A stretch of 64,000 nucleotides of DNA from Thermodesulfobacteriota bacterium (lineage in GTDB: Bacteria > Desulfobacterota > DSM-4660 > Desulfatiglandales > Desulfatiglandaceae), in assembly GCA_030837545.1 (NCBI GenBank), contig JAUPKI010000006.1:4665-68664 (forward strand), read 5' to 3'. Numbering within the stretch: the first letter of the stretch is position 1; each line of letters begins with the position of its first letter. Below, piece after piece: positions 1 to 64,000 of the stretch. The notes beneath the pieces are model-generated. The model saw nothing but the letters and a program-made list of their open reading frames with translations, searched no databases and was not told where the DNA came from. The translations under genes were made by a program, and so were the position numbers.

Positions 1-65
1 TCCTGGTGAAGGAAAGCGGCGGCAAATTGAGCGAAACGCCATTTGAGCTGAATGGAGAGGCATGA
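1..65 (+). CDS. xseB: 3' end of small upstream gene, probably exodeoxyribonuclease VII small subunit (partial)
   Basis: Open frame from the window edge (...[20 protein letters not shown]). Its TGA overlaps the ispA ATG (ATGA). xseB-ispA-dxs is a classical conserved gene order. Only 20 codons are visible, so the call rests on synteny. Confidence 0.35.
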   Translation, partial: LVKESGGKLSETPFELNGEA

Positions 66-973
66 TGCCCGCGGAAGCCGTTTTTGATTTCAAGGCATAT
101 CTTGCCGAAAAGCGGGCTATGGTGGACGCGGGTCTCGAAGCCTGTTTCCCTGAACCGCAAGGGTTTACCTTCGACCTCATAACGGCTATGCGCTACAGCC
201 TCTTTGCAGGCGGAAAGCGGCTGAGGCCGATCCTCTGCATCGCCGGGGCAGAGGCGGTAGGCGGTGTTGGAAGCGATGTCTTGCCCGTGGCCTGCGCCCT
301 CGAAATGATCCATACCTATTCCCTGATCCACGACGACCTCCCCATGATGGATGACGATGACCTCAGGCGGGGCAAACCGACCAATCACAAGGTCTTTGGA
401 GAACCGATCGCATTGCTGGCAGGAGACGGACTCCTGACTGAGGCCTTCAGTTTCATGACTTCCCAGGCGTTGTCAGAGCGGGTGCCCCCTCAGACCCTGC
501 TTCAGGCGATCCGGCTCATCGCTTGGGCGGCCGGTCACGAGGGGATGGTGGGAGGCCAGGCCGTGGATATTCAGTGGGAAGGGAAGGCGGCCGATCTCGA
601 GGTTGTCCGGTTCATGCACACCCATAAAACCGGGGCCATGATTACCGCATCGGTGTCCTCCGGCGCTATTCTGGCCGGCGCGAATGAATTCCAATTGAAG
701 GCCATCACCTCCTATGGCGAAAAAATCGGACTGGCGTTTCAGATCTCCGACGACATACTGGACATCGAAGGCGACAGCGAGACCATGGGGAAACGGGTCG
801 GGGCCGATGAAGAAAAGGGAAAGATGACCTATCCGGCGGTTCTCGGCCTGGATCCATCCAAAAGGATCCAGGGGGAATTGGTTCAGGGGGCGATAGACGA
901 ACTTCGCGAATTCGACAGGAGGGCCGAACCCCTTCGCCGGATTGCCCGATATATCATCGAGAGAAAAAAATGA
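62..973 (+). CDS. ispA: (2E,6E)-farnesyl diphosphate synthase / polyprenyl synthetase
   Basis: 303-aa ORF with both Asp-rich motifs ([17 protein letters not shown] and FQISDDILD). Lies directly upstream of dxs. Confidence 0.95.
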
Positions 974-2859
974 CCCAATTTGAGAAAACGCAGAGGCTGT
1001 TGGACACGATCGACAGCCCAGCGGACCTGAAGAAACTCTCTCTTGAAGAGCTTCAGCAGTTGGCAGGAGAGATCCGTCAGCAGATCATCGAGACCACCTC
1101 CAGGACCGGCGGGCACCTGGCCCCCAGTCTGGGGGCCGTCGAGCTGGCCCTTGCCCTCCATTATGTCTTTGACGCCCCCAAAGACAAGATCATCTGGGAC
1201 GTGGGACACCAGGCCTATGCCCACAAGCTGATTACCGGCCGGAGGGACCGGTTTCACACCCTGAGGACCTACGGGGGGATCAGCGGGTTCCCCAAGAGGG
1301 CAGAGAGCCCGTACGACACCTTTGATACCGGGCACAGCAGCACCTCCATCTCCGTAGGTCTCGGGATCTCAACGGCCAAGGGGCTCAAGGGCGAGAAGAG
1401 CAAAGTAATATCAGTGATCGGCGACGGCTCCATGACCGCCGGCATGGCCTTCGAAGGCCTCAATCAGGCTGGAGAGACCGAAAAGGACCTCATCGTTGTT
1501 TTGAACGATAACGCCATGTCCATCGCCCCCAACGTAGGGGCCTTCTCATCGTTCATCAGCCGGAAGATGACCGGCAAACGCTTCGTCAACCTGAGGAGGG
1601 ACCTGGAGAATTTTATCAAGTCTCTGCCGGGGGTGGGCGAAAACATCCTGAGCTTTGTCCGCAAGAGCGAGGACTCTTTTATTACCTTTTTTACGCCGGG
1701 CATGATGTTCGAGGCCTTCAAGTTTAAATACATCGGGCCGATCCAGGGACACCGCCTGGACCGGCTTATCGAGGCCTTCACCAATGCCGGCAACCTGGAG
1801 GGGCCTGTCCTGGTCCATGCCCTGACGGTCAAGGGGAAGGGTTATGCCTTTGCTGAAAAAGACCCTGCCTACTTCCACGGGGTGGGCTCGTTTGAAATTC
1901 CAACCGGTTCGCCTCCCAAAGACAGGCCCAAGTCGCCCCCATCCTATACCTCCGTATTCGGGAGCACCATGCTGGATCTGGCTCAAAAGGATGACAGGCT
2001 GTTTGCCGTTACAGCGGCCATGCCCGAAGGAACCGGCCTGGCCGCCTTTTCCCAGACCTTTCCCGAACGCTTTCTGGATGTGGGCATCGCGGAACAGCAC
2101 GCCGTGACCTTTGCCGCGGGGCTTGCCACCGAGGGATTCAGGCCGGTGGTGGCCATCTATTCCACGTTTCTTCAGAGGGCCTACGATCAGATCATCCATG
2201 ATGTCTGTCTCCCCAATCTGCCGGTGGTGTTTGCCCTTGACAGGGGCGGGCTTGTGGGGGAAGACGGGCCGACCCATCACGGCCATTTTGATATTACCTA
2301 TCTGCGCAGTCTGCCCAACATGACCTTGATGGCGCCCAAGGACGAAAACGAATTGAGGCATATGCTCTACACGGCCCTGCAGCATTCGGGACCTGTAGCG
2401 ATCCGCTATCCGAGAGGGAAGGGGGTCGGAGCGGCTATGGACCCCGATTACAAGGTGCTTCCCATGGGCGAGGCGGAGATCCTCAGGGAGGGGAACGACC
2501 TGCAGATCCTTGCAATCGGGAGCATGGTGACGCCTTCCCTGGATGCTGCGGCCGTCCTGGAAAAAGAAGGGATTCATGTGGGCGTGGTGAACTGCCGTTT
2601 TGTCAAACCCCTGGATACCGGCCTGGTCGATATCGCCGCATCCTCGGGACGCGTCCTGGTGGTGGAGGAAAATATTCGGCAGGGAGGGTTTGGAGGGGCT
2701 GTGCTGGAACTTTTCAATGACGCCGGCTTAAGAGACGTCCACATTAGAAGGATAGGACTCCCAGACGAGTTCGTAGAGCATGGCCCTCAGGATATTCTGA
2801 GGGCAAAATACGGGCTTGACAGCGCGGGGATCCTGAGAGAGGCCAGAACCTTGCTGTGA
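970..2859 (+). CDS. dxs: 1-deoxy-D-xylulose-5-phosphate synthase
   Basis: 629-aa ORF with a typical DXS N-terminus ([14 protein letters not shown]), the GGHLAPSLG motif, the TPP motif GDGSMTAG and a transketolase-like C-terminus. 4-nt overlap with ispA. Confidence 0.97.
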
Positions 2860-3623
2860 CTCCGGCCGATTCATTTGAGCACACGGGAAAGAAGCGGACG
2901 AGATTGGACCGCCTTCTGGTGGACAGGGGTCTGGCGGGAAGTCGGGAAAAGGCAAGAGCCATGATCATGGCCGGTCTTGTTCATGTGGACGGGGCGCGGC
3001 TCGATAAGCCGGGACATTCAGTGCCCGATGGGGCGGTCATTTCCCTGAAAGAATCCCACCCCCTGTATGTCAGCCGGGGCGGCGAGAAGTTGGAGGCGGC
3101 TCTGGATCAGTTTCCAGTCAGCGTCCAGTCTCTCACCCTGCTGGACGTGGGGGCCTCCACCGGCGGTTTTACCGACTGCCTTCTCAAACGCGGGGCCGGC
3201 AGGGTTATCGCCATTGATGTGGGCTATGGCCAGTTGGACTGGACCCTCAGGCAGGATCCAAGGGTAGAACTTGTTGAAAAAGCGAATATACGATACCTGA
3301 AACCCCAACACCTGCAAGCGCTTGCCCACGGAGCGGTCATCGATGTCTCGTTTATCTCGCTCAGACTGGTGATCCCCCCCGTGTCCCATCTCCTGGTTGA
3401 TGACGCCTTTATCATCGCCCTGATCAAGCCCCAGTTTGAGGTGGGGAAAGGCAAGGTGGGAAAGGGGGGTGTGGTTCGGGATCCCATCCTCCACCAGGAG
3501 GTTATCGAAGAGTTGACCCGCTTCTTTGAACACTCAGGCTGGCAGGTTCAAGGCTGTATTCCCTCTCCGCTCCTGGGGCCTAAGGGAAACCGTGAGTTTC
3601 TTGTGTATATGACGAGGGGGTAG
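2856..3623 (+). CDS. tlyA: TlyA family 16S/23S rRNA (cytidine-2'-O)-methyltransferase
   Basis: 255 aa. S4-like N-terminus ([22 protein letters not shown]), FtsJ-type SAM motif [15 protein letters not shown] and C-terminal KGNREFL. Overlaps the dxs stop. Confidence 0.9.
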
Positions 3624-3637
3624 GTGGTGGATGCTGA

Positions 3638-4414
3638 ATGATGGCTGTTGATCGATTGTTGGAGATCATTGAGGAGATCGCCGCAGGGAGATACTCCAAC
3701 GATATCATGGAACTTACCGATGAGAATCAGCCCGAACCGGTGCGGACCATCGCTGAGGCCATGGGTCTCATGATGGTGAAGGTGGAGGCCAGGGATTACC
3801 GGTTGGAGCTGATGGTGAAAGATCTGGAGGAACTGAACGAAAAAATCCGGCAGAGCACTATCCATGCGGTTTCAGCGATGGCCCATGCCCTGGCTGCTCG
3901 GGATGCTTACACCGAGGGCCATGCGGAACGGGTCGCCGGCCTCGCCGTTCGAATTGCCCGGGAGTTGGGGGTGGAGGATGAGGAGGTGGAATCTGTTCGA
4001 TTAGGAGGCATCCTGCACGATATCGGTAAAATCGGATTTTCAGACCGGCTTTTCAGCCCTCATGAGGCCAAGAACCCTCCGGATATGGTCAAGGAAATCC
4101 TTTGCCATCCGTCAACAGGCGTCGAAATCCTCCAGGCCCTCGATTTCTTAGGGCCAGCCCTCAATTATGTCCACTGTCACCACGAACGGCCCGATGGCAA
4201 AGGCTATCCCCGCCAGCTTATGGACAAGGAAATCCCCTTGGGCGCCAAGATACTGGCTGTGGCCGATGCCTTTGACGCCATGACGACAGACAGACCCTAT
4301 CAGAAAGGGAAACCCACGGGGGTTGCCCTCGGGATACTGAAAAAGCATGCAGGGACAAAATGGGACAGGGACTGCGTGGCCGCCTTTGAGGCGGTCATGC
4401 GTCTCTCCCTATAG
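3638..4414 (+). CDS. HD-GYP domain-containing protein (cyclic-di-GMP phosphodiesterase family)
   Basis: 258 aa. HD motif GGILHDIGK and HHERPDGKGYP (GYP) signature. Confidence 0.9.
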   Translation: MMAVDRLLEIIEEIAAGRYSNDIMELTDENQPEPVRTIAEAMGLMMVKVEARDYRLELMVKDLEELNEKIRQSTIHAVSAMAHALAARDAYTEGHAERVAGLAVRIARELGVEDEEVESVRLGGILHDIGKIGFSDRLFSPHEAKNPPDMVKEILCHPSTGVEILQALDFLGPALNYVHCHHERPDGKGYPRQLMDKEIPLGAKILAVADAFDAMTTDRPYQKGKPTGVALGILKKHAGTKWDRDCVAAFEAVMRLSL

Positions 4415-4452
4415 CATTCGGGGCTTTTGGGTCTGTTTGGGATCGGGGCAGT

Positions 4453-4740
4453 TTAGTGGGCCGCTCGCTTGGATGCCTTGAGCGGGTTCACCTTTCCGTT
4501 TTCCTTCTTGACGGTTGCTTGCACATGGGTCGCCATGTTGCAGGCACCCTTACGCCACTTGGCGGAGGGATCAGGGAATGCCATACAGTATTTGCCGGTG
4601 GAGTATTCCATGACCTTCTGGCAGCCCTCGCATGCCTCAACAATGATATGGCAGGTGCCGCCATTGAACCCGCAGCCTTTCTTGGACATGAAAAAACAGT
4701 CCTGACCTTGCTTTACGCTTGTACAAACCATGTTAACCAC
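4453..4740 (-). CDS. PxxKW family cysteine-rich small protein
   Basis: 95 aa with 11 Cys. Contains CEGCQK and the eponymous P-x-x-K-W (PSAKW) followed by KGAC. This family is typical of sulfate reducers and syntrophs. Confidence 0.7.
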   Translation of the reverse strand: MVNMVCTSVKQGQDCFFMSKKGCGFNGGTCHIIVEACEGCQKVMEYSTGKYCMAFPDPSAKWRKGACNMATHVQATVKKENGKVNPLKASKRAAH

Positions 4741-4992
4741 ATCCTTTCCATATGCGTCCTCACGCAGGAGGGTGGGGACGATAAAAGTTTAAAGTTTAAA
4801 CAGAGATTTATGCCTAACTGAATTCTGATTGTCAAGCAAAATAGACACGGAGTTCAGCTTTTCAAGGAAAAAACCGAATGACTGGTAGAAAATATTTGAA
4901 GTTCTAATGCTAGGGTCCCCGCCTGTAGACGGGATCTTGGATCAGAATGAAAGGCGTAAGGGATTCGACCAGCAACCCCAAATCTTCGCCTT

Positions 4993-5020
4993 GAACTCAA
5001 TAAACTCAATAAACCCAACC
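4993..5020 (+). repeat. AACTCAATAA / AACCCAAC word repeats downstream of aspS
   Basis: Read directly. Same word family as 13287..13330. Confidence 0.6.
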
Positions 5021-5031
5021 CCCCGCCAGCG

Positions 5032-6850
5032 TCAAGCTTCAAGGTCCTCACCACATAGACTGAGCCCCAGCTCCCTGAGCTGTTCCGGGTCCACTCGGGA
5101 GGGGGCATCGGTCATCAGGCAGGCCGCGCTGGTGGTCTTGGGAAAGGCGATGACCTCCCGGATGGACTGTGCCCCGGTCATGAGGGCCGCCAGCCGGTCC
5201 AAACCCAGGGCCATTCCGCCATGGGGCGGGGCGCCATACCTGAGCGCCTCCAACAGAAACCCGAATTTGAGTTGCGCCTCTTTAGGGGGTATGCCCAGGG
5301 TATGGAAAATCCTTTCCTGAACGGAGGTGGTGTGAATCCGAATGCTCCCCCCGCCGATCTCCGACCCGTTCAGGACGAGATCATAGGCCCTGGCCCTGAC
5401 CCGTTCGGGGTTTTCGGCGAGGAGGTCCAGGTCCTCTTCCATTGGGGAAGTAAAGGGATGGTGGACCGCCGCCAGTCTCCCTTGGGTCTCATCATACTCG
5501 AATAAGGGGAATTGGGTGATCCATACCCATGCAAAGGCATGATGCGGGATCAACTTTTGTTGCCGGGCCACGTGCAGCCGCAGGGCCCCCAAGGCCTGGT
5601 TCACGATTCCCGGCTGATCCGCCACCAGGAGGATCAGGTCTTCCGGCCGGGCGACGACCCTTCGATTGAGGGCATGCTGTTCCCCCTCTTCAAAGAATTT
5701 GGTCAGAGAGGACTGCCAGCCTTCCTGGGTGACCTTGATCCATGCGAGCCCCTTGGCCCCGGCGGCCTTGACCACCTCTGAGAGGTCATCCAGCCCTTTT
5801 CTCGAATAGGATGGAGCGCCCTTTTCCACTCGGATCGCCTTTACCGCCCCCCCCGGATGCGAGGATCTCCTTGAAGACCCGGAAGTCGGATCGGTCTGCC
5901 AGATCGCTCACACCACACAGCTCCATGCCGAAGCGGAGGTCCGGTCTATCCGTCCCGAACCGCTCCATGGCATCCCGGTAAGTCAGACGCTGAATAGGCC
6001 TGGGGATCGTGCGGTCCAATATCTTAGGGAAGAGTTCCGCTACCATCTCCTCAAAGACCGCCATGACCTGATCTTCGTTAACAAAGGCCATCTCCAGGTC
6101 CACCTGGGTGAATTCAGGCTGGCGGTCGGCCCGGAGATCTTCGTCCCGAAAGCAGCGGACAATCTGGTAGTAGCGGTCGAACCCGGCCATCATAAGAAGC
6201 TGTTTGAAGAGCTGGGGCGATTGGGGCAGGGCATAAAACATCCCCTTGTTGACCCGACTCGGAACCAGATAATCCCTGGCCCCCTCGGGCGTGCTTTTGG
6301 TGAGAAATGGGGTTTCGACCTCAATAAACCCTCGTTGGTCCAGGAATTGTCGAATGCAGGAGACAATGGCGTGGCGTTTTCGGAGATTCTGAAAGAGCTG
6401 CGGCCTTCTCAGTTCCAGATATCGGTACTTCAATCTCAGCGTCTCGGAGGCGTCCACGGCCCCGTCCACCTGGAAGGGAGGGGTCTCGGTAAGGTTAAGG
6501 ATCTTCATCCCGGTTGCCCTCACCTCGATGTCGCCGGTCGGCATCTGGGCGTTCTCCTGTCCCTCGAGCCGGGGGGCCACCTCGCCCTTGAGGGCCACCA
6601 CCCACTCGTTTCTCAGGACATGGGCCCTTTCATGCGTCTCAGGGTTTACCCGGGGGTCAAAGACCGCCTGGGTGATTCCCTCCCTGTCCCGCAGGTCAAT
6701 AAAAATCAGATTTCCCAGATCCCGCCTGCTGTTGACCCATCCCATCAGGACCACTTCCCGGCCCGCGTCCTCTTTTCTCAGCGCCCCGCAGTCGTGTGTG
6801 CGCATCCAGTTCCCTAATGAATCAATCTCTGCCATCCCGTTCTCTCTCAT
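5032..6850 (-). pseudogene. aspS: aspartate--tRNA ligase, reading frame broken by a 1-nt insertion in a homopolymer (C8 on + strand, 5847..5854)
   Basis: Two adjacent minus-strand ORFs (5786..6850 and 5032..5829) are the N- and C-terminal parts of AspRS: OB-fold, class II motifs FRDEDLRADRQPEF, and GGGSIRIH...GLDR. Removing one G from the G8 run restores ...[46 protein letters not shown]. Confidence 0.9.
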
Positions 6851-8105
6851 CCTTTAACATCTCTTTTAACACATTTACGGCATCCTTCAATTCCACGTCC
6901 GCCTGTTCTTTGGTGAGCATATTTCTCAAGGCGGCCCTGCTGGTCTTCAGCTCATCCTCTCCCACAATCAACACATGCCTGGCCCCGATTCGATCCGCCT
7001 TTTTCATCTGGGATTTGAGCCCGGTTGAAGCGTAATCGACTTCCACCCAGAGGCCGTTCCTTCGGAGGTCCACGGCCCATTTGAAGGCGGCCCTTTCCGC
7101 GGCCTTCCCCAATGCGGCGATAAAGAGATCGGGACGTCTATCCTGAAGGGGGTGGTCGTCTCCAATCAGGGCCACCACCCGTTCCACGCCCACCGCAAAT
7201 CCGATGGCAGGATGGTCAGGACCGCCCAGGAGCCTCACCAGACCATCGTACCGACCGCCGCCGGCCACAGCGTTCTGTGCGCCGAGGCGTTCTGTCTGGA
7301 TCTCAAAGGTGGTCCGGTTGTAGTAATCCAGCCCCCTGACCAGCCGGCTGTTCAAAACAAACGGGATCTCCAGATCGCTCAGGGCGTCCTGCACAGACTC
7401 GAAGTGGTCCCGGCATGCCTGACAGAGAAAGGCGTCAATGGAGGGGGCCTTTGAGACCACCTCTTTGCACGAGTCCACCTTGCAGTCAAAGACCCTCAAC
7501 GGGTTGCTTGTCGCCCGTCGCTGACAATCCTCACAGAGCCGGGTTACTTTATCGGCCAGGTAATCCGTGAGCGCTTCCTTGAACCGGGGTCTGCAATCGG
7601 AACACCCCAGGGAGTTGAGGTTGAGAGCGACATCATCGAGGCCGATAGACCGAAACAGGTAAACGGCCATGGAGATCATGTCGGCGTCGCTCTTGGGTCC
7701 AGGGTCGCCGAACAGCTCGGCGTTGATCTGATGAAACTGCCTGAACCGTCCCCTCTGGGGCCGCTCATGCCGGAACATAGGCCCGATGCTGTATAATTTC
7801 TGCACTGGATATGTCTGGTAGGGCCTGTTTTGGATGTAGGCCCTCACCACCGAGGCAGTGGCCTCGGGCCGCAGGGTGAGACTCCGACCCTTGACATCGT
7901 CAAAGGTGTACATCTCCTTGGAAACAATATCGGTCTCCTCCCCGATGCTGCGACTGAAGAGTTCGGTCTTCTCAAGGATAGGGGTCTTGATCTCCTGAAA
8001 GCCAAAGTCCTCGAACACACGTCTTGCCGTGGTCTCAATCCACTGCCAGACCCGTGTCTCTTCAGGGAGGATGTCTCTGAATCCCTTGATGCTGGCGATT
8101 TCCAA
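6822..8105 (-). CDS. hisS: histidine--tRNA ligase
   Basis: 427 aa. Motifs YSIGPMFRHERPQRGRFRQFHQ and GGGRYDGL, with an anticodon-binding C-terminus. Confidence 0.95.
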   Translation of the reverse strand: MEIASIKGFRDILPEETRVWQWIETTARRVFEDFGFQEIKTPILEKTELFSRSIGEETDIVSKEMYTFDDVKGRSLTLRPEATASVVRAYIQNRPYQTYPVQKLYSIGPMFRHERPQRGRFRQFHQINAELFGDPGPKSDADMISMAVYLFRSIGLDDVALNLNSLGCSDCRPRFKEALTDYLADKVTRLCEDCQRRATSNPLRVFDCKVDSCKEVVSKAPSIDAFLCQACRDHFESVQDALSDLEIPFVLNSRLVRGLDYYNRTTFEIQTERLGAQNAVAGGGRYDGLVRLLGGPDHPAIGFAVGVERVVALIGDDHPLQDRRPDLFIAALGKAAERAAFKWAVDLRRNGLWVEVDYASTGLKSQMKKADRIGARHVLIVGEDELKTSRAALRNMLTKEQADVELKDAVNVLKEMLKDERERDGRD

Positions 8106-8169
8106 TGGCTTTATATCCTTTCCTTTAATATGGTTCAGGGTGCAAAGGTTTAAGGGTTTAGCCCCGATT

Positions 8170-8191
8170 GTGCGGCTGAAGCCGCACCTAC
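8170..8191 (+). repeat. single REP-like palindromic unit (GTGCGGCTGAAGCCGCACCTAC)
   Basis: Same hairpin-plus-CCTAC design as the units at 48735..48806 and 53607..53680. Confidence 0.6.
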
Positions 8192-8238
8192 ACCTCAGAT
8201 CTGTACAAAAGACGTCACTCAGATCCTTAAATTAATTT

Positions 8239-8269
8239 GGTGTTCAAGGGTTCAAGGTTCAGAGGTCAG
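8239..8269 (+). repeat. GGTTCAAGG-type word repeats (a second patch at 8132..8160)
   Basis: Read directly: ggtgttcaagggttcaaggttcagaggtcag. The reverse-complement family is at 35878..35914. Confidence 0.65.
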
Positions 8270-8340
8270 ATGCGCGTGCTAAATGCTTCCTGCTCCCTGC
8301 CCTATGCTCCATGCGTGTTCTCAGTACCCAGTATCCAGCA

Positions 8341-8577
8341 TTATTTCACCTTGATTCGGGTTGCCTTCTTTTGTCCTCGGGGAACGTCGTCTTTCTCCAG
8401 GTCTTCTATCTTTTCATCGATCAGGCATTTCAGGGCCTTGAAAAACTCGATCCGTGACCGGGACAGGTGTTCTGTGAATTTGGATTTCCTTCGGGATGCC
8501 TTTTCAAGCTTTGAAAAAAACCTGCCGATTGGGCATGCCATCTGTTCGTTCATAGTGTCTATTTTTGCTTTGACCAT
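8341..8577 (-). CDS. hypothetical small basic protein (78 aa)
   Basis: ATG at 8577 is preceded by GGAGGT. Reads MVKAKIDTMNEQMACPIGRFF... Lies directly downstream of the ArsA-like gene on the same strand. The longer 123-aa track ORF overlaps arsA and is unlikely. Confidence 0.4.
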   Translation of the reverse strand: MVKAKIDTMNEQMACPIGRFFSKLEKASRRKSKFTEHLSRSRIEFFKALKCLIDEKIEDLEKDDVPRGQKKATRIKVK

Positions 8578-8602
8578 GGTTACCTCCCTTTCTAACAGAT
8601 TT

Positions 8603-9784
8603 TCAGGGCTCAAACTGAACCGACAGATCCGCCCCGTCGAGCCTGGCGCTGACCGATGTTGAGGCAGCCACCTGCCTGGGAAGCAGGACATGCCGTTTGA
8701 AGCCTCCGACACGGATAATCAGTTCATCCGATACCTTATTCAGGTCGACATCCTTCTTCTCGATGAAGGGCAATTTGATTTTTAACTGATACTTGCCGTC
8801 GACCTTTGCCAGAGAGTAGGGCTCTCCGTCAAAAAACCGCTCCAGCGGGTCCCTGTCGCCGTATATCTGTTCAGCCAGGGACGCGAGGCTCTCCTTGCCC
8901 AGTATCTCACCCCTGAAGAGATTCACGGGAAAGAGAGGGATCGGGCTGAAATAGGTCTCTGCCTGCCGGATATATTCGCCCTGCCGACCCTTCCAGTCCT
9001 CAAAATAGGCATCCCTCACGCTCTCCGGCAGAATGCGATTCATGATGATGGCGTCTGTATTCATTTTGTAAAGGGAAAAATACATAAAGGCCCGCTGGGT
9101 CTCCTTGATCACGATTTTCTCCGGATTGGTGACGAGCCGTACCGTGGTTATCTTGGGATCCACAAGGATGTCTTCGACCCCTTGCAGTCGTTGAAACAGG
9201 TATTCGACGGCATCAAAGTAGTCTTCGCCCGGAAGCGGAACATCATACAGCCGCTTGGCGAGGGGACGGGCGTACCTGACGATGGCCCTCTCCATCTTGA
9301 ATATCTTTTTAATGTACCACTCCAGGGTAGTTGGAATACTGATAAACCTGAGGGATTCGCCTGTGGGCGCGCAATCCAGGAGGATGACATCGAATTTCTT
9401 TGTCCTGACATACCGATTGATGTAGAGAAGGAGACTGACCTCCTCCATTCCGGGCAGAATGGCCAGCTCCTCGGCCAGGATCTCATTCAGCCCGGTGGTA
9501 CTCAAGAGGGTGGAGAGGTATTTATGGATATCTCCCCAGTTCTTCTCAATCTCTTCCTGGATGTCGAGTTCCTGTATCCAGAGATTCGTTCCGACCTTGA
9601 TCGGCTTCCCCCTGTTCTTGTCAAGGAGGCCTCTGTCGAGGTCAAATATGTCCGCAAGGCTGTGGGCCACATCCAGGGACATGACCAGGGTCCGGTTGCC
9701 TGCCTGTGCCGCCTTGATCCCGGTGGCAGCGGACACGCTGGTCTTCCCAACCCCGCCCTTTCCGGCAAAAAATATGATTCTCAT
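8603..9784 (-). CDS. ArsA/TRC40 family ATPase with C-terminal HSP20-like domain
   Basis: 393 aa. Deviant Walker A GKGGVGKTS at the N-terminus, DCAPTGESLR switch region and a beta-sandwich-like C-terminal tail. Confidence 0.9.
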   Translation of the reverse strand: MRIIFFAGKGGVGKTSVSAATGIKAAQAGNRTLVMSLDVAHSLADIFDLDRGLLDKNRGKPIKVGTNLWIQELDIQEEIEKNWGDIHKYLSTLLSTTGLNEILAEELAILPGMEEVSLLLYINRYVRTKKFDVILLDCAPTGESLRFISIPTTLEWYIKKIFKMERAIVRYARPLAKRLYDVPLPGEDYFDAVEYLFQRLQGVEDILVDPKITTVRLVTNPEKIVIKETQRAFMYFSLYKMNTDAIIMNRILPESVRDAYFEDWKGRQGEYIRQAETYFSPIPLFPVNLFRGEILGKESLASLAEQIYGDRDPLERFFDGEPYSLAKVDGKYQLKIKLPFIEKKDVDLNKVSDELIIRVGGFKRHVLLPRQVAASTSVSARLDGADLSVQFEP

Positions 9785-9921
9785 TTGATTTCAATTCAGA
9801 TCGTGTTACGGTTCCAGACCAAGGATTTTCTATGGTTCTATTGTGTATGGCACAACTATTCTAACACACTATCCAGGGTTTTAAAAGCAGTAACCCTTCA
9901 CGCCAAAAGGAGATGGTCTGT

Positions 9922-10848
9922 ATGGACATGACATTCTTGGGAACCGGCGGGGCCTGGGGTCTCCCTGAATTGAACTGCAACTGTCTTATCTGCCGCGAGA
10001 TGCGGCGGAAAGGGGAAAAGAGGGATCGAACCTCCCTCCTGCTGAAAGATGAGACCACGCTGCTGGTGGACTGCGGCCCGGATGCAAGGACCCAGCTTTC
10101 AAGACATTCCATAGACGCTATTGACGGGGTGCTGATCACCCATGAACACACGGATCACTATATCGGTCTTGACGAGCTTTTTGCATACAAGAGGAACCTG
10201 CCTCGAGGGTCATTTAGACCGATTCCCGTTTATCTCACAGCGAAAAGTCAAGAGGTGATTCGGAAACGGTTTGATTATCTGGAAGAGATGGAGGTGATCC
10301 GGGTCTGCGCCATCGAGCCAGGGCGCTGGTTTGGCGTCAATGAGTTTGAAGTCCTCCCCTTTGACACCTATCACGGTCCTTTTGCACAGGGGTCAGTGGG
10401 CTTTCTTGTGGCGGCCAGGGGCCTTTCCGGGGAGGCGGTGCGGATCGTGTACACTTCTGACTTTTCAGATATCCCCAACCCGTCCGCTGATCTCCTTGAG
10501 CCGGACTACTTGATTATTCAATCATTCTGGCTCAATGAGCCTGTCCACAACCGGCCCCATCACATGAGCTTCCAGAGGGCCATCCATTTTATTGAGCGCC
10601 TGAGGCCGAAAAAGGAGACCTTCCTCGTTCACATCGGGGATGCCGACAGGGTCGCGAACGACCCGGCCAACCGTCAGCTCAAAAAATACGAACCCAAAGA
10701 CCCGATGAGGCCCCCATCCGGAGGCGATCCGTATCCGATCCCCCTCAATCAGGCCCAGTGGCAGGAGACCGTCAACCTTATCATCTCGGACCGACAGATC
10801 CCCTATCCGATCACCGTCGCCTATGACGACCTCTCCATCCAGATTTGA
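9922..10848 (+). CDS. MBL-fold metallo-hydrolase
   Basis: HEHTDHY metal motif and FLGTGGAWG N-terminus. ATG at 9922 lies 9 nt after AAGGAG. The track ORF starts at 9913. Confidence 0.85.
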   Translation: MDMTFLGTGGAWGLPELNCNCLICREMRRKGEKRDRTSLLLKDETTLLVDCGPDARTQLSRHSIDAIDGVLITHEHTDHYIGLDELFAYKRNLPRGSFRPIPVYLTAKSQEVIRKRFDYLEEMEVIRVCAIEPGRWFGVNEFEVLPFDTYHGPFAQGSVGFLVAARGLSGEAVRIVYTSDFSDIPNPSADLLEPDYLIIQSFWLNEPVHNRPHHMSFQRAIHFIERLRPKKETFLVHIGDADRVANDPANRQLKKYEPKDPMRPPSGGDPYPIPLNQAQWQETVNLIISDRQIPYPITVAYDDLSIQI

Positions 10849-11054
10849 GGGATTGAGGTATCCAGTCTCCCTGTATATGGAAGCAGCAACCCACGCGTCG
10901 ACCGGCGCGCAAGGTCCTGGCTGCGGCCTGACTCAGCGCCTGTCCAGATATCGTGACGAGGGAGGACGGGGGTAAAGGGGCGGATCCTATGCCGACAGCA
11001 TGAAATCAACAACCCCGATACTCCCGCCAAAAGGGTGAACGGCTGCTGCCAGGG

Positions 11055-12287
11055 TTACAGTTTCAGATCATAGTACCCGCGGCACACGTCAAGCCGTCCC
11101 AGTTGGGCGCCGCCTTCCCATAACTGGATCATCTTGCAGTCGCGCCAGTATTTCTCTACGTCGTACTCCCGGACATATCCGAAGGATCCCATCAATTCCA
11201 TGGCCTTGTTGGTGACCGAAACGGCCACTTCGCAGGCGTGTACCTTGGCGATGGTTCCTCGCGACAGCATGTAATGGGAGGTGGGGGCCCCGTACTTCTC
11301 CGGATGGTCGTACATCCAGGCGGCTGCGAGGTAGGCCCATCTTGCCGTCTCGATGCCGATGGCCATATCCGCCAACATACCCGCGGCAATGGAGTGCTGT
11401 CTGATGGGCCTGTCGGCCACAATCCGATCGCCCGTGTATTTGAGTACCGTGTCAAAAGCAGCCTGGGCCTGCCCTACAGCCATGCCGGCGCTGACGAGCC
11501 GACCGATGACGAAGTTGTTATGGAGCAGTTCGGCATCCACCCCAGGCCCTGCCGCACGCCATTCCTTGGGTACCCGTACGTTCTCCAGATACATGGAGTG
11601 GTTCTTCTCCGCGGCCATGCCTGCCTTATGTTCGTCCTTGCCAAAGGTGACGCCCTTGGTCTCCTTTGGCACATAGATGATGGCAACGCCCTCGTCTCCC
11701 AGGTTTGGGTCCGTGGTACAGACCACGGCATAGAGATCGGCCACTCCCTGACTGGAGGCCCACATCTTGTGACCGTTGATCACCCACTCATCCCCTTCAA
11801 GCGTGGCCTTTGTTCGCAGTTTCTTTGCATGAAGATTGACATTCTCAATGTCGCAGCCCCCGCCGCCGTGGGCTCCACCGGGCTCGGTCATGGAAAAGCA
11901 CCCCATCCTCAGATCCTTTCCTGTGAACTCGGGCGCGAAACGATCCAGCACCGCCTGGTTGTTCGCCGCAATGGCGGGAATCCATGCCCAGGTGGTGACA
12001 TTGCAGGCCGTGCAAATGCCGCTGTCCCCCCGACTCAGCTCTTCGTGCAATATGCATGCAGAAACGGCTGATTTGGCCCCCATCCCCCCATATTCCGGGG
12101 GAAATGGAGACTTCTGGATCCCCAGGTCGGTCAAGCCCTGAAGGATTCTGCGGACTATCACGTGGTCCTTATCATCGTCTATCTGCTGGCGTACAGGCAT
12201 GATCTCCTTGTCCACGAAACTGCGGATCATATCCCTCATCATGAAATCTTCGTCTTTCAGAAAGACGTCCAGATACTCGTCAGGCAT
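11055..12287 (-). CDS. acyl-CoA dehydrogenase family protein
   Basis: 410 aa with the ACAD three-domain pattern (CFSMTEPGGAHGGG..., WASSQGVADLY, C-terminal QLWEGGAQL). Confidence 0.9.
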   Translation of the reverse strand: MPDEYLDVFLKDEDFMMRDMIRSFVDKEIMPVRQQIDDDKDHVIVRRILQGLTDLGIQKSPFPPEYGGMGAKSAVSACILHEELSRGDSGICTACNVTTWAWIPAIAANNQAVLDRFAPEFTGKDLRMGCFSMTEPGGAHGGGGCDIENVNLHAKKLRTKATLEGDEWVINGHKMWASSQGVADLYAVVCTTDPNLGDEGVAIIYVPKETKGVTFGKDEHKAGMAAEKNHSMYLENVRVPKEWRAAGPGVDAELLHNNFVIGRLVSAGMAVGQAQAAFDTVLKYTGDRIVADRPIRQHSIAAGMLADMAIGIETARWAYLAAAWMYDHPEKYGAPTSHYMLSRGTIAKVHACEVAVSVTNKAMELMGSFGYVREYDVEKYWRDCKMIQLWEGGAQLGRLDVCRGYYDLKL

Positions 12288-12334
12288 GTTGTTCCTCCTT
12301 TATTCTTTTGGTGTTGCTCCACATCCTTCAAGGT

Positions 12335-13135
12335 TTACGCCTCCAATCTTCCTTCTCGAAAGGCCCGTGTATAGGCCTGACACCAGGGGTCCTGATCCAG
12401 CAGGACCTGGGCGGCCTTCAATGCGCTCATCAGCCCCCTGTCCGAAGGATCCAGGATGGCCGCAGTGAGTCCGGCCTTCATGGCCAGTGTGAGAAAGGCC
12501 CTGTTCACCAGCGGGCGCCTTGGCAGCCCGAAGGAGATATTGGAGAGGCCGCTGATGATATGGACCCCGTCCAGTTCGCGACGGATTCCGTCAATGGCCT
12601 CAAGGGCCATCATCCCTGCACGGGTATTGGCGCTGACGGCCTGGGTCACGGGATCCAGAAAGATCCTGTCCCGAGGCACGCCCAGGTCCTCCAGGTCCGA
12701 CACGAGCCGGACGGTATTCTCCACCGTCTGCCCTGCGGTTTTTGGAATCCCTCGATCGTCCATGCAGAGGGCCACGATATCGCACGCCCTCTTCTGAATA
12801 ACCGGGGCCATTGCCTCCATGCGGGACCTTTCGCCGGTGGTAGAGTTGAGCATGGGCCGAAGCATGACCCTGTCCAGGACCCTGTTCATGCTGTCCGGGT
12901 TGGCGCTGTCGATACTTAGCCGGACCTTCGGGAATTCATTCTGGATCTCCTCGATCAGCCAGATCAGGTCATCCACTTCGGAATCCCGTCGGGACCCGGC
13001 GTTGACGTCGATCAGATCGGCGCCTCCGTCTACCTGCAGGCGCACCTCTCTCTGAATCGCGACCGCGTCCCGACCAGCCACAGCCTCGTTGATCGCGTGA
13101 CGACTTGTATTGATCCGCTCCCCGACAATCAGCAT
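12335..13135 (-). CDS. pterin-binding methyltransferase (methyl-corrinoid:tetrahydrofolate methyltransferase, MT II type)
   Basis: 266 aa. Starts MLIVGERINTSR, typical of the AcsE / MetH pterin-binding / DHPS-like barrel. Sits next to a corrinoid protein. Confidence 0.8.
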   Translation of the reverse strand: MLIVGERINTSRHAINEAVAGRDAVAIQREVRLQVDGGADLIDVNAGSRRDSEVDDLIWLIEEIQNEFPKVRLSIDSANPDSMNRVLDRVMLRPMLNSTTGERSRMEAMAPVIQKRACDIVALCMDDRGIPKTAGQTVENTVRLVSDLEDLGVPRDRIFLDPVTQAVSANTRAGMMALEAIDGIRRELDGVHIISGLSNISFGLPRRPLVNRAFLTLAMKAGLTAAILDPSDRGLMSALKAAQVLLDQDPWCQAYTRAFREGRLEA

Positions 13136-13286
13136 TCATTCACTCCTAACCCAGACAGGCCGGAACCAAAAACAATCTCTCACAGAGGCACCCCAGTGAA
13201 ACGAAAGAAAGGGATGGTTTCACGGGGCTGGCAGAGACACAAAGATTTTTTTGTTTTTTTGTGACAGGACCCTCCCTGCCCACGCC

Positions 13287-13330
13287 ATAAACTCAACAAA
13301 CCCAATGAACCCAACGAACGAATGAACCCA
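13287..13330 (+). repeat. AAACTCAAC / AACCCAAYGAAC word repeats between the two methyltransferase genes
   Basis: Read directly: ataaactcaacaaacccaatgaacccaacgaacgaatgaaccca. Confidence 0.65.
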
Positions 13331-13337
13331 GATCCCT

Positions 13338-14690
13338 CTACTTATACACTCCGTATTCTCTGGTGAACGCAACCATGGCCTTCACATTTTCCGGCTTTGC
13401 TTCATCAAAAAACGCCCCGTTGCCCATGACATAGCCGCCCCCTTTGCCGGCGGTATCGATGAGCTTCTTGACACAATCGCGTATGTCATCGGGTGTGCCC
13501 AGTTTCAACAGGGAGGACGGGACGTTGCCGAGGAGGCAGATGGTGTCGCCCACCGTCTCCTTGGCCGCGGCCATATCCGTCTGATCGAACATCCACAGGG
13601 TCTTTCCTTTCGGCAGCTCGTTGAGGTACTTCAACCGTGTGTTGTAGCCCCCTTCGGCTGCGGGCAACGGGATGCAACCCCCCTCGATTAACCCCAGCAT
13701 CACCTGTTTAAACGTAGGCCAATAGAATTCTTTATACTGCGCATCCGAGAGAAAACCGTCCGCGCCCTTGTGGAGCGGCATGAAGATAAACGGTTTTCCG
13801 GTCTGTTGCGCCGCGCCCAGGCCCAGACCGATCATGATCGGGGTCAGGGCCTCCAGGGCCTTGAGAAGCTTATCGGGTTGCCGATACATGTCGATCATGA
13901 TCCCCCGGGTGCCCCTGAGGGTGTCGCCGAGGACGTCAAAGGGCGCCTTGCTGAACCCGCCGAAGATATTCGGGAATCCGAGGGTTGCCAGCTCCACGTC
14001 GACCCCGCCCACGGCCATTGCCCATTTCAGGGCCTCGGCCCCGGCCTCGAAGAGGGCCTTGTAGGCGTCTTGAACAGGGGGGAGGCCGAAGGGGATAAAA
14101 TTAAAGGCAACCCCGTACATCTCGAGTATGCCGGTGAGGGGAGGAAGCATGTTCCAGGGCGCCAGCTTTCCGAATACGCGCGGCAGGTAGAAATTTCTGA
14201 AGTAAAAGGAGGGGTCGCTCAGCAAGAGATCATATTCCTCGGCCTTCATGTATTCCCCTTCGTTGCACTGGTAGCTGTGCTCAGGGGCCACCCCGTGACC
14301 CGGCCAGGAATAGAGCTTGTAGTCAAGGATCTCATAGAACCTTCCGGGGCCCGGCCCTGCAGCCCCCATGGGGAAGTCCGGCTCAAAGTCCAGGACGAAT
14401 TTCTTATAGCCTGCGACGCATTTCTCATAGTCGTACATGGCCTCCTGAACCGTCATTCCGGCATACATGTAAGGGAACATGCTCGGGAACAGGGCGACCG
14501 GCACCCTGTCTGGAGGCCTTTTAAGCTGAATGGCGTCTTTTAATCGGTTGATGCGCGCCTTATAGGCGGCCTCTGCCTCCCGGCTCTGGAATTTAAGGTC
14601 ATTCCCCTCGGGGTCTTTGGGCGCCAGCAACTTTTGAAACTGGGCCTCCTGCTTTTCCTCCGCGGACATCTCTTCCCATTTCTTTTCCAT
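13338..14690 (-). CDS. uroporphyrinogen decarboxylase (URO-D) family methyltransferase (substrate:corrinoid MT I type)
   Basis: 450 aa. Long N-terminal helical extension followed by a URO-D-like barrel. Adjacent to the corrinoid protein, 4 nt apart. Confidence 0.75.
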   Translation of the reverse strand: MEKKWEEMSAEEKQEAQFQKLLAPKDPEGNDLKFQSREAEAAYKARINRLKDAIQLKRPPDRVPVALFPSMFPYMYAGMTVQEAMYDYEKCVAGYKKFVLDFEPDFPMGAAGPGPGRFYEILDYKLYSWPGHGVAPEHSYQCNEGEYMKAEEYDLLLSDPSFYFRNFYLPRVFGKLAPWNMLPPLTGILEMYGVAFNFIPFGLPPVQDAYKALFEAGAEALKWAMAVGGVDVELATLGFPNIFGGFSKAPFDVLGDTLRGTRGIMIDMYRQPDKLLKALEALTPIMIGLGLGAAQQTGKPFIFMPLHKGADGFLSDAQYKEFYWPTFKQVMLGLIEGGCIPLPAAEGGYNTRLKYLNELPKGKTLWMFDQTDMAAAKETVGDTICLLGNVPSSLLKLGTPDDIRDCVKKLIDTAGKGGGYVMGNGAFFDEAKPENVKAMVAFTREYGVYK

Positions 14691-14694
14691 TGCC

Positions 14695-15324
14695 TTATCC
14701 TCCTATCCAGCGCTGGGCCAGTGCAACGGCCTCGATGGCGTCCTTTCCATAGGCATCAGCGCCCGTAAACCGTCTGACCCGTTCGTCAATCTGGCCGCCC
14801 CCGATCATGATCTTCACGTCGTCCCGCAGGCCTGCTTCCTGGATGGCGTCTACGGTCTGCTTCATGGAATCAAAGGCCAGGGTCAAAAATCCGCTCAGGC
14901 CGACCACCTTGCTGCCGGTCTCCCTGACGGCTTCCACAAATCTCTGAACCGGCACATCAATACCCAGATCCGTGACCTCGAATCCGCTCACATCCAGCAT
15001 AAAGACCACCAGGTCCTTCCCGATGTCGTGGATATCGCCCTTCACGGTCCCCATGATGACCTTCCCCAGTCTGTTGGATTCGCCCTGTTTTTTGAGATGG
15101 GGCTCCAGGAGGGCGACGATGCGCCTGAGGATCTCTCCCGAAAAGACGAGATCCGGGATGAAATAATCTGAGTCCGCGAACCGCTCTCCCACAATAGCCA
15201 TGCCTTCCTTGGCACTCGCCAACAGGTCCAACGGATCGCTTCCCTGTTCCAGGGCCTTTTCCACAAACGCCAAGGCCTCTGCCTCTTTCAAATCCGCTAA
15301 CAGCCTTGCAAGTTCTTCAGACAT
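14695..15324 (-). CDS. cobalamin-binding corrinoid protein
   Basis: 209 aa. B12-binding cap helix bundle plus a Rossmann domain with the DxHxxG motif (GDIHDIGKD) and IMIGGG. Confidence 0.9.
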   Translation of the reverse strand: MSEELARLLADLKEAEALAFVEKALEQGSDPLDLLASAKEGMAIVGERFADSDYFIPDLVFSGEILRRIVALLEPHLKKQGESNRLGKVIMGTVKGDIHDIGKDLVVFMLDVSGFEVTDLGIDVPVQRFVEAVRETGSKVVGLSGFLTLAFDSMKQTVDAIQEAGLRDDVKIMIGGGQIDERVRRFTGADAYGKDAIEAVALAQRWIGG

Positions 15325-15366
15325 AATGCTCCACTCCTTATTTTTTGCAATGGATATGGCGATTTC

Positions 15367-16329
15367 TTATTCCCAGACATATCGGGAAACCGGGGCCTCC
15401 GGGTCTGCCGTCCATTCCTGGGCCGAACCGTCATATATTTTCACGTTTTGATATCCCAGTACCTCATGTAGAACAAACCATGCTGCGGCCCCGTATCCCC
15501 CCACGCCACAGTAGACAATGATCTCCTTGGAAGGGTCATTTCCCATAACGCCGGCTGCCGTCTCCCTTATCTCCTCGGTACTTTTATAGACGCCCTCGTC
15601 CGTCCACATCCAGGGGACGGGCCAGCATGTGGCGCCCGGAATATGACCCGCTCTTTTGCAAAAAGGCTCTTTCACCACACCAAAATAGACGTCAGGGGTC
15701 CTTGCATCGACAAGGGTGCATTTTCCCATCTTCTCTTTCACGTCTTTCTTTGAGACAAACATGCCCTTGTTCATTTCGCCTGTGTACATTACAGGCTTAG
15801 GCTTGGACGGGGCGTCCGAGGTCGGTCTCTTTTCTTTGACCCACTTGTCATACCCGCCGCTCAGCACGGAAGAATTCCGCACCCCTGCATATATCAGCAT
15901 ATCCGCAACCCTGACCGTATCGGCGAGGGGATAAGGGTGGTCCGCCCGGTTCACGACAACAACCTTTGAGTCTGCGCCGATCCCAGCAGATCCCAGTGTC
16001 TGGCACAGCGCTGCATCTTCCGGCACCTCAAGGAGAAGGCCCTCTCTCTCAACGACCCAGGAGGGCGTGGGAACATGCACGGCATTGGGGATATGGCCTG
16101 CTGAGTACTCTTTGTCGCTTCGAATATCGACGATAACCAGTGCCGCATCGTTCATGTGTTGCGCCAACCAATCCGTGGTTACAATGGGGGGAGTTGATCT
16201 CATAGTGGCATTAGATCCTTTCTGCCCGGGCGGGGCAGCAAATGGCGTAACCAGGCCAATGGCCAAGGTCAATAAGAACGAGCCCACGCCGGCACAGCAA
16301 GCCGGAAACATGACGGATTTCCTTTTCAT
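15367..16329 (-). CDS. secreted tandem-rhodanese sulfurtransferase
   Basis: 320 aa. N-terminal hydrophobic signal-like segment, two rhodanese repeats and an active-site loop VYCGVGGYGA. Confidence 0.85.
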   Translation of the reverse strand: MKRKSVMFPACCAGVGSFLLTLAIGLVTPFAAPPGQKGSNATMRSTPPIVTTDWLAQHMNDAALVIVDIRSDKEYSAGHIPNAVHVPTPSWVVEREGLLLEVPEDAALCQTLGSAGIGADSKVVVVNRADHPYPLADTVRVADMLIYAGVRNSSVLSGGYDKWVKEKRPTSDAPSKPKPVMYTGEMNKGMFVSKKDVKEKMGKCTLVDARTPDVYFGVVKEPFCKRAGHIPGATCWPVPWMWTDEGVYKSTEEIRETAAGVMGNDPSKEIIVYCGVGGYGAAAWFVLHEVLGYQNVKIYDGSAQEWTADPEAPVSRYVWE

Positions 16330-16390
16330 TTTTAGCTACCTCCTTTAAGCGTTCGCTGTCAGTTGACGAAAATACCATGCGCCTCTATGG

Positions 16391-17095
16391 TCAGAGCCCC
16401 AGATAGGCCTTTCGGATGAGTTCTTCCGAAAGGAGTTGTTCACTCTTCCCTGCCAGGATGATGCGTCCGTTTTCGATCACATATGCCCGATCCGCAATCT
16501 CCAGGGTATGCCGAACATTCTGTTCCACCAGAAAGATGGCGATGCCCTGGTCCCGAAGCCCCTCTATGATGTGGAAGATCTCATCCACCATGACCGGCGC
16601 AAGGCCGGATGACGGCTCGTCGATCATGCACAGCCTGGGCTTGGACATCAGGCCGCGACCCAGGGCGACCATCTGCTGTTCGCCGCCGCTCAATGTCCCG
16701 GCCAATTGGCCCTCCCTTGCCTTCAAAACGGGGAGAAGCCGATAGATCTCTTCCAGACTTTCTCCCTTCTGTTTCCAGGCCCGCTGAAGATACGCCCCCA
16801 TCTCCAGGTTCTCACGGACCGACATGTCCGGGAACAGCCTCCTCCCCTCGGGTATATGAGAGATGCCCGCTTCCACAACCGCGTAGGAAGGCCGTCCATC
16901 GATTCTCTTCTCCAAGAACACCACGCGACCGGAGGCCGGGCGCAGCAGGCCGGATAGGGTCTTTAACAGGGTGGTCTTCCCAGCGCCGTTGGACCCGACC
17001 AGGGCCACGATTTCCGATGCCTCAACGCTTAAAGAGAGATCATACAGGGCCTGGGCCTTGCCGTAGAAGGTGTTGATGTTATGAATCTGAAGCAT
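16391..17095 (-). CDS. livF: branched-chain amino acid type ABC transporter ATP-binding protein
   Basis: Walker A GSNGAGKTT, signature LSGGEQQM and Walker B. Probable start MLQIHN at 17095; the track ORF extends to 17122. Confidence 0.9.
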   Translation of the reverse strand: MLQIHNINTFYGKAQALYDLSLSVEASEIVALVGSNGAGKTTLLKTLSGLLRPASGRVVFLEKRIDGRPSYAVVEAGISHIPEGRRLFPDMSVRENLEMGAYLQRAWKQKGESLEEIYRLLPVLKAREGQLAGTLSGGEQQMVALGRGLMSKPRLCMIDEPSSGLAPVMVDEIFHIIEGLRDQGIAIFLVEQNVRHTLEIADRAYVIENGRIILAGKSEQLLSEELIRKAYLGL

Positions 17096-17819
17096 CGGCC
17101 CGTTCTCCGAAATAGACCTCAATCACGGTTCTGTTGGTGGAAACCTCCTGAGGCGTCCCTTCCGCAATCTTGGCCCCGTGATGGAGCACCATAATGCGGC
17201 CGCACACGCTCATAATGGCCTTCATCACATGTTCGATCATGACCACCGTAATCCCTTTGTCCTGGATCATCTTGACCAAACCCATGGCCCGGTTGACCTC
17301 TGTGGGGTTCAGCCCCTCCATCATTTCATCCAGGAGCAGCAGTTCCGGACGGGTCGCCAGTGCCCGGGCCACTTCAAGCCGCTTCTGGTTGGCCAGGGTC
17401 AGGTCTCTGGCCGGGATAGCAGCGGCCTCGGCCAAGCCCACAAATTCCAGTGCCGACGCGGCCGCCTCTGCGGCATCGGCCGAGGCGATGCGTCCCTCCC
17501 CCCCAAAAAAGGCGCCCAACAAGACATTATCAAGGACCGACATATTCCCGAAGATCTTTACCGTCTGGAAGGTCCTGGCCAGGCCCATCCTGCAGATCTG
17601 ATACGGTTTCAGGTCTGTAATCTCCTTGCCCCTGAATGTGATGCTTCCGGATCGGGGCGAAAGGGCCGCGGAAATCAGATTGAAGAGAGTGGTCTTTCCG
17701 GCGCCGTTGGGACCGATCAGACCCAGGACCTCGCCCTGTTCCACCTGGAAGTCCACATCGGATACAGCGGCCAACCCCCCGAAATACCGGGTCACGCCCC
17801 TTCCCTCAAGTATCGGCAT
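17079..17819 (-). CDS. livG: branched-chain amino acid type ABC transporter ATP-binding protein
   Basis: 246 aa. GPNGAGKTT and a LivG-type C-terminus VIEVYFG. Confidence 0.9.
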   Translation of the reverse strand: MPILEGRGVTRYFGGLAAVSDVDFQVEQGEVLGLIGPNGAGKTTLFNLISAALSPRSGSITFRGKEITDLKPYQICRMGLARTFQTVKIFGNMSVLDNVLLGAFFGGEGRIASADAAEAAASALEFVGLAEAAAIPARDLTLANQKRLEVARALATRPELLLLDEMMEGLNPTEVNRAMGLVKMIQDKGITVVMIEHVMKAIMSVCGRIMVLHHGAKIAEGTPQEVSTNRTVIEVYFGERADASDS

Positions 17820-18750
17820 GTTTTCTCCCCGAAATTCCTTTCCACAGCCGCTGGATCAGCCCTACGAGACCGTCCGGCATATACAGGATGGCCACCACCA
17901 TGATGATCCCGAAGATGAGCATGTAGTAGTAGGGAAAGCGGGTGATGAGGAATTCCTCCAAGTAGGTAAAGATCGCCGCGCCGATGATAGGGCCGTAGAG
18001 CGGTCGAATGCCGCCGAAGATGGCCATGAGGACAGGCATGAAGGAGATCAGCGGATTGAAGGCGATTCTCGGGTCGATATAGGTCCATCGTGTCGCCATG
18101 GCTGCCCCGGCCGCCCCCATGAAGAGTGCACTGACCGCAAAAATGATGATTTTCAAGACGGTCACGTGAACCCCGGCATGGGCCGCGGCCTCCTCGTTTT
18201 CCCCGATGCTAAAAAGGGCCAGTCCATATCTCGAACGCCTGATAATGAAAACGGTCAGGACCAGTATGACCAAAATGATGAGCATGGCGTAAAAAACCGT
18301 GGCGTTTCCCGCCGGGGGCACCACCCTTCCGGTGGTACCGCATATCGTGACCTCCCACCAGAGGATAAAGTGGAGGAGGAGTTCAACGAGCCCGAACGTG
18401 AACATCACAAAATAGATGCCTTTCAGCCTCAGGGTCAACGCGCCCACGAGGAGGGCGAGACAGAAACTGGCCAGGGCCCCGACGACGATCACCAACGGCA
18501 GCGGGAGCGCCTTCCCCAGTATGGCCGACGTATAGATGCCGGCCCCGAAAAAGGCGGCAGAGGCCAGGGAGATGTAACCGGTCGGTCCGGAAAACAGGGC
18601 CCAGCTCACCGCAATGGTCATATACATGAGGATGCTGGTGAGGAGGATGACCGTATATACCGGTGCGTAGAGCGGTGCGCAGGCCGCCAGGACCAGGATG
18701 AGCAACACCAAGCCGAAGGTGAACATTCTTTTAGAGGTTGTTTTCTTCAT
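17806..18750 (-). CDS. livM: branched-chain amino acid type ABC transporter permease
   Basis: 314-aa polytopic membrane protein, LivM-like, overlapping livG. Confidence 0.9.
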   Translation of the reverse strand: MKKTTSKRMFTFGLVLLILVLAACAPLYAPVYTVILLTSILMYMTIAVSWALFSGPTGYISLASAAFFGAGIYTSAILGKALPLPLVIVVGALASFCLALLVGALTLRLKGIYFVMFTFGLVELLLHFILWWEVTICGTTGRVVPPAGNATVFYAMLIILVILVLTVFIIRRSRYGLALFSIGENEEAAAHAGVHVTVLKIIIFAVSALFMGAAGAAMATRWTYIDPRIAFNPLISFMPVLMAIFGGIRPLYGPIIGAAIFTYLEEFLITRFPYYYMLIFGIIMVVAILYMPDGLVGLIQRLWKGISGRKHADT

Positions 18751-18760
18751 CCCCAGTTCT

Positions 18761-19642
18761 CTATTTTCCCAAGATGCCCGTTGGTTTTATAAGGAGCAGA
18801 AGCATGAAGATGACATAGTAGGCCACCAGCGACAGGCCCGGCTCGATATGGGTGACGATGCTCCCTACGAGGCCCAGAACAAGCCCGCCGACAAAGCTTC
18901 CGGGGATGCTCCCCAACCCCCCCAGGACGATGACAATGAGGGCGATCATGGTGTATTCAAGGCCCATGGTCGGCTGTATCTTGTAGGAGATGCTGATCAA
19001 GGCCCCGCCCAGACCGGCCATGAGCGCCCCGAAACCAAAACAGAGGGCCAGCACCTGGTTGATCCTGACCCCCATGAGACCCGCCGTATCCGGGTCCTGG
19101 GCCGCGGCCCGAATGGCCTTTCCCAACCGGGTATTGGCCAGGAAGAGATAAAAAACCAGGCAGATCGCCAGGGCGAATCCAAGGGTGACGAGCCTGTTGG
19201 CTGCAAACCGGGCGCCCCACAAATCGACGGGGAAGGCCAGATACGTGTACCCCTTGATGTCGGCCCCCCAGATCAGAATGGCGACATTCTGAATGATGAA
19301 GAGGAGACCGAAACAGGCCAGCATGGAGTTCCCCTCAAAGGCCCCGGGCGTGGGAGACGACATCCTCAGCCGGGTGAACAGGGTCCGGTAGAGGATAAAA
19401 CCGACCGCAAAGACCAGAGGACCGCAAATGGCAAAGCAGATGAGGGGGTTGATCCCAAAGCGGGTGTACAATGAATAGGTGATGAAGGCCCCGAGCATGA
19501 TAAATTCGCCATGGGCGATATTCAGCACGCGGGCGACACCGTACTGCAGGCTGAGCCCCACAGCCGTCACGGCATAGATGCCGCCCAGCAACAGACCGGA
19601 AATCACCACGTCCAGGATGGTAACCATCATGTAACTGCCCAT
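18761..19642 (-). CDS. livH: branched-chain amino acid type ABC transporter permease
   Basis: 293-aa polytopic membrane protein, LivH-like. Confidence 0.9.
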   Translation of the reverse strand: MGSYMMVTILDVVISGLLLGGIYAVTAVGLSLQYGVARVLNIAHGEFIMLGAFITYSLYTRFGINPLICFAICGPLVFAVGFILYRTLFTRLRMSSPTPGAFEGNSMLACFGLLFIIQNVAILIWGADIKGYTYLAFPVDLWGARFAANRLVTLGFALAICLVFYLFLANTRLGKAIRAAAQDPDTAGLMGVRINQVLALCFGFGALMAGLGGALISISYKIQPTMGLEYTMIALIVIVLGGLGSIPGSFVGGLVLGLVGSIVTHIEPGLSLVAYYVIFMLLLLIKPTGILGK

Positions 19643-19924
19643 GACAACCGGGGTTGTCGCCCCGGGGATGAAAATCCTTTTGTGTGAGCGGCGTCCTCGC
19701 CGCGAAGGTCAAGGCTGCAAGCCTCTCTCACAGGAAAGGGAAGCCGTTCCCCCTATTCGTGTTGATTGGCGTTCATTCGCGGTTCAAGTGCTTTTTTGTG
19801 GTAAAATAAATTCCTGTGCTTATGAACCGACTGTCGAAGGTCCTGTCCACGAGGCCCGAAAGACCCCTTCCCTGAAAGGGGGAGGCCCCTCTCGGGAAGA
19901 GATTCGGTTGACCCCTGCACAGGC

Positions 19925-21145
19925 TTACTTCTTGGGCCAGGGGGGCTTTGGGTATTCCGGCGGCGCCGTGCGTTTCGGTCCGGGGTCGATCACCTCGAAC
20001 ACGCCTTTCTGCCACTGGCCGATCTCGCCAGGATGGTTGACAAAATACCGGTCCTTATCATACCAGAACGGTCCCAGGGCCGTATTGAACTTCTCTTTGG
20101 CCATGATGTCCCGGATCTTTTTCTGGTTCAGGGTCCCGGCCTTCTCGATGGCCTGCTGGAAATGCTGGAGCGATGACCAGTAATACAACCCGCCCCAGTA
20201 GTCAGGTTCTTCTTTAAAGCGGGCTACGAATTTATCTACCAGTTCTTTGGCGCCGGGAGAGGTCTTGGCATTCCAGGCCCCGCCGCCCATGACGCCCTCC
20301 ACGCCCTGTGCCCCGAAGGTACCTCTATACAGCTTGGGAGAAAAGGGGAGAACAGAGATGAAGAAGGCGTTGAAATCGATGCCCAGCTCCATGGCCTGGC
20401 CGGTAAGGAGCATGCCGCCATCCGGATAGGCGGCGGCCACAAAGGCATCCACATTGAGGGACTTGGCCTCTTTCAACATGGGGGAGAGGTCCTTGATCCC
20501 CGGGGGAAAGGACTTGTTCATCTTGACGTCGATCCCCTTCTTCTTGAAATACGGGACCATGGCATTGCCATACTCGATGCCGTGAAGGTCTCCCCGTGAG
20601 ATCACGGCCACCGATTTGACGCCCACCCCCTTGAAGATATCGGCAAGGGCTGGGGCCTGGGTTTCGGAGAAATTCAAGACCTGGAAAAAGTAGGGGAGGC
20701 TCAGTTCCTTGAGCTTTAATGCGCCGCCGGGACCCCCGATCAAGATATACCCGTATTTGTTGGCGATGGGCGCAGCGGCAAAGAGCCAGGCCGTTCCCCA
20801 CGGGGGAAAGACAAAGTCCACCTTGTCCTCTAAAATGAGCTTTTCCAGAAGGTTCGTCATGGTGCCGATATCGCTCTTGTCGTCGTATCGGATAAGTTCC
20901 ACCGGGAGTTTTTTGCCGTACTCCTTGACGTAGATGCCGCCGTTCTTATTGACCTCCTCCACCCACAATTCGTAGATGGGTCCGCCTGCTATGGCCACGG
21001 CCCCTGCCAATGGCCCTGAGAGAGAAATCGCCTGGCCGATTCGAATCTTATCCTTGACTGCCGCCTCTTTGGCCCCAACAGGGCCTGCCAGGAACAACAA
21101 TGCCACTGTAATTACGAAGATCCAAATCCATCCTTTGTTTTTCAT
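19925..21145 (-). CDS. ABC transporter substrate-binding protein (LivK/type I PBP family)
   Basis: 406 aa. Signal peptide MKNKGWIWIFVITVALLFLAGPVGA. First gene of the liv-type operon on the minus strand. Confidence 0.9.
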   Translation of the reverse strand: MKNKGWIWIFVITVALLFLAGPVGAKEAAVKDKIRIGQAISLSGPLAGAVAIAGGPIYELWVEEVNKNGGIYVKEYGKKLPVELIRYDDKSDIGTMTNLLEKLILEDKVDFVFPPWGTAWLFAAAPIANKYGYILIGGPGGALKLKELSLPYFFQVLNFSETQAPALADIFKGVGVKSVAVISRGDLHGIEYGNAMVPYFKKKGIDVKMNKSFPPGIKDLSPMLKEAKSLNVDAFVAAAYPDGGMLLTGQAMELGIDFNAFFISVLPFSPKLYRGTFGAQGVEGVMGGGAWNAKTSPGAKELVDKFVARFKEEPDYWGGLYYWSSLQHFQQAIEKAGTLNQKKIRDIMAKEKFNTALGPFWYDKDRYFVNHPGEIGQWQKGVFEVIDPGPKRTAPPEYPKPPWPKK

Positions 21146-21461
21146 TTTTTCCCCCTTTCGAGACTTTCCAAGATCATTTCAAGAGTTGTTCTCGAGACAT
21201 CTCCCATCACCTCTAAGCTGCCCTGGAAAAACGCCCTTTCCACACATCCCCGCTGCCTTTTCTATTCGGTTTTGCACCTCCTTCCTCCACCATTAAGGGT
21301 TCACAGGTCCAGGTTGTGGCATCGCGCACCTCCATGTTATCATTAAGGTTTATTCGGCGCATGCCTGGGCAGCCTCATGGATCAACTATTCCTCACTCTA
21401 AAGAGATTGTTCCCTATGGGCTGATTCCAACCGACCCTTCGAATTGGCTATCTCATCCCCG

Positions 21462-22901
21462 TTAGAACGGCAGCAGCCGCTTGGTCTTCTGGATCGTGAG
21501 CCACTTTACCTCAGTCATCTCTTCTACCGAGTACCGTCCCCCCTCTCGTCCGATTCCACTTCCTTTACACCCGCCAAAGGGACAGCACGCATCCGCATCA
21601 ATGGTGCCGTCATTCACGTGGACCATGCCCGCCTGAAGGCCTTCCCCAAGAAAAAGCGCCTTTTCCAAGTCCTTGGTGATCACGCCGGCGGACAGTCCGT
21701 AAGTGGTATCATTTGCCACTGCGAGGGCCTCCTTTTCGTCTTTGACCGAAATGATCGAGGCCACAGGCCCAAAGGTCTCCTCGTAATAGATTTTCATGGC
21801 AGGAGTAATATTAGCCAGTAATGTGGGCTTATACAGCCTCCCTTCGTAGGTGCCGCCGGTAAGGAGCGTTGCCCCTTTGCCGACAGCATCTTTTACATGG
21901 TCGTCAATCTTTTTGACCTGATTATCACTGATAACCGGACCAATGAACGTGGTGGGAAGACTGGGGTCGCCCACAGGGAGATGAGCAACCAAACCGGCCA
22001 GTGCTTCAGTAAACGCCTCCACAATCGGTTTTTCCACGATAATCCTGTCTGCGGACATGCATATCTCGCCCTGGTGCAGATACGCGCTGAAGGCGGTGGA
22101 TTTCACGGCGTATTCAATATCCGCATCAGCAAGCACGATGATGGGATTTTTTCCGCCGAGTTCCAGGGTGTAAGGCTTCAATTTGGCGGCAGCCCGTTGC
22201 GCCACATGCCGTCCGGTCACTGTCTCGCCGGTAATGGCGACAAATGAACAGCGATCATCATCAATGAGGGCATCGCCGAGGACGCTCCCCGGACCGGTTA
22301 CAACATTAAGCACCCCCGCTGGAAGGCCGGCCCGCTCAAAAAGCTCACCGATCTTAAGCCCGATCACCGGAGATTCACTGGCCGGCTTCAGGACAACCGT
22401 ATTGCCCGTGGCTATGGCGTATGCCACTTTGTAGATGGAGAGGACGAGAGGAAAATTCCACGGAGAAATAGCAACTACTGTCCCCCTCGGTCTTCGCACC
22501 GTCATAGAAAGCTTCGTAGGATCATTATGAAAGGTCTCGCCGAGAATACGCTTTCCGTCAGCGGCGGCCGTCTCGATGAGATCAACCGTTTGGGATATCT
22601 CAAACATGACCTTCCCTACGGTGCCGCCCCCTTCGTGGATCAATACGTCTGCAAATTCCTGTCTACTCGTTTCCAGGAGCTGTGCCGCCTTGTTCAGAAT
22701 CTGGGCCCGAGCTATGGCAGGTGTGGCGGCCCATTCCCTGCGGGCCGCAAAGGCGGCAGCCATTGCGCGATCTGCATCCTGGGCATCTCCCTTTGCCACC
22801 TTTGCATAAAGTTCCCCGGTGTAGGGGTTTATGTCATCGAAAATCGACCCTGACGTGGCATCCACCCACTGGCCCCCAATCAACATTTGATATATTTTCA
22901 T
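21462..22901 (-). CDS. NAD(P)-dependent aldehyde dehydrogenase (aromatic-aldehyde DH-like)
   Basis: 479 aa. ALDH motifs PWNFP, LELGGKNP and catalytic Cys context GEICMSADR. Confidence 0.93.
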   Translation of the reverse strand: MKIYQMLIGGQWVDATSGSIFDDINPYTGELYAKVAKGDAQDADRAMAAAFAARREWAATPAIARAQILNKAAQLLETSRQEFADVLIHEGGGTVGKVMFEISQTVDLIETAAADGKRILGETFHNDPTKLSMTVRRPRGTVVAISPWNFPLVLSIYKVAYAIATGNTVVLKPASESPVIGLKIGELFERAGLPAGVLNVVTGPGSVLGDALIDDDRCSFVAITGETVTGRHVAQRAAAKLKPYTLELGGKNPIIVLADADIEYAVKSTAFSAYLHQGEICMSADRIIVEKPIVEAFTEALAGLVAHLPVGDPSLPTTFIGPVISDNQVKKIDDHVKDAVGKGATLLTGGTYEGRLYKPTLLANITPAMKIYYEETFGPVASIISVKDEKEALAVANDTTYGLSAGVITKDLEKALFLGEGLQAGMVHVNDGTIDADACCPFGGCKGSGIGREGGRYSVEEMTEVKWLTIQKTKRLLPF

Positions 22902-23028
22902 ATAGCCTCCTTTCTTTTATTGGGCAGTTGCTTTCTCTCGCTTGGTTAGTCCTTCAATCCCTGAAATGTCTCTTTCATATGGCCCACATAGGGCATCGGT
23001 TATCCCTTTGAGCATCCGATCTATCATC

Positions 23029-24126
23029 TCACAGTTTTAGAACAGGCTTGATCACAAGACCCTTTTCCATATCCTCCACGGCCCGGTTGATCTCGTCAAA
23101 GGGATAGAAGGTGATCATGCGGTCAAAGGGGAACCGGCCCTGTCGGTAGAGTTCGATGAGTTTAGGGATAAAGAGATCGGGGATGGCATCCCCTTCAATG
23201 ATCCCTCGAACCGCGCGTCCGTTCATGATCAGGTCCATATTGAGGGTGACCTCAGTGCCGGGGGCCACGACCCCCACCAGGCCGCACACCCCGAGGAGGG
23301 GGAGGACATCCACGGCCTGCCGGAATACCGCCGGGTTCCCCACACATTCCAGGCTGAAATTAGGGCCTCCGCCCGTGATCTCCTTGACCGCTTCAACAGG
23401 GTCCATTTCCCTGGCGTTGACCGTGTGGGTGGCGCCCAACTGCCTGGCCATGGTGAGTCGGTCAGGATGGATATCCACGGCAACAATCGTAGTACAGCCA
23501 CAGACCACCGCCGCCATGATGGCGCTCATCCCCACCGTACCGGTGCCAAATACGGCAATGGATGTGCCGGCGCTGGCCTTGAGGGAGTTGATGACCGCAC
23601 CTGCCCCGGTCATGATACCGCAGCCCATGGGTCCCAGGATCTCAAGGGGGACATCAGTGGGCACCTTGACCACATTCCTTTCCTCGGCCAGCGCATAATC
23701 GGCGAAAGCAGACTGTCCAAAAAAATTGCCATGAATGACCTGATCTCCCTTTTTCAGGGTCGTTGTCCCGTCCGGCCGGGCCCCGCTGAAGTTGAGCCGC
23801 AAAAAATTCTCGCAATAGGGATCATTACCCGACTTGCATGAGGGACATGCCCCGCAGCACATCCAGCTCAAGGTCACATGATCCCCGGGCACGACCTTGA
23901 TTACCCGGGCACCCACTTTTTCGACCACACCCGCCCCCTCATGCCCAAAGACACTGGGCAGCGGGATCGGCAGATGCTGGTCCCTCCCGGCAAGATCCGT
24001 ATGGCAAATGCCGGAACCGACCAGGCGGACCAGGATCTCATTGTCACGGGGTTCACTGAGTTCCAGCTCTTCGAGGGTAAACTTGCCTGATGGTTCAAAA
24101 ATGACTGCTCCTTTGATTTTCATCAT
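23029..24126 (-). CDS. zinc-dependent alcohol dehydrogenase (aryl/benzyl-alcohol dehydrogenase-like)
   Basis: 365 aa. Motifs GICHTD, GHEGAGVVEKVG, structural zinc Cys cluster CGACPSCKSGNDPYC and GTGTVG Rossmann motif. Confidence 0.92.
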   Translation of the reverse strand: MMKIKGAVIFEPSGKFTLEELELSEPRDNEILVRLVGSGICHTDLAGRDQHLPIPLPSVFGHEGAGVVEKVGARVIKVVPGDHVTLSWMCCGACPSCKSGNDPYCENFLRLNFSGARPDGTTTLKKGDQVIHGNFFGQSAFADYALAEERNVVKVPTDVPLEILGPMGCGIMTGAGAVINSLKASAGTSIAVFGTGTVGMSAIMAAVVCGCTTIVAVDIHPDRLTMARQLGATHTVNAREMDPVEAVKEITGGGPNFSLECVGNPAVFRQAVDVLPLLGVCGLVGVVAPGTEVTLNMDLIMNGRAVRGIIEGDAIPDLFIPKLIELYRQGRFPFDRMITFYPFDEINRAVEDMEKGLVIKPVLKL

Positions 24127-24425
24127 GCCCTCCTATCAGTTTGATTGGTTTCTACAACTGATCTAAAAACCTCATGAAATATGAAAGGGATTCGCAGTGG
24201 GCCGTTATAGCTAACGCCCTAACAATAATTGACTTTTCCCGTGACAAGGCACCTAAATTAACAACCCATGGATCGCGAGAAAATCAATAAACGCCTTCTG
24301 CATTAAGTGTGTAATTAGCAAGTTGGATGGGGTTTGTCTATTATACGAAAGTATACTTTTTGTTGACGCCGATCATCCTTGGAACTGGCTGAAGAAGGAT
24401 GCCGCACCCGATGGGCACCTATTTT

Positions 24426-25655
24426 TCACATGGAGGAATGAGATGAGATGAGATGCGGGTATCGGGTCAAAATTCTGTTGATCAGGGTTGTCCTGTTGTT
24501 GACGCCAACTTTGTCATATATGTTTTGAAGATGCTTTTTGACGGTGACTTCGCTGACAAATAGCTGTCCGGCAATTTGCACATTCTTGAGCCCCAAAAAA
24601 AGGAGGTCGACCACATCGATTTCTCTTCTGCTCAGACGAAATGTATCCCTAAGGTACTGTGGATTAATATTCGTGGGCGCTGACTCCTCTTCAATCGAGA
24701 CCATAAACAGCCGTGAGCCTTCCCAGTCCGATTCCTGATCAAGGACTTTTGATACGACCGAAAAACGGGTGTTATCAGGCCCTTTCACAACGCTTCGCCT
24801 TGGAACGATCATCCCCCCGTTGGGACAGCGCTCGAGACTGTCTCTCATTTCCCGGCAGTCTTTCAAGAATCGGGAAGCGATCGGCTCGTCGTGGTTGACA
24901 GCCACCCCCGAGGATTTCATTGCGCCAAAAATCTCGTCCGCTTTAGGATTCCTGTAGATAATTTGAAGGGTTTCATCCAACAGAACCATCCCGACCGACG
25001 ATTGCTTTTCAATATAATCGAGGATGTTTCCTTTCAGTTTTATCCTTTTTCGAAGATCGTTATGGGCCAGGGCATGTGCCAAATAGGGAGAAATGATTTT
25101 CGCTATCCGGATTTCCTTTCTGGTAAAGCGGTTGAATTCACGGGGCCGGGTCAATACAATTTTGCCGTAGAGTTCCTTTTCGGCAACCAGATTGACAATG
25201 AGCTTATGATGTATCTTCTGGGGTTTGAGAAAGTCATTATAGTACTCTGTGGGCTGGAACGAATCGTAACTAAAGGTTTCTTCCAGCTGATTCAGCCCGT
25301 TTCCGGCATCCAACCCATGGGTCAGATGCAGGGGATCGAATTGATGAAAATACGTCTTGTAGTAATTACAGTACGCCTTATCCAAGTTTTTGATAATGAT
25401 ATAGGTGAATAGCCCCTTCCCGTCCGGCAGGAAAAAAATCGCCCCTTCAGCAGGAATGGTGTGAAACAGGACATCCAAAGCCTTCTGCCTTACCAGTTTG
25501 CAATCCAGAGATTCACTGGCTGCGCTGATCACTTCCAGCACATTGGTCAATATGGGATGAGGCAGGTTATCCATCATTATGTTTGCCCTGGTCCGGCGGA
25601 GCAACGCCGAAGAGACTGTGAACGGCCGACGGCGTACGGATATGACCCGTGACAA
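24426..25655 (-). CDS. LuxR family transcriptional regulator with large N-terminal sensory region
   Basis: C-terminal LuxR HTH (LSRREIDVVDLLFLGLKNVQIAGQLFVSEVTVKKHLQNIYDKVGV). The real start may be MMDN at about 25577. Visibly lower GC than its neighbours. Confidence 0.8.
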   Translation of the reverse strand: MSRVISVRRRPFTVSSALLRRTRANIMMDNLPHPILTNVLEVISAASESLDCKLVRQKALDVLFHTIPAEGAIFFLPDGKGLFTYIIIKNLDKAYCNYYKTYFHQFDPLHLTHGLDAGNGLNQLEETFSYDSFQPTEYYNDFLKPQKIHHKLIVNLVAEKELYGKIVLTRPREFNRFTRKEIRIAKIISPYLAHALAHNDLRKRIKLKGNILDYIEKQSSVGMVLLDETLQIIYRNPKADEIFGAMKSSGVAVNHDEPIASRFLKDCREMRDSLERCPNGGMIVPRRSVVKGPDNTRFSVVSKVLDQESDWEGSRLFMVSIEEESAPTNINPQYLRDTFRLSRREIDVVDLLFLGLKNVQIAGQLFVSEVTVKKHLQNIYDKVGVNNRTTLINRILTRYPHLISSHSSM

Positions 25656-25838
25656 AAAGTGAATGCCAATCCTTATCCGTTAATGGACAGGCATTCCGCA
25701 TACGGCAGGGCAACGATGCCTTGCTGCTAAATTTAGAATAATTTCTCCTTGTTAGAATCTGATTATATGTGGCTTGCCTTTGGGTGTCAAGCCAAAACCA
25801 AGCTTTGCGCCTGTGCGGCGACATGCTCATCGGGCGAT

Positions 25839-27434
25839 TCACGATCCGGCATGAAACCTTTTTCTGAGCTCTCTTTTCAAGATCTTACCCTGGGGGCTCT
25901 TTGGGAGTTCGGCCACGAATTCAACGGACTTGGGGGTCTTGAATGAGGCCATCTGTCCTCTGCAAAAATCGATGATCTCCTCTTCAACTGCAGCGACGCC
26001 GACTTTCAAGACCACCACCGCGTGGACCCGTTCCACCCAGTAGGAATCGGGAACGCCGATCACGGCCGCCTCGGCCACGGCCGGGTGCCGGTACAGGACC
26101 CCTTCCACCTCCTTGGGATAGACGTTTTCCCCGCCCGTGACGATCATGTCGTTTTTTCTGTCCGCGATATAGACAAATCCCTTTTCGTCGTAATATCCCA
26201 GATCGCCGGTCCGCAGCCATCCATCCTTCACGGCCTCCTCTGTATCTTCGGGCTTGCCCCAATAGGACGACATAATCCGCTCGCTCTGAACAATGATCTC
26301 GCCGATCTGGCCGGGCAAGAGGTCATTGTCCTCGTCGTCCACGATCCTCATGTGGACCCCGATGCAGGGTTGACCGCAGGATTCAAGCACCCGCATGCCC
26401 TCTTCCGATGCCAGGGCGGCACGGTGGGCGGCCTTGCTAAGGACGGTCGTATGGGGCCCGGACTCTGTCTGGCCGTACCCCTGAAAAAAGAGAGGCCCGA
26501 AGGCCGACAGACCTCTCTTCAACACCTCGACGGGCATGGGCGATGCCGCGTACCAGATCCGCTTCAGAGAGCGTAGATCATATTGCTCAATGTCCGGGAG
26601 ATTCAGCAGGGATATGAGCTGGGTCGGAACAATGTGGAGGTCGGTGATCTGCTCGGCGGAAACGGTCTTTAACGTCTCTGCCGGATCGAAGGAGGCACGG
26701 GCCATGATCACATTACATCCGCCCGTCAGGAAAAAGGGCCATATATGGCTGTCCCCGCCGATGTGAAACATAGGGAGGACCACCAGGTGACGATCGCCGG
26801 ATTGCAACCCCAGATCCAGTGCCTTGATCTGTGTATTCTGCATCTTTTGTGTATGGGTGTATACGGCGCCACGCGGGGTCCCGGTGGTGCCGCTGGTATA
26901 GAAAATAACCAGGGGGTCGTTTTTTTCCACCGCCACATCGGGTTCCTCTACGGGGTGGCGCGCCAGGAGGTCCCTGTAGGCGACAGCGTTTCCCTTGGGT
27001 TTGCCGAAATCGATGAAGGATTGCGTCTTTATTGATCTTTTCCGGATCTCTTCCACGCTTTCTTGGAACTCGGGGGCGAAAAAGAGGGCCGTCGCCTGTG
27101 CGTCATCGATGAGATGCTGCAGTTCCTCCGGCTTCAGGCGGGGGCTGAAATGGGCAAGGATAAATCCTCCCTTCATGGCCGCCCCGAAGACCTCCGGATA
27201 TTCGAGTCGGTTCCATGAAAGGATCCCGATAACCTCCCCTTTTTGAATCCCGAGGGCCTGAAGCCCATGGACAAGGGCATTCACCCTCTTGTTGAAGTGC
27301 TCGAAGGTAATCCTCTCGGAGCCCCATACAAAGGCCTCGCTCTCGGGGTAGAGGACGGCGTTTCTATAGATGAGATCAGCAAATGTCCCCAGCGGATAAC
27401 GGCTCAATTCCTTGAGTATCAGTCTTTTATCCAC
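25839..27434 (-). CDS. AMP-dependent acyl-CoA synthetase/ligase
   Basis: AMP-binding motifs IFYTSGTTGTPRGA, GYGQTE, TGDLGYYDEKGFVYIADRKND and PKSPQGKILKREL. Proposed GTG start at 27434 behind GGAAAGGA. The track ORF extends to 27554 with a non-homologous, proline-rich leader. Confidence 0.9.
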   Translation of the reverse strand: MDKRLILKELSRYPLGTFADLIYRNAVLYPESEAFVWGSERITFEHFNKRVNALVHGLQALGIQKGEVIGILSWNRLEYPEVFGAAMKGGFILAHFSPRLKPEELQHLIDDAQATALFFAPEFQESVEEIRKRSIKTQSFIDFGKPKGNAVAYRDLLARHPVEEPDVAVEKNDPLVIFYTSGTTGTPRGAVYTHTQKMQNTQIKALDLGLQSGDRHLVVLPMFHIGGDSHIWPFFLTGGCNVIMARASFDPAETLKTVSAEQITDLHIVPTQLISLLNLPDIEQYDLRSLKRIWYAASPMPVEVLKRGLSAFGPLFFQGYGQTESGPHTTVLSKAAHRAALASEEGMRVLESCGQPCIGVHMRIVDDEDNDLLPGQIGEIIVQSERIMSSYWGKPEDTEEAVKDGWLRTGDLGYYDEKGFVYIADRKNDMIVTGGENVYPKEVEGVLYRHPAVAEAAVIGVPDSYWVERVHAVVVLKVGVAAVEEEIIDFCRGQMASFKTPKSVEFVAELPKSPQGKILKRELRKRFHAGS

Positions 27435-27837
27435 GATCCTTTCCTTCAGAGGGCCAGCCGTAGACCAGGCCGGGGTTAAGGATGCGTCAGGGCGTGGTGA
27501 AGCCTTCAGTGGCGGCAGCGGTCGGCAGCCATTCCCGGTTTTTTTGGATTTCAATCTAATGGTCTAACATTTACACGGTAAAATATATGAAATATTCTGT
27601 CAAGAAAAACTTAGAGGGAAATTTACGTTGCACCATTTTATCAAACAGGATATATAGACAAGCGCCTAACCGCTGCGTTCAACGCCTTGCAACTGCATGG
27701 AAAGGGCAGGACAAGAGCGGCTTGATCATCCCGAAATAAACAACCATTTTAACTGGTTAAAACCAGTACGCCTCCCCTTTAAATTCAAGTTGAAGTTGAG
27801 CCGGACTTTCATTATCATGGAGGCAAAGGAGATACCG

Positions 27838-28614
27838 ATGCGTAATTTTAAACCCGTCAAGCAGCCAAGAATCTCGGATGTGATTTTTCAGCAGCTCAAG
27901 AATGCAATCCTGGCCAACGAGTTCAAGGCCGGAGACAAGCTGTCATCGGAAAGGGACCTGTCAGAGCAGTTTCAGGTAAGCCGCGTTGCCGTGAGGGAGG
28001 CCATTCGCGCCCTTGAAAATGCAGGGTTTGTGGCGATCCGACAGGGACTGAACGGCGGCGCCTATGTGACCGATTTAACCTTTGAACATCTGGCCAATGC
28101 CTGCCTGGATCTCTTCCTGTCCAACAAGATATCCATTCATGAGCTGCACCATGTCCGCATTCTCATTGAACCGGAGGTGGCGCGACTGGCCACCCTCCAC
28201 ACCAATCCCGAATGGAACGAACGTCTCCTGATGGCCTATAAGGGAGAGCACCCCCCCGGCGCCTCTCTGAGCGAAGATATCGCCTCGGCAACCCGGGTCC
28301 ATTTCATCCTGGCCGAGATCTGCGGGAATCGGTTCCTGGAGGCCCTTGTCAATTCGCTGCTCAAATTGAGCAGAAAGATCATCGAGGAGATCCGGCCGAA
28401 TCCCCCCAGTTCCATCCATCCGCCCGGCCTGCATGGACCCATTGTTGACGCTGTGCTGGCCGGCGACGCGGATGCGGCCGCAGAGGCCATGAAAACGCAT
28501 GCCAAGATCTTCTACGACAATCTGGTAAGGGTGGAAAAGGACTATCGTGAGCACGGGTCCGCGAGCTATCGGCTGAAAGACGAGGCCCGACTTCAGGGTG
28601 GTGAGAGATTATAA
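27838..28614 (+). CDS. GntR family (FadR/FCD subfamily) transcriptional regulator
   Basis: N-terminal winged HTH (ISDVIFQQLKNAILANEFKAGDKLSSERDLSEQFQVSRVAVREAIRALE) plus an all-helical FCD domain. ATG at 27838 lies 7 nt after AAGGAG. Confidence 0.85.
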   Translation: MRNFKPVKQPRISDVIFQQLKNAILANEFKAGDKLSSERDLSEQFQVSRVAVREAIRALENAGFVAIRQGLNGGAYVTDLTFEHLANACLDLFLSNKISIHELHHVRILIEPEVARLATLHTNPEWNERLLMAYKGEHPPGASLSEDIASATRVHFILAEICGNRFLEALVNSLLKLSRKIIEEIRPNPPSSIHPPGLHGPIVDAVLAGDADAAAEAMKTHAKIFYDNLVRVEKDYREHGSASYRLKDEARLQGGERL

Positions 28615-29119
28615 ATGAGGGATTTCCATAACGACCTGCCGCACACTGCTATAAGCCATCAGCAATAAATCTTATTCATACGGAGCACCCGATGAAATAC
28701 CCCCTACCACCAAGCTCCTGACAGGAGTCGTCTTGTCCTGTTGGGAACGAAATCTTGATTGACGTCCGTATGGATCCCGGTCATCTTGGCATCGGCATAG
28801 GTCTTACTATAGAAGGTTAAGCAGGTTAGAAAGCGCCTTGAACGTATTGAAAGTGAGTTGGGTGACATTCCATAAAAATATTACACTTACGGCTTAATTC
28901 GGAACAGTGAATCCTGCATCACGCTCCGGCTTGCAGAGCGCAGGATTGTCGTGTTCCCGTAAGGGTATGAAGGATGCTTGGCTCATTTTATGGTTCTTGA
29001 CTCGACGCCTGCCGTGTAGTTATGATCGGCCCTGTGCAGGTTCGCTTTCATTGGGGTTTCAGGTCCATGTGATGCGGCGCTATTAGGAAATAAATGGCTG
29101 GGCCGACAGGAGATAAAGC

Positions 29120-32100
29120 ATGTTGCTTGACATGAAAACCATCATCTTTAGCTATGTGCTCACTGATATCGTCTGCGTCCTGGTCATCCTGGCGCTCTGG
29201 CGTCAGAGCCGAAACCGGTTTGCAGGGGTCGGTCTTCTTGCCGTTGATTTTGGCTTTCAAACCGTAGCCCTGCTTCTGATTATCCTGCGCGGCCGGATCC
29301 CGGACGTGATGTCCATGGTCCTCTCCAACACACTGGTGATTGCCGGGGCGATCCTGGGCTACATGGGTCAGGCGCGTTTTGTTGAAAAAAGGACGTCTCA
29401 GGTTCACAATTATATTCTGCTGGCGGCCTTTGCCTCTGTTCAGGCCTATTTTTGCCTGCTTGAACCCAACCTGGCAGTACGGAATATCAATATATCAGCG
29501 GCATTGCTCATCATCTGTTTTCAGTCCATGTGGCTTCTGTTGTTCCGGGTTGGCCCTGGAATGCGTCGGCTGACCGTTGGTGTGGGCATGGTTAATGGGG
29601 GATACTGCTTGGTGAGCATGGTCCGGATTGCCGAATTTTTCATCGGATCGCACCCGAGAATCGACTTTTTCCAGGCAGGAGCATTTGATTCGCTTATACT
29701 TGTCGCATACCAGATCCTGTTCCTTCTCTTGACCTATACGCTGATCCTGATGGTCAACAAGCGACTTCTTGTGGAGATCACGACCGAGGAAGAGAAATTC
29801 AAGAAGGCGTTTCATTCCTCTCCTTATGCCGTCACACTGACGCGGCTTTCGGATGGGCAGATCATGGAGGTCAATGAGGGTTTTGTAACCATTACAGGCT
29901 ACCCGATTACTGAGGTCTTGGGACAGACAACGGTCGGTTTGCATATGTGGGACAGGCAGGAGGACCGTGTGGCCGTAGTCCAAGAGCTGTCAGAGACCGG
30001 CAGGGTGTACGGAAGGGAATTTTCGTTTCGAAAGAAGTCCGGGGAGATTGTCGTCGGGCTTTTCTCGGCTGAGATCATTCGGATCAATCATGAGCCATTC
30101 GTTCTTGCGAGCATCAGCGACATGACGGAGCAAAAAAGAAATGAGGCGGAGTTGCTGGAGATCAATCGCAATCTTCAAGAGGCAACGGCCCGGGCCAAGG
30201 CCCTGGCCTCAGAGGCCGATATGGCCAACGCGGCGAAGGGGCAGTTTCTGGCCAATATGAGCCACGAGATCCGGACCCCAATGAACGGTGTCATCGGCAT
30301 GACCAGCCTGCTGCTGGACACCCCCCTCACCGAGGAGCAGCGGCGTTATGGAGAGGCCATTCGGGCATCCGGAGAATCGCTTCTTGCCATCATCAATGAT
30401 ATCCTCGATTTTTCCAAGATCGAGGCCGGGAAACTGGAAATGGAGGTCCTTGATTTTGATTTGCACAACCTGCTGGAGGATTTTGCGGAAGGCATGGCCC
30501 TGCGTGCCCACGGCAGGGGACTGGAGCTCCTCCTGAGCATTGATCCAGAGGTCCCTGCGCGCCTTCGGGGGGATCCGGGCCGGCTGCGCCAGGTCCTCAC
30601 CAACCTGGCAGCCAATGCCGTCAAATTCACCCAGAATGGGGAGGTGGCCATTGGGGCCATGCTTGAATCCGAAACCAAAGACGAGGCCGTAGTCCGTTTT
30701 GTGGTGCGGGACACGGGCATCGGCATCCCCCGGGACAAGCTCGGCCGACTCTTCGACAAGTTCTATCAGGTGGATGCATCCACCACGCGACAATTTGGGG
30801 GTACAGGATTGGGGCTGGCCATTTCGAGGGAACTGGCCGAGTTGATGGGCGGCGAGGTTGGCGTCGAGAGCCGGGAGGGGGCAGGTTCCGAGTTCTGGTT
30901 TACGGCGAGACTGGAGAAGGAGACGGATGGCGCCCCTGCCGAGCCCCATTTTCCCGCCGGTCTCCACGGGGTAAAAGCGCTCATTGTGGATGACAACGCC
31001 GCCAGTCGGGACATCCTGGCCAGGAAAATGGCCTCCTGGGACATGCGGCCGGGCCTTGCGCCGGACGGTCTATCAGCCCTCGATGCGCTCTATCGGGCAC
31101 TGGATGAAAGAGACCCTTTCCGGATCATCCTCATCGACATGCAGATGCCGGGGATGAACGGCGAGGCACTGGGCAAGGCCATCCGCGAGGATGAGCGGAT
31201 GAAAGATATCCGGATGGTTCTGCTGACATCACTGGGAGTGAGAGGCGATTCCCGCCGATTCGAGGAGATGGGCTTTTCCGCGTACCTGACGAAGCCCTTA
31301 AGGGAGCAGGTGCTGCGAAATGTCCTTTTTGCGGTGCTGTCCCACATGCCTGTTTCCCACGCGGAAACAAGTGAAGGCGGGCCTCCGATTGCGGGGCGCT
31401 TCGTAACGCTCCATTCGGCCCGGGGTCGGTTTGCCCCATTTGCAGGGAGTAGGGCGCGGATCCTGCTGGCCGAAGACAATATGACCAATCAGCAGGTGGC
31501 CCTGGCCATTCTCGGGAAGCTGGGCCTGCAAGCCGACGCCGTAGGGGACGGCGCAGAGGTCCTCAGGGCGCTCCAGACCACCCCCTACGATCTGGTCTTG
31601 ATGGATGTGCAGATGCCCGTCATGGACGGTCTGGAAACAACCCGGCGGATACGCGCCTTAGAGTTCAAAGGCCAAAGTTCAAAGCTCAAAGCAGGAGAAG
31701 GATCTATCGGGCTTCCAGCTTCCAGCTTCCAGCCTTCAGCTCGATCGCAACCCATCCCCATTATCGCCATGACGGCCCATGCCATGCAGAAGGACCGGGA
31801 GGCGTGCCTGGCGGCCGGTATGGACGACTACCTGACCAAGCCGGTTTCCCCGCAGGCCCTGGCTGAGGCGCTGGAAAAGTGGCTTGGAACATCGGAAAAG
31901 CCCCAGACCTCGGATAACAGGGGCCTGGGGTCGGAGCGAGGCGATCCACAGGCGGGAGCAGGGTACCGCCAAGGGGTGGGGCCCGTGGTCTGGGATAAGG
32001 TCGGGTTTCTCGGCCGGCTCACGGGCGACCAGGAGCTGATGAGACAGATTACAGCCCTTTTTTTAGTGGACGCCCCGCAACAGATCCAGGCCTTGAAACG

Positions 32101-32329
32101 GCTGATAGAGGATGGGGATCGTTCAGGGGCCCGGCGACAGGCCCATAACATCAAGGGGTCGGCAGCCAATGTAGGGGGTGAATCCCTTCGTGCGGCGGCC
32201 CTGGAGATAGAGGCGGCGGTTGGTGAATGGGATCTGGAGGCGGCCTGGGAGGCGATGGCCGGGTTGGAGGCGGCCTTCGGGCGTTTGAAAGAGGCAATGC
32301 AGGAGGTTATTTCTGAGGGCGAGGCGTAA
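29120..32329 (+). CDS. hybrid sensor histidine kinase/response regulator (multi-TM sensor, PAS, HisKA, HATPase_c, REC, REC, HPt)
   Basis: 1069 aa. About 6-7 N-terminal TM helices, a PAS domain ([12 protein letters not shown]...), H-box [12 protein letters not shown]-boxes DTGIGI and [10 protein letters not shown], two receiver domains (DMQMPGMNG; DVQMPVMDG) and a C-terminal HPt ([11 protein letters not shown]). Confidence 0.95.
31661..31742 (+). repeat. degenerate short tandem repeats (GTTCAAAG-type, then CTTCCAG x3-4) lying in-frame inside the kinase CDS
   Basis: Read directly: gagttcaaaggccaaagttcaaagctcaaa ... gcttccagcttccagcttccagccttcagct. The same word families are otherwise seen only in intergenic spacers of this window. 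Confidence 0.8.
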
Positions 32330-32348
32330 GGAGGGGAGGCAGGTTCAA

Positions 32349-33275
32349 ATGATGTCATCCATTGAAAGCATCTCATTGATCGGCACCGGGGCCATGGGCT
32401 CTTTTTATGCCAGTAAGCTTTTCGATATGGATCAGAAGTGTATATCTCTCATCGCAGATGGGGAACGCTATGCGCGTCTCAAAGGGAAGGGGTTTTTCGT
32501 CAATAACAGGCATTATGATTTGCCGGTCATGAGACCGGAGGATGAGTCCCCCCCTTCGGATTTGGTCATCGTAGCCGTAAAACACCATCATTTGCCAAAG
32601 GCCATCAGCGACATAAGAAACAGGATTGGCGAGAACACCGTTCTATTGTCTGTGATGAATGGCATAGACAGTGAAGCGCAGCTCGGAGCTGCGTATGGGA
32701 TGGAAAAGGTATTGTATGCCGTTGCAGTGGGTATTGACGCGCTCAGGGAAGGTAACCGCCTGACCTATACCACGCAGGGGAGGCTGTTTTTTGGCGAGGC
32801 AAAGAACCCTGTTGCCTCGCAGCGGGTCAAAGACGTGCAAGCCCTCTTTGATAGAGCCGCGATTGCCTATGAGACACCCGTCGACATGATCCGGGTCCTT
32901 TGGTGGAAGTTCATGATCAACGTTGGAATCAATCAGGCCTCGGCCGTCCTTCGCGCACCCTATTCCGCATTCCAGACATCACAGAAGGCCAAAGAACTCA
33001 TGGAATCGGCCATGAGGGAGGTCATGGCTATTGCCAAGGAAGCGATGGTGGATTTGTCTGAAAAAGATATCGAAAACTGGTATTCGGTCTTGGCCGGTCT
33101 CTCCCCGAGGGGCAAGACCTCGATGCTCCAGGATGTGGAGGCGGGGAGGAAAACCGAGGTCGACATGTTGGCGGGCAAGGTGATCGAACTGGGAAAGATA
33201 TATGGCATCCCAACGCCGGTAAATGAGAGGATTCTTAGATCGATAAAGCGGATAGAAGGCAAACCTTATCTGTAA
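32349..33275 (+). CDS. panE: 2-dehydropantoate 2-reductase (ketopantoate reductase family)
   Basis: 308 aa. N-terminal GTGAMGS Rossmann motif and ApbA/PanE C-terminal domain with SMLQDVEAGRKTEVD. Confidence 0.85.
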   Translation: MMSSIESISLIGTGAMGSFYASKLFDMDQKCISLIADGERYARLKGKGFFVNNRHYDLPVMRPEDESPPSDLVIVAVKHHHLPKAISDIRNRIGENTVLLSVMNGIDSEAQLGAAYGMEKVLYAVAVGIDALREGNRLTYTTQGRLFFGEAKNPVASQRVKDVQALFDRAAIAYETPVDMIRVLWWKFMINVGINQASAVLRAPYSAFQTSQKAKELMESAMREVMAIAKEAMVDLSEKDIENWYSVLAGLSPRGKTSMLQDVEAGRKTEVDMLAGKVIELGKIYGIPTPVNERILRSIKRIEGKPYL

Positions 33276-33288
33276 GCCATAGGATCAG

Positions 33289-34056
33289 CTATCGAAACAA
33301 AGCGGGCAGGGGAAACTCCCTCAGCCGCTCCAGTTCCCTTTCGCACGTGAGGTCGTAATGAATAGGGGTGACGGTGATGTAATTCTGCTTCAGGGCCACG
33401 GAATCATTGCAGGGATTGCCGTTTTCAATGAACGTCTCCCCCGTGAGCCAGTAGTAGAGATTTCCCCTTGGGTCATTTCGTCGATCGAAGCGCTCCTCAA
33501 ACCTGGAGGTCCCCTGCCTGGCCAGGACCACGCCCTGTATCTCTTCAGGCGGCACAGCGGGGATGTTCACGTTCAGCGCGGTCCCGTCGCTCAGGCCGCT
33601 CTCCATCATAAATCGGATAATCTCCTTGCTGAAGCGGGCGGCAAAGCGGAAGTCGGGGTCCTTCAGGGCCGCCATAGAAATGGCCGCAGACCGAATCCCC
33701 AAAAACGCCCCCTCGGTCGCCGCTGAGACCGTCCCCGAGTACAGGATGTTGACGCCTACATTGGCCCCCACATTGATCCCGGACAGGACCACATCCGGGG
33801 GGGCCTCCAGGAGTTCCTGCACCGCGATCTTGACGCAATCGGCCGGCGTGCCCTTGACCGCATGGCCGAAGAACAGGCCGTTTTTACGGACTGCCTGGAC
33901 CCGGATGGGCGACGTGAGGGTAATGGCATGCCCTACCGCGCTCATCTCTGATTCAGGGGCCACAATGTGGACCTCATGGTCTGACCTTAAGGCATCATAG
34001 AGGGCGAAGAGCCCGGGTGCATGAATCCCGTCGTCATTGGTCAAAAGGATTTTCAT
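33289..34056 (-). CDS. surE: 5'/3'-nucleotidase SurE
   Basis: 255 aa. Starts MKILLTNDDGIHAPG and contains GINVGANVG and YSGTVSAA. Confidence 0.95.
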   Translation of the reverse strand: MKILLTNDDGIHAPGLFALYDALRSDHEVHIVAPESEMSAVGHAITLTSPIRVQAVRKNGLFFGHAVKGTPADCVKIAVQELLEAPPDVVLSGINVGANVGVNILYSGTVSAATEGAFLGIRSAAISMAALKDPDFRFAARFSKEIIRFMMESGLSDGTALNVNIPAVPPEEIQGVVLARQGTSRFEERFDRRNDPRGNLYYWLTGETFIENGNPCNDSVALKQNYITVTPIHYDLTCERELERLREFPLPALFR

Positions 34057-34231
34057 GGGTTCGATCCGGTCTCCAAGGGAGGGTTGTGGGGTTGCATCCG
34101 CATAACATCTTGAGCCTTCAATCCGAAAAACTAATTCAGTTGCATTTTGAACGCTTTTTTTCTATTTTGATATATGTATTCTATTTTTCATCATTTGCCA
34201 AAGGAATAGAAACCTGACCGCGGAGAGTGTG

Positions 34232-35068
34232 ATGCGAGAAATACCCGCCCAGGCCGTTGTGGATGCGGTCAGAGATGCATCCATACGGGCCAATATTGAG
34301 TTAGGCGACGACGTTGTGGAGGCCCTGAAGCGGGCTGTTGAGCTTGAAGAATCAGACGTGGGAAGAGACATCCTCGAAAAACTTCTGGAAAACGCCGCCA
34401 TAGCCAGGGAGGAGCGGATTCCCATCTGCCAGGACACCGGCGTCGCAGTCCTCTTTGTTGAACTGGGCCAGGGGGCGATGGTGGCAGGCGATCTGTATCA
34501 GGCCCTCGAGGAGGGGATTCGGCAGGGGTATGAGGAGGGATTTCTCCGAAAATCGGTCTGCGACCCCTTTACCCGGAAAAATACCGGCGACAACACCCCG
34601 ATCATCGTTCACCTGAATCTGGTCCCTGGGGACCGCCTCAGGATCTGGGTCGTCCCCAAGGGAGGGGGGAGCGAAAACATGAGCAGGCTGTTTATGCTCC
34701 CGCCTGCCGCCGGGTGGGCCGGGATTAAGGAAAAGGTCGTGCAGACTGTGGCCGAAGCTGGCCCCAACCCCTGCCCCCCCACGATTATTGGCGTGGGCAT
34801 CGGGGGGAATTTCGAGCAGTCGGCGATCCTGGCCAAGAAGTCCCTTCTCCGCCTCCTTGGCACCCCGAACCCGGACCCAGGGTTGGCCCCCATGGAAGAG
34901 GAACTCCTCAGAGAGATCAACAGGACTGGGGTCGGCCCCCAGGGACTCGGCGGCAGGGTCACCTCCCTGGCCGTTCATATTCTGATGATGCCCTGTCACA
35001 TCGCCAGCCTCCCATTGGCCGTCAATATCCAGTGTCACGCAAGCCGACATGTGGAGATCGTGCTTTGA
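34232..35068 (+). CDS. class I (Fe-S) fumarate hydratase / L(+)-tartrate dehydratase, alpha (N-terminal domain) subunit
   Basis: About 278 aa. Cys ligand contexts PICQDTG and a second Cys region, typical of the two-subunit hydro-lyase. ATG at 34232 after GGAGAG; the track start is GTG at 34229. Confidence 0.9.
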   Translation: MREIPAQAVVDAVRDASIRANIELGDDVVEALKRAVELEESDVGRDILEKLLENAAIAREERIPICQDTGVAVLFVELGQGAMVAGDLYQALEEGIRQGYEEGFLRKSVCDPFTRKNTGDNTPIIVHLNLVPGDRLRIWVVPKGGGSENMSRLFMLPPAAGWAGIKEKVVQTVAEAGPNPCPPTIIGVGIGGNFEQSAILAKKSLLRLLGTPNPDPGLAPMEEELLREINRTGVGPQGLGGRVTSLAVHILMMPCHIASLPLAVNIQCHASRHVEIVL

Positions 35069-35069
35069 A

Positions 35070-35140
35070 CTGGATGCTGAATACTGGATGGTCGATGCTG
35101 GATGCTGGGAATTTCAGATTGGGAAGTGGATGGGTGGATG
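35070..35140 (+). repeat. degenerate tandem CTGGATGCTG-type word repeats in the spacer between the two fumarase subunit genes
   Basis: Read directly: ctggatgctgaatactggatggtcgatgctggatgctggg...gtggatgggtggatgactggg. Confidence 0.7.
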
Positions 35141-35191
35141 ACTGGGTACGGAACCGCCGGGATGCTTTCAGCTCTGAACTCCTAAAGGCTC

Positions 35192-35767
35192 ATGGAGAAG
35201 CTTATGGATGCCGAATATCATCTGACGACCCCGCTGTCTGACAGAGACGTCGAGCCCCTCAGGGCCGGGGACCGCGTCACCCTAACCGGGATCGTTTACA
35301 CGGCCAGAGACGCAGCCCATCGACGGCTCATCGAGCTGATCGAGGCGGGAACAGAACTGCCTATCCCGATCGAGGGGCAGGTCATCTATTACGTGGGCCC
35401 GTCCCCGGCCCCGCCAGGCCGGGTCATCGGGGCCGCCGGGCCTACCACCAGCTACCGCATGGACCCGTTTGCCCCCAGACTCCTTGAGATGGGCCTCAAG
35501 GCCATGATCGGCAAGGGGAAACGTTCGAAAGAGGTCATCGAGGCGATGGTGAGGCACAAGGCCGTTTACCTGGCCGCTGTCGGCGGGGCGGGAGCCCTCA
35601 TGGCAAAGGCCGTCACTGCCGCCCGGGTGGTGGCCTATGAGGAGCTTGGGCCTGAGGCGATTCGGGAGCTGAGGGTGGAAAGGCTCCCGGTGGTTGTGGT
35701 CAACGACATCCTCGGGAACGATTTGTATCAGGAGGGGCAGGAGAAGTACCGGATACTGGATACTTGA
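35192..35767 (+). CDS. class I fumarate hydratase / tartrate dehydratase, beta (C-terminal domain) subunit
   Basis: 191 aa. Contains GPTTSYRMD and IGKGKRS, characteristic of the Fe-S hydro-lyase beta domain. Confidence 0.9.
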   Translation: MEKLMDAEYHLTTPLSDRDVEPLRAGDRVTLTGIVYTARDAAHRRLIELIEAGTELPIPIEGQVIYYVGPSPAPPGRVIGAAGPTTSYRMDPFAPRLLEMGLKAMIGKGKRSKEVIEAMVRHKAVYLAAVGGAGALMAKAVTAARVVAYEELGPEAIRELRVERLPVVVVNDILGNDLYQEGQEKYRILDT

Positions 35768-35877
35768 TTTGCAAAGTTTGAAGTTACGAGTTTAAAGTGC
35801 CTAAAGTTAAAAAAGGAAAGATCCCGATTTCAACTTTTAACTCCGCACTCGACATTTCTTTTTTGGCTGATGGGTTA

Positions 35878-35914
35878 GACCTTGAACCTCTGAACCTTTG
35901 AACCTTTAAACCTC
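35878..35914 (+). repeat. GAACCTYTGAACC word repeats (a second patch of AAAGTT-type words at 35768..35815)
   Basis: Read directly: gaccttgaacctctgaacctttgaacctttaaacctc. Confidence 0.65.
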
Positions 35915-35926
35915 GGAGAAAATGGC

Positions 35927-36958
35927 ATGGCCACGAATAAGGGGAGACGCATCTGGTGGTGGATCGTCCCGGCGATGGTGATATTGGGAGGCCTTGGATA
36001 TTACTGGTACACGAAAACCGGACCGGAGACGGAAAAGCTCCGAGTAGCCAGAGAAATATCTCCTGACCAAAAACCGGGCGTCTCCGGGGCCGTCCAGGGG
36101 GCCGGGACGAGAACCGGCGCCGGAGACGCAGCCGTGTCCGGGCCTGAGTCCAAACAGGCCGTTCCTGAAGCCTCCGTAACAGAGGGGTCAGGCGCCCTGA
36201 AGTTTCCCATTGAGAAGAAGGCGGAGGATGCCGGACCCCCTGAAGTGGCCGTCCAGGGACCCATAGAAGAGCTGTTTTTGAAAACAGGGAGCGGCCGCAC
36301 GGCCGGGGGAACGGCGCCGGACCAGGGGGCATACTGCACCCTCATCGATCAGCGAGTTTCAGATTTTTTTAAGTCCCTAAACACCCAGGCGTATTTTCGA
36401 CGCTCGAACCTGGGAAAGGACGCCTATACCCATTTCACCCAGATTATCAAACGGTTGGCAGCCCAGCCGCCTCAGCCGGCGGGCGAGGGAATTCAGCCGG
36501 CCACGCTGCTGGCCAACATCTATTTCTTTTCCCGGGCCCTGGATCGGAAGGACCTGAGTCTCATCAAAGAGGTCATGGCAAACGAACGCGACACCATGGA
36601 GTTTAATCTGGAGACCTTCTACCGGTGGCTGATGCTCGGGAAGGATTACCCCAACCCTGGAGACGTGCGCCCGTCATTTGATGTAACCTATCGGTATGCA
36701 GGATTCTTTCTAAATACCACCGGGGGGAGGTCTTATCTTTTCCGACGGCCCTTGCGCTTGAGGCTTCTGGTGGGCTACTATTGTGTTCTCATTGTTTACC
36801 AGGCAGACAGATTAGGGAAAAACAGCTATGGGATTGACGTGGTGCCTTACCTCCAGCCCTTGAAAGATGAACTGAGACATCACCCCGAACTGGAGTTCCA
36901 GGACGAGTATATCCGTACGTTGAATCGGATTGAGAATTACTACCTTCAGAAACGCTGA
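35927..36958 (+). CDS. hypothetical membrane-anchored protein
   Basis: 343-aa ORF. N-terminal TM segment (IWWWIVPAMVILGGLGYYWY), a low-complexity linker and a globular C-terminus. No family recognised. Confidence 0.55.
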   Translation: MATNKGRRIWWWIVPAMVILGGLGYYWYTKTGPETEKLRVAREISPDQKPGVSGAVQGAGTRTGAGDAAVSGPESKQAVPEASVTEGSGALKFPIEKKAEDAGPPEVAVQGPIEELFLKTGSGRTAGGTAPDQGAYCTLIDQRVSDFFKSLNTQAYFRRSNLGKDAYTHFTQIIKRLAAQPPQPAGEGIQPATLLANIYFFSRALDRKDLSLIKEVMANERDTMEFNLETFYRWLMLGKDYPNPGDVRPSFDVTYRYAGFFLNTTGGRSYLFRRPLRLRLLVGYYCVLIVYQADRLGKNSYGIDVVPYLQPLKDELRHHPELEFQDEYIRTLNRIENYYLQKR

Positions 36959-37126
36959 CTAAAATTTCACCTTGGGGGCCTCCTGCCGGTCCTTCGGGAC
37001 CTCAAAGAAGGTCGCTTTTTCAAAGCCGAACATCCCCGCGATGATGTGGGTGGGGAAATGTCGTATCGCGATGTTGTAGGTTTTGGCCACTTCATTGAAC
37101 CGCATGCGCGGCAACTTGCGGAGAAG
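36959..37126 (-). pseudogene. LemA family protein, C-terminal remnant only (about 55 codons)
   Basis: My own translation of the minus strand gives LLRKLPRMRFNEVAKTYNIAIRHFPTHIIAGMFGFEKATFFEVPKDRQEAPKVKF*. This matches the conserved LemA C-terminus (RxxYNxxxxxYNxxIxxFPxxxxAxxFGF). It is bounded upstream by an in-frame stop, and no N-terminal part is present. Confidence 0.6.
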
Positions 37127-37180
37127 TCAGTGCGCCTTACCGGAAATGATCTGGAACCATCATCATGCAGGGGTCCCGTT

Positions 37181-37711
37181 ATGACGGAAAGCTTTTCTGA
37201 AATCGCTTCCTTTGCTCTAAGCAGGGTGATCGACGTTATTTATCAGAACGAAGAAGACCTCGGCGATGTCCTTCACTTTATCGTCTCCCTGGCAGCGGAG
37301 CTGACCGGCGCAAAGGGGAGTACCCTTCGCGTCCTGGAACATGGGTCGTTTGATCTTAAGGTGGTTTCCGCCTTTGGTCTCAGCAAAAAGTACCTTAACT
37401 CAGGGGCCATCGATTCCGGTAGGAGCATCACCGAGATCATGGAGGGGGACATCATGATTATCAACGATTTTGAGAAAGACCCCCGCGTTCATAATCGGGA
37501 AGCGGCCAGAAGAGAGGGCCTGGCCGCAGTGATCGGCATCCCCTTTACGGTCAATGAAACCACGTACGCCATCCTGAGGGTCTACTTCACCTCCAAAAAG
37601 GTCCCGAACCACGACGAAATGTATTTTTTAAACAGTCTCGGAAAGCTGGCCTGCCTGGCCATGGAACGGTCAGCCATGCACGAACTGCGGGGCGGCCCCG
37701 GCCATACATAA
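37181..37711 (+). CDS. GAF domain-containing protein
   Basis: About 176 aa from MTESFSEIASF. GAF-like core (GAKGSTLRVLE...AVIGIPF...YAILRVYF). The track ORF start at 37046 overlaps the LemA remnant and is unlikely. Confidence 0.7.
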   Translation: MTESFSEIASFALSRVIDVIYQNEEDLGDVLHFIVSLAAELTGAKGSTLRVLEHGSFDLKVVSAFGLSKKYLNSGAIDSGRSITEIMEGDIMIINDFEKDPRVHNREAARREGLAAVIGIPFTVNETTYAILRVYFTSKKVPNHDEMYFLNSLGKLACLAMERSAMHELRGGPGHT

Positions 37712-37715
37712 CCGT

Positions 37716-38321
37716 TCACGCTTCCGTGTAGAACTCAGGATATAGCTTCTTTGCGCACTCCGGGCAGATACCGTGGCTGAATTCCGTTTCTGAACGGTCG
37801 CTGATGTAGGCCTCAATGGGTATCCAGGAGCCGTCCTTTTCCCTGATCTTTTTGCAGTTGGCGCAGATAGGGAGAAACGATCCCAAGTTGTTGACAATGA
37901 ATTTTTCGGCTGCCCGAATGCGCCGACTCAGGGTTTGCAACAACTCAAGGGCCATGCCGGGGCATTCAGCCATTTTTTTACGCAGATCCAACTGTTCCAG
38001 GCAGAGGACCCTTGTCTGTTCCGTAGCGACCACGCTGGCCGACCGTGGCATATCATCGATCATGGCCATCTCCCCAAAGTAGGCCCGGGGCCCGAATGCG
38101 CCCAGTATCTTTTCATCCCTCTGCCCGAGCCTTTTGACGGCCTCCACGCGACCGCTGACGACGACAAAGAGCCGATTGTCCCGCTCCCCTTCCTTGATAA
38201 TCAGCTCACCCTCCTTAAACTCCTGAACCCGGGCGTGCTCAGCGATCCGCTCCAGGTCTTTCGCCGTCATCTGTGAAAAAATGGAGACGACGGACAAAAA
38301 GGCTGCTTTATCCATAGACAT
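37716..38321 (-). CDS. cyclic nucleotide-binding domain protein with C-terminal CxxC...CxxC module
   Basis: 201 aa. cNMP-binding beta-barrel (FGEMAMIDDMPRSASVVA) followed by ICANCKKIREKDGSWIPIEAYISDRSETEFSHGICPECAKK. Confidence 0.85.
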   Translation of the reverse strand: MSMDKAAFLSVVSIFSQMTAKDLERIAEHARVQEFKEGELIIKEGERDNRLFVVVSGRVEAVKRLGQRDEKILGAFGPRAYFGEMAMIDDMPRSASVVATEQTRVLCLEQLDLRKKMAECPGMALELLQTLSRRIRAAEKFIVNNLGSFLPICANCKKIREKDGSWIPIEAYISDRSETEFSHGICPECAKKLYPEFYTEA

Positions 38322-38381
38322 CCTCCCCCATCTTTCAGGCCATTCACCATCCAGTTAGTATCCAAGAACCATCTACCCCCA

Positions 38382-39641
38382 TCAAGCCCCGCTTTTCTGC
38401 TTGACCAGAGATATCAGAATGCTTCCGATCGCTGCCATGACCGCATTGATCAGAAACGGCGTATCATAGCAACCGGCGCTATCCCGCAACAGGCCGCTGA
38501 CCCAGTGGACCGAAATGGCCCCGAGACCGTAGAAGGGGGTCCATACCCCGATCACCGTCCCCATCATCTGTCGCGGAAAAAAATCTCCGGCACAGGCCCC
38601 GTACATGGGAAAGGTGGCGCCATAGAAAACCGCCATGATCCCGACAAACAGGCAGAGCATGCTCCATGAATCCCCACTCAGGATGATCCCGGCCAGGCAG
38701 GCGGTGATTAGAGAATTGGAAAAGATCAAGGTCCTTCTTCGGCCCAGATAGTCGGACATGGGGAGGACCGTCAGCACGCCGATCACCTGGCAGGTTCCGT
38801 GTATCGTCGCCAGAAGGCTGGCCTTTTCCAACGGCACGCCGAACTGGGATCTGGCATAATCCACCATGAAGGTGGTGATGCCGTAAAGGCTGTAGGAGAT
38901 AGCGAAATAGGAGAGACCCACGAGCCAGAAGGTGCGGTCCCTGAAGAGTCTGGAGAGGACCGGGTCTTGAGGCCGCCATGGCGTTGCCGGCGCCTGTCCG
39001 GTCCCGGCCCCTTTCTGACCCCACGGTTGATATCCGGTTGACTCCGGATCGCTACGGAGGAGGAGACCGTTTGCCAGGATCATCACCAGGGCCGCGGCCC
39101 CTAAGAAATACCAGGCGTAGCGCCAGCTCCATTGGTTCACGATCCGGGGAAAGACGACTCCCATGGTGGCAAACCCCAGGCCATAACCGGTGGAAAGAAT
39201 GCCGAGGGCAAGTCCCCTTCGGTTCGGGGCGAACCAGCGCTGGACTACTGTGATGATCGGGGTCCACATGCCCGTGCTTCCGAGGCCGACAACGGCAAAG
39301 GCGAGGCATGCCATCCCAAAGGAACGGATGCTCCCCATCAGGAGAACGCCCCCGCCCAGGATGCCTGCGCAGACGGTAATGATCTGCCTCGCCCCGATGC
39401 GGTCGGTGAGATAGCCGGCCAGGGGGGTCAAGGCCACATACAACAGGAAGTAGGCATTGTAGACAGATCCTCCGGCCGTACGGCTGAACCCGAGGTTCTG
39501 GATCATCTCCGGAAGGACGACGCTGTATCCGAGGCGCACCGAATAATTAATGAAGAGGTTGACAAAGCAGGTCCCTAAGATGATCCAGGCCCAGTGGAAG
39601 GTCTTTCTTTCTCTCAAATCCGTTATGTCTCTATGATCCAA
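38382..39641 (-). CDS. MFS transporter
   Basis: 419 aa, 12 predicted TM segments and the MFS loop motif GYLTDRIGARQ. Confidence 0.9.
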   Translation of the reverse strand: MDHRDITDLRERKTFHWAWIILGTCFVNLFINYSVRLGYSVVLPEMIQNLGFSRTAGGSVYNAYFLLYVALTPLAGYLTDRIGARQIITVCAGILGGGVLLMGSIRSFGMACLAFAVVGLGSTGMWTPIITVVQRWFAPNRRGLALGILSTGYGLGFATMGVVFPRIVNQWSWRYAWYFLGAAALVMILANGLLLRSDPESTGYQPWGQKGAGTGQAPATPWRPQDPVLSRLFRDRTFWLVGLSYFAISYSLYGITTFMVDYARSQFGVPLEKASLLATIHGTCQVIGVLTVLPMSDYLGRRRTLIFSNSLITACLAGIILSGDSWSMLCLFVGIMAVFYGATFPMYGACAGDFFPRQMMGTVIGVWTPFYGLGAISVHWVSGLLRDSAGCYDTPFLINAVMAAIGSILISLVKQKSGA

Positions 39642-40144
39642 TCCCTTATATCCCCATCAGACTATCTTCTCAATGGATGCACAACGTTCATAACCGCCGT
39701 CCCGTGGGGCCGCACGGATCTCTCCGATGTCTATCCCTGTTACCCCATCTCCTCGTTGACCGTCAATGCCTTTTCATGGGCGCATGGGATTTCTGACGTT
39801 CAATTATCGAGGTCGCTACGGCTTGGCCGTCATATCTTGTTGGTATTGTTTTCCTTTCATGATATACGCGAGGCAAAGGGCGATATGTGGATCATTGTTG
39901 CGAGGCGCTGACCTGCTCAAGATATGAGATAGACTATGGAGATATGGGGTAGGCTCTTGGCTCAGCACAGGGTTTCACAAGTACCTTGACCGCATCCTAA
40001 GGACTAAGGAACTGGATCCCGGCTTTCGCCGAAAGGATGGGGCCGCCCTTGCACCTGATGCCTCACGCCTTACGCCTCCAACATCCATGTTGACTTATTG
40101 CCTTATAAATGCTCTATTAGAAAGAGAAAGGAGGGAGGAGACAG

Positions 40145-41065
40145 ATGGAAGACAAGAACCTGTTCAACACCCGGGAGATCGCGCGATTCTTAGACATCAA
40201 CGAAAAAATGGTCTACAGCCTGATTTCGGAGAAGGGGCTTCCTGCCACCAAGGCCACCGGCAAATGGCTCTTTCCGCGCCATCTGGTGGAGCAGTGGCTG
40301 GAGAACCAGACCATCAACTACCCCAAGACGGCCGACACCCTCCCCCCCTATCACGGCCTCCTCATCCTCAGCGGGAGCAACGATATCCTTCTCGACAAGG
40401 CCCTTTCCCTCTTCAACCGGCTCTATCCCGATCAGGTGGCCGTATTCGGCAATCTGGGGAGCCTGGGCGGCATTCGGGCCCTGAGGCGCAATCTCTGTCA
40501 TATCGCTGCGAGCCATCTCCTTCAGGAAAATGAACAGGAGTATAATTTCGGCTTTGCCAGGGAAGAACTGGGGCAGGTGCCCGGAATCATCAATTTCTGC
40601 AAGCGGGAGCAGGGGCTCCTCGTGGCCAAGGGCAATCCCAAGAAGATCACGGGGATCCCGGACCTGGGTCGGCCGGGGATTCGCATTGTGAATCGGCCGT
40701 CGGGGACCGGGACCCGCCTTCTCTTGGAAACGGGGCTCAGAAAAGCAGGCATCGACGGCTCGCGCATCGAGGGGTATGACCGGGAGGTGAGCCGTCACTT
40801 TGACGTGGGCGTCGAGGTATTGTCAGGCCGTGTGGATGCGGGACCTGGAATCCGGGCGGTGGCCGGGCTCCTGAACCTCGATTTTATCCCCCTGCGATGG
40901 GAGCGGTTTGATTTTCTGATCCAGAAGGATCGATTTTTTGAAAAGGGGATTCAACTTTTCCTGGGTTTCCTGAGCGAGCCTGCCTTCCGGGAGATAGCCA
41001 ACGACCTGCCAGGGTATGATCTCAGCCTCTGCGGAAAAATGGTCTTCCCCCACGACGCCGCCTAA
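40145..41065 (+). CDS. excisionase-type HTH DNA-binding protein fused to a periplasmic-binding-protein-like (oxyanion-binding type) domain
   Basis: 306 aa. N-terminus LFNTREIARFLDINEKMVYSLISEKGLPATKATGKWLFPRHLVEQWL (MerR/excisionase HTH). The remainder resembles a PBP-like ligand domain (NRPSGTGTR). Confidence 0.75.
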   Translation: MEDKNLFNTREIARFLDINEKMVYSLISEKGLPATKATGKWLFPRHLVEQWLENQTINYPKTADTLPPYHGLLILSGSNDILLDKALSLFNRLYPDQVAVFGNLGSLGGIRALRRNLCHIAASHLLQENEQEYNFGFAREELGQVPGIINFCKREQGLLVAKGNPKKITGIPDLGRPGIRIVNRPSGTGTRLLLETGLRKAGIDGSRIEGYDREVSRHFDVGVEVLSGRVDAGPGIRAVAGLLNLDFIPLRWERFDFLIQKDRFFEKGIQLFLGFLSEPAFREIANDLPGYDLSLCGKMVFPHDAA

Positions 41066-41132
41066 GAATAGGGCGTATGTTAGGGGACCTACCGGCTCCG
41101 CTCCAGATTAAATTCCACAATTCCGGGCAGAT

Positions 41133-41795
41133 ATGAGCAGATCCTCTTGCCGACAATGGATGGACCAACGCTGGCCGATATGGGCCGCAGCCACATTGAA
41201 GGGGTGGATGCGGATAGTTCGGTCAACCCTGGTGGGGGTGGAACAGACCCAGGGCGCCCCGTGCGGCATTGCCATCTGGCATGGGGATGAGCTGGCGCTC
41301 ATCCCTCGCTTCGGACATCTAAGGCCGACCCTCCTGGTCAGCCGGTCTAAAGACGGAGAGAGCATGGCAAGGGCAGCTCAGGCCCTGGGCTACCGAGTGA
41401 CACGGGGCTCCTCTACGCGAGGCGCTGTCGGGGGGCTGATCGCCCTGATCAGGGCCGTCCAGGAGGGCCATGCAGTTGTCTTAACCGTAGACGGTCCCCA
41501 GGGCCCCCGTGGGGTCTGCAAGCCCGGCATTATTCGGATTGTTCAGAAAACCGGGGTCCCCTTGTTCCCGGTGGGGGTGGCCGTCTCGCGCCGGTTTGTC
41601 TTCCGAAAGACCTGGAACCAGGTCTATCTCCCCCTCCCCTTCTCCCGCCAGGTGGTCTTTGTGGACCGACCGATCTCATTTCCAGAAACATATGATTTCG
41701 AGGCGATGGAATATCACTGCCGCCAGGTGGAGGCGGCCCTTCAAGAGGCCCACCAGAAGGCCAGAATGGTGCTCAGAGGGGGGGATATCACGTGA
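41133..41795 (+). CDS. DUF374 / lysophospholipid acyltransferase-like protein
   Basis: 220 aa. Contains IAIWHGDEL, LVSRSKDGE, RGSSTRGAVGGL and LTVDGPQGP, typical of DUF374. The start may be a few codons downstream. Confidence 0.75.
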   Translation: MSRSSCRQWMDQRWPIWAAATLKGWMRIVRSTLVGVEQTQGAPCGIAIWHGDELALIPRFGHLRPTLLVSRSKDGESMARAAQALGYRVTRGSSTRGAVGGLIALIRAVQEGHAVVLTVDGPQGPRGVCKPGIIRIVQKTGVPLFPVGVAVSRRFVFRKTWNQVYLPLPFSRQVVFVDRPISFPETYDFEAMEYHCRQVEAALQEAHQKARMVLRGGDIT

Positions 41796-41914
41796 CTTCG
41801 GGGAAGAGAAACAGGGGTTTCCCGGCTTGCAGATCAAGCCATGTTCTGGTATAGGGGCTGAGAGAAAAGCAAAATTTCACGTGGCTTTTTACGGATTTTT
41901 TTGAGATTGAGCCA

Positions 41915-43249
41915 ATGCCCGTATCGACGTTCAAGTCCATCGCAACTGAGAAGGAAAACCTGGAGCGCATCCTCGACAATCTTTCAGAGGGGATCATCGC
42001 CCATGACAAGGAGCGGCGCATCCTCTTTTTTAACCGGGCTGCTGAAGACATTACAGGTTATCAGCGAAAGGATATCCTCGGAAGGGACTGCCATGAGGCC
42101 TTTGGCAGACCATTTTGCGGCGACCGCTGTTCCTTCAAGGATGGCCCCCCTGATTCCCTTGAACACGCCACATATCCCCTGAACATCTTCACGCCGGAAG
42201 GGAAGCTGCGTCGTATCGAGATGCGGGTGACTGGGATGCTGGACCATGACGGCGCCTTTGTCGGCGTTCTGGCCTCTTTCAGGGATCTGACCGAGCTGAT
42301 CGGTTTGCGACTGCAACTTGTTGAACTGACCCATTTCGGGATTGTGGGGCAGGATCCCAAGATCATGCAGATTTTCAGGGAGATTCGGGACCTGGCGACC
42401 AGCGACTATCCGGTATGCATTACGGGTGAGACCGGTACCGGAAAGGAGCTGGTGGCCAATGCCATTCACGACGAGAGCCTGCGGGCCGGCAAACCGTTTG
42501 TGCCGGTCAATTGCGGGGCCCTGCCTGAGGGCCTGCTGGAAAGCGAGCTGTTCGGGCACGTCAAAGGGGCCTTTACCGGGGCAGTGCGGGACAAAAAAGG
42601 TCGCTTTGAGATGACCGACGGCGGCACCCTTTTCCTGGATGAGGTAGCGGAATTGCCCAAGACGGTCCAGGTGAAATTGCTCCGGGTCCTACAGGAAGGG
42701 ACCTTTGAGCGGGTGGGGGGCGAAGAGCGTATTTCTGTAGATGTGCGGATCATTACCGCCACCAACAAGAACCTGAAGCGCGAGGTGGAGAAGGGGAATT
42801 TTAGGGATGATCTTTACTACCGTATCAATGTGGTCCCGATCCATATGCCTCCCCTCCGTGAGCGCAGGAGCGACATCCCGGTTCTGGTGGCCCATTTCCT
42901 CCGCAGGGCCGCGGAACAGGGACAGGAAAGCCCCGGATTTTCAAAGGAGGCGATGACTGCGATGGAAGATTATGCCTGGCCTGGAAATGTCCGCGAGCTT
43001 CAAAGCGCAGTCCGTTTCGCCCTGGTGAAGGCAAGGGGCCGGATGATTCGGCCGGAGTACCTTCCTCTGGAACTTAAGGAATGGTTAGAGAGACGGCGAG
43101 GTCTTTACGGCCCCAAAAGAAAACTGGACCCTGACAACGTGAGGACAGCCCTCACCCATACCGGGGGCAATAAGGCCAAGGCCGCCCGGCTTCTGGGGGT
43201 GGGCCGGGCCACGCTGTACCGATTTTTGGCCGATATGCCCGATTTATGA
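41915..43249 (+). CDS. sigma-54-dependent transcriptional activator (PAS sensor, AAA+ domain, Fis-type HTH; no receiver domain)
   Basis: 444 aa. PAS domain (LSEGIIAHDKERRILFFNRAAEDITGY), Walker A GETGTGKE, GAFTGA motif and C-terminal HTH KAKAARLLGVGRATLYRFL. The PAS core carries C-x8-C-x3-C (CHEAFGRPFCGDRC). Confidence 0.95.
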   Translation: MPVSTFKSIATEKENLERILDNLSEGIIAHDKERRILFFNRAAEDITGYQRKDILGRDCHEAFGRPFCGDRCSFKDGPPDSLEHATYPLNIFTPEGKLRRIEMRVTGMLDHDGAFVGVLASFRDLTELIGLRLQLVELTHFGIVGQDPKIMQIFREIRDLATSDYPVCITGETGTGKELVANAIHDESLRAGKPFVPVNCGALPEGLLESELFGHVKGAFTGAVRDKKGRFEMTDGGTLFLDEVAELPKTVQVKLLRVLQEGTFERVGGEERISVDVRIITATNKNLKREVEKGNFRDDLYYRINVVPIHMPPLRERRSDIPVLVAHFLRRAAEQGQESPGFSKEAMTAMEDYAWPGNVRELQSAVRFALVKARGRMIRPEYLPLELKEWLERRRGLYGPKRKLDPDNVRTALTHTGGNKAKAARLLGVGRATLYRFLADMPDL

Positions 43250-43319
43250 TGGGGTGACTGTTCTCCAGATGAAAGGGTGGCAGGGAAATAGCGATCCAAC
43301 CGGATCAGGCAGGACGGTA

Positions 43320-43362
43320 GTGTCTCATGAAACATTTCTGTTTCATATAACGAATGAGACAC
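43320..43362. promoter_or_regulatory. nested perfect palindrome (GTGTCTCATGAAACA-N4-TGTTTCAT-N7-ATGAGACAC), candidate enhancer/operator
   Basis: Read directly. The outer arms TGTCTCAT/ATGAGACA reuse the 8-mer seen again at 43596..43603. Confidence 0.5.
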
Positions 43363-43585
43363 TCCTCGCATGCCTGTTCGTTTTCAGCATTCCTCGCGGC
43401 ACAAACGCCGATCATTAACCCAACCTAATTAAATTAAAGCAATATTTCTCCTTCGCCTTCAGGCAAATCGATCGCGAGCAGCGCCGTCGCCATCTTTTTG
43501 CAGCGTCAGCAGCGCTGTCGGAACGTCCTTTGAATGTTTGGGGATCTGCCGCAATATCGAAGGCTTATGAACCATCGAATTGACC

Positions 43586-43603
43586 GAGACACTATTGTCT
43601 CAT
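43586..43603. promoter_or_regulatory. palindrome GAGACA-CTAT-TGTCTC(AT), candidate UAS about 115 nt upstream of the -24 element
   Basis: Read directly. The distance is typical of bacterial enhancer-binding-protein sites. Confidence 0.5.
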
Positions 43604-43707
43604 TCATGCGCTCCCCGAACTCGCCTCATGGGAGATCCGATGGGATGATATTATTTAACTGCCTATTATCTATAGCTATTTTAATTTTTTCACTTTGGAT
43701 GGACGTG

Positions 43708-43724
43708 TTGGCACAGAACCTGCC
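43708..43724 (+). promoter_or_regulatory. candidate sigma-54 (-24/-12) promoter TTGGCACAGAACCTGCC
   Basis: TGGCAC at 43709..43714, 5-nt spacer, CTGC at 43720..43723 (GG-N10-GC spacing is exact). About 40 nt upstream of the ATG at 43763 and immediately downstream of the EBP gene. Confidence 0.6.
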
Positions 43725-43762
43725 TATTTAAAAGCCTAAACTGATCAGACCGCTCCGGAGGC

Positions 43763-43972
43763 ATGATGATGAGACCCTGTGATGAAAGCATCAAGAAAAC
43801 CCTTGGCCTTGTGGATACCATGCTGGAAATGGCCGATGAAGGAGACGAGGTACGGGAAGACAGCGGGTGCGGCGTGCTGTTTGGGGTACTCAGGGATTCC
43901 GCATTCAAATTAAAGAGGCTGGCGGAGGCCGAGAGAGACGCCCATAAACGGAAGGGCTGGTGGGAAGAATAG
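43763..43972 (+). CDS. hypothetical small acidic protein (69 aa)
   Basis: ORF with GGAGG 4-8 nt upstream. First gene after the -24/-12 promoter. No family recognised. Confidence 0.55.
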   Translation: MMMRPCDESIKKTLGLVDTMLEMADEGDEVREDSGCGVLFGVLRDSAFKLKRLAEAERDAHKRKGWWEE

Positions 43973-44035
43973 GGAGGGGCTGACGGCCTCCAACGTGGGC
44001 AGCCACGAGAAAAACCTCGAAAGGAGGCGGAACTG

Positions 44036-44392
44036 ATGATGGGATTAGCTGAATTAAGAAAAAACCGACATCTTATCGATGCGATAGATTGGGACATGAG
44101 TCCTGAGGAGGCGGTCCGTCTATACCTTGAATGGGGCAACAACTGGAGCCGGGGGTATCGAATGATCAGGTCAAAGGAGGACGAGAGCTATTATTTTGTC
44201 CTCAATACCTGGGAAGAGGTTCCAGTCGTTTACTTTATCCGGAGGGCTTCGGAAGGAGCCATAGAGCTTGCCCGTGTTGAGGTGCCGAAGCGTCTAAGTG
44301 AAACGGTGGATCAGGGGAGAGGCATTCACAGGGGAATATACGCGGTTGAAGATGAGTTGCGGGACTGGCTCAGGGAGGAATTGGATGCATAA
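44036..44392 (+). CDS. hypothetical protein (118 aa)
   Basis: ORF preceded by AAGGAGG. No family recognised. Confidence 0.6.
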   Translation: MMGLAELRKNRHLIDAIDWDMSPEEAVRLYLEWGNNWSRGYRMIRSKEDESYYFVLNTWEEVPVVYFIRRASEGAIELARVEVPKRLSETVDQGRGIHRGIYAVEDELRDWLREELDA

Positions 44393-44430
44393 CGTTCGGT
44401 CGGTCGATCGTTATCATAAGGAAGGCAGAT

Positions 44431-44613
44431 ATGGGAAAAATCATTTTGGAGGCCATGAAAAAGGCGGGAAAACCTGTAAGACCAGGAGACATTGCAAAAA
44501 TCTTGGGGATTGACAGCAAAGAGGTTTCCAAGGCGATCAGCACGCTGAAGGAAAAGGGGGAGGTCCTATCCCCCAAAAGGTGCTATTATTCTCTGGCGAC
44601 GGACGAGCAATAA
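44431..44613 (+). CDS. small winged-helix DNA-binding-like protein (60 aa)
   Basis: MGKIILEAMKKAGKPVRPGDIAKILGIDSKEVSKAISTLKEKGEV resembles a minimal MarR-like wHTH. Confidence 0.55.
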   Translation: MGKIILEAMKKAGKPVRPGDIAKILGIDSKEVSKAISTLKEKGEVLSPKRCYYSLATDEQ

Positions 44614-44625
44614 GGGGAGACGGCC

Positions 44626-44835
44626 ATGGCGACACCTGAAGAGATGTGGCAATGCCAGACAACGAATTGCGGATATATCTACAATCCGGACAAGGGAGAT
44701 CGAAAGGGAAAGATCCCCAAGGGGACCCGTTTCGAGGACCTGCTGGAAGACTGGAAGTGCCCGGTATGCGGGGCATCCAAAAAGAATTTCAGGCCATTGG
44801 GCGGACCAGGGTCCGTGGCAGCCGAAGGGCGTTGA
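44626..44835 (+). CDS. rubredoxin-like protein with atypical first Cys pair (C-x4-C ... C-x2-C)
   Basis: 69 aa. [18 protein letters not shown]...[23 protein letters not shown] is colinear with rubredoxin but has CQTTNC instead of CxxC. Confidence 0.8.
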
Positions 44836-44961
44836 TGAAGGGACGCTGGATGGCCTAAGTGCAGTTATTTGGTTAAAGGCCCTTTATGTCCCTGAGCTAA
44901 ACCAGTCCCGATGGATGGGGGAATGTGAACCAATCACACACGTGAAAGGAGGGAGAGACGA

Positions 44962-45534
44962 ATGAGCTTGAAAGGAAGCGAGACTGAAAAGAACCTGTTG
45001 ACCGCCTTTGCAGGGGAATCCCAGGCGAGAAACCGATATACCTATTTTGCCAGCCAGGCCAAGAAGGAAGGATTCGTTCAGATGTCCGCCATCTTCGAAG
45101 AGACCGCCAACCAGGAAAAGGAACATGCCAAAAGGCTCTTCAAATTTTTAGAAGGGGGTGAGGTGGAGATAAGAGCGGCCTTTCCGGCCGGGGCAATCGG
45201 AAATACATTAGAAAACCTCAAGGCCGCTGCGGCTGGGGAGAACTACGAGCATACCGAGATGTACCCAGGCTTTGCTGAAACGGCCAAGAGAGAGGGGTTC
45301 GATGCCATTGCCGCGGTGTTTCTGGCGATTGCCGTTGCCGAAAAACAGCACGAGAAGCGATACAATGACCTCGCTGCCAATATTCAGGCAGGCCGTGTTT
45401 TCAAGAGGGATTCGGAGACTGTATGGCGATGCAGGAACTGTGGGTATATCCACATCGGAAAGACTGCGCCAGAGTCATGTCCCGCCTGTGCCCACCCGCA
45501 GGCGCACTTCGAGCTCCTGGGAGAGAATTATTAG
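44962..45534 (+). CDS. rbr: rubrerythrin
   Basis: 190 aa. Diiron four-helix bundle (EKEHAKR, EKQHEKR ExxH motifs) plus a C-terminal rubredoxin-like CRNCGY...CPACAHP. Confidence 0.95.
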
Positions 45535-45597
45535 GGATTCAGGGATTCAGGAATTTAGGGATTTAGGAATTCAGGGATTTAGGGATTGAAGGATTTT
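45532..45597 (+). repeat. degenerate tandem AGGGATTY word repeats (about 8 units) starting at the rbr stop codon
   Basis: Read directly: tagggattcagggattcaggaatttagggatttaggaattcagggatttagggattgaaggattt. Confidence 0.8.
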
Positions 45598-45726
45598 TGC
45601 GGGAGGAATCCTGGGTTGCTGCTATGCCGGACGGAAAAATGGTGCGGCTTGCATTTGGAGACCGGTTCGCGTAGATTTAAGGTGGAGATCACCGCTGATT
45701 AACCTATTTATTGAGGAGGTAACGAC

Positions 45727-46101
45727 ATGGCACAGAAGTTAGAGGTTTACAAGTGTGAAGTATGCGGGAATATCGTGGAGGTCGTTCACGGGGGCAAAGG
45801 AGAATTGGTGTGCTGCGGCAAGCCAATGGTGCTTCAGAAGGAAAATACCGTGGACGCTGCCAAGGAAAAACATGTTCCTGTGGTCGAAAAGGCCGCTGAT
45901 GGACTCAAGGTGAAGGTGGGGAATGTGGCCCACCCCATGGAGGAGAAGCACTTTATTGAATGGATAGAGATCATTGCTGACGGAAAGGCCTATCGCCAGT
46001 TTCTCAACCCGGGCGAGGCGCCGGAGGCCTTGTTCGGGCTCAGCGCCGGCCAGATCACGGCCCGGGCCTATTGCAACATCCACGGTCTCTGGAAAGGATA
46101 G
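45727..46101 (+). CDS. dfx: desulfoferrodoxin (2Fe superoxide reductase)
   Basis: 124 aa. N-terminal desulforedoxin motif [13 protein letters not shown]...LVCCGKPM and SOR centre II motifs ([22 protein letters not shown]). Confidence 0.95.
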
Positions 46102-46154
46102 TCTGGCCCACCCGGAATGGCTGAGTGGGTTTTTGCGAGCGACAGGAGAATGAC

Positions 46155-46625
46155 ATGTTATCGAGCAAGATGGACAACCTGTTGGTCAATTTGGCGAAAA
46201 TTGAACGAGGTATTTCCAGGATTTACGAATACCTTTCCAAACAGGAGGCCTTCACGCCCCCTGTGAGGCGTTTCTGGAAAGCTATCATGGAAGAAGAAGA
46301 AGTACACGAGAAGATCTTCAAGGATATCCGTGAAAGGGCCAGGGCCGACGATTCATTTGAGATTGAGATCGGCACGGATCTGGATGAGCTGAAGGCCTTT
46401 GTTGAAAAACTGAACGTGCTCCTTTTGGATATAAAAAAGTCGAATGTCTCTGAGTCCGAGGCCTATTCGTTTGGCGCAACCATAGAGGCTGAAATCGACG
46501 AGGCGAATTTTTTGAAGAGGGTTAAAACCAAGGATCCCGAAATGTCTAAAATGCTCAATCGGATCGATTCGGGGACCCAGAAGCATCGGGTGATGATGGT
46601 CAATTATTTACGAGGCATAAGTTAG
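46155..46625 (+). CDS. ferritin-like / rubrerythrin-fold protein of unknown function
   Basis: About 156 aa from MLSSKMDNLL. All-helical, with one ExxH (EEEEVHEK) and conserved Glu positions, so only a partial diiron ligand set. The track start at 46125 precedes a weak hairpin and is unlikely. Confidence 0.6.
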   Translation: MLSSKMDNLLVNLAKIERGISRIYEYLSKQEAFTPPVRRFWKAIMEEEEVHEKIFKDIRERARADDSFEIEIGTDLDELKAFVEKLNVLLLDIKKSNVSESEAYSFGATIEAEIDEANFLKRVKTKDPEMSKMLNRIDSGTQKHRVMMVNYLRGIS

Positions 46626-46754
46626 CCTTCCCGGATTTGATGCAGACGAACAGACGAGAGTCACCGTCGGCCCTCGGACTCGATCCTCGGGGGCGTGAAT
46701 CAGGACCGCGGCAGGCAGGCCTCCCTAACCAGATCGAAAAGGAGGTAGGTCGAA

Positions 46755-46907
46755 ATGGCAGAGTGGAAGTGTAAGGAATGCGGGTATACCGTCAAAGAGG
46801 ATGTGCCGCCAGAGATATGTCCCATCTGCAAGAAAAAATGCGAATTTGTCGATACAACCTGCTATATACCGGACTGCGGCAAAACCGGTCAGGACCCACG
46901 GCTTTAG
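46755..46907 (+). CDS. small rubredoxin-like zinc-ribbon protein (50 aa; below the ORF-track cutoff)
   Basis: My own translation: MAEWKCKECGYTVKEDVPPEICPICKKKCEFVDTTCYIPDCGKTGQDPRL*. AAGGAGG lies 8 nt upstream. The CxxC...CxxC knuckles resemble the rubrerythrin C-terminal domain. Confidence 0.65.
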   Translation: MAEWKCKECGYTVKEDVPPEICPICKKKCEFVDTTCYIPDCGKTGQDPRL

Positions 46908-46936
46908 CAGGACTCAAAAAGGAAGGAGGCTTCAAT

Positions 46937-47119
46937 ATGTCAAAAAGGAAATACCGTGTCAGGGCCGAATGCCCCCAGTGTGCGTGTGGGGATGTCAGTT
47001 TTCTGGGCCCCGAGAAACTGCGGGAGAAGTTCATCGGGGACGAAAAGGAGATCGATATCCTTTGTCCCCTCTGCGGAACCAAACATAAAGGAATTGTCGA
47101 AGAGGTTAAAGACGAATAG
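46937..47119 (+). CDS. small Cys-rich zinc-ribbon-like protein (60 aa)
   Basis: MSKRKYRVRAECPQCACGDV...ILCPLCGTKHKG. GGAAGGAGG lies 7 nt upstream. Internal start within track ORF 46778..47119. Confidence 0.6.
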   Translation: MSKRKYRVRAECPQCACGDVSFLGPEKLREKFIGDEKEIDILCPLCGTKHKGIVEEVKDE

Positions 47120-47131
47120 GAGGAGAGGCAA

Positions 47132-47572
47132 ATGGCAAAGGCATTGATTGTCTATGCATCAAGGACCGGTTCAACCCAGAAGATTGCCGACCTAATCGCC
47201 GAAGGCATTCGCATCAGCGGAAGAGAGGCTACGGTCGCTAACGTCACCGGGGTCAAGAAGGTGGAAGACCTGCAAGGCTATGACGCATACGTCTTCGGGT
47301 CTGCAACCTACCACGGAGAGATGATGCAAGGCATGAAAACCATGCTCTTCCTGGCGGAGAAGACGGGCCTTGAAGGAAAGGTGGGGGGCTCTTTCGGCGC
47401 CTTTGGATGGAGCGGCGAGGCCCCGGGACGCATCTTCGATACGATGAAGAACGTTCTGAACATGAAAATGGTGGCAGGGCCGTTGAGGCTCAAATCCGCT
47501 TCACTGGGGGGCGGTATTCAAATGGCCCAGGATTATGGGCGTGACATCTACAAAAAGATGGCCTCATCTTAG
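47132..47572 (+). CDS. flavodoxin family protein
   Basis: 146 aa. Starts ALIVYASRTGSTQKIA (FMN phosphate loop) and contains GSATYHGEM and FGAFGWSGEA. Confidence 0.9.
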   Translation: MAKALIVYASRTGSTQKIADLIAEGIRISGREATVANVTGVKKVEDLQGYDAYVFGSATYHGEMMQGMKTMLFLAEKTGLEGKVGGSFGAFGWSGEAPGRIFDTMKNVLNMKMVAGPLRLKSASLGGGIQMAQDYGRDIYKKMASS

Positions 47573-47612
47573 GCCTCTCACTGGATGATGATCATCAGAA
47601 AGGAGTGGCGCC

Positions 47613-47801
47613 ATGACGACGACACCGCAGCACTGCCCCGGATGGGAGCAATTTAAAAACCTGAAGACATTTACCTGTAAATGCCCCAATTGTGGAAAAG
47701 AGAAAGAGATTTTTTCAGATGAGTTTAACAAGCCGCACATCTGTTCCGGATGTGGAAAAGAGATCGATTTTACCCAGTGTACGTTGGATTCAGGGAAATA
47801 G
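47613..47801 (+). CDS. small Cys-rich protein (62 aa; CP..., CKCPNCG, CSGCG)
   Basis: ORF with an AGGAG-containing upstream region. Two zinc-ribbon knuckles. No family recognised. Confidence 0.55.
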
Positions 47802-47812
47802 GAGACAACATC

Positions 47813-47974
47813 ATGGATAAATATGTCTGTTCGGTATGCGGGTATGTCTATGACCCGGAGCAAGGAGACCCGGATAACGGCATCGCCGCCGGGACGAAAT
47901 TCGAGGACCTCCCGGATGACTGGGTCTGTCCGGTCTGCGGGGCTGACAAAGAACTGTTTGAGAAAGAATCGTAA
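47813..47974 (+). CDS. rubredoxin
   Basis: 53 aa: [51 protein letters not shown]. Canonical rubredoxin. Internal start of track ORF 47750..47974. Confidence 0.95.
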
Positions 47975-47995
47975 GGCAACAGATAAGGGAGAGGA

Positions 47996-48445
47996 ATGGA
48001 CCAGGACAGCATTCTTGTCCGGTGCGGTCGTTGCGGCACAAAGAACAGGGTCCCCAAGTCCCGACTCAACCAGGGACCGGCATGCGGAAGGTGTAAATCG
48101 CCGCTCTCAGTCGGACAGGGCCTCGACAGACCTGTTGACATCACAGACAACGCGTTTGATTCAGAGGTCCTTTCCGCTGCCGGTCCGGTCCTCGTGGATT
48201 GTTGGGCCCCCTGGTGCGGGCCGTGCCGCATGGTGGGGCCCGTGCTTGAACAACTGGCCCGGGAATATGCAGGTCGGGTCAAGATCGCCAAGCTGAATGT
48301 GGATGACAATCCGCGAATTGCTTCGCGCTATGCCATCCGGAGCGTCCCGACCATGCTCCTCTTTAACAAGGGAGAAATGGTCGACAGCATGGTCGGCGCC
48401 CTTCCCAAGCAAGAGATCGAACGGCGCCTTCGGCCGCTCCTTTGA
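47996..48445 (+). CDS. thioredoxin with N-terminal zinc-finger extension (Trx2/TrxC type)
   Basis: 149 aa. N-terminal CGRCGTKN...CGRCKSPL followed by the WAPWCGPC active site. Confidence 0.93.
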
Positions 48446-48465
48446 AAGGAACAGGGCGTTTGCGT

Positions 48466-48792
48466 ATGGAAAACTCAATCCCTTCCGGCAAGCCCCAATG
48501 CCCCGACTGTGTCCAATGCCAGATGTGCAGCAGGGCCCGATGCCGTATCTGCCGGAAAGGAGATCATGCGACATTATCTCCGCAACCGGGGATCGGCCTT
48601 ACCCACGGGGCGTATCTTCAATGGAAGCGGGAGCGGGACGCGCAGGTGTCTGGCCCACAGGAGCAAAAACGGTCAACATTGAAAGAGTGTAAGTTATTCT
48701 TGTTCCGGACGTTCAATGGCCAGGCATCGACGGGTGGGGTCGTGCGTATTTATCCGCACATTCTGAGCAGTCAGACTCGCCTGTGCGAATGA
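48466..48792 (+). CDS. possible Cys-rich hypothetical protein (uncertain)
   Basis: ORF MENSIPSGKPQCPDCVQCQMCSRARCRICRKGD... It has a weak RBS and its last third runs through the REP-like element, so the end, or the whole ORF, may be spurious. Confidence 0.25.
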   Translation: MENSIPSGKPQCPDCVQCQMCSRARCRICRKGDHATLSPQPGIGLTHGAYLQWKRERDAQVSGPQEQKRSTLKECKLFLFRTFNGQASTGGVVRIYPHILSSQTRLCE

Positions 48793-48806
48793 ATTCGCAC
48801 CTACAG
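48735..48806 (+). repeat. composite REP/BIME-like element (two hairpin units)
   Basis: Sequence gggtcgtgcgtatttatccgcacattctgagcagtcagactcgcctgtgcgaatgaattcgcacctacagg. Its reverse complement aligns almost base for base with 53607..53680. Confidence 0.8.
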
Positions 48807-48857
48807 GCACAGGGCCAACGAAAAAAGGTTAGACTCAAATGGACAACGGGGGGTTGA

Positions 48858-49109
48858 ATGGATCATTCGGTAAAGATGTATTCACTGAGCACCTGCGGCC
48901 ATTGCAAGGCAACGAAGAAGCTCTTGAATGAGTGCCAGGTCCAGTATGAGTTTACGGATGTGGATCTGCTCGAGGGAGAAGAGCGGGCAGCCATACTGGA
49001 AGACGTCAGGAAATGGAACCCAAACTGCTCTTTTCCAACCATTATCATCGGAGAACGGGTCATTGTTGGATACAAGGAAGATGAGATCAGGGAGGCGCTG
49101 GGGCTATGA
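48858..49109 (+). CDS. glutaredoxin-like protein (YruB/NrdH-like, CGHC active site)
   Basis: 83 aa. KMYSLSTCGHCKATKKLL and FPTIIIGERVIVGY. Confidence 0.88.
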   Translation: MDHSVKMYSLSTCGHCKATKKLLNECQVQYEFTDVDLLEGEERAAILEDVRKWNPNCSFPTIIIGERVIVGYKEDEIREALGL

Positions 49110-49432
49110 ACGAGGTGGAAACCCTTTACAAGACATTGAAGACGGCGCAGGAGCCTAAGGGATACCTGTTCAGCACAGACAAGGAAAGAGTCCATGAACT
49201 CCTGGACGGGCTCATCGTCAATAAAAAGCGTTATGGCTATATGTGCTGCCCATGTCGGCTGGCGTCGGGCGATCGAGAAAAGGACCGGGATATCCTCTGC
49301 CCGTGCGTCTACAGGGAAGACGATGTGAAGGAATATGGGAGTTGCTACTGCAACCTCTATGTTTCAAAGGGATGGAACGAGGGGAAGGTCCCCCGTATCT
49401 ATGTCCCCGAAAGACGGCCGTCTCCCTTCTAA
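49106..49432 (+). CDS. ferredoxin:thioredoxin reductase catalytic-subunit-like protein
   Basis: 108 aa. CCPCR...LCPC...GSCYCNLY matches the FTR-beta CPC/CxC [4Fe-4S]-disulfide signature. ATGA overlap with the glutaredoxin-like gene. Confidence 0.88.
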   Translation: MNEVETLYKTLKTAQEPKGYLFSTDKERVHELLDGLIVNKKRYGYMCCPCRLASGDREKDRDILCPCVYREDDVKEYGSCYCNLYVSKGWNEGKVPRIYVPERRPSPF

Positions 49433-49652
49433 TCTAAAAGGCAGAGGCCTCGCGCAGAGGCGCCCAAGACGCGAAGTTTGAAAGGCAGCTTCCGTTGGAA
49501 TGCGGGGACGGATGTATGAACGCGCGTCCGACACAAACAAGCTGTTTTGGCTTTTTGTGTGTCGGGAGGCATGGGAATCAGGCGCCGTGATGTCTCGAAC
49601 ATCGATTGAAAACCCGTCGGAGTCACTCGCCAGCAAGGAAAGGACTGCATAA

Positions 49653-50621
49653 ATGTTCGTGCTTGGATTACAGGGGAGCCCGAGGATCAAAGGGAATACG
49701 GCCCTGTTGCTTTCGGCCTTTCTCGCTGAGGCGGAGCGGCTCGGCGTTCGCACAGAAGTCATTCATGTTGCCAAGAAGAAGATCACTCCATGCCAGGAGT
49801 GCGGCACCTGCGAAAAAAAGGGGTTCTGCCCGATTGACGATGACATGCAGGACATGTATCCGCTTTTTCGACAGGCCGACCTCATCGTCCTGGCGACGCC
49901 GATCTTTTTTTATGGCCCGACGGCCCAGATGAAGGCGGTGATCGACCGGTCCCAGGCCCTCTGGTCTCGAAAATACGCCCTCGGGCTGGAGGATCCCGGC
50001 AGGAAGTGGCGGCAGGGGTTCCTCCTTGCCGTGGGCGCTACCAGGGGAAAGAATCTCTTCGAGGGGACCATTCTGACGGCCAAATACTTTTTTGATGCGG
50101 TCGGGGCACGGTTTGAAGGGAGCCTCGGATACCGTCAGATCGAGCATTTGGGCGCCATACAAACCCATCCCACGGCCCTGAGTGATGCGGCGCAAAAGGC
50201 GAGGGAGCTGGTAACGCCTCTTATGGATAGAAAGAAGATTCTCTTCGTATGCACGGAAAACGCCTGCCGAAGCCAGATGGCTGCGGCCTTTGCCCAGATG
50301 CATGCTGGAGACCGGGTGGAGAGCCTCAGCGCAGGGACGGCGCCGGCAGCGGAGGTCAACCCGATCATGGTCGCGGTGATGGCGGAAAAAGGAGTGGACA
50401 TGGCCTATCGGAGGCCGGCGTCCATAGAGAGCGCCCTTGCCAGCGGAAGGCCGGACCTGGTGGTCTCCATGGGGTGCGTGGATGCCTGCCCTCTGTTCCC
50501 CGGCCTCCCTGTCGAACAATGGGGTCTGGCAGACCCAGCGGACCAGCCGATCTCCTTTATGCGGGAGATGCGGGACGCGGTCGAGAAGCGGGTGTTGAAT
50601 ATGCTGGAAACGATATATTAA
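49653..50621 (+). CDS. fusion protein: iron-sulfur flavoprotein-like NAD(P)H-dependent FMN reductase + low-molecular-weight phosphatase/ArsC-type arsenate reductase
   Basis: 322 aa. N-terminal half has GSPRIKGNT and a compact CQECGTCEKKGFC (CX2CX2CX5C) motif. C-terminal half has ILFVCTENACRSQMA (CX5R P-loop) and SMGCVDACP. Confidence 0.85.
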   Translation: MFVLGLQGSPRIKGNTALLLSAFLAEAERLGVRTEVIHVAKKKITPCQECGTCEKKGFCPIDDDMQDMYPLFRQADLIVLATPIFFYGPTAQMKAVIDRSQALWSRKYALGLEDPGRKWRQGFLLAVGATRGKNLFEGTILTAKYFFDAVGARFEGSLGYRQIEHLGAIQTHPTALSDAAQKARELVTPLMDRKKILFVCTENACRSQMAAAFAQMHAGDRVESLSAGTAPAAEVNPIMVAVMAEKGVDMAYRRPASIESALASGRPDLVVSMGCVDACPLFPGLPVEQWGLADPADQPISFMREMRDAVEKRVLNMLETIY

Positions 50622-50646
50622 CTGTCTCGTAATACTGTTGACATTT

Positions 50647-50712
50647 CCGTCATGCCGGACTCGATCCGGCATCCAGAAGCAGACTGGATTCCGGCTTCCG
50701 CCGGAATGACGG
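50647..50712. repeat. 66-bp palindromic element with two sub-hairpins
   Basis: Arms are ccgtcatgccggactcgatccggcatccag and ctggattccggcttccgccggaatgacgg. Each arm folds on itself (CCGGA...TCCGG; CCGGC...GCCGG). Confidence 0.8.
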
Positions 50713-50773
50713 GGTAAGGACAATTATGAGACTGTTAATAAAACCGATAACTACTTGAAAGGAGAGCGACAAT

Positions 50774-50932
50774 ATGGATAAATGGGTGTGTTCGGTATGC
50801 GGCTATGTGTATGATCCTGCAGATGGCGATCCGGATAACGGGGTCAAACCAGGGACAGCATTTGAGGACCTTCCGGATGACTGGACCTGTCCGGTCTGCG
50901 GCGCAACAAAGGATTTGTTTGGAAAGGAGTAA
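50774..50932 (+). CDS. rubredoxin (52 aa; below the ORF-track cutoff)
   Basis: My own translation: [58 protein letters not shown] upstream. The stop lies 3 nt before the FDP gene ATG. Confidence 0.93.
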
Positions 50933-50935
50933 GAG

Positions 50936-52120
50936 ATGAAACCGGTCGAGATCGCTGAAGGGATTTACTGGGTGGGCGTCATAGACTGGAATATTCGCGA
51001 CTTTCATGGATATTCCACCTATCAGGGAAGCACCTACAACGCCTACCTGATCATGGATGACAAGATCACCCTGATCGATACGGTCAAGAAGCCGTTTGCC
51101 GATGAACTGCTGGCCAATATCGGCGAGATCGTGGACCCGAAGAAGATCGATTATGTCATCAGCAACCACACCGAGATGGATCATTCCGGAGGACTTCCTA
51201 GGGTCATGCACAAGGTTGGAGAGGATAAGCCCCTCTACTGTTCCAAGATGGGGCAGAAGAACCTCTCAAGGCATTTCGCCCAGGCATGGAATTATCGGCC
51301 GGTGGAGGATGGGGGGCAACTCAACCTGGGCAAAAGGACCCTGACGTTCATGGAGACTCGAATGCTCCACTGGCCGGACAGCATGTTTACCTATGTGAAC
51401 GGAGAGGGCATCCTCTTCTCCAGCGATGGGTTTGGCCAGCACTATGCAGGGCTGGAGCGGTTTGACGACCAGGTAGGGGAAGCCATCATGCCCCATGCCA
51501 AGAAGTATTTCGCCAATATCCTGCTCCTGTACGCCCCCCTCATTCTCAAACTGGTGGATAAGGTGACCGAGATGGGCCTATCCATTCGAATGATCTGTCC
51601 TGATCACGGGATCATCTGGCGAACAGACCCTTCGAAGATCATTAAGGCCTATGTGGACTGGAGCGAGCAGAAGCCCAGGAGAAAGGCCGTGGTGGTCTAC
51701 GACACCATGTGGCACAGCACTGAGGCCATGGCCGAGGCCATTGCCAATGCGTTAGGGGAAGAGGGCGTGGATGCCCGACCGCTTCAACTCAGGACCAACC
51801 ACCGAAGCAACGTGATCACCGAGGTTCTGGACGCAGGCGCCGTGGTGGTGGGCTCTCCCACCCTCAACAACGGGCTGTTCCCCACGGTCAGCGATTTTCT
51901 CACCTATATGAAGGGCCTGAAACCCAAGAACAAGATCGGCGCCGCCTTTGGTTCCTACGGCTGGAGCGGCGAGGCGGTTAAGCTGGTCACTAAGGAACTT
52001 GAAGAGATGGGCTTTAGCATCATCGAACCGGGCGTCAGAGTCCAATACGTCCCGGATGACAAGGCCCTGGATGCATGTCGCGAGCTGGCAAAGAAGATCG
52101 CGGCGGCACTGCCGAAATAG
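50936..52120 (+). CDS. flavodiiron protein (rubredoxin:oxygen/NO oxidoreductase, FprA/ROO type)
   Basis: 394 aa. Metallo-beta-lactamase-like domain with the diiron motif HTEMDHSGG and a C-terminal flavodoxin domain (VVVYDTMWHSTE...GSPTLNN). Confidence 0.95.
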   Translation: MKPVEIAEGIYWVGVIDWNIRDFHGYSTYQGSTYNAYLIMDDKITLIDTVKKPFADELLANIGEIVDPKKIDYVISNHTEMDHSGGLPRVMHKVGEDKPLYCSKMGQKNLSRHFAQAWNYRPVEDGGQLNLGKRTLTFMETRMLHWPDSMFTYVNGEGILFSSDGFGQHYAGLERFDDQVGEAIMPHAKKYFANILLLYAPLILKLVDKVTEMGLSIRMICPDHGIIWRTDPSKIIKAYVDWSEQKPRRKAVVVYDTMWHSTEAMAEAIANALGEEGVDARPLQLRTNHRSNVITEVLDAGAVVVGSPTLNNGLFPTVSDFLTYMKGLKPKNKIGAAFGSYGWSGEAVKLVTKELEEMGFSIIEPGVRVQYVPDDKALDACRELAKKIAAALPK

Positions 52121-52122
52121 TA

Positions 52123-52257
52123 GGCGCAAGGCGTGAGGCGCAAGGTGTGGGGCAGGAGGCAAGAGCTGAAAGGTCAAAGCTGAAATCTCAACTAACCGGT
52201 ATCCGCTAACCGGCATCCAGTATCCAGTGTCAAGCATCCAGCAACCCGTATCCAGTT
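52123..52257 (+). repeat. degenerate word repeats (GGCGCAAGG-type, TCAAAGCTGAAA-type, then CATCCAG-type)
   Basis: Read directly between the FDP stop and the cytochrome gene start. Confidence 0.7.
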
Positions 52258-52271
52258 CCGGAGGTGTAAGA

Positions 52272-53573
52272 ATGGAAGAGAAGCGCATTTTTGCATGGAA
52301 GGGCCGAGTTCTGTTGCTGGCGATGATGGGGATGGTGATAATGGCCGCCGGGCAGGTCTTTGCGGAACCACCGCCAAAAACCGAAGACCCATGTATTGTC
52401 TGTCATCTCAAGGCCACGCCTGGTCTGGCGGCCGACTGGCAGGCAAGCCTCCATTCCCAAGAGGGGATCGGCTGTTCCGAGTGTCACGGTGACAAACACC
52501 AGACCAGCAAGGACTCGAACCTCGCCCGGTTACCCGATGAACATGTCTGCGCAGAATGCCATCAGGAGCAGTTTGACCAGTTTGCCAAGGGGAAGCACAA
52601 TCTCGGGTGGAGTTCCTTGAACGCCCTTCCCATCACCCACATGGAGCCGGATATCCTCATGGAAGGGGGAAAGGGATGCGGCGGCTGCCATAACATGGGG
52701 ATCAAGAGCGAGGCCCAGAAAAAAGACCAGTTGGCAAAAGGCTATCGCTACCAGAACAACTCGTGCGATGAGTGCCACACCCGCCACTCCTTCTCCAAGA
52801 AGGAGGCCCAGGATCCCAGGGCCTGCGAGCAGTGTCACATGGGATATGATCACCCCCAGTGGGAAATGTGGAGCAGCTCAAAGCATGGGACCCGCTACTT
52901 TGTGAAGCAGGGAGGCAACCTGCCGCAAAAGGCCCCGGCGCCCACGTGTCAGCTTTGTCACCTGCCAAACGGGACCCACGAAAACCGGACCGCCTGGGGC
53001 TTTCTGGGCGTGCGCCTGCCGTTGCCTGAAGACAAGCAATGGGCCGCCGATCGGGTGACCATTCTCAAGGCCTTAGGTGTTCTGGATCCGGAAACCGGCA
53101 AGCCCACGCCTCGGCTTGAGGCGGTCAAGACCCTTGATCTGGCCCGTCTGACCGAGGAGGCCTGGAAGACCGAGCGGGAGGCCATGGTCAAGCGGTGTAC
53201 GGCCTGTCATGCAGAGCAGTATGCCCGCCGGCAGCTTGAAATGGCCGATGAGATGATGAAACATGCGGACCGGCTGATGGCCCAGGGGATCGAAACTGTG
53301 GCTGGGCTCTACAAGGACGGCACTATCAAAAAGCCGGATCACTATGCCTTCGCCTATCCTGACTTTCTCTACTTCAAGCAGACCGGCGGTTCCTACATCG
53401 ATCAGGTCCTGTTTCGGATGTATATGAAGTACCGTATGCGCGCCTACCAGGGCCTCTTCCATGTCAATCCGGATTATGCCTACTGGTACGGCTGGGCTGC
53501 CATGACCAAGTCCCTTGGCGAGATCAAAGAACTGGCACAAGCCATGCGGGCGACGCACAAGCCCGCCAAGTAA
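52272..53573 (+). CDS. periplasmic octaheme c-type cytochrome, hydroxylamine oxidoreductase (HAO)-like family
   Basis: 433 aa from MEEKRIF (GGAGG upstream). Signal peptide ...MAAGQVFA. Eight CxxCH motifs: CIVCH, CSECH, CAECH, CGGCH, CDECH, CEQCH, CQLCH, CTACH. The spacing and the WSSSKHG motif resemble HAO-family proteins. Confidence 0.85.
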   Translation: MEEKRIFAWKGRVLLLAMMGMVIMAAGQVFAEPPPKTEDPCIVCHLKATPGLAADWQASLHSQEGIGCSECHGDKHQTSKDSNLARLPDEHVCAECHQEQFDQFAKGKHNLGWSSLNALPITHMEPDILMEGGKGCGGCHNMGIKSEAQKKDQLAKGYRYQNNSCDECHTRHSFSKKEAQDPRACEQCHMGYDHPQWEMWSSSKHGTRYFVKQGGNLPQKAPAPTCQLCHLPNGTHENRTAWGFLGVRLPLPEDKQWAADRVTILKALGVLDPETGKPTPRLEAVKTLDLARLTEEAWKTEREAMVKRCTACHAEQYARRQLEMADEMMKHADRLMAQGIETVAGLYKDGTIKKPDHYAFAYPDFLYFKQTGGSYIDQVLFRMYMKYRMRAYQGLFHVNPDYAYWYGWAAMTKSLGEIKELAQAMRATHKPAK

Positions 53574-53606
53574 GACATTTGGTGCAGCCTTTTTTCGTTG
53601 GCTATC

Positions 53607-53680
53607 CCCGTAGGTGCGAATTCATTCGCACAGCGTGGGCCTAACTGCTCTGAATGTGCGGATGAATCTGCACCTACCAG
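53607..53680 (-). repeat. composite REP/BIME-like element, inverted copy of 48735..48806
   Basis: Sequence cccgtaggtgcgaattcattcgcacagcgtgggcctaactgctctgaatgtgcggatgaatctgcacctaccag. Confidence 0.8.
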
Positions 53681-53785
53681 CCCCCGGCGCCTGGTTATTA
53701 GAGGGTCCGAACAACAAACATTACACAGAAAACATTTTCATGAGGTCGGCCACATGAGATTCGCTGATGATGAGGGCGTTCAGGG

Positions 53786-53980
53786 ATGAGGCAGGTCCCG
53801 GTCATTGATATCCGCGAGTGCTCGGATTGCGGGACGTGCCTGGAACTCTGTCCCGCTGTTTTCAGGAGAAATGATGTGTCCGGGTTCATTGAAATCCTGG
53901 AACTTCCCGAATACCCTGAAGATGAGATTCGGGAGGCCATCAGTTGCTGTCCCAGAGATTGTATAACCTGGGAGGAATGA
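53786..53980 (+). CDS. small ferredoxin (single [3Fe-4S]/[4Fe-4S] cluster type)
   Basis: 64 aa. CSDCGTCLELCP ... CCPRDCI. Confidence 0.85.
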   Translation: MRQVPVIDIRECSDCGTCLELCPAVFRRNDVSGFIEILELPEYPEDEIREAISCCPRDCITWEE

Positions 53981-54018
53981 GAGGTGAGGGATGCGACCGA
54001 GAGCGGGGGGAGAGTGAC

Positions 54019-54957
54019 ATGGAGATAGGAATGATCGGTCTGGGACGGATGGGGATGAATATGGCCAAACGTCTCATGATCGGCGGCCACCGGGTGGTGG
54101 CCTATAACCGGACACCCCGAAAGACAGATATTCTGGCGCGGGAGGGGGCTGTCGCCGCCTATTCCCTCGCAGAGTTGGTCGAGAACCTGCCGCCGGCCCG
54201 CGTTGTATGGATCATGCTGCCCGCAGGTCAACCTGTGGACGACCACCTGGATCAGCTCAGAGAGATCCTCTCCCCCGGAGATGTCGTCGTTGATGGGGGA
54301 AACACCTACTACAAAGACGACCTCCGCAGGCGGCCCCTCCTTTCGGAGAAGGGGATCTCTCTGGTGGATGTGGGCGTGAGCGGCGGCATTTGGGGGCTCG
54401 AAAACGGTTACTGCCTGACTGCGGGGGGACCGGCCGATTGTTGCAGGGAAATTGAACCGGTCTTCAAGACCCTTGCGCCTCCGGGCGGCTATCTCTACTG
54501 CGGGGGCACAGGCGCGGGCCACTTTGTCAAAATGGTCCATAACGGCATCGAATACGGGATGATGCAGGCCTTTGGCGAGGGGTTTGAGATCCTTGAGGCC
54601 TCCCCCTATGCGGGCTCGCTGGACCTGGCAGAGGTGGCACGGGTGTGGAATAACGGGAGCGTCATCCGATCGTGGCTCCTGGAGCTGGCCCAGGACCTGT
54701 TCTCAAGAGATGGAGGTCTCACGGATATAGAAGGATATATCGAGGACTCGGGAGAAGGGCGATGGGCTGTTCAGCAGGCGATAGAGACAGGGGTGGCCGC
54801 GCCGGTCATGGCCCTTTCCCTGATCCGCCGGTTGCGCTCACGGAACCAGGCGCCCTTTTCCGACAGGGTCGTTACCGCCCTCAGGAGAGAATTCGGGGGT
54901 CATTCGGTCCAACCGGCGTCATCTGATGAGAGGGAACCCAATGAAGCCGGAAGATGA
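54019..54957 (+). CDS. gnd: 6-phosphogluconate dehydrogenase, decarboxylating (short form)
   Basis: About 312 aa from MEIGMIGLGRMGMNMA (Rossmann motif). Contains GGNTYYKD, VSGGIWG and GAGHFVKMVHNGIEYG. Confidence 0.92.
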   Translation: MEIGMIGLGRMGMNMAKRLMIGGHRVVAYNRTPRKTDILAREGAVAAYSLAELVENLPPARVVWIMLPAGQPVDDHLDQLREILSPGDVVVDGGNTYYKDDLRRRPLLSEKGISLVDVGVSGGIWGLENGYCLTAGGPADCCREIEPVFKTLAPPGGYLYCGGTGAGHFVKMVHNGIEYGMMQAFGEGFEILEASPYAGSLDLAEVARVWNNGSVIRSWLLELAQDLFSRDGGLTDIEGYIEDSGEGRWAVQQAIETGVAAPVMALSLIRRLRSRNQAPFSDRVVTALRREFGGHSVQPASSDEREPNEAGR

Positions 54958-56521
54958 ACAGGCCGATCCCGGGTTGCTGGACTTGGGGACCGCTACGACC
55001 GGGACCGAGCGCTCTATGGCAACGTCCATCGGAGAAAAGGACCCCGAGTCCTTCACCCTTGTGATTATTGGGGCCTCCGGGGACCTCACGGAACGGAAAA
55101 TCGTCCCTGCCCTCTTTGATCTCTACCGCAAGGGGGAGATCCCGGCCCCGTTCCGGGTGGTGGGATGCGCACGGACCCATCTGGACGACCAGGGATTCAG
55201 AGAAAAGATGCGGAAGGCCCTGGGGAAAAAGACCCGTTCGAGCGATGCCGAATGGAAGGCCTTTGCCGAAAGGCTCCACTACTGGTCCATCGACTATTCG
55301 GATGAGTCCTCCTTTGTCGCATTGGGAACATTTCTGAACAGTGGGGTTCAGGGCCAGGGCATGGCGCAGAACCGGATCTTTTATCTGGCCATCCCCCCGT
55401 CCCTCTGTGAGTTGACCGTCGGGATGATCGGACGGTCGGGTCTTGCGGCCGAGGGGACAGAAGGATATGGCTGGTCCAGAATCGTGATTGAAAAGCCGTT
55501 CGGCCGTGATCTGAAAAGCGCTGCAGCCTTAGACAGGAGTCTTCATGAACACTTCAACGAGCATCAGATCTTCAGGATGGATCACTATCTGGCAAAGGAG
55601 ACAGTCCAGAATATCCTGATGTTCCGTTTTGCCAATGCCATCTTTGAGCCCATATGGAATCGACGATATGTGGACAGCGTCACGATCCGGGCGCTGGAGA
55701 CCCTGGGGGTCGAACACAGGGCGGGGTATTATGAACAGGCCGGGGTCCTGCGGGACATGTTCCAGAATCACATGATGCAGCTTCTGGCCCTCATGGCCAT
55801 GGACCCTCCCTCGGCCTTTGAGGCGGACAGGGTCCGGGATGAGAAGGTCAGGGTATATCGAAGCCTCAGGCCGTTTCCGGTGGGAAGGCTGAACGACTAT
55901 CTGATTCTGGGCCAATACGGGCCCGGCGTGGTGCGGGGTAAAGAGGTCCCGGGTTATCGGGAGGAACCGGGTGTCAGACCCACTTCGCTGATCCCGACCT
56001 TTGCATCCATGAGGGTCTTTATTGATAACTGGCGATGGCAGGGCACCCCCTTTTATCTCACTTCAGGGAAGCGGATGGGAGAAAAGGTCACCAATATCAC
56101 CATCCAGTTTAAGGAGGTCCCCCACTCCGTATTCCGAAATGTTCTTGGGGAGCACATCGCCGTCAACTGTCTGACCATGGGGATCTATCCGGACGAGCGG
56201 ATATCTCTCATGTTTCAGACCAAACATCCCGGCCCCCGGGTGTCTCTCACGCCGGTCACCATGGATTTCCGGTATGCCCAGGGCCAGGAAGACGCCCTGA
56301 TGGAGGCATACGAAAAGCTGTTGCTGGACTGCATGCTGGGGGACCAGATGCTGTTTTTGCGTCAGGACAGCGTGGAACTCTGCTGGTCGTTCCTGACGCC
56401 GATCCTGAATGCCTGTGAGACGTGCAGCGACCGGTCGGAAATGCTCCTGTTCTACGAATCCGGGACCCTCGACGCCGAGGCTGTGGAGCGACTGAACCGG
56501 ACCCGGATGGTGGGCATCTGA
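54941..56521 (+). CDS. zwf: glucose-6-phosphate 1-dehydrogenase
   Basis: Motifs GASGDLTERK, RMDHYLAKE and EKPFG. The start is uncertain (54926, 54941 or 55016). Confidence 0.93.
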   Translation: MKPEDEQADPGLLDLGTATTGTERSMATSIGEKDPESFTLVIIGASGDLTERKIVPALFDLYRKGEIPAPFRVVGCARTHLDDQGFREKMRKALGKKTRSSDAEWKAFAERLHYWSIDYSDESSFVALGTFLNSGVQGQGMAQNRIFYLAIPPSLCELTVGMIGRSGLAAEGTEGYGWSRIVIEKPFGRDLKSAAALDRSLHEHFNEHQIFRMDHYLAKETVQNILMFRFANAIFEPIWNRRYVDSVTIRALETLGVEHRAGYYEQAGVLRDMFQNHMMQLLALMAMDPPSAFEADRVRDEKVRVYRSLRPFPVGRLNDYLILGQYGPGVVRGKEVPGYREEPGVRPTSLIPTFASMRVFIDNWRWQGTPFYLTSGKRMGEKVTNITIQFKEVPHSVFRNVLGEHIAVNCLTMGIYPDERISLMFQTKHPGPRVSLTPVTMDFRYAQGQEDALMEAYEKLLLDCMLGDQMLFLRQDSVELCWSFLTPILNACETCSDRSEMLLFYESGTLDAEAVERLNRTRMVGI

Positions 56522-56580
56522 TGGCTCATGGCTGATAGCTCATGGACAGAGCAGCTTATCAGCTCAACAGCTTATGAACT
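56521..56580 (+). repeat. degenerate word repeats (GCTCATGG / AGCTTATSA type) after the zwf stop
   Basis: Read directly: atggctcatggctgatagctcatggacagagcagcttatcagctcaacagcttatgaac. Confidence 0.6.
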
Positions 56581-56621
56581 TACCATCTTTTTTGCCTGGC
56601 AGTCAGAGGACCCGAACCTCT

Positions 56622-57149
56622 ATGGCCGACCCTCACGAACATATGCTCGGCCCTGCCCAATTCCTGGTGGAAAACGTGGACCTGTTGCCAAGGGGGCGGG
56701 CCCTGGATCTGGCCATGGGGTACGGCCGCAATGCAATCTTCCTGGCCCGGGCGGGTTTTGAGGTGGAAGGGATTGATATTTCACCAGAGGCCACGGCCGG
56801 GGCCTTGAAGGCCGCAAATGAGGCCGGGGCTCGCCTGAGCGTTCGCGTGGCCGATCTGGAGGACGGCTACGTGATTGAACCGGGGGCCTATGATGTGATC
56901 ATCTGCTTCAATTATCTCCATCGGGCCTTGATCCCTGAGATAAGGAAAGGCCTTCGCAGCCGCGGGATGGTGGTGTACGAAACCTTCATCGTGGATCAGG
57001 CCCGATTTGGCAGGCCCAGGAATACGGATCACCTGCTTAAGCATAATGAACTGCTGGATCTGTTTCGTGATTTCCGCTGTCTCCGGTATCATGAGGGGTT
57101 GATGGAGACCCACAGGGCCGTTGCCGGCATCATAGCGGAAAAACCCTGA
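56622..57149 (+). CDS. class I SAM-dependent methyltransferase (TehB-like)
   Basis: About 175 aa from MADPHEH. SAM motif I ALDLAMGYGRNAIFLARAGFEVEGIDIS and post-I/II pattern YDVIICFNYLHR. The track ORF starts at 56574. Confidence 0.8.
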   Translation: MADPHEHMLGPAQFLVENVDLLPRGRALDLAMGYGRNAIFLARAGFEVEGIDISPEATAGALKAANEAGARLSVRVADLEDGYVIEPGAYDVIICFNYLHRALIPEIRKGLRSRGMVVYETFIVDQARFGRPRNTDHLLKHNELLDLFRDFRCLRYHEGLMETHRAVAGIIAEKP

Positions 57150-57265
57150 TGCAGAATAACCGCAACCCATCCCGCCAATATAGGCGGGACTCACACAAAG
57201 ACACGAAGACCCAACGTTTTTATAACCACATGCATTTGTTCCTAAAACACAGGAGGTAAGCAACC

Positions 57266-58099
57266 ATGCAGTGGAAACAGTTCATTACGCCCGTGGCCAG
57301 TCTGGATGCAGATGCGGCCAGGGCATTTATAGGCGACCATAAGGAAGGGACCTATACCCTTCTCGATGTTCGACAACCCGGGGAGTACGAAAAAGCCCGG
57401 ATCCCCGGGGCCAGACTGGTGCCTCTGCCCGAACTCGCTGATCGGCTCGAGGAACTGGACCCGGACCGGCCTGTCATCGCCTACTGAGCGGCCGGCGGCC
57501 GCAGCCGTGCTGCTGCGCAGCTTCTTGCCGGCAAGGGCTTCAGGGAGGTCTACAACCTCAAGGGGGGCATCAGGGCCTGGAACGGTCTGACAGCAGTGGG
57601 GCCTGCCGAGATGGGGATGCCTTTCCTAAGAGGCGATGAGACCACGCAGGAGATCATCGTCCTCGCATACGGGATGGAAGAGGGATTGAGAGGCTTTTAC
57701 ACCGCTGTCAGCGAACGGACAGATGACCCGGATGTGGCCGGCCTTGCCGATAAGCTGTCGGAGATAGAGGAACGCCACAAGGAACGTCTCTTCGCCCTCT
57801 ACGTGTCCATGCATTCCACCATTGCCCTTCGAGAGACCTTTGAATCCGATATTGTGACCGGGATCATGGAAGGTGGTTTCACCACAGAGGAGTTTATGGA
57901 TCATAACAGGGATGCCATGACGACCGTGCCCGATCTCCTCAGTATCGCCATGATGCTGGAGACCCAGGCCCTGGACCTCTACATGAGATACTCTGAAAAG
58001 ATCCAGGACGCGCCTGGTAAGGGCGTGCTCTATGATCTGGCAGAGGAAGAAAAGGGGCATCTGACCCGCTTGGGCCGCTTGATGGAAAAAAAGGTCTGA
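57266..58099 (+). CDS. candidate selenoprotein: rhodanese domain (TGA at the catalytic-Cys position, 57485..57487) fused to a diiron ferritin-like/rubrerythrin-like domain
   Basis: Track ORFs 57266..57487 and 57596..58099 share one frame with only this TGA between them. Read-through gives ...DRPVIAY-U-AAGGRSRAAAQLLAGKGFREVYNLKGGIRAWNG... followed by E / ExxH / E / ExxH helices. A SECIS-like hairpin follows the TGA. Confidence 0.65.
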
Positions 58100-58689
58100 T
58101 GGCAACCTATACCGGCATCAATCATCTGGCCCTGGCCACCCGAGACATGGATATGACGATCCGTTTCTGGCGGGACCTACTCGGCATGCGGCTGGTGGCA
58201 GGGCTTGGACGGCCGGGATACCGGCATTACTTCTTTGAGATATCGGGCCATGATATGATCGCCTTCTTCGAGTGGCCCGATTGCGAAAAAATCCCTGAAA
58301 AGGATCATGGGGTCCCTGCCAAGGGTCCCTTTGCATTCGACCACGTCTCATTTGAGGTGAAGACGGATGAAGACCTGTGGGAATTGAAGGCGAAGTTTGA
58401 GGCCGCCGACATCTGGGTCTCCGAGGTGATGGATCACGGTTTCATCCATTCCATCTATGCCTTTGATCCCAACCATATTCCGATTGAGTTCAGCGTCCCG
58501 GTGCCGGGCGTGGACATCCGGAACCATCCAAAAATGAAGGACAGAGGACCGACGACCCTGTCCCGGGAAGGGCCTGACCCCCAACCCGGCATCTGGCCGA
58601 CAGGACCGGGGGCGGCGCCGCTCGAAGACCGCAGGGTCTATCCTGGCGAGGGGATGGTCCTGGTCGAAAATGATGAGGATGAATCCTGA
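58099..58689 (+). CDS. VOC (glyoxalase/bleomycin resistance/dioxygenase) family protein
   Basis: 196 aa. Starts INHLALATRDMDMTIRFWRDLLGMRL, with a paired beta-alpha-beta-beta-beta module pattern. ATGA-type overlap with the upstream gene. Confidence 0.85.
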   Translation: MATYTGINHLALATRDMDMTIRFWRDLLGMRLVAGLGRPGYRHYFFEISGHDMIAFFEWPDCEKIPEKDHGVPAKGPFAFDHVSFEVKTDEDLWELKAKFEAADIWVSEVMDHGFIHSIYAFDPNHIPIEFSVPVPGVDIRNHPKMKDRGPTTLSREGPDPQPGIWPTGPGAAPLEDRRVYPGEGMVLVENDEDES

Positions 58690-58704
58690 CGGCGGCAGGC
58701 TGGC

Positions 58705-59484
58705 ATGGCGTCCGTGAAACAGGCCCCGAGGTCAAGATTGAAAACCAGCGCTGCAGATTCCTCGACATTCAGTGGCCGTCAACTGAAAACCAGGGTCCGC
58801 GACATCCTGACCTCCCTGGAGATGGCACGGGCACTGGATGCCTTAGGTCAGATGCCTCCCCGTCGGGTGATCAATCCCCTGTTTTCCCTCCTCTACCAGG
58901 GGGATGACCCGCTCAGGTGGGCCGCCATTACGGCCATGGGCCGAGTCGTGGCGCGGCTTGCCGATGAAGACAGGGAGGCGGCCAGGGTCGTCATGCGACG
59001 GCTCATGTGGAACCTCAACGACGAATCCGGGGGAATCGGATGGGGGTCGCCAGAGGCCATGGGGGAGATTCTGGCCTGCCACGAGGGCCTTGCCGAAGAA
59101 TATGCCCCTATACTGATATCCTACGCAAGGGAGGACGGCAATTATCTGGAATACGAGATGCTTCAGCGGGGCCTCCTCTGGGGGATTGCGCGGCTTGCCC
59201 AGGCAAGGCCCCGCTTGGTTCAGGATGCGGTCCCGCATTTGATGGCCTGCCTTAAATCCGGAGACCCGGTTGTCAGGGGGATGGCTGCATCCGTCATGGG
59301 CCTGCTCGAGGCCCAGGCGGCCCGCAAGGCACTTGAGCTATTGACGGCGGACGATGCCGAATTTCAAACATGGGCGGGTTACAGGCATGTCAAACGACGG
59401 GTGAAGGATATGGCGAAGACGGCGATCGAGAGGCTGTCAGCTTCAGAGAGTAACGGGTCAAACAGGGAAGGAGGGTTATCATGA
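58705..59484 (+). CDS. HEAT-repeat-like helical protein of unknown function
   Basis: 259 aa. All-helical repeats (DPLRWAAITAMGRV, DPVVRGMAASVMGLL). Confidence 0.65.
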   Translation: MASVKQAPRSRLKTSAADSSTFSGRQLKTRVRDILTSLEMARALDALGQMPPRRVINPLFSLLYQGDDPLRWAAITAMGRVVARLADEDREAARVVMRRLMWNLNDESGGIGWGSPEAMGEILACHEGLAEEYAPILISYAREDGNYLEYEMLQRGLLWGIARLAQARPRLVQDAVPHLMACLKSGDPVVRGMAASVMGLLEAQAARKALELLTADDAEFQTWAGYRHVKRRVKDMAKTAIERLSASESNGSNREGGLS

Positions 59485-59990
59485 ATGTACGGTATGCCAA
59501 TCCCTACGTCATCGGCGTGCTGCTGGGGTTTATCCTGTTGTTTTCCTTTTACACCATGGGCAGAGGGGTCGGCTCCTCCGAAACCTTTTCCAGGATTGCA
59601 GCCGCGGGGGTCGATCTGACGGCCCCGCAGCACGCAGAGGAGGGGCACTATTTTTCGAAGTACCTATCCAAAAAGCGTTCTCCTCTCATGGCTTGGCTGG
59701 TTTTTCTGACTTTAGGGGCAGGACTCGGGGGCCTGTTTTCGGCCTTTATCTCCCATAGAATCAAGGGAGAGGTGGTGCGGGGACCTTTGATGGGAGTCTC
59801 TTCCCGCTTGTGGCTTGCACTGCTCGGCGGAATACTCTCCGGGTTTGCCGCCAGGCTGGCCAGGGGGTGCACCAGCGGACAGGCCCTGACCGGGGCATCC
59901 GAGCTGGCCTTCGGGAGCTGGGTCTTCATGTTCTCCATCTTTGCCGGGGCATACGCGACGGCATACTTCTTCAGAAAGGAGTGGCTGTGA
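59481..59990 (+). CDS. YeeE/YedE family sulfur(/selenium)-compound transporter component
   Basis: 169-aa membrane protein with the conserved motif LARGCTSGQALTG. 4-nt overlap with the upstream gene. Confidence 0.85.
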   Translation: MNVRYANPYVIGVLLGFILLFSFYTMGRGVGSSETFSRIAAAGVDLTAPQHAEEGHYFSKYLSKKRSPLMAWLVFLTLGAGLGGLFSAFISHRIKGEVVRGPLMGVSSRLWLALLGGILSGFAARLARGCTSGQALTGASELAFGSWVFMFSIFAGAYATAYFFRKEWL

Positions 59991-60799
59991 TGGGACCGTT
60001 GTATAAGTTCGGATGGTTTGACTTTGCCTACAGCCTGCAGATCGCAGGACTCATCGGCTTCTTTTTCGGATTTGTCCTGGAAAGGGCCGGGTTTGGAGAT
60101 GCAAGGAAGCTGACGGCCATCTTTTATCTGAGAGACTTTGCCGTACTAAAGGTCATGTTCACCGCCATTGTGGTGTGCATGATAGGCCTTTTATATTTTT
60201 CCGTCTTCGGGTGGATCGATCTCAGCCGAGTCTATATCCTCCCCACCTACATCTGGCCGCAGACCGTGGGCGGCCTTGTCATGGGCGTCGGGTTTGTCAT
60301 GGGAGGATACTGCCCCACCACCTCCGTGGTGGCCACGGTCTCGGCCAAGCTGGACGGTCTCGTCTTTATCGGGGGGATGATCCTGGGCTCATTCATCTTT
60401 GCTGAACTCTTCCCCCTGCTCAAGGGCTTCTATGAAGCTGGTTCCATGGGCGCTGTCCGGCTTTCGGATGTCCTGAAGATCAACGCCGGGCTGATCGCCC
60501 TCTTCGTATGCCTGATGGCGGTTGGGGCCTACTGGGTCGTTGAAAAGGTGGAACAGAGGTTTGGAGACAGGGGGACCCTTCCAGGCGGTTCCAGAAGGAT
60601 CAAGGGGGCGGCCGCCGCCCTCCTCATCGTCCTTGGCCTGATTCTGGCTATTGTCAATCCGGACCGGATTGCTGCCAAACGGGCGACGGCGTCGCCGGTT
60701 GAAGCGGTGAAAAAGGGTGAAGCCACGGAGCCCATAGCCCCTAAAGCAGAAAAACCCGCCTCAATCCATTTCAAGATTGTGGAAGATGAAGGATGCTGA
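59990..60799 (+). CDS. YeeE/YedE family transporter component (second half-size paralogue) with extended C-terminal tail
   Basis: About 269 aa from MGPLYKF (TGATG overlap with the previous gene). Motif MGGYCPTTS. The track ORF start at 59810 lies inside the previous gene. Confidence 0.85.
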   Translation: MGPLYKFGWFDFAYSLQIAGLIGFFFGFVLERAGFGDARKLTAIFYLRDFAVLKVMFTAIVVCMIGLLYFSVFGWIDLSRVYILPTYIWPQTVGGLVMGVGFVMGGYCPTTSVVATVSAKLDGLVFIGGMILGSFIFAELFPLLKGFYEAGSMGAVRLSDVLKINAGLIALFVCLMAVGAYWVVEKVEQRFGDRGTLPGGSRRIKGAAAALLIVLGLILAIVNPDRIAAKRATASPVEAVKKGEATEPIAPKAEKPASIHFKIVEDEGC

Positions 60800-60976
60800 T
60801 GTGTCGATATTGCCCGCAGACATGCGATTTCCTGACGCTTGGGCGTCACAAGATAATGACCTCATCAGGAGTGTTTCCATTCAACGGTCTCGATTTACGG
60901 GTTTTTTCAAATTGTCAGCGATCGCCTGCTATTTTGTGCACGACTTTTGCGTGCAAAATTTTTTTAAAGAGGCTCA

Positions 60977-61005
60977 TTGACTTCGCCGATATTATGAATT
61001 ATATT
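60977..61005 (+). promoter_or_regulatory. near-consensus sigma-70 promoter (TTGACT-N17-TATATT)
   Basis: Read directly: -35 at 60977..60982 and -10 at 61000..61005, with exactly 17 nt between them. Confidence 0.5.
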
Positions 61006-61011
61006 TAAGGC

Positions 61012-61356
61012 AACTGGTCGGGTGTGTGAAGCGCCAACAAACAACTTTAACACACGATTATAAACCATGAGACGGCCCACGGCCTCCAAAGGTTATATTT
61101 AAAAAAGAAAGTTGAGACGGCGCTTGACCCCCACAGGATTCTCGGATGAACGTGCATCTTTTCGGTTCGCAATCTTCAAGCACAGAAATAAAGCGATTGC
61201 ATCAGTGAAAACAACGGCATTTCGGGAATCCATTTAATCATGATGGCGGCCTGGTAACCAGCAGACCAACCCCTTGACGAAACCCAAATATCTTTCCATA
61301 ATCGAAACCCCTTATCCAAGGCAGGGCCTTCCTTCGGGCCCTGCCTTTCTTTTTCT
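61012..61356 (+). ncRNA. candidate unclassified non-coding transcript (about 345 nt) between a strong promoter and an intrinsic terminator
   Basis: No + strand ORF of 60 aa or more; only mini-ORFs of 5-15 codons. AT-rich relative to the rest of the window. No signature of a known RNA family recognised. Confidence 0.3.
61318..61356 (+). terminator. Rho-independent terminator
   Basis: Perfect 9-bp GC-rich stem GGCAGGGCC (61320..61328) / GGCCCTGCC (61337..61345), 8-nt loop, then TTTCTTTTTCT. Confidence 0.75.
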
Positions 61357-61724
61357 GCAACGTCCATATCCGGTCAGCAAACACCCCATCCGGCGCATCT
61401 GGGCTTCTTTATCTCGAGGGCTGTCGCTCTGCCAGAAAACAACGTGAATCGTCATTGCATATGGTCCTGTTCCCCACACCTGAAACGGCCTGTTGCCTAT
61501 CCTGGGCATTTTGGTTATACTCTCTACCATTCACAATCAGGGAAGATACCCATGCGGTTGATTTTCTCTCCTGGGGTTTGAACCCTTCGCCCATACATAC
61601 TTGTATTGGCAGCATCGGTCATTCTGAACGGCAATCATTCCCGGTGGGTCAGGAGGATATGAGGTGGACATGGGGTAGCCCTCATCGTCTGGAACGAGGT
61701 AGGATAACCCTACAGGAAGGTTCC

Positions 61725-61877
61725 ATGAACCTGGCCCAACTGATGATCGACATCGACATCCGTCGGCCGGAGCATCCGGCTGTCATCTTCGGCGGTCGAC
61801 AGGCGAGCTATTCGGATCCGGACCCGCGCATCGATGCGCTGGCCTGGGGACTCGAGGTACGATTTCACTTTCGTTGA
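61725..61877 (+). pseudogene. N-terminal remnant of an AMP-dependent synthetase/ligase (50 codons)
   Basis: AGGAAGG RBS, then MNLAQLMIDIDIRRPEHPAVIFGGRQASYSDPDPRIDALAWGLE... This resembles the usual start of acyl-CoA ligases (PxxPAxIFxxxxxSYxxLxxRxxxLAxGL) but stops after 50 codons, about 90 bp before the inverted-repeat element. Confidence 0.35.
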
Positions 61878-61966
61878 TGCAGGGGTTCGAAAATCAGACA
61901 GAACCGGGTTTGCGATTGACACCCCAGGCTGAGTTCCTTATACCTGTGCCATCAATTATGGTAAGA

Positions 61967-62213
61967 GTTCACAGGTTCGGGTTCAACGTTTCCCGCTGCA
62001 AAGCGGGATTAGGGGCAAGAGCATTATTAAAGACCCGAATCGCAGGCAACGGGGTGCTGCGTTGTTAACATACGTCCGTTCGGCAACCTATTTGCTGGTT
62101 CGAAGTGATGAATCCGGGGCCGCTTATGGCATAAAGGCCTCCAAAATGGGATCAGGGGACCCAGAATGCAACCTTGAATCCCGCTGCAGCGGGAAACCTT
62201 TGAACCCGTGAAC
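61967..62213. mobile_element. MITE-like non-autonomous element with about 40-bp imperfect terminal inverted repeats
   Basis: Left arm gttcacaggttcgggttcaacgtttcccgctgcaaagcgggatt (61967..62010). Right arm aatcccgctgcagcgggaaacctttgaacccgtgaac (62177..62213), which is its reverse complement apart from small indels. No ORF in the 166-bp interior. Confidence 0.45.
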
Positions 62214-62228
62214 GGGTACGGATATTCA

Positions 62229-62810
62229 ATGAAATTTGTCATGGCCCTATCTTTTTTTGTTGTCATTTTGGCCAGTTGTGTCGGAGGGGCCGACGCTCTG
62301 TCTGACAGACCGCAGGTGGTCATCGAGACGTCAAAGGGGAGCATAGAGCTTGAACTCTATTCAGATGAGGCGCCCAAGACGGTCGCTAATTTTCTGAACT
62401 ATGCGCGATGGGGCCATTATGACGGGACCGTCTTTCATCGGGTCATTCCCGACTTCATGATCCAGGGAGGTGGGTTTACGCCTGAGATGAAACAGAAACT
62501 CACCGAGATGCCCATTGAAAACGAGGCCGACAACGCGCTTAAGAATGACCGGGGAACCGTGGCCATGGCGCGGACCCAGGACCCTCACAGTGCGAGCGCC
62601 CAGTTTTTCATCAACACCAAGGACAATACCTCCCTGAACCACAAGAGCAAGACTCCCGAGGGGTGGGGGTATACGGTTTTCGGGAAAGTAATCAAGGGGA
62701 TGGATGTGGTGGATGCCATCTCGAAGGTAGAGACCGGCGCCCGAGGATCCATGGAGAATGTCCCGATCGAACCGGTGGTCATCACCAAGGTGACGGTTAA
62801 AGAACAGTGA
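62229..62810 (+). CDS. ppiA: periplasmic cyclophilin-type peptidyl-prolyl cis-trans isomerase
   Basis: About 193 aa from MKFVMALSFFVVILASCVGGADA (signal peptide). Contains FHRVIPDFMIQGGG and GYTVFGKV. Confidence 0.92.
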   Translation: MKFVMALSFFVVILASCVGGADALSDRPQVVIETSKGSIELELYSDEAPKTVANFLNYARWGHYDGTVFHRVIPDFMIQGGGFTPEMKQKLTEMPIENEADNALKNDRGTVAMARTQDPHSASAQFFINTKDNTSLNHKSKTPEGWGYTVFGKVIKGMDVVDAISKVETGARGSMENVPIEPVVITKVTVKEQ

Positions 62811-63610
62811 AAGGCCTGCGGACGGTGATCGAACAGGATGCTGAAATTGCGGTTAACCAGCGTGCCGCTGCGGGCACGTATCTGATGGGCCTTCGGTCGC
62901 CCGAGATCGCGGCAGAGGCCCGGCCGGGGCAGTTTGTCATGATCCGGATGAGACAGGGCATGGACCCGCTGTTAAGAAGGCCCTTTTCCATATGCGGTGT
63001 CCGGGACGATCTCGTTTTTGTGCTGTACAGGGTGGTGGGCCGGGGGACCCAGATCCTGTCAGATGCCAGGGAAGGCGACGCATTGGCGGTCCTGGGTCCT
63101 TTGGGGACCGGCTTCAGGTGGTCCAGCAAAGGATGTCCTTTTATCCTGGTGGCCGGGGGCATGGGGATGGCCCCGCTTCTGTTTCTGGCCGGATCCATGG
63201 CGGCGGAGCGCTATACCTTTTTTGCCGGATTTGGGTCTGCCGATCAGATGGTCGAACCGGATGCACTGGGGGTTCAGGGAATGGGGATCTCCATTGCCAC
63301 GGACGATGGGTCCGCAGGGCATCATGGCCTTGTCACTGAACTCCTTGAAAACCATTTAACAGGTCTGACTGGGAACCCGGGAATTGTCTTTGCCTGTGGT
63401 CCGGTACCCATGCTGAAGGCCGTTGCGGCAATAACGCATCGGAGAAATATTCCCTGCCAGGTCTCTCTGGAGGCGGCCATGGCCTGCGGGCTGGGGGCAT
63501 GTCAGGGGTGTGCGGTGAGGGCCTCATCTGGACAGGGTCGGACCTACTGGCATGTGTGTCAAGACGGGCCGGTCTTTGACGTGATGGGTGTGGACTGGGG
63601 GGCGCTCTAA
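62807..63610 (+). CDS. pyrK: dihydroorotate dehydrogenase (class 1B) electron-transfer subunit
   Basis: 267 aa. FAD/NAD-binding ferredoxin-reductase fold (RRPFSIC) and a C-terminal 2Fe-2S Cys cluster CGLGACQGCAV...C. Confidence 0.9.
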   Translation: MKGLRTVIEQDAEIAVNQRAAAGTYLMGLRSPEIAAEARPGQFVMIRMRQGMDPLLRRPFSICGVRDDLVFVLYRVVGRGTQILSDAREGDALAVLGPLGTGFRWSSKGCPFILVAGGMGMAPLLFLAGSMAAERYTFFAGFGSADQMVEPDALGVQGMGISIATDDGSAGHHGLVTELLENHLTGLTGNPGIVFACGPVPMLKAVAAITHRRNIPCQVSLEAAMACGLGACQGCAVRASSGQGRTYWHVCQDGPVFDVMGVDWGAL

Positions 63611-64000
63611 ATGGCGGAGCATCCGGACTTGAGGGTCAGCATCGGTCCTCTGAACCTAAAAAATCCCGTCCTGACGGCATCCGGGACCTTCGGGTATGGC
63701 CGGGAGTTTTCCTCCCTGATGGATCTGAACCGGTTGGGCGGGATCGTGGTCAAAGGGGTTTCCCTCCACCCGCGGGAGGGGAATTCGCCTCCCCGGATCG
63801 TGGAAACGCCGTGCGGCATGCTGAATGCCATCGGCCTGGCCAATGTGGGCCTGGAGGCTTTCCTGAATGAGAAACTTCCCTGGCTCAGAAAGCTGGATAC
63901 GGCCGTCATTGTCAATATCTATGGACATTCTGTGGAGGAATACGGGGCCGTGGCGGCCGGGCTTCGAGGGGCCGAGGGCGTATCCGCCATCGAGGTCAAC
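63611..64000 (+). CDS. pyrD: dihydroorotate dehydrogenase catalytic subunit (partial, runs off the window)
   Basis: ATG at 63611 directly after the pyrK stop. My own translation gives [30 protein letters not shown]...NAIGLANVG, typical of PyrD class 1. Confidence 0.9.

Follow-up and report, generated by a model that had tools for sequence, protein, structure and literature searches.

The window analysed here is a 64,000-nucleotide stretch of contig JAUPKI010000006.1 from a Thermodesulfobacteriota bacterium. It encodes a sigma-54 enhancer-binding protein (EBP), followed by a 513-bp spacer that contains one -24/-12 promoter and two clusters of TGTCTCA/TGAGACA half-sites. Behind this spacer lie 21 redox-defence genes on the same strand, the last ending at 53573 (Table 1). 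An earlier interpretation, made from the letters alone (hereafter, the sequence-only reading), had described a stress island of same-strand genes behind the EBP, and this description was confirmed. Its further statement that these genes share the + strand with short spacers held for the strand; the spacers range from 3 to 412 bp and are thus not all short.

Table 1 Features of the EBP gene, the adjoining spacer and the redox-defence island (positions within the window)
Feature	Position	Strand	Basis or remark
Sigma-54 enhancer-binding protein (EBP)	41915..43249	+	PAS, AAA+, HTH_8; Pfam and motifs
Distal predicted binding-site cluster (UAS)	43320..43362	n/a	TGTCTCA / TGAAACA / TGTTTCA / TGAGACA
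Proximal predicted binding site	43585..43602	n/a	Palindrome cGAGACA-CTAT-TGTCTCA
Sigma-54 (-24/-12) promoter TGGCACAGAACCTGCC	43709..43724	+	Sequence scan; conservation in relatives
sp69, 67 aa	43769..43972	+	Usually first gene behind the promoter
DVU0772-family protein	44036..44392	+	NCBIfam NF045682, 5.5e-33
Winged-helix (wHTH) protein, 60 aa	44431..44613	+	Weak MarR_2/HTH_11 match (Pfam)
Rubredoxin, Rdl / Rd-2 type	44626..44835	+	Pfam Rubredoxin 3.2e-19
Rubrerythrin (diiron domain and C-terminal rubredoxin domain)	44962..45534	+	Pfam
Desulfoferrodoxin (2Fe superoxide reductase)	45727..46101	+	Pfam
Helical protein, 156 aa	46155..46625	+	Possibly degenerate ferritin/rubrerythrin-like
Rubredoxin-like zinc-ribbon protein, 50 aa	46755..46907	+	Sequence
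CxxC...CxxC zinc-ribbon protein, 60 aa	46937..47119	+	Sequence
Flavodoxin	47132..47572	+	Pfam
Cys-rich protein, 62 aa	47613..47801	+	Sequence, relatives
Rubredoxin 2	47813..47974	+	Pfam/NCBIfam
Thioredoxin with N-terminal zinc ribbon (Trx2 type)	47996..48445	+	Pfam/NCBIfam
Glutaredoxin-like (48858-49109) overlapping FTR catalytic-subunit-like (49106-49432)	48858..49432	+	FeThRed_B
FMN_red iron-sulfur flavoprotein fused to LMWPc/ArsC-type domain	49653..50621	+	Pfam/NCBIfam
Rubredoxin 3 (50774-50932), then flavodiiron protein (50936-52120)	50774..52120	+	Pfam/NCBIfam
Octahaem c-type cytochrome, HAO-like multihaem family	52272..53573	+	Pfam PF13447
Terminator-like hairpin and T-run	53564..53596	+	Only non-coding one on the + strand in 43763-53600

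The first gene of the island, sp69, has no match in Pfam or NCBIfam and no significant match in the PDB. Alignments reveal invariant C4, C34, H59 and GWW (numbered from the 43769 start), the predicted structure is a two-helix hairpin (pLDDT 93.1), and the homologues comprise 372 clusters, of which all named ones are "hypothetical". Copies of the wHTH gene, 65-80% identical, occupy the second position behind sp69 in some related loci (L001-3, L043, L058, L066 and L081-85). Canonical rubredoxins, three in number as previously proposed, begin at 44626, 47813 and 50774; the first carries a C-x4-C first knuckle (CQTTNC), and the third, located in an apparent spacer, lies 3 nt from the flavodiiron gene in a rub-roo type pair. 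Pfam and NCBIfam searches likewise upheld the rubrerythrin, desulfoferrodoxin, flavodoxin, Trx2, glutaredoxin with FeThRed_B (FTR denoting ferredoxin:thioredoxin reductase), FMN_red-LMWPc fusion, flavodiiron protein and octahaem cytochrome. The FMN_red-LMWPc fusion carries the Isf motif CQECGTCEKKGFC (C-x2-C-x2-C-x5-C). The cytochrome possesses eight CxxCH motifs and an N-terminal signal or anchor, and its counterparts lie directly behind sp69 in three relatives (L006, L007 and L010).

The product list of the sequence-only reading left out sp69, the DVU0772-family protein and the wHTH protein, and did not itemise three small Cys-rich genes (46755-46907, 46937-47119 and 47613-47801) conserved in relatives, the first of which occurs in ten of the fetched loci and has an L081 homologue carrying PF21349. 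The 156-aa protein, previously called ferritin-like, matched no family in Pfam, NCBIfam or the PDB; its one weak similarity (E = 0.002 in a single comparison) is to a rubrerythrin-like protein that occupies the corresponding position in L048, and it is possibly a degenerate member of the ferritin/rubrerythrin type.

Pfam assigned the EBP a Sigma54_activat domain (PF00158, 2.2e-72) together with PAS, AAA_lid_14 and HTH_8 domains, and found no receiver domain. GETGTGKE (Walker A) occurs at residue 171 and GAFTGA at residue 218. The protein thus combines an AAA+ sigma-54 interaction domain, Walker A motif, GAFTGA loop and C-terminal Fis-type HTH with predicted cognate sites and a -24/-12 promoter, both kept in relatives. 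No rpoN is encoded within the window. The PAS motif reads C59-H60-x7-C68-x3-C72, that is, C-x8-C-x3-C, so that the receiver-less architecture and the cysteine motif with its adjacent His were both as initially read. DCHxxFGxxFCGxxC, including the three cysteines and H60, is kept in nearly all EBP orthologues of at least 50% identity, and A3 shows no variation at D58, C59, H60, C68 or C72. Position C+2 is variable (E61 here; E, K, D, V, Q or A among orthologues), and only around one orthologue in two has a fourth PAS cysteine. The predicted PAS structure (pLDDT 84.6) places the Cys triad within the E-alpha/F-alpha segment.

The -24/-12 promoter that had been proposed between the EBP gene and the first island gene was recovered at 43709-43724, approximately 45 nt 5' of the probable start of sp69 (43769), and is the sole high-scoring sigma-54-like site within any spacer of the island. 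A sigma-54-like site occupies -140..-25 in 30 of 40 loci, compared with 7.5% of random windows, and the -12 element in many relatives is TTGA or TTGG rather than TTGC. Upstream, the distal cluster contains four half-sites approximately 370 nt 5' of the -24 element, and relatives carry an equivalent array, TGTCTCATGAGACA-N4-TGTCTCA, at the EBP stop codon. The proximal palindrome lies about 116 nt 5' of the -24 element, and many loci have TGAGACA-N3-5-TGTCTCA at -150..-200. Half-sites occur in these spacers at 4.82/kb against a background of 0.148/kb, a 33-fold enrichment, and each of the 63 full sites in 1.2 Mb falls either at the EBP stop codon or in the 700 nt preceding sp69.

The arrangement of EBP with sp69 and defence genes recurs in dozens of related genomes. 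Among 38 orthologous loci, selected by EBP identity of at least 62% and at least 2.5 kb of downstream DNA, 33 carry sp69 and/or defence genes downstream of the EBP, and the remaining five are followed by unrelated genes. Downstream genes in relatives include cytochrome bd oxidase, ferritin, thiol peroxidase and CODH. An independent test of the wiring, approached from the sp69 side, was provided by L081-L085, five compact sp69-led operons with no EBP within 8 kb (order: sp69, wHTH, Rd, Rbr, Dfx ... Isf-LMWPc, Rd, FDP). Despite lacking an adjacent EBP, they keep GTCTCATGAGAC-N5-TGTCTCATG approximately 150 nt upstream of TGGCAY-N5-TTGGA. Domains, motifs, promoter and repeats are therefore conserved together with their target genes across loci, rather than merely adjacent in one genome, and the wiring proposed by the sequence-only reading, from EBP through sigma-54 to the first operon, gains support from synteny, from promoter and site conservation and from the EBP-less operons. 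On this comparative evidence, it is highly likely that the EBP acts through the predicted sites and promoter on the sp69 operon. The literature searched contained no description of this arrangement.

Several characterized regulators resemble the EBP in part. OrpR (DVU2106) of Desulfovibrio vulgaris Hildenborough is a [4Fe-4S]-PAS sigma-54 activator whose C52, C61 and C65 are needed for redox sensing; it binds [4Fe-4S] by spectroscopy, with [4Fe-4S]/[3Fe-4S] spectra and a proposed location in the PAS domain (Fievet et al. 2021, PMC8359166). In the reduced state OrpR is ON, and oxidation turns it OFF; replacing Cys by Ser yields an apo form with constitutive activity (PMC8359166). Judged from its published description, OrpR shares with the EBP a receiver-less PAS, AAA+ and HTH architecture, identical C-x8-C-x3-C spacing, palindromic sites (predicted here) and a sigma-54 promoter adjoining the regulator gene, and an origin in anaerobic Deltaproteobacteria. 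The earlier proposal of a redox- or O2-sensing Cys-rich PAS domain thereby acquires an experimental precedent with the same cysteine spacing (PMC8359166); since OrpR is OFF when oxidised, however, induction by oxidants is not to be assumed for the EBP. Applied to this locus, OrpR-like polarity would shut the operon off under oxidative stress. The two proteins also differ: OrpR targets only two orp operons, whereas the EBP neighbours oxygen-defence genes; the OrpR site is GGGCGYRTTTTGCGCCC, whereas the predicted site here is TGTCTCA/TGAGACA; OrpR contains GAFTDA, whereas this EBP family contains GAFTGA or GAFSGA; and the invariant His after the first PAS cysteine contrasts with the Asp/Glu at C+2 noted by the OrpR authors. 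Judged by gene context and binding site, the EBP is not OrpR proper: the downstream genes are not orp operons, and GGGCGYRTTTTGCGCCC has no match here with up to three mismatches allowed. Neither the fetched loci nor nine inspected representative proteins yielded a GAFTDA-type protein.

In PexR of Myxococcus xanthus, a GAF domain with a Zn/Fe His/Cys/Asp centre serves as the H2O2 sensor (Bastida-Martinez et al. 2025, PMC12754779). PexR resembles the EBP as proposed here in that it activates peroxide-defence genes from sigma-54 promoters by way of dyad repeats. It is frequently found alongside PerR or OxyR, and sometimes has rbr nearby; unlike the EBP, it belongs to an aerobe, targets ahpC and katB and also represses a sigma-A promoter (PMC12754779). 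Identity with PexR was rejected, the sensor being a PAS domain without a Pfam GAF match. NorR of Escherichia coli is likewise a sigma-54 activator with a flavodiiron protein (flavorubredoxin) among its targets, and its iron-holding sensor domain derepresses the ATPase; that domain is a GAF with mononuclear non-haem iron, and its signal is NO. NorR was rejected as well (NCBIfam NorR equivalog: score 335.1 bits, cut-off 476, matched region 139-436 only). The cysteine spacing of NreB differs from that of the EBP, and its cysteines occupy the corresponding part of the fold. This PAS Fe-S oxygen/sulfide sensor of Staphylococcus and Bacillus offers a precedent for a Cys-ligated cluster in a PAS domain but, unlike the EBP, is a histidine kinase of Firmicutes (PMC13478379). 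Because OrpR, PexR and NorR are sigma-54-linked sensors of redox state, peroxide and NO, the "unusual regulatory logic" claimed by the sequence-only reading was overstated.

The observations are probably best explained by an OrpR-type Fe-S EBP driving the defence block. The EBP would be an OrpR-type redox sensor, and by analogy with OrpR we lean towards an Fe-S cofactor in its PAS domain, most likely a cluster, probably [4Fe-4S], on C59, C68, C72 and H60 or a fourth ligand; the Cys3-His ligand set would suit a thiol switch based on Zn or Fe as well. The state of the cluster would control the AAA+ ATPase. Bound to the TGTCTCA/TGAGACA repeats at 43320-43362 and 43585-43602, the EBP would contact sigma-54 RNA polymerase at 43709-43724 and open the promoter, leading to transcription of sp69, the DVU0772-family gene, the wHTH gene and the Rdl-type rubredoxin gene. 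From there the transcript may run on through the genes for rubrerythrin, desulfoferrodoxin, flavodoxin, the thiol-redox proteins, the Isf-LMWPc fusion and the rubredoxin-flavodiiron pair, ending after the octahaem cytochrome gene at the 53564 hairpin. Whether the operon is ON when the sensor is oxidised we consider an even call.

The same wiring could also operate with the polarity of OrpR, the reduced cluster being active, oxidation turning the operon OFF and the defence genes being made pre-emptively in anoxia. OrpR, the only characterized protein with this PAS motif, acts in this way; a shutdown of superoxide reductase, rubrerythrin, flavodiiron protein and cytochrome bd upon O2 exposure is, however, hard to rationalise, and since apo-OrpR is constitutively active, full cluster loss could equally mean ON. 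We regard this polarity as rather unlikely. There is similarly a minor chance that the sensor is a mononuclear Zn2+/Fe2+ Cys3-His site releasing its metal upon thiol oxidation, as in PexR and zinc-thiolate switches. Such a site would suit the invariant H60 beside C59, the absence of a fourth cysteine from roughly half of the orthologues, and the PexR precedent of a GAF His/Cys/Asp centre that senses H2O2 and drives sigma-54 promoters, but OrpR, with identical Cys spacing, yields [4Fe-4S]/[3Fe-4S] spectra. [4Fe-4S] clusters react with NO, and among the regulon's products are a flavodiiron protein and an octahaem cytochrome of the HAO family; both points would fit a NorR-like circuit on a PAS Fe-S sensor whose signal is NO instead of O2 or redox potential. 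The majority of the conserved targets (rubrerythrin, desulfoferrodoxin, cytochrome bd, ferritin and thiol peroxidase), in contrast, handle O2 and its reduced species, and we consider an NO signal quite improbable.

The extent of the transcript invites a further alternative, in which the EBP drives only sp69 to the Rdl-type rubredoxin (43769-44835), the remaining genes having their own promoters and regulators encoded elsewhere, e.g., PerR or Rex. The larger island spacers (126, 192, 129, 412, 220 and 152 bp) favour this division and leave room for undetected internal promoters; moreover, Fur-family genes occur inside the cluster in two relatives, and D. gigas rub-roo reportedly has a sigma-70 promoter that drives constitutive expression. 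Against it, relatives have Rbr, Fld, Dfx, FDP and the octahaem cytochrome behind sp69 at spacings of 3-139 bp. Moreover, the island spacers contain no sigma-70-like site (the whole scan found 8, compared with 7.3 expected from shuffles), no terminator-like hairpin before 53564 and no second good sigma-54 site besides that at 43709. Restriction to the first genes appears rather unlikely but keeps an appreciable chance, and a single transcript running to 53573 is plausible while falling somewhat short of probable.

A strictly anaerobic, sulfate-reducer-type bacterium thus has approximately twenty O2- and peroxide-detoxifying genes gathered in one block behind a sigma-54 promoter. A more speculative extension, which we offer tentatively and hold to be somewhat doubtful, is that this OrpR-like subfamily constitutes an oxygen-defence master switch with inverted output (ON with an oxidised or lost cluster) and with sp69 as a dedicated partner. 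Such a switch would span Syntrophobacterales, Desulfobacterales and Desulfatiglandales-type anaerobes, and sp69 might act on the sensor as a feedback modulator, in cluster repair or as a redox relay.

The previously reported absence of a PerR/Fur repressor gene from the window was substantiated: PF01475 (Fur family) had no Pfam match in 24-64 kb of the window, and phmmer searches with two Fur-family queries against its six frames returned nothing at E <= 10. PerR may be encoded outside the window. In L041 and L045, a Fur-family gene lies inside the defence cluster, and PerR-type control is therefore possible for this family. On the basis of identifier arithmetic, we take DVU0772 to be gene 206199 of the predicted D. 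vulgaris PerR regulon. That regulon, comprising perR-rbr-rdl, rbr2, ahpC and the hypothetical gene 206199 (Rodionov 2004, Table 7; PMC545781), shares its rbr, rdl-type rubredoxin and DVU0772-family members with the block described here. In this lineage, a sigma-54 activator would take over the task that PerR-type repressors perform for these genes in Desulfovibrio, with control by an activator and sigma-54 rather than by a Fur-family repressor; genes that are scattered in D. vulgaris are here consolidated in one block.

The window derives from a relative of Candidatus Desulfacyla (Desulfobacterota). The island (43763-53573) is encoded on the + strand throughout, and its closest public counterpart, locus L001, carries a sigma-54 enhancer-binding protein (EBP) that is 91% identical to that of the window. 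Pfam and NCBIfam matches confirmed most of the products listed by the sequence-only reading. The enzymes on that list stand; it omitted the three genes that open the block, encoding sp69, a small protein that matched no family, a DVU0772-family protein, and a winged-helix protein, and its "ferritin-like" label was not confirmed, as no family was assigned to that gene by any of the family searches run. Reading through the apparent spacers revealed a third canonical rubredoxin gene 3 nt ahead of the flavodiiron gene, together with two genes whose products are a rubredoxin-like ribbon of 50 aa and a Cys-rich protein of 62 aa; all three genes are kept in relatives. An additional Cys-rich ORF (MENSIPSGKPQCPDCVQCQMCSRARCRICRKG...), located inside the 412-bp Trx2-Grx spacer, is kept only in the three closest relatives, L001-L003 (69-80%), where the adjacent genes are better conserved. 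A repeated palindromic element overlaps the 3' part of this ORF, which may or may not be coding. An Rfam search of the whole window returned no match.

Table. Features of the EBP gene, the redox-defence island, and their surroundings
Feature	Position	Strand	Support or remark
Aspartyl-tRNA synthetase gene	5032-6850	-	two overlapping ORFs (5786-6850, 5032-5829)
Stand-alone GAF protein	37046-37711	+	4 kb upstream of EBP
cNMP-binding protein	37716-38321	-	C-terminal CxxC...CxxC tail; 4 kb upstream of EBP
EBP	41915-43249		444 aa; PAS, Sigma54_activat (2.2e-72), AAA_lid_14, HTH_8
Four half-sites	43320-43362		just past EBP stop codon; predicted binding site
Half-site pair cGAGACA-CTAT-TGTCTCA	43585-43602		predicted binding site
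Sigma-54-like promoter TGGCACAGAACCTGCC	43709-43724		predicted
sp69	43769-43972	+	67 aa; first island gene
DVU0772-family protein	among first three genes	+	NCBIfam 5.5e-33
Winged-helix protein, 60 aa	among first three genes	+	
Rubrerythrin	island	+	Pfam/NCBIfam
Desulfoferrodoxin	island	+	Pfam/NCBIfam
Flavodoxin	island	+	Pfam/NCBIfam
Thioredoxin, Trx2-type	island	+	Pfam/NCBIfam
Glutaredoxin and FeThRed_B pair	island	+	Pfam/NCBIfam
Isf-type FMN_red fused to LMWPc	island	+	Pfam/NCBIfam
Flavodiiron protein	island	+	Pfam/NCBIfam
Octahaem cytochrome, HAO-like	island	+	Pfam/NCBIfam; eight CxxCH motifs
Tandem 7-8-nt repeat AGGGATTC x8	45531-45596		after rubrerythrin
Cys-rich ORF	48466-48792		108 aa
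Palindromic element, ~95-110 bp	48728-48836; 53590-53700		two palindrome copies GTGCGAAT..ATTCGCAC, ~41 bp apart
Tandem 7-8-nt repeats AGGCGCAAGGCGTG, ATCCAGT x6	52122-52256		after flavodiiron gene
Single-cluster ferredoxin, 6-phosphogluconate dehydrogenase-like gene, glucose-6-phosphate dehydrogenase	53786-56521		right after island
TehB-like methyltransferase, rubrerythrin-like 167-aa protein, glyoxalase-family protein, HEAT-repeat protein	56574-59484		

The 513-bp spacer between the EBP gene and sp69 contains the -24/-12 promoter previously proposed there; besides this predicted promoter, none of the island spacers contains a sigma-54-like site with a high score. Upstream of it, the 7-bp half-site TGTCTCA/TGAGACA occurs in two clusters. 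A second candidate sigma-54 promoter at 53533-53548, equal in score to the main one, was rejected: it falls inside the cytochrome coding sequence, at the 3' end; in L003 it survives only in what remains of a gene, and the corresponding positions of L008, L019, L022, and L002 lack it.

To assess conservation of the regulator-target link, one genome per species was scanned, yielding 105 loci with EBP relatives, 80 of which were retrieved. Homologues of sp69 and/or island genes lie on the same strand in 33 of the 38 loci with an EBP identity of at least 62% and at least 2.5 kb of downstream sequence; other downstream genes in those loci encode cytochrome bd oxidase, ferritin, thiol peroxidase, a CODH-family protein, and nitroreductase. 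Of 40 loci, 30 have a sigma-54-like site between 25 and 140 nt ahead of sp69, compared with 7.5% of random windows, and half-site density reached 4.82 per kb in these spacers versus 0.148 per kb elsewhere. Across the 1.2 Mb of sequence examined, every one of the 63 full sites (TGTCTCATGAGACA; TGAGACA-N3-5-TGTCTCA) falls at the EBP stop codon or no more than 700 nt ahead of sp69, and the binding-site array predicted in relatives reads TGTCTCATGAGACA-N4-TGTCTCA. Cultured carriers include Desulforhabdus sp. TSK (L034) and Desulfonema limicola, the latter matched here via a MAG (L048). Complete genomes with the system include CP070735, CP070843, and CP070692.

A reverse test started from sp69 homologues, which formed 372 clusters, the named ones all annotated as "hypothetical". 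In five contigs, a compact operon runs in the order sp69, winged-helix protein, rubredoxin, rubrerythrin, desulfoferrodoxin, two ribbons, flavodoxin, Cys61, Isf-LMWPc, rubredoxin, and flavodiiron protein, with spacers of 3-139 bp and no EBP within 8 kb. Each is preceded by GTCTCATGAGAC-N5-TGTCTCATG, approximately 150 nt upstream of TGGCAY-N5-TTGGA. Because these EBP-less operons keep both the sites and the promoter, the cis elements travel with the target operon, as predicted for a real regulator-target pair. The position of the octahaem cytochrome gene varies: it is the first enzyme gene past sp69 in L006, L007, and L010, and it is missing from L003 (~10460-10640, corresponding to window 53400-53573), where its last ~150 nt remain past the flavodiiron gene, indicating deletion in that lineage.

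Whether the island is transcribed as a single unit of approximately 10 kb, extending to 53573, is somewhat doubtful, yet such a unit is possible given that the sole + strand terminator-like hairpin outside coding sequence between 43763 and 53600 lies at 53564, right after the cytochrome gene, that no sigma-70-like sites were found in the island spacers, and that the same genes follow sp69 tightly in relatives. The sigma-70 scan was itself uninformative overall, with 8 sites found versus 7.3 expected in shuffles and hence no excess, and island spacers of 126-412 bp leave room for internal promoters.

The EBP lacks a receiver domain according to Pfam and contains a Walker A motif (GETGTGKE), GAFTGA, and the PAS motif C59-H60-x7-C68-x3-C72. 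Nearly all orthologues at 50% identity or more share the extended motif DCHxxFGxxFCGxxC, and D58, C59, H60, C68, and C72 are invariant in the set in which PAS residues were compared (A3). A fourth cysteine (CSFC) occurs in about half of the orthologues, the window protein having CSFK. The predicted PAS structure adopts the canonical fold (pLDDT 84.6), with the three cysteines placed in the E-alpha/F-alpha segment, where confidence dips. Its structural neighbours are cofactor-binding sensor PAS domains (DosP, FixL, LOV, NifL), and the fold search retrieved generic sensor PAS domains that do not discriminate the cofactor. A PAS-only word-index search yielded fragments only and no characterised relative, and an HMMER search of the whole library with the PAS domain was dominated by multi-PAS kinases. 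Nine single-stretch matches inspected from that search share the DCH...C...C motif and include the new architectures LMWPc-PAS-AAA+ and GAF-PAS-AAA+. In P0283, P0207, P0309, P0243, and P0291, this Cys-PAS-AAA+ module is preceded by a fused N-terminal LMWPc/ArsC-like domain, which in the island is the fusion partner of Isf; an N-terminal GAF-like extension occurs in P0280, P0183, L007, L009, L011, L019, and L063.

A close known parallel is OrpR of D. vulgaris, an activator with PAS-AAA+-HTH architecture and no receiver, whose redox sensing depends on C52, C61, and C65 (PMC8359166). A [4Fe-4S]2+ cluster was detected in OrpR by spectroscopy; its proposed location is the PAS domain, and mild oxidation converts the cluster to [3Fe-4S]1+. 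The protein works as an activator at low redox potential and loses activity once the potential rises, and both delta-PAS and Cys-to-Ser variants are constitutive (PMC8359166). Its C-x8-C-x3-C spacing is identical to that of the window EBP. However, the OrpR regulon comprises the orp operons only, whereas the island EBP adjoins defence genes; the OrpR site GGGCGYRTTTTGCGCCC is absent from the window; and OrpR has GAFTDA in place of GAFTGA. By these comparisons, the window EBP is therefore not OrpR itself. No GAFTDA/OrpR-type protein was found among the nine inspected PAS matches or the analysed relative loci. The PAS cofactor of the EBP may be an Fe-S cluster or a Zn/Fe thiol site, the signal may be O2, redox state, H2O2, or NO, and the response may have either polarity.

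The accepted picture of such defence is PerR-type derepression of scattered genes, and to our knowledge little is known of oxygen sensing and defence switching in strict anaerobes outside Desulfovibrio and Clostridia. The reported absence of a PerR/Fur repressor gene from the window held in a Pfam search (24-64 kb) and in phmmer searches of six frames. In D. vulgaris, the predicted PerR regulon comprises perR-rbr-rdl, rbr2, ahpC, and one hypothetical gene (PMC545781). Directly behind the island's sigma-54 promoter lie genes for rubrerythrin, a rubredoxin with a C-x4-C first knuckle, and the DVU0772-family protein. Such a knuckle is typical of Rdl/Rd-2 rubredoxins, and the hypothetical regulon member is, by identifier arithmetic, presumably DVU0772, a term that our literature search found in no searchable paper. 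This arrangement is consistent with a conserved set of effectors having passed to another type of regulator. A Fur-family (PerR-like) gene sits within the EBP-linked cluster of L041 (4737-5174) and L045 (12091-12507), beside genes for thiol peroxidase, ferritin, and CODH (Prismane-family), followed by a nitroreductase-like gene, which suggests that some lineages would exercise dual control.

The regulatory logic, earlier considered unusual, is not new in principle. NorR controls flavorubredoxin through a GAF iron centre. PexR likewise governs ahpC and katB through a GAF metal centre (PMC12754779). With them, and with the redox sensor OrpR, whose targets are not defence genes, there is precedent for sigma-54-dependent responses to redox state, peroxide, and NO. 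In our literature search, no paper connected rubrerythrin or desulfoferrodoxin of Desulfobacterota with sigma-54 or an EBP, and none described control of a rubrerythrin/superoxide reductase/flavodiiron/cytochrome bd set by an OrpR-like PAS activator. Rubrerythrin, rubredoxin, oxygen, and redox all go unmentioned in the text of the paper on the D. vulgaris sigma-54 regulome. The island offers a concrete, conserved, and testable alternative, with a defined activator, a TGTCTCA-repeat site, a sigma-54 promoter, and a target set, all predicted, the last including cytochrome bd, the HAO-like octahaem cytochrome, and several uncharacterised small Cys proteins. Paired with OrpR, which has the same Cys motif and other targets, it provides a good system for asking whether one Fe-S PAS module can yield opposite outputs.

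The sp69 protein was confidently modelled as a two-helix hairpin (pLDDT 93.1), and its invariant residues include C4, C34, E55, H59, and GWW. A PDB sequence search gave no match, and Foldseek returned only non-significant helical-hairpin matches (Rop, encapsulated ferritin, sulerythrin halves; all E > 0.7). Because sp69 is so closely associated with the system, it may have a role connected with the sensor or with the first response step. The locus marks sp69 and the DVU0772 family as priority unknowns for the oxygen tolerance of sulfate reducers and syntrophs.

Several further features of the neighbourhood were recorded. One copy of the palindromic element lies in the Trx2-Grx spacer and another, inverted relative to the first, in the cytochrome-ferredoxin spacer; its pattern gave 4 matches versus 0.08 expected, and it looks like a REP/MITE-type extragenic repeat. 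Besides the tandem repeats of the window, a run of GAGGCRT heptamers occupies the equivalent spacer upstream of 14339 in L002. No link to the island was found for the cNMP-binding and stand-alone GAF proteins. The split of the aspartyl-tRNA synthetase gene, seen from translations only, suggests a frameshift or assembly error. The genes right after the island could form an NADPH-regenerating module; past the flavodiiron gene, glucose-6-phosphate dehydrogenase is encoded in L002, and ferredoxin and 6-phosphogluconate dehydrogenase in L003. The redox block may extend to ~59.5 kb, since L007 and L053 have homologues of the HEAT-repeat protein within their EBP-linked clusters.

Follow-up and report, generated by a model that had tools for sequence, protein, structure and literature searches.

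Six neighbouring genes on one strand (56622-60799) of a 64,000-nucleotide stretch of contig, hereafter the window, from a strictly anaerobic, sulfate-reducer-like Desulfobacterota bacterium combine a methyltransferase, a rhodanese fused to a diiron domain, a VOC protein, a HEAT protein and a split YeeE pair. Do they form a self-contained route for sulfur or selenium, as the original prediction of a chalcogen-trafficking operon proposed, or the end of a larger gene array?

Gene array and upstream stretch

ORF coordinates bear out the prediction that the six genes run in one direction and that the last five are tightly joined, by overlaps of 1-4 nt or, from VOC to HEAT gene, a 15-nt gap (Table 1). 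The junction at 58099, described earlier as an ATGA-type overlap, is in fact TGATG with a 1-nt overlap, as is that between YeeE_A and YeeE_B; ATGA, a 4-nt overlap, links the HEAT gene to YeeE_A. The methyltransferase (MT) uses the same start ATG (56622) as its homologues and is separated from the rhodanese-rubrerythrin gene by 116 nt, a gap of only about 22-25 nt in relatives. The predicted domains, including the diiron fusion and the split YeeE pair, were recovered by Pfam in all six genes (TehB/Methyltransf_25, Rhodanese+Rubrerythrin, Glyoxalase/VOC, HEAT_2 and twice Sulf_transp).

Position 56622 is not the beginning of the array. Genes on the same strand precede it, the ferredoxin gene (53786-53980) overlapping gnd and gnd overlapping zwf by 32 nt, and no strong terminator-like hairpin was found within 53786-60799. 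The same-strand stretch 44626-60799, about 16 kb, encodes three rubredoxins, a rubrerythrin, a desulfoferrodoxin, a flavodoxin, a thioredoxin, a glutaredoxin, an FTR subunit and a flavodiiron protein. The third rubredoxin gene stops 4 nt before the flavodiiron gene, forming a pair of the rub-roo type, and the flavodiiron protein matches the NCBIfam flavorubredoxin-type model with an E-value of 2e-139, under the equivalog cut-off. The zwf gene is a classic oxidative-stress gene, part of the SoxRS regulon of Escherichia coli. Several gaps of 100-420 nt inside this stretch could hold separate promoters, and a sigma-54 promoter search gave no signal above chance; we infer co-transcription, and co-regulation of the whole from position only.

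Table 1. Features of the same-strand stretch and its 3' flank (window positions)
Feature	Position	Strand	Basis or remark
Rubredoxin	44626-44835	+	
Rubrerythrin	44962-45534	+	Pfam
Desulfoferrodoxin	45727-46101	+	Pfam
166-aa helical protein	46125-46625	+	
Zn-ribbon protein	46778-47119	+	
Flavodoxin	47132-47572	+	Pfam
Rubredoxin	~47813-47974	+	
Thioredoxin-2	47996-48445	+	Pfam
Glutaredoxin	48858-49109	+	Pfam
FTR catalytic subunit (FTR-beta)	49106-49432	+	Pfam
FMN_red+LMWPc fusion	49653-50621	+	Pfam
Rubredoxin	50774-50932	+	translation, CxxC...CPxCG motifs
Flavodiiron protein (O2/NO reductase)	50936-52120	+	Pfam ODP + Flavodoxin_1
Exported octahaem cytochrome c, distantly HAO/HDH-like	52227-53573	+	eight CxxCH, signal peptide
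Small single-cluster ferredoxin, Fer4_13	53786-53980	+	usual direct upstream partner of HEAT elsewhere
6-phosphogluconate dehydrogenase-like gene (gnd)	53977-54957	+	start overlaps ferredoxin stop
Glucose-6-phosphate dehydrogenase (zwf)	54926-56521	+	Pfam G6PD_N/G6PD_C on L084 orthologue
Class I SAM methyltransferase (MT), TehB-like fold	56622-57149	+	Pfam, NCBIfam, structure match
Sec rhodanese + rubrerythrin-like diiron four-helix bundle fusion	57266-58099	+	277 aa, Sec74
In-frame UGA read as selenocysteine, rhodanese catalytic Cys position	57485-57487	+	motif U-A-A-G
SECIS-like hairpin	57497-57522	+	begins 12 nt 3' of UGA; local dG -11.1 kcal/mol
VOC/glyoxalase-fold metalloprotein	58099-58689	+	Pro/Gly-rich tail of ~65 aa
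HEAT-repeat alpha-solenoid, DVU0298 family	58705-59484	+	NCBIfam NF045662
YeeE_A, half-size YeeE/YedE protein, PmpA-like	59481-59990	+	Pfam Sulf_transp
YeeE_B, half-size YeeE/YedE protein, PmpB-like	59990-60799	+	Pfam Sulf_transp
YeeE_B C-terminal I-V-E-D-E-G-C	60776-60796	+	invariant in homologues
First strong intrinsic-terminator-like hairpin 3' of array	61318-61347	+	12-bp stem, then T run

Identity of the proteins

The rhodanese-rubrerythrin gene forms one frame that only a single TGA interrupts, and its expected Sec/Cys character was upheld: the codon at this position is TGA in 51/80 homologous genome loci and TGC or TGT (Cys) in 29/80, full-length homologues align a Cys to it, and the closest database homologues end there. 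These comparisons confirm the predicted Sec reading. Of 52 Sec forms, 90% have a hairpin with a dG of -8 or lower at the SECIS-like position, as against 59% of 29 Cys forms (p = 0.002, kinship of sequences ignored). Because so many Cys forms share it, and because it falls inside the conserved coding stretch GGRSRAAAQ, this excess is only modest evidence for a SECIS.

The diiron domain is rubrerythrin/ferritin-like, has no rubredoxin domain and carries ligands (E138, E168/H171, E232, E262/H265) that are invariant across the family. Similar rhodanese domains occur in persulfide dioxygenase-rhodanese and persulfide-reductase fusions, and the nearest solved structures are PDO-rhodanese fusions (3TP9, BpPRF), Npsr, CoADR-RHD and CoA-persulfide reductase. 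Such fusions provide a precedent for the suggested passage of a chalcogen from rhodanese to fused metal domain, and a sulfur-handling sub-role within the stretch is plausible. The neighbourhood of the wider family consists of redox and stress genes, namely FA_hydroxylase (18 loci), nitroreductase-family (11), NADH:rubredoxin reductase (9), FTR-beta (7) and glutaredoxin (6) genes as well as rubrerythrins. The conserved co-localisation expected of an operon was largely missing: YeeE_A lies within 10 kb of the rhodanese-rubrerythrin gene at 1/72 genome loci, VOC directly downstream at 3/74, and HEAT and MT are neighbours at 6/72 and 8/73, all these loci belonging to relatives at 60% identity or more.

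The two halves of full-length YeeE have separate counterparts here, the C-terminal one in YeeE_A and the N-terminal one in YeeE_B, an arrangement described for PmpA/PmpB (PMC11582611). The pair retains two cysteines aligned to Cys91 and Cys293, both indispensable in TsuA; the second lies in the GCTSG motif of YeeE_A. YeeE_B has an extension of about 100 aa with hydrophobic segments, and its terminus (...DEGC-COOH) is kept behind a variable linker in 17/17 complete homologues. Neither of the transport types proposed for the pair agreed with NCBIfam, which rejects it as TsuA (29-32 bits against cut-offs of 400-645) and as selenium-type YedE (44.5 against 350 and 26.4 against 200). The proposed tellurite/selenite methyltransferase fared likewise, MT scoring 57.8 bits against the TehB equivalog cut-off of 303; its best solved structure match is Slr1183.

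Two evolutionary modules

The gene order is found again on five or more independent contigs, with protein identities of 68-92%, and is more than chance; it is complete in L002, L084, L086 and L090 and partial in L001, L003 and L087-L089. NCBIfam places the HEAT protein in the uncharacterised DVU0298 family (NF045662, 247.6 bits, cut-off 75), and its AF2 model (pLDDT 86.9) matches only generic HEAT/ARM structures. In counts over HEAT-anchored metagenome loci, the genes that recur around it in diverse Desulfobacterota are those for a small ferredoxin (within 1 kb upstream at 34/75 loci, about half of HEAT loci having none), a flavodiiron O2/NO reductase (upstream at 24/41), multihaem cytochromes (16 loci) and, less often, the split YeeE pair, directly 3' at 14/59 loci, including 9/50 where HEAT is less than 65% identical. 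FMN_red-LMWPc (20 loci), FTR-beta (13), cytochrome bd (10) and peroxiredoxin (9) are further recurrent neighbours, as are rubrerythrin and DsrE-like proteins; at L081, HEAT stands without any of these. Two independent architectures carry HEAT-YeeE_A-YeeE_B, Rd-FDP-octahaem-Fd-HEAT-YeeEAB (L082) and Rd-Rbr-Dfx-Zn ribbon-HEAT-YeeEAB-cupin (L165). In another setting, TPM-LemA-Smr-YeeEAB-radical SAM (L166-L168), the YeeE pair has neither HEAT nor stress genes beside it.

VOC, rhodanese-rubrerythrin, MT and zwf adjoin HEAT only at a HEAT identity of 65% or more (5/6 to 6/8 loci); below 65%, they were found beside it at none of the eligible loci (0/23 to 0/53, by gene). The six genes are a mix of two modules. 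One, widespread, is (rubredoxin)-flavodiiron protein-(octahaem cytochrome)-ferredoxin-HEAT, to which the PmpAB-like pair is often added downstream, and it is to this much wider ferredoxin/flavodiiron/multihaem cytochrome module, rather than to a chalcogen operon, that HEAT and YeeE belong. The other, gnd-zwf-methyltransferase-Sec-rhodanese/rubrerythrin-VOC, is clade-specific and stands here between the ferredoxin and HEAT genes. Intermediate states exist as FDP-Fd-HEAT (L094) and FDP-Fd-gnd-zwf-MT-HEAT (L095), and the close relatives L003 and L088 keep MT-Rhd/Rbr-VOC-HEAT with the YeeE pair missing. The nearest relatives bear the label Desulfobacteraceae or Ca. Desulfacyla.

A probable oxygen-stress island and the rival explanations

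On balance we favour, as the rather more probable account, that an oxidative-stress defence island of about 16 kb, in which both modules are combined, has the six genes at its 3' end. Given the content of these surrounding 16 kb, a framing in terms of oxygen, peroxide and thiol stress suits the cluster better than S/Se import. A dedicated operon, in which the YeeE pair imports S or Se, the Sec/Cys rhodanese receives it, the diiron centre provides redox chemistry and a TehB-like enzyme methylates the product, seems improbable, although every needed domain type is present and tightly packed, the rhodanese domain is of the persulfide-processing kind, the YeeE pair has both TsuA-essential cysteines plus the invariant C-terminal one, 8/46 Sec-form loci have MT directly 5' of the rhodanese gene and the full order is found on about five contigs. 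Against it stand the single genome locus of 72 that unites rhodanese-rubrerythrin and YeeE, the separate partnership of HEAT and YeeE with ferredoxin and flavodiiron protein, the loss of the YeeE pair in L003 and L088 and of rhodanese-VOC in L095, the sub-cut-off MT, and the screen of ORFs across the surrounding 18 kb, which turned up neither a TusA/TsuB/YedF-like carrier nor selD nor any cys gene. What remains of chalcogen trafficking is its parts (the domains, a Sec/Cys rhodanese with its diiron fusion, the split YeeE pair and the operon-like packing); the self-contained import pathway gives way to a probable stress island.

The genes might instead share no function, being a patchwork of unrelated cassettes inserted repeatedly at a permissive ferredoxin-HEAT spot and acting independently. 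The nested states (FDP-Fd-HEAT, FDP-Fd-gnd-zwf-MT-HEAT, full set), the variable presence of the YeeE pair among close relatives and the different neighbours of each family elsewhere fit such a history, which we nevertheless regard as unlikely: four junctions have overlapping start and stop codons, the MT-rhodanese gap shrinks in relatives, and a redox/thiol-stress theme, zwf included, suits every inserted gene. Very little probability attaches to a selenium-utilisation cluster with the YeeE pair as a YedE-type importer supplying selenoprotein synthesis, the Sec-rhodanese included. YedE has been tied to selenium use by comparative genomics (PMC9312934), the adjacent enzyme is a selenoprotein, and GCTSG of YeeE_A sits where a Sec-containing YeeE/YedE form has GUxSG (PMC13188914); yet the pair scores far under the selenium YedE cut-offs, it keeps recurring beside HEAT, ferredoxin and flavodiiron genes, Cys replaces Sec in 29/80 members of the rhodanese-rubrerythrin family, yedF, selD, selA and selB were absent from the screened island ORFs, and no tRNA gene of any kind, hence no selC, was found in the window. 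A thiosulfate-assimilation unit of the TsuA/TsuB type, suggested by Sulf_transp membership and the two aligned cysteines, is just as hard to credit in view of the TsuA scores, the missing cysteine-synthesis genes nearby and the lack, among the ORFs screened, of a TsuB/TusA-like partner, which is described as essential for TsuA (PMC11073785).

Under the oxidative-stress island reading, the six genes would be the tail of a larger oxygen-stress array. When O2 enters the sulfidic habitat, Zwf and Gnd would make NADPH, electrons would pass via rubredoxin, ferredoxin and flavodoxin to the flavodiiron protein for O2/NO reduction, to rubrerythrin and to desulfoferrodoxin, and Trx, Grx and FTR would repair thiols. 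The PmpAB-like pair may be a heterodimeric channel for small sulfur species, with the C-terminal Cys of YeeE_B as a possible carrier arm, and the HEAT protein a docking scaffold joining ferredoxin to these partners; no close relative of MT, VOC, HEAT or the YeeE pair has been characterised, and their model roles are therefore guesses. By-products peculiar to sulfide-rich cells would be handled by the Sec-rhodanese/diiron fusion, whose selenol (thiol in Cys forms) may accept sulfane sulfur or react with peroxide, with a redox step at the adjacent diiron centre, much as, in fusions with persulfide dioxygenase or CoA-persulfide reductase, a rhodanese domain serves the metal or flavin domain of its partner.

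The stress-gene array and its transcription

The six genes, which encode a methyltransferase (MT), a rhodanese-rubrerythrin fusion, a VOC protein, a HEAT-repeat protein and a pair of YeeE/YedE proteins (YeeE_A and YeeE_B), form the end of a long array of stress genes. In the six genes a clade-specific block is joined with a ferredoxin-HEAT-(YeeE pair) module that is conserved widely and linked to a flavodiiron protein (FDP). All genes between 44626 and 60799 are located on the forward strand. The array starts with rubredoxin, rubrerythrin, desulfoferrodoxin, a helical 166-aa protein and a Zn-ribbon protein, continues with flavodoxin, a second rubredoxin, thioredoxin-2, glutaredoxin, FTR-beta and an FMN_red-LMWPc fusion, and ends with a third rubredoxin, FDP, an exported octahaem cytochrome, a small ferredoxin (Fd), gnd, zwf and the six genes. 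The three rubredoxin genes fall within 6.3 kb and were first seen as a DNA repeat of 69-160 nt; the third stops 4 nt ahead of the flavodiiron gene.

Coordinates of genes and sequence features in the window
Feature	Position (nt)	Strand	Basis or remark
PAS/sigma-54 activator	41915-43249		ahead of the array
First rubredoxin	44626-44835	+	
Canonical rubrerythrin paralogue	44962-45534	+	
Tandem 8-nt repeat	45531-45596		rubrerythrin-desulfoferrodoxin gap
Second rubredoxin	~47813-47974	+	
Inverted element, one copy	48742-48828		upstream of Grx-FTR
FMN_red (iron-sulfur flavoprotein-like) + low-molecular-weight phosphatase/ArsC-like fusion	49653-50621	+	
Third rubredoxin	50774-50932	+	
Flavodiiron protein (FDP)	50936-52120	+	
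Octahaem cytochrome c	52227-53573	+	
Inverted element, other copy	53588-53673		upstream of ferredoxin
Small ferredoxin (Fd)	53786-53980	+	
Methyltransferase (MT), 175 aa	56622-57149	+	ORF, Pfam
Rhodanese-rubrerythrin	57266-58099	+	277-codon frame with a single TGA at 57485-57487
Hairpin past the UGA	57497-57522		
VOC protein	58099-58689	+	Pfam
HEAT-repeat protein	58705-59484	+	Pfam
YeeE_A, half-size YeeE/YedE	59481-59990	+	Pfam
YeeE_B, half-size YeeE/YedE	59990-60799	+	Pfam
C-terminal extension of YeeE_B	60491-60796	+	
Terminus I-V-E-D-E-G-C-COOH of YeeE_B	60776-60796	+	
Stretch without credible ORF	60800-62200		1.4 kb
Terminator-like hairpin	61318-61347		
Short frame	~61725-61860		resembles AMP-binding enzyme N-terminus by eye

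The original prediction described the six genes as a possible chalcogen (S/Se) trafficking operon. Its domain names were all confirmed by Pfam and its account of tight packing holds, the sole slip being the junction at 58099, which is TGATG and not an ATGA-type overlap. From the rhodanese-rubrerythrin gene to YeeE_B, the first and last junctions are TGATG overlaps of 1 nt; between them come, in order, a gap of 15 nt and an ATGA overlap of 4 nt. The transcription unit likely begins at or before the ferredoxin gene, and not at 56622, since Fd-gnd and gnd-zwf are joined by overlaps, no strong terminator-like hairpin was found within 53786-60799 (the first lies beyond YeeE_B), and the gap between MT and the rhodanese-rubrerythrin gene, 116 nt in the window, is about 22-25 nt in relatives. 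The PAS/sigma-54 activator gave reason to scan for sigma-54 promoters, which returned 51 matches to the pattern where 65 were expected, none well placed, and a sigma-70 promoter scan gave no excess over the shuffled expectation.

The array resembles the rbo-rub-roo genes of Desulfovibrio in having a canonical rubrerythrin, a desulfoferrodoxin and a rubredoxin-flavodiiron pair on one strand; a further likeness is that NADH:rubredoxin reductase recurs beside the wider rhodanese-rubrerythrin family. It differs from the classical arrangement in the addition of zwf/gnd, MT, VOC, HEAT and the membrane pair.

The rhodanese-rubrerythrin protein and the clade-specific block

The in-frame TGA of the rhodanese-rubrerythrin gene aligns with the catalytic Cys of full-length homologues within the motif (U/C)-A-x-G-G-R-S, and the closest database homologues are ORFs cut off at that position. 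Among the matches listed, 80 genome loci encoding relatives 50-82% identical to the window protein were compared; codon 74 is TGA in 51/80 and TGC or TGT in 29/80. The gene of Desulfonema magnum 4be13 (L037) has a codon other than TGA at the active site and is a Cys form. Residue 74 (Sec74/Cys74) is invariant as the loop nucleophile in the alignment of homologues, and sequence identity persists past the UGA through the rubrerythrin domain. From its sequence, the gene is thus predicted to be a selenoprotein gene. A hairpin begins 12 nt past the UGA; its dG is -8 kcal/mol or lower in 90% of the Sec forms, but also in 59% of the Cys forms. Of the folding tests only this position-specific comparison was informative, and it hints at a SECIS element, although the hairpin sits within coding sequence that is itself conserved and phylogeny was left uncorrected; the 71 nt around the UGA folded as one piece gave no signal (z-score 0.13). 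A tRNA scan of the whole window found none, hence no tRNA-Sec, Rfam gave no match at gathering thresholds over the same span, and the ORFs that were screened between 41.9 and 63.6 kb included no sel gene.

Among predicted selenoproteins, the Sec rhodaneses with a UxxG motif already form an established family, which has many members in Deltaproteobacteria/Desulfobacterota (PMC1976440, PMC9312934, PMC13188914). The protein shares with the COG0607 UxxG selenoproteins the Sec at the rhodanese catalytic position and the U-x-x-G motif. The only NCBIfam rhodanese selenoprotein model to match, NF041203 (CxU form), scored 35.9 bits, well short of its cut-off of 115. Two of the papers cited above, both reviews, searched for 'rubrerythrin', made no mention of the fusion, and a literature search on rhodanese, rubrerythrin and selenocysteine found nothing relevant, while a JGI label on homologues reads 'rhodanese-related sulfurtransferase/rubrerythrin'.

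Both domains were recovered by Pfam, the rhodanese (PF00581) with 78.3 bits (cut-off 22.2) and the rubrerythrin (PF02915) with 41.8 (cut-off 22.8). Alignments of 16-35 sequences show no variation at the diiron ligands E138, E168, H171, E232, E262 and H265; their pattern, E, ExxH, E, ExxH, is of the four-helix bundle type and is that of a ferritin-like diiron carboxylate protein. In the AF2 model of P0001, a Cys homologue 78% identical to the window protein (pLDDT 84.9), long helices span residues 127-151, 155-182, 221-245 and 249-276. The model matches solved structures through the rhodanese domain only, best of all persulfide dioxygenase-rhodanese fusions, Npsr, CoADR-RHD and CoA-persulfide reductase (28-40% identity, rmsd 1.1-1.9 A over about 97 residues), and the diiron half resembles by sequence TM1526-type ferritin-like proteins and encapsulated ferritins. 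The likeness to BpPRF, the CstB-like 3TP9, Npsr, CoADR-RHD and CoAPR consists in the fusion of a single-Cys rhodanese with a catalytic domain of redox or metal type; however, their partner is a mononuclear-iron metallo-beta-lactamase or a flavoprotein, whereas here it is a diiron four-helix bundle. A further difference from such persulfide-processing fusions is the catalytic Sec of most members here, as read from their sequences. With rubrerythrin the protein shares the invariant E/ExxH/E/ExxH set, but it carries an N-terminal Sec-rhodanese in place of a rubredoxin-like FeS4 domain: it ends after the bundle without a RUBY_RBDX match, which the canonical paralogue does give.

The chalcogen prediction implied a dedicated route from import to the rhodanese, and took conserved co-localisation of these families as its own test. 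When the 80 genome loci were searched with the window's proteins, the full set recurred, among the matches listed, only in the closest relatives (L001-L003, 81-82% identity; order complete in L002, partial in the others). Again among the matches listed, YeeE_A lies within 10 kb of the rhodanese-rubrerythrin gene at 1/72 loci, VOC directly 3' at 3/74, HEAT within 10 kb at 6/72 and MT within 2.5 kb upstream at 8/73, and every locus with such a neighbour is at least 60% identical, with none below 60%. The dedicated route fails on this distribution, and the sulfur theme is kept as a sub-function. MT precedes 8/46 Sec-form and 0/27 Cys-form genes among the matches listed, a contrast confounded by phylogeny because all positives belong to the clade of 60-82% identity.

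When all adjoining ORFs at these loci were clustered and named by Pfam, other partners recurred among the matches listed: a membrane FA_hydroxylase-family protein directly downstream (18 loci), a nitroreductase-family protein directly upstream (11), NADH:rubredoxin reductase (9), the catalytic subunit of ferredoxin-thioredoxin reductase (7), glutaredoxin (6), and also rubrerythrins and a hybrid-cluster/CODH-like protein. These recurrent neighbours place the family in a context of redox and thiol stress, not of transport.

As regards the other members of the block, 'TehB-like fold' is a fair description of MT and the name TehB is not. The Pfam TehB model is passed (42.8 against 20.4) and Methyltransf_25 scores higher, but all three NCBIfam TehB equivalogs were failed (57.8 against 303, 47.5 against 219.5 and 41.8 against 218). 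The best solved match is Slr1183, of unknown function (E 4.8e-15), with TehB homologues at 3e-8 to 1e-5. In TehB a C-terminal His-Arg pair is implicated in substrate binding; 'ETHRA' of MT aligns with 'ELHKT' of 3M70, the H. influenzae TehB homologue. The VOC protein belongs to its superfamily by its PF00903 score (55.7 against 20.6) and was rejected as a FosA, FosB or glyoxalase equivalog (at most 38 bits against 140-305); its best solved match, 9U42, is named 'Glyoxalase' without further qualification.

The HEAT protein and the YeeE pair

The HEAT protein is a member of the DVU0298 family (NCBIfam NF045662, 247.6 bits against 75, model positions 1-212 of 213), to which no function is attached and which counts more than 5,900 homologues. 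A literature search on DVU0298 yielded nothing relevant, the sole paper with the locus tag meaning a CO dehydrogenase in an apparently unrelated use. The modelled protein is an alpha-solenoid (pLDDT 86.9), and PDB sequence and fold searches returned generic or designed HEAT/ARM repeats only (TM-scores up to 0.58). Residues 102-121 form an invariant loop, W-N-L-N-D-E-S-G-G-I-G-W-G-S-P-E-A-M-G-E, with pLDDT below its flanks; this loop is likely a binding or active site.

Neighbourhoods of HEAT were examined at 80 metagenome loci among the matches listed and in four further contexts. Among the matches listed, a Fer4_13 small ferredoxin lies within 1 kb upstream, often overlapping, at 34/75 loci, an FDP farther upstream at 24/41, and the YeeE pair directly 3' at 14/59, or at 9/50 where HEAT is less than 65% identical to that of the window. 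The FMN_red-LMWPc fusion is the directly upstream neighbour at 20 of the loci listed; multihaem cytochromes (16), FTR-beta (13), cytochrome bd oxidase (10), peroxiredoxin (9), rubrerythrin and DsrE-like proteins also recur. VOC, rhodanese-rubrerythrin, MT and zwf flank HEAT only at 65% HEAT identity or more, at 5/6 to 6/8 loci, and below that value at 0/23 to 0/53 eligible loci, depending on the gene (all among the matches listed).

Intermediate arrangements were found, from FDP-Fd-HEAT (L094) through FDP-octahaem-Fd-HEAT-YeeEAB (L082, L093, L120) to FDP-Fd-gnd-zwf-MT-HEAT (L095), together with the full FDP-(octahaem)-Fd-gnd-zwf-MT-Rhd/Rbr-VOC-HEAT-YeeEAB of the window, L084, L086 and L090. 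In the simplest reading, Fd and HEAT were ancestrally adjacent and the gnd-zwf-MT-Rhd/Rbr-VOC block lies between them in one clade.

YeeE_A and YeeE_B are always found as a pair, with 76-91% identity over the best 120 of about 2,600 homologues. One context reads Rd-Rbr-Dfx-Zn ribbon-HEAT-YeeEAB-cupin (L165); another, without HEAT and unrelated to stress, reads TPM-LemA-Smr-YeeEAB-radical SAM (L166-L168). In the register of Pfam Sulf_transp, YeeE_A corresponds to model positions 177-309, the C-terminal half, and YeeE_B to 4-154, the N-terminal half. Cys91 and Cys293 are indispensable residues of TsuA, and Dahl and co-workers described the PmpA/PmpB arrangement and proposed a heterodimer (PMC11582611, PMC7449682). 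The GCTSG Cys of YeeE_A aligns with Cys293, and the GGYC Cys of YeeE_B was matched by eye to the AGGC(91) motif; adjacent half-size genes with equivalents of both cysteines make this a split pair of the PmpA/PmpB type. Both proteins, however, exceed the ~130 aa quoted in PMC11582611, and unlike PmpA/PmpB and TsuA-TsuB, YeeE_B adds an extension of ~100 aa ending in an invariant ...DEGC-COOH. This extension comprises further hydrophobic segments followed by a variable Lys/Pro/Glu-rich linker, and DEGC-COOH is kept in 17/17 complete homologues; by analogy, its Cys could be a swinging-arm carrier cysteine. A PDB sequence search with YeeE_B gave no match.

Two more specific identities for the pair were rejected. 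As TsuA it scored 29-32 bits against cut-offs of 400-645, no TusA/TsuB-like gene occurs among the neighbours scanned, and where TsuA-TsuB has such a partner, the recurrent cytoplasmic neighbour here is the DVU0298-family HEAT protein. As a selenium-related YedE/FdhT it scored 44.5 against 350 (NF033796) and 26.4 against 200 (TIGR04112), and no YedF-like gene is present beside it. A rhodanese, a YeeE and a TehB-like gene should not be read as a selenium/tellurium pathway on domain names alone.

Proposed functions and minor sequence features

In E. coli zwf is an oxidative-stress gene of the SoxRS regulon, so Zwf and Gnd probably supply NADPH here. In Desulfovibrio gigas the burning of polyglucose serves O2 reduction along a rubredoxin-ROO chain, so the small redox proteins here probably feed FDP, rubrerythrin and desulfoferrodoxin. 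Other rhodanese fusions suggest, by analogy, that the protein with the Sec-rhodanese and diiron domains may handle peroxide, sulfane sulfur or both. The PmpAB-like pair may conduct a small sulfur species, and the HEAT protein may act as a docking scaffold.

Strict anaerobes at oxic-sulfidic boundaries face both oxygen and the reactive sulfur that oxygen forms from sulfide, and to our knowledge genes against reactive sulfur are poorly known in sulfate reducers. A more ambitious reading, which we consider rather unlikely, is that the oxygen-defence operons of sulfide-producing anaerobes include a dedicated and hitherto undescribed means of coping with reactive sulfur species. The Sec-rhodanese would capture sulfane sulfur and the fused diiron centre would oxidise or reduce it, which, if true, would make the protein an unrecognised diiron counterpart of persulfide dioxygenase. 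The PmpAB-like heterodimer would move sulfur species across the membrane via its C-terminal ...EDEGC 'swinging-arm' Cys, the DVU0298-family protein would couple the dedicated ferredoxin to the rhodanese/PmpAB-like machinery, and the TehB-like MT and the VOC protein would dispose of sulfide/selenide or thiol adducts. In the cst operon of S. aureus (cstR-tauE-cstA-cstB-sqr), a comparable combination of rhodanese-metalloenzyme fusions and a membrane sulfur-oxyanion transporter relieves sulfide and sulfane-sulfur stress; its metal-domain and transporter families differ from those found here, we know of no CstR-like regulator or SQR in the cluster, and the latter is instead embedded among O2-defence genes. 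A metatranscriptome paper on sulfate-reducing bacteria under periodic oxygen mentions neither rhodanese nor the pentose phosphate pathway.

Sec-rhodanese selenoproteins, split YeeE pairs and oxygen-defence islands of sulfate reducers are already known kinds. In the literature searched, the diiron partner of a Sec-rhodanese, the invariant C-terminal Cys of a PmpB-like protein and the tie between the DVU0298 HEAT family and the genes for ferredoxin, flavodiiron protein and YeeE appear to be new; a search for co-mention of YeeE, flavodiiron and HEAT found nothing relevant. Three widespread uncharacterised families, with about 2,000 rhodanese-rubrerythrin and about 2,600 PmpAB-like homologues in the database beside those of HEAT, are now set in an oxygen-stress context. 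Ferredoxin, flavodiiron protein, and rubredoxin with its reductase are their suggested partners, which offers defined proteins and assays to biochemists.

Several further features were observed. The exported octahaem cytochrome, distantly hydrazine/hydroxylamine-oxidoreductase-like, lies amid otherwise cytoplasmic stress genes; HEAT genes elsewhere are also flanked by multihaem cytochromes, some merely 22-26% identical to it. An element of ~90 nt occurs twice, inverted, each copy with two GTGCG-N8-CGCAC palindromes (8 matches in the window against 1.4 expected). A shared operator was rejected, as 0/168 related loci have a match, and the palindromes are therefore taken as a genome-specific (REP-like) repeat, with a local operator as the alternative. 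The gap between rubrerythrin and desulfoferrodoxin holds ~8 tandem copies of the unit AGGGATTC. The stretch without credible ORF after YeeE_B contains the terminator-like hairpin, and the short frame within it is possibly a gene remnant. Small ORFs without Pfam match lie at 44036-44392, 44431-44613 and 46125-46625. GC content falls to 0.515 over 44-48 kb, and 44-46 kb shows a strong positive GC skew (0.24) with an AT skew of 0.17.

Follow-up and report, generated by a model that had tools for sequence, protein, structure and literature searches.

Two open reading frames in the 64-kb window (the whole stretch of DNA that was analysed), at 57266..57487 and 57596..58099 of the forward strand, raise the question of whether they are separate genes or the two parts of a single gene interrupted by a UGA codon that is read as selenocysteine (Sec). 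The first-pass annotation, which was made from the sequence alone, had noted that the two reading frames are in phase and that the 834-nt stretch spanned by them contains only one internal stop. Translation bears out both observations: a single frame runs across 57266..58099 (+ strand, as for all features described below), and the TGA at 57485-57487, codon 74, is its sole internal stop, apart from which there is only the terminal TGA. The read-through translation is ...DRPVIAY-[TGA]-AAGGRSRAAAQLLAGKGF.... The ATG at 57266 is preceded by a Shine-Dalgarno motif, AGGAGG (57251..57256), which was identified by sequence inspection 9 nt upstream, whereas the genuine TGA stop at 58097..58099 overlaps, in a TGATG arrangement, the ATG (58099-58101) of a gene for a VOC/glyoxalase-family protein. 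The full gene, 277 codons and the terminal TGA, would thus encode a fusion of a rhodanese and a ferritin-like diiron domain with Sec at residue 74. We consider that this locus is best explained as one gene that encodes a selenoprotein of 277 residues, with a hairpin that directs the decoding of UGA-74 as Sec, and assign this explanation a probability of about nine in ten.

The evidence that carries this reading comes mostly from homologues, of which 1957 were identified, most of them about 277 aa long and containing the same two Pfam domains. The internal TGA (57485..57487) is the first codon of the loop U-A-A-G-G-R-S, at the position of the catalytic Cys of rhodanese, as the first-pass annotation had claimed; this Cys is invariant in the Cys-form homologues. 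It had also anticipated that full-length Cys-containing homologues would align at the U position, and this is the case for 114 of 120 database homologues, which have Cys in column 74. The remaining six include two with 'W', where the DNA contains TGA, and four gene calls that are truncated just after the TGA; the truncated database matches are gene calls restarted past the TGA. Among 91 homologous loci, mostly from metagenome-assembled genomes of Desulfobacterota, codon 74 is TGA in 62 and TGC or TGT in 29. The TGA forms range from approximately 50 to 99% protein identity, and in all of them the downstream frame is intact, with no further stops or frameshifts. At 78% identity, P0001 is the Cys form nearest to the window protein, and the nearest genome locus (82% identical) itself carries the TGA form; CP070657.1, CAVVFZ010000011.1 and CAWBKB010000003.1 are other carriers of TGA forms. 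To judge from these sequences, the alignment of TGA with Cys at column 74 is far beyond chance. In the TGA forms, the variability of the three codon positions directly past the UGA (19 codons scored) is 0.14/0.08/0.47, the pattern of translated sequence. Together, the predominance of TGA, the presence of Cys in the other 29 loci and the intact downstream frame support the original proposal that this is not a pair of genes but a single selenoprotein of 277 codons.

A neighbour-joining tree of 90 sequences implies approximately 17 independent switches between Sec and Cys. Sec, the predominant state (62/91 loci), also appears to be ancestral among the closest relatives sampled, given that this rough tree roots on Sec. 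Every one of the annotation pipelines applied to these contigs either cut the gene into a 'rhodanese' of 73 residues and a 'rubrerythrin' of 160-200 residues or translated the TGA as Trp; therefore, a widespread protein of Desulfobacterota is mis-described in the databases, and counts of the selenoproteome of this phylum are underestimated.

Directly downstream of the UGA, after a 12-nt spacer, lies a SECIS-like hairpin (57500..57517) with the stem CGCAGC/GCUGCG and the loop CGUGCU (57506-57511). In the DNA, CGCAGC at 57500-57505 pairs with GCTGCG at 57512-57517 around CGTGCT, G23/U24 of the apical loop (with numbering from the U of the UGA) correspond to 57507-57508, and the hairpin alone folds at -8.8 kcal/mol. 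The pairing, the size of the loop and the position of the GU are thus exactly as initially described. In the numbering of the SECIS element of fdhF, which is likewise counted from the U of the UGA, G23/U24 are located in the apical loop. The hairpin in the window resembles the E. coli fdhF SECIS in its location directly 3' of the UGA within the ORF, in the 11-12 nt spacer before the upper stem and in the G23/U24, but differs in that there is no bulged U equivalent to U17 of fdhF and in that the loop consists of 6 rather than 4 nt. Furthermore, the stem exists in two versions in this family (class A and class B), and binding of SelB is, in this case, predicted.

The window copy of the hairpin, taken alone, is statistically indistinguishable from what a GC-rich segment coding for GGRSRAAAQ yields, and it is at the level of the family that the hairpin becomes significant. 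The 61-nt fold of the window sequence does not exceed chance (z=+0.76 against dinucleotide shuffles), the local 27-nt fold yields p ~0.14 against synonymous-codon resampling, and the 54-nt minimum free energy (MFE) test is weak (p ~0.02-0.03). Such whole-segment MFE tests are weak or uninformative because the GC-rich coding segment folds well anyway and MFE picks the competing GCGGCC/GGCCGC pairings. Across the family, by contrast with the Cys forms, all 59 unique TGA forms contain at least five of the six pairs (42 with 6/6 and 17 with 5/6) in one of two registers, A (16-21:28-33) or B (18-23:29-34), the stems of which are offset by about 1.5 nt. Among the 28 unique Cys forms, only 3 have all six pairs, 6 have five, 17 have four and 2 have three or fewer; the difference in the number of pairs formed is highly significant (Mann-Whitney p=2.6e-11), in a comparison that favours the TGA forms, on which the registers were defined. 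The retention of 5-6 pairs in 9 of the 28 Cys forms is explained by the tendency of the conserved GGRSRxAAQ peptide, when encoded in GC-rich codons, to fold. The z-score of the local fold against synonymous-codon nulls is also lower for the Sec forms than for the Cys forms (-1.50 vs -0.86, p=5e-4).

Several additional observations concern the stem itself. In the hairpin, 87% of the cells pair, pair 18:31 covaries (C-G, U-G, A-U and U-A), and RNAalifold recovers the inner stem from 44 TGA forms; within the classes, covariation is thin, as a single pair covaries in class A and no pair does so in class B. Of the approximately 17 independent Cys lineages, 3 keep a perfect hairpin and 14 have lost at least one pair, with 10 at four or fewer of the six. 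The inner hairpin is characteristic of the family as a whole and linked to the TGA state. Owing to the existence of two different stems among the Sec forms, synonymous-codon entropy per column fails to tell them apart from the Cys forms. An outer GCCGGC/GCCGGC helix that had been suggested to enclose the hairpin fared less well: the motif is present at 57491-57496 and 57527-57532, but the helix is not conserved, with 67% of the cells pairing and 329 of 500 shuffles doing equally well, and it was rejected as a conserved feature. An Rfam scan of the window produced no matches; an element located within an ORF is not expected to be represented in Rfam. Given the frequent switching between Sec and Cys and the decay of the hairpin after the loss of the UGA, this family provides a clean natural system for the study of the gain, remodelling (between the two stems) and loss of a SECIS element within a coding sequence.

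Three other explanations of the in-frame TGA were weighed against Sec decoding. If the TGA were a true stop, the locus would encode two products, a rhodanese fragment of 73 residues and a diiron protein, or else would be a decaying pseudogene. Two products are, in effect, what every automatic gene caller makes of the locus by splitting it at the TGA, and the absence of recognizable Sec machinery from the window is compatible with it. Such a fragment, however, would stop short of the catalytic loop and would miss the final third of the rhodanese fold. None of the 36 codons that separate the TGA from 57596, the first possible start, is a start codon, nor is the GTG at 57596, which gene callers take as the start of the downstream fragment, preceded by a Shine-Dalgarno sequence comparable to AGGAGG. 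The coding periodicity of the 19 codons scored directly past the TGA and the recurrence of the same TGA in 62 loci that range from 50 to 99% protein identity and are otherwise free of stops and frameshifts also argue against termination, and the 203 downstream codons that stay open and conserved across many species are contrary to a pseudogene, so that we regard this explanation as very unlikely. An even smaller probability, close to negligible, is assigned to the possibility that TGC or TGT was turned into TGA by an error of sequencing or assembly or by a nonsense mutation at the level of the strain. The AspRS gene elsewhere in the window is split at ~5830 by a probable frameshift, and hence the assembly is not error-free, but the identical TGA is present in independent JGI, ENA, Logan and NCBI assemblies that were obtained with different assemblers from different samples, and recurrence at one codon in 62 loci is not expected from error.

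Somewhat more weight, albeit still little, is given to the third explanation, namely, that the UGA is read through as an amino acid other than Sec, by near-cognate insertion of Trp or Cys or under a locally reassigned code, and that the hairpin is a by-product of the encoded peptide. The weak distinction between single-sequence hairpins and codon-shuffled controls and the 5-6 pairs kept by those 9 Cys forms are in line with this possibility, as is the outcome of the search for Sec machinery. Specifically, no selA, selB, selD or tRNA-Sec gene was detected within the 64-kb window or in a total of about 1 Mb of flanks of related loci (tRNA-Sec was sought with ARAGORN in the window and 60 related loci), and accordingly, the capacity of the source organism for Sec decoding is one that we infer. 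Against this explanation, TGA is the commonest stop in the window, where it terminates 22 of the 43 long ORFs, this gene included, which indicates that the code is standard; moreover, UGA functions as a stop 612 nt further down the same mRNA, so the recoding of codon 74 depends on local context. The recoded site is a redox-active or nucleophilic catalytic Cys, the hallmark of Sec/Cys pairs, and the hairpin follows the TGA state over the approximately 17 independent switches. Finally, Desulfobacterota are rich in selenoproteins (PMC1976440), and one of the related contigs with a TGA form (L015) also encodes a peroxiredoxin, a selenoprotein of the classical kind, in which UGA occupies the position of the peroxidatic Cys codon and is followed by a hairpin that begins 13 nt downstream. 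This peroxiredoxin was the only convincing find in a search for in-frame TGA codons over 1.2 Mb of loci, a search dominated by off-frame matches between homologous contigs; within the window, the rhodanese-diiron gene was the sole clean candidate. Taken together, the TGA at codon 74 is almost certainly read as Sec, resulting in a single 277-residue enzyme.

The N-terminal part of this predicted selenoprotein is a rhodanese domain (residues 26-106, 57341..57583) that is split by the UGA and matches PF00581 with 78.3 bits (cut-off 22.2, E=6.5e-22). The PDB profile and Foldseek matches for this half of the protein are rhodanese domains, and in the AlphaFold2 (AF2) model, which was obtained for the natural Cys form P0001, the domain adopts an alpha/beta fold, most of it at pLDDT of about 90-97. 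The catalytic loop, U74-A-A-G-G-R-S80, is of the short sulfurtransferase type (C/U-x-x-G-x-R-S/T), with G77, G78, R79 and S80 invariant in 83 homologues, and the best NCBIfam matches are the single-domain models of the GlpE/PspE type.

Selenoproteins of this general kind are known. A rhodanese-related sulfurtransferase selenoprotein (COG0607/PF00581) with the motif UxxG is catalogued as form 2 in the table of PMC13188914, in agreement with the remark in the first-pass annotation that Sec-for-Cys rhodaneses had been listed previously, and rhodanese-type selenoproteins are abundant in deltaproteobacterial symbionts (PMC1976440). The window protein shares with the catalogued proteins a single rhodanese domain in which Sec takes the place of the catalytic Cys, the UxxG motif (here U-A-A-G), hosts among Desulfobacterota/Deltaproteobacteria and a bacterial-type hairpin within the coding sequence just past the UGA. 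The published descriptions of rhodanese selenoproteins that we examined name the rhodanese domain only and do not mention a fused rubrerythrin or ferritin-like domain, and it is by description only that the diiron fusion is set apart from form 2 (representative MBM9537886.1). The protein is therefore a selenoprotein of a known, rhodanese kind, and a description of its fusion to a diiron domain was not found. Two other families of rhodanese-domain selenoproteins show weak domain-level similarity, with scores far below the curated cut-offs. NCBIfam NF041203 (rhodanese_LYCAU, CxU) scores 35.9 against a cut-off of 115 and has Sec two residues after the Cys (C-A-U) rather than at the Cys position itself as in the window protein; NF045694 (TsoB, a rhodanese/DsbD fusion) scores 17 against a cut-off of 805 and has a different architecture.

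The C-terminal part is a ferritin-like, rubrerythrin-type bundle (residues 124-277, 57635..58096), with a match to PF02915 (Rubrerythrin) from residue 129 (41.8 bits vs the cut-off of 22.8, E=1.7e-10) and PDB profile matches to 1vjx and 2fzf, two diiron proteins of the ferritin-like type. Long helices at 127-151, 155-182, 221-245 and 249-276 make up this region in the AF2 model of P0001 (pTM 0.88). The E/ExxH/E/ExxH pattern that had been recognized in the initial examination is complete, with putative diiron ligands E138 (57677-57679), E168 (57767-57769), H171 (57776-57778), E232 (57959-57961), E262 (58049-58051) and H265 (58058-58060), all six of which are invariant in alignments of 25 and of 83 homologues. 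The four-helix bundle and the ligand pattern are shared with rubrerythrin/erythrin-type proteins (PF02915; TM1526 1vjx, 2fzf). In contrast to canonical rubrerythrin, the fusion has no C-terminal rubredoxin-like Cys4 domain, which was found neither in the Pfam search nor in the P0001 model, where the protein ends at the fourth helix, and the bundle is fused to rhodanese. The window also encodes a canonical rubrerythrin (44962-45534), which does contain the RUBY_RBDX domain.

With respect to the combination of the two domains, several fusions that handle persulfides are among the best matches of the rhodanese half, both by structure and by profile, namely 5ve3 (persulfide dioxygenase-rhodanese) and 3nta, 3icr, 8a56 and 6pfz (NADH/CoA persulfide reductases, CoADR-RHD). 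In these proteins, as in the window protein, a sulfane-sulfur carrier is tethered to a redox domain, but the partner is a metallo-beta-lactamase or a flavoprotein rather than a diiron four-helix bundle, and the window protein differs further in the N-terminal location of its rhodanese domain and in its Sec nucleophile. Foldseek identified no solved structure spanning both domains (best TMq 0.34), and the rhodanese-diiron architecture is one without a solved structure or a described function. The existence of natural Cys forms implies that its biochemistry can be approached without Sec expression systems.

The following scenario can be envisaged for the production and activity of this protein. 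UGA-74 is most probably decoded as Sec through the bacterial SelB/Sec-tRNA(Sec) pathway, directed by the hairpin within the coding sequence 12 nt downstream (6-bp stem, 6-nt loop, G23/U24), to which SelB is predicted to bind. Sec would replace the catalytic Cys in the U-A-A-G-G-R-S loop of a single-domain, sulfurtransferase-type rhodanese, which a linker joins to a rubrerythrin-type bundle with a complete E/ExxH/E/ExxH diiron site. Residue 74 might form a selenenyl-persulfide intermediate that carries sulfane sulfur (or selenium) and either pass this intermediate to the diiron centre or be redox-cycled by it, a hand-over suggested by the analogy with the solved fusions of rhodanese to persulfide dioxygenase and persulfide reductases. 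More speculatively, and with low confidence, we propose that the family could be an undescribed class of selenoenzymes, with a Sec-rhodanese loop attached to a diiron centre of the rubrerythrin type. It might form a dedicated system of anaerobic Desulfobacterota in which the transfer of sulfane sulfur (or selenium) on Sec74 is coupled to chemistry that depends on peroxide or O2. Should this be the case, the chemistry might be, for example, the oxidation or detoxification of persulfide or perselenide at the diiron site.

The biochemical role proposed here is suggested by the domain content and by gene neighbourhoods that are variable. Upstream of the gene are genes for rubrerythrin, desulfoferrodoxin, flavodoxin, rubredoxin, an FprA-type flavodiiron protein and G6PD/6PGD, and the immediate neighbours encode a TehB-like methyltransferase, a VOC protein and YeeE/YedE-type sulfur-transport proteins. 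A role in the handling of reactive sulfur or oxygen species would be consistent with this setting. Clustering of gene neighbourhoods revealed no obligate partner gene across the family; the TehB/VOC/HEAT/YeeE context is specific to the clade of the window.

The gene for the rhodanese/diiron fusion protein (window 57266..58099, forward strand) comprises 277 sense codons in one open frame, with a TGA at 57485-57487 (codon 74) as the sole interruption and a second TGA at 58097-58099 as the terminal stop, which is joined to the next gene by a TGATG overlap. Translation bears out the observation of the first-pass annotation that the mechanically called ORFs 57266..57487 and 57596..58099 share a frame with this single internal TGA; across codon 74, the read-through product is ...DRPVIAY-[TGA]-AAGGRSRAAAQLLAGKGF... 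A strong Shine-Dalgarno sequence, AGGAGG (57251-57256, forward strand), precedes the ATG, and neither a start codon between the internal TGA and 57596 nor a Shine-Dalgarno sequence upstream of 57596 was found. The Pfam rhodanese domain covers residues 26-106 (E=6.5e-22) and thus spans the TGA, and a rubrerythrin-type domain begins at residue 129 (E=1.7e-10).

A protein search with the read-through product carrying Cys at residue 74 identified 1957 homologues, the best of which are nearly all about 277 aa long and contain both domains. Cys occupies column 74 in 114 of the 120 top homologues, which agrees with the proposed location of the TGA at the rhodanese catalytic Cys and provides the full-length Cys counterparts. 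The six exceptions are four truncated proteins that begin just past this position (e.g., 'MAGGRSR...') and two proteins with Trp; at the DNA level, all six (loci L001-L008, with protein identity to the window's product from 99% down to 57%) have TGA as the exact codon, in frame and followed by 203 intact codons. The Trp residues of the homologues P0014 (L007:527) and P0110 (L008:696) belong to ENA metagenome gene calls that apparently stem from genetic code 4 or 25, and these versions are full-length yet wrong at the catalytic position. The present finding corrects a systematic mis-annotation. When genomes were scanned, one for each GTDB species, 80 loci were recovered, nearly all of them in Desulfobacterota MAGs (Desulfobacteraceae, Desulfatiglandales, Desulfomonilaceae and Syntrophales); across these, the metagenome loci and the window, codon 74 is TGA in 62 cases and TGC or TGT in 29.

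In the TGA forms, variation at codon positions 1, 2 and 3 over the 57 nt past the UGA is 0.14, 0.08 and 0.47, respectively, a pattern typical of translated sequence kept by purifying selection. Among the genuine stops in the window, TGA occurs most often, closing 22 of the 43 long ORFs, and it also terminates the gene itself, so that the code is the standard one and recoding of codon 74 would be a matter of local context. Taken together, these lines of evidence exclude sequencing error as the origin of the TGA, as well as a pseudogene and an arrangement of two genes. Judged by the usual computational criteria, this is predicted to be a single gene for a 277-codon selenoprotein, as originally proposed (probability about 0.9), a reading supported by the TGA/Cys pairing, the open frame and the post-UGA coding signal.

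The inner hairpin suggested as a SECIS-like element (57500-57517, forward strand; stem CGCAGC/GCUGCG, loop CGUGCU with G23 and U24) lies where it had been placed and gains support across the family, but it is not significant in the window alone: the fold of the 61 nt past the UGA is not more stable than that of dinucleotide shuffles (z=+0.76), and the local 27-nt segment yields p ~0.14 against synonymous-codon resampling. The GGRSRAAAQ peptide in GC-rich codons readily folds. With the U of UGA counted as 1, two main classes are recognisable among the 59 unique TGA-form sequences: class A, which includes the window, pairs columns 16-21 with 28-33 (CGCAGC/GCUGCG, loop CGUGCU), and class B, of a Desulfomonile-like clade, pairs columns 18-23 with 29-34 (GAGCCG/CGGCUC, loop AGUUG); beside these there is a small variant, CGC-A-GCC/GGC-G-GCG. 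The stems are unlike in sequence and slightly shifted; the hairpin site is the same, with GU in the loop throughout. When both registers were tried for each sequence and the better one kept, 42 unique TGA forms had all six pairs and 17 had five, so that the hairpin is conserved at five or more pairs in 59 of 59, with none at four or at three or fewer; among the 28 unique Cys forms, six, five, four and at most three pairs were found in 3, 6, 17 and 2 sequences, respectively (Mann-Whitney p=2.6e-11, with the registers defined on TGA forms and the sequences related). Local fold z-scores against synonymous-codon nulls are -1.50 for the Sec forms and -0.86 for the Cys forms (p=5e-4), and RNAalifold recovers the inner stem independently. 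Classical covariation is thin: compensatory changes occur in class A at pair 18:31 only (C-G 39, U-G 3, A-U 1, U-A 1), a level reached by 1 of 500 shuffles, and the class B stem is conserved without compensatory variation. The hairpin is thus supported as a putative SECIS at the level of the family, not from the window alone.

The two GCCGGC hexamers (57491-57496 and 57527-57532, forward strand) from which an outer helix had been proposed are present at the positions given for them, but the helix is rejected as a conserved element: 67% of cells pair across the family, equal to shuffles. In the window's clade, two codon pairs, each for an Ala-Gly dipeptide, give rise to it.

On a rough neighbour-joining tree, built to allow for sequence relatedness, at least 17 switches between Sec and Cys are required, and the Cys forms occupy about 17 separate lineages. 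At least one hairpin pair has been lost in 14 of these, and no more than four of the six remain in 10. A perfect class A stem is kept in three Cys lineages (L009:961 and L024:4923, both TGT, and L033:2074, TGC), which nest inside TGA clades and apparently are recent Sec-to-Cys conversions with the SECIS still undecayed. The family is a well sampled natural series of Sec/Cys switches accompanied by SECIS decay. One genome (OY969108.1) contains two Cys-form paralogues of the fusion, L071 at 1.39 Mb and L077 at 2.95 Mb, whose sequences near the active site do not differ.

Searches of the 64-kb window detected no tRNA, no Rfam match and no signature motif of SelA, SelB or SelD, and no tRNA-Sec was found in the flanks of 60 related loci. 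Indirect support for Sec decoding in a carrier of the TGA form comes from L015 (Desulfobacterales MAG CSMAG_33), where a peroxiredoxin gene (8150-8875, forward strand; AhpC-TSA, E=8e-41) about 1.8 kb upstream of the fusion gene has a UGA (TGA at 8408) at the peroxidatic Cys, FYPGDFTFV-U-ATEL, and a textbook hairpin, GGCGGC-AGUU-GCCGCC, beginning 13 nt past it; this is probably a second selenoprotein gene. Further indirect support is that Deltaproteobacteria are rich in selenoproteins, of which 'rhodanese-related sulfurtransferase' is one of the most abundant families (PMC1976440).

The N-terminal half of the protein is a rhodanese of the single-domain GlpE/PspE type (COG0607); its loop, U74-A-A-G-G-R-S80, is of the short sulfurtransferase type, with G77, G78, R79 and S80 invariant in the aligned homologues. 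The C-terminal half is a ferritin-like four-helix bundle, akin to TM1526 (1vjx), 2fzf and encapsulin-associated ferritin-like proteins, in which the previously noted E/ExxH/E/ExxH ligand pattern holds: E138, E168, H171, E232, E262 and H265 are invariant among the aligned homologues. The protein lacks the rubredoxin domain of canonical rubrerythrins, which the window's own rubrerythrin (44962-45534) has. Both domains are visible in a confident AlphaFold2 model of P0001, a 78%-identical Cys homologue (pLDDT 88.4, pTM 0.88). A Foldseek search of the PDB matched the rhodanese half only (best TMq 0.34) and returned no solved structure of the two-domain architecture; the best matches include rhodanese domains joined to redox enzymes that act on persulfides, namely the persulfide dioxygenase-rhodanese fusion 5ve3, the persulfide reductases 3nta, 8a56 and 6pfz, and CoADR-RHD 3icr.

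As the most likely mechanism, we infer that SelB with Sec-tRNA(Sec) would bind the 57500-57517 hairpin once the ribosome reaches UGA74 and insert Sec. Sec74 would then take up sulfane sulfur, or selenium, to form a selenenyl-persulfide that either is processed at the diiron centre or is redox-coupled to it, and the enzyme would function in detoxification of reactive oxygen or sulfur species. Rhodanese proteins with Sec in place of Cys have been on record from 2004-2005 on (PMC13188914; PMC9312934; PMC1088965), and a 2026 review distinguishes five rhodanese selenoprotein forms, two with a UxxG motif (PMC13188914). By its listed description, form 2 (COG0607, UxxG) fits the N-terminal half, unlike form 4 (COG2897), a tandem rhodanese (PMC13188914). 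The protein falls short of the curated NCBIfam models for rhodanese selenoproteins, NF041203 and NF045694 (TsoB), and in the literature searched no rhodanese-rubrerythrin fusion was found that was tied to selenium or characterised as a protein. The fusion to a diiron domain may represent a variant not yet described; the finding brings out an uncharacterised rhodanese-diiron architecture and reveals no new principle.

Gene neighbourhoods differ within the family; FA-hydroxylase-like, SagB/nitroreductase-like, ferritin-like, P-type ATPase and NADH-dehydrogenase-like genes occur in them. The window's clade has, in this order, G6PD, TehB-like methyltransferase, the fusion gene, VOC/glyoxalase, HEAT-repeat protein and two YeeE/YedE-type sulfur-transport proteins. 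Tellurite and selenite are substrates for methylation by TehB, and YedE has been linked to selenium metabolism; the TehB-like SAM methyltransferase (56574-57149) and the two YeeE/YedE-type (Sulf_transp) membrane proteins (59481-60799), all on the forward strand, hint at selenium or sulfur trafficking in this clade only. Directly upstream lies an oxidative-stress and reductant-supply island (44962-56521, forward strand), with genes for rubrerythrin (44962), desulfoferrodoxin (45727), flavodoxin (47132), an FprA-type flavodiiron protein (50936), a multihaem cytochrome (52227), 6PGD (53944) and G6PD (54926), as well as rubredoxin and ferredoxin; its gene order is kept in part in L002 and L005. 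A 166-aa ORF within the island (46125-46625, forward strand) gave no hit in Pfam at E<=0.001.

Elsewhere in the window, a gene assigned by eye to AspRS (5032-6850, reverse strand) is broken into ORFs 5786-6850 and 5032-5829, which overlap and lie in different frames, probably because of a frameshift near 5830 that reflects either an indel in the assembly or a genuine pseudogene or site of recoding; the assembly is thus not necessarily error-free. Two long ORFs with Arg/Ser/Pro-rich translations (17194-18792, forward strand) sit opposite branched-chain amino-acid ABC transporter genes, likewise assigned by eye, and are probably spurious shadow ORFs.
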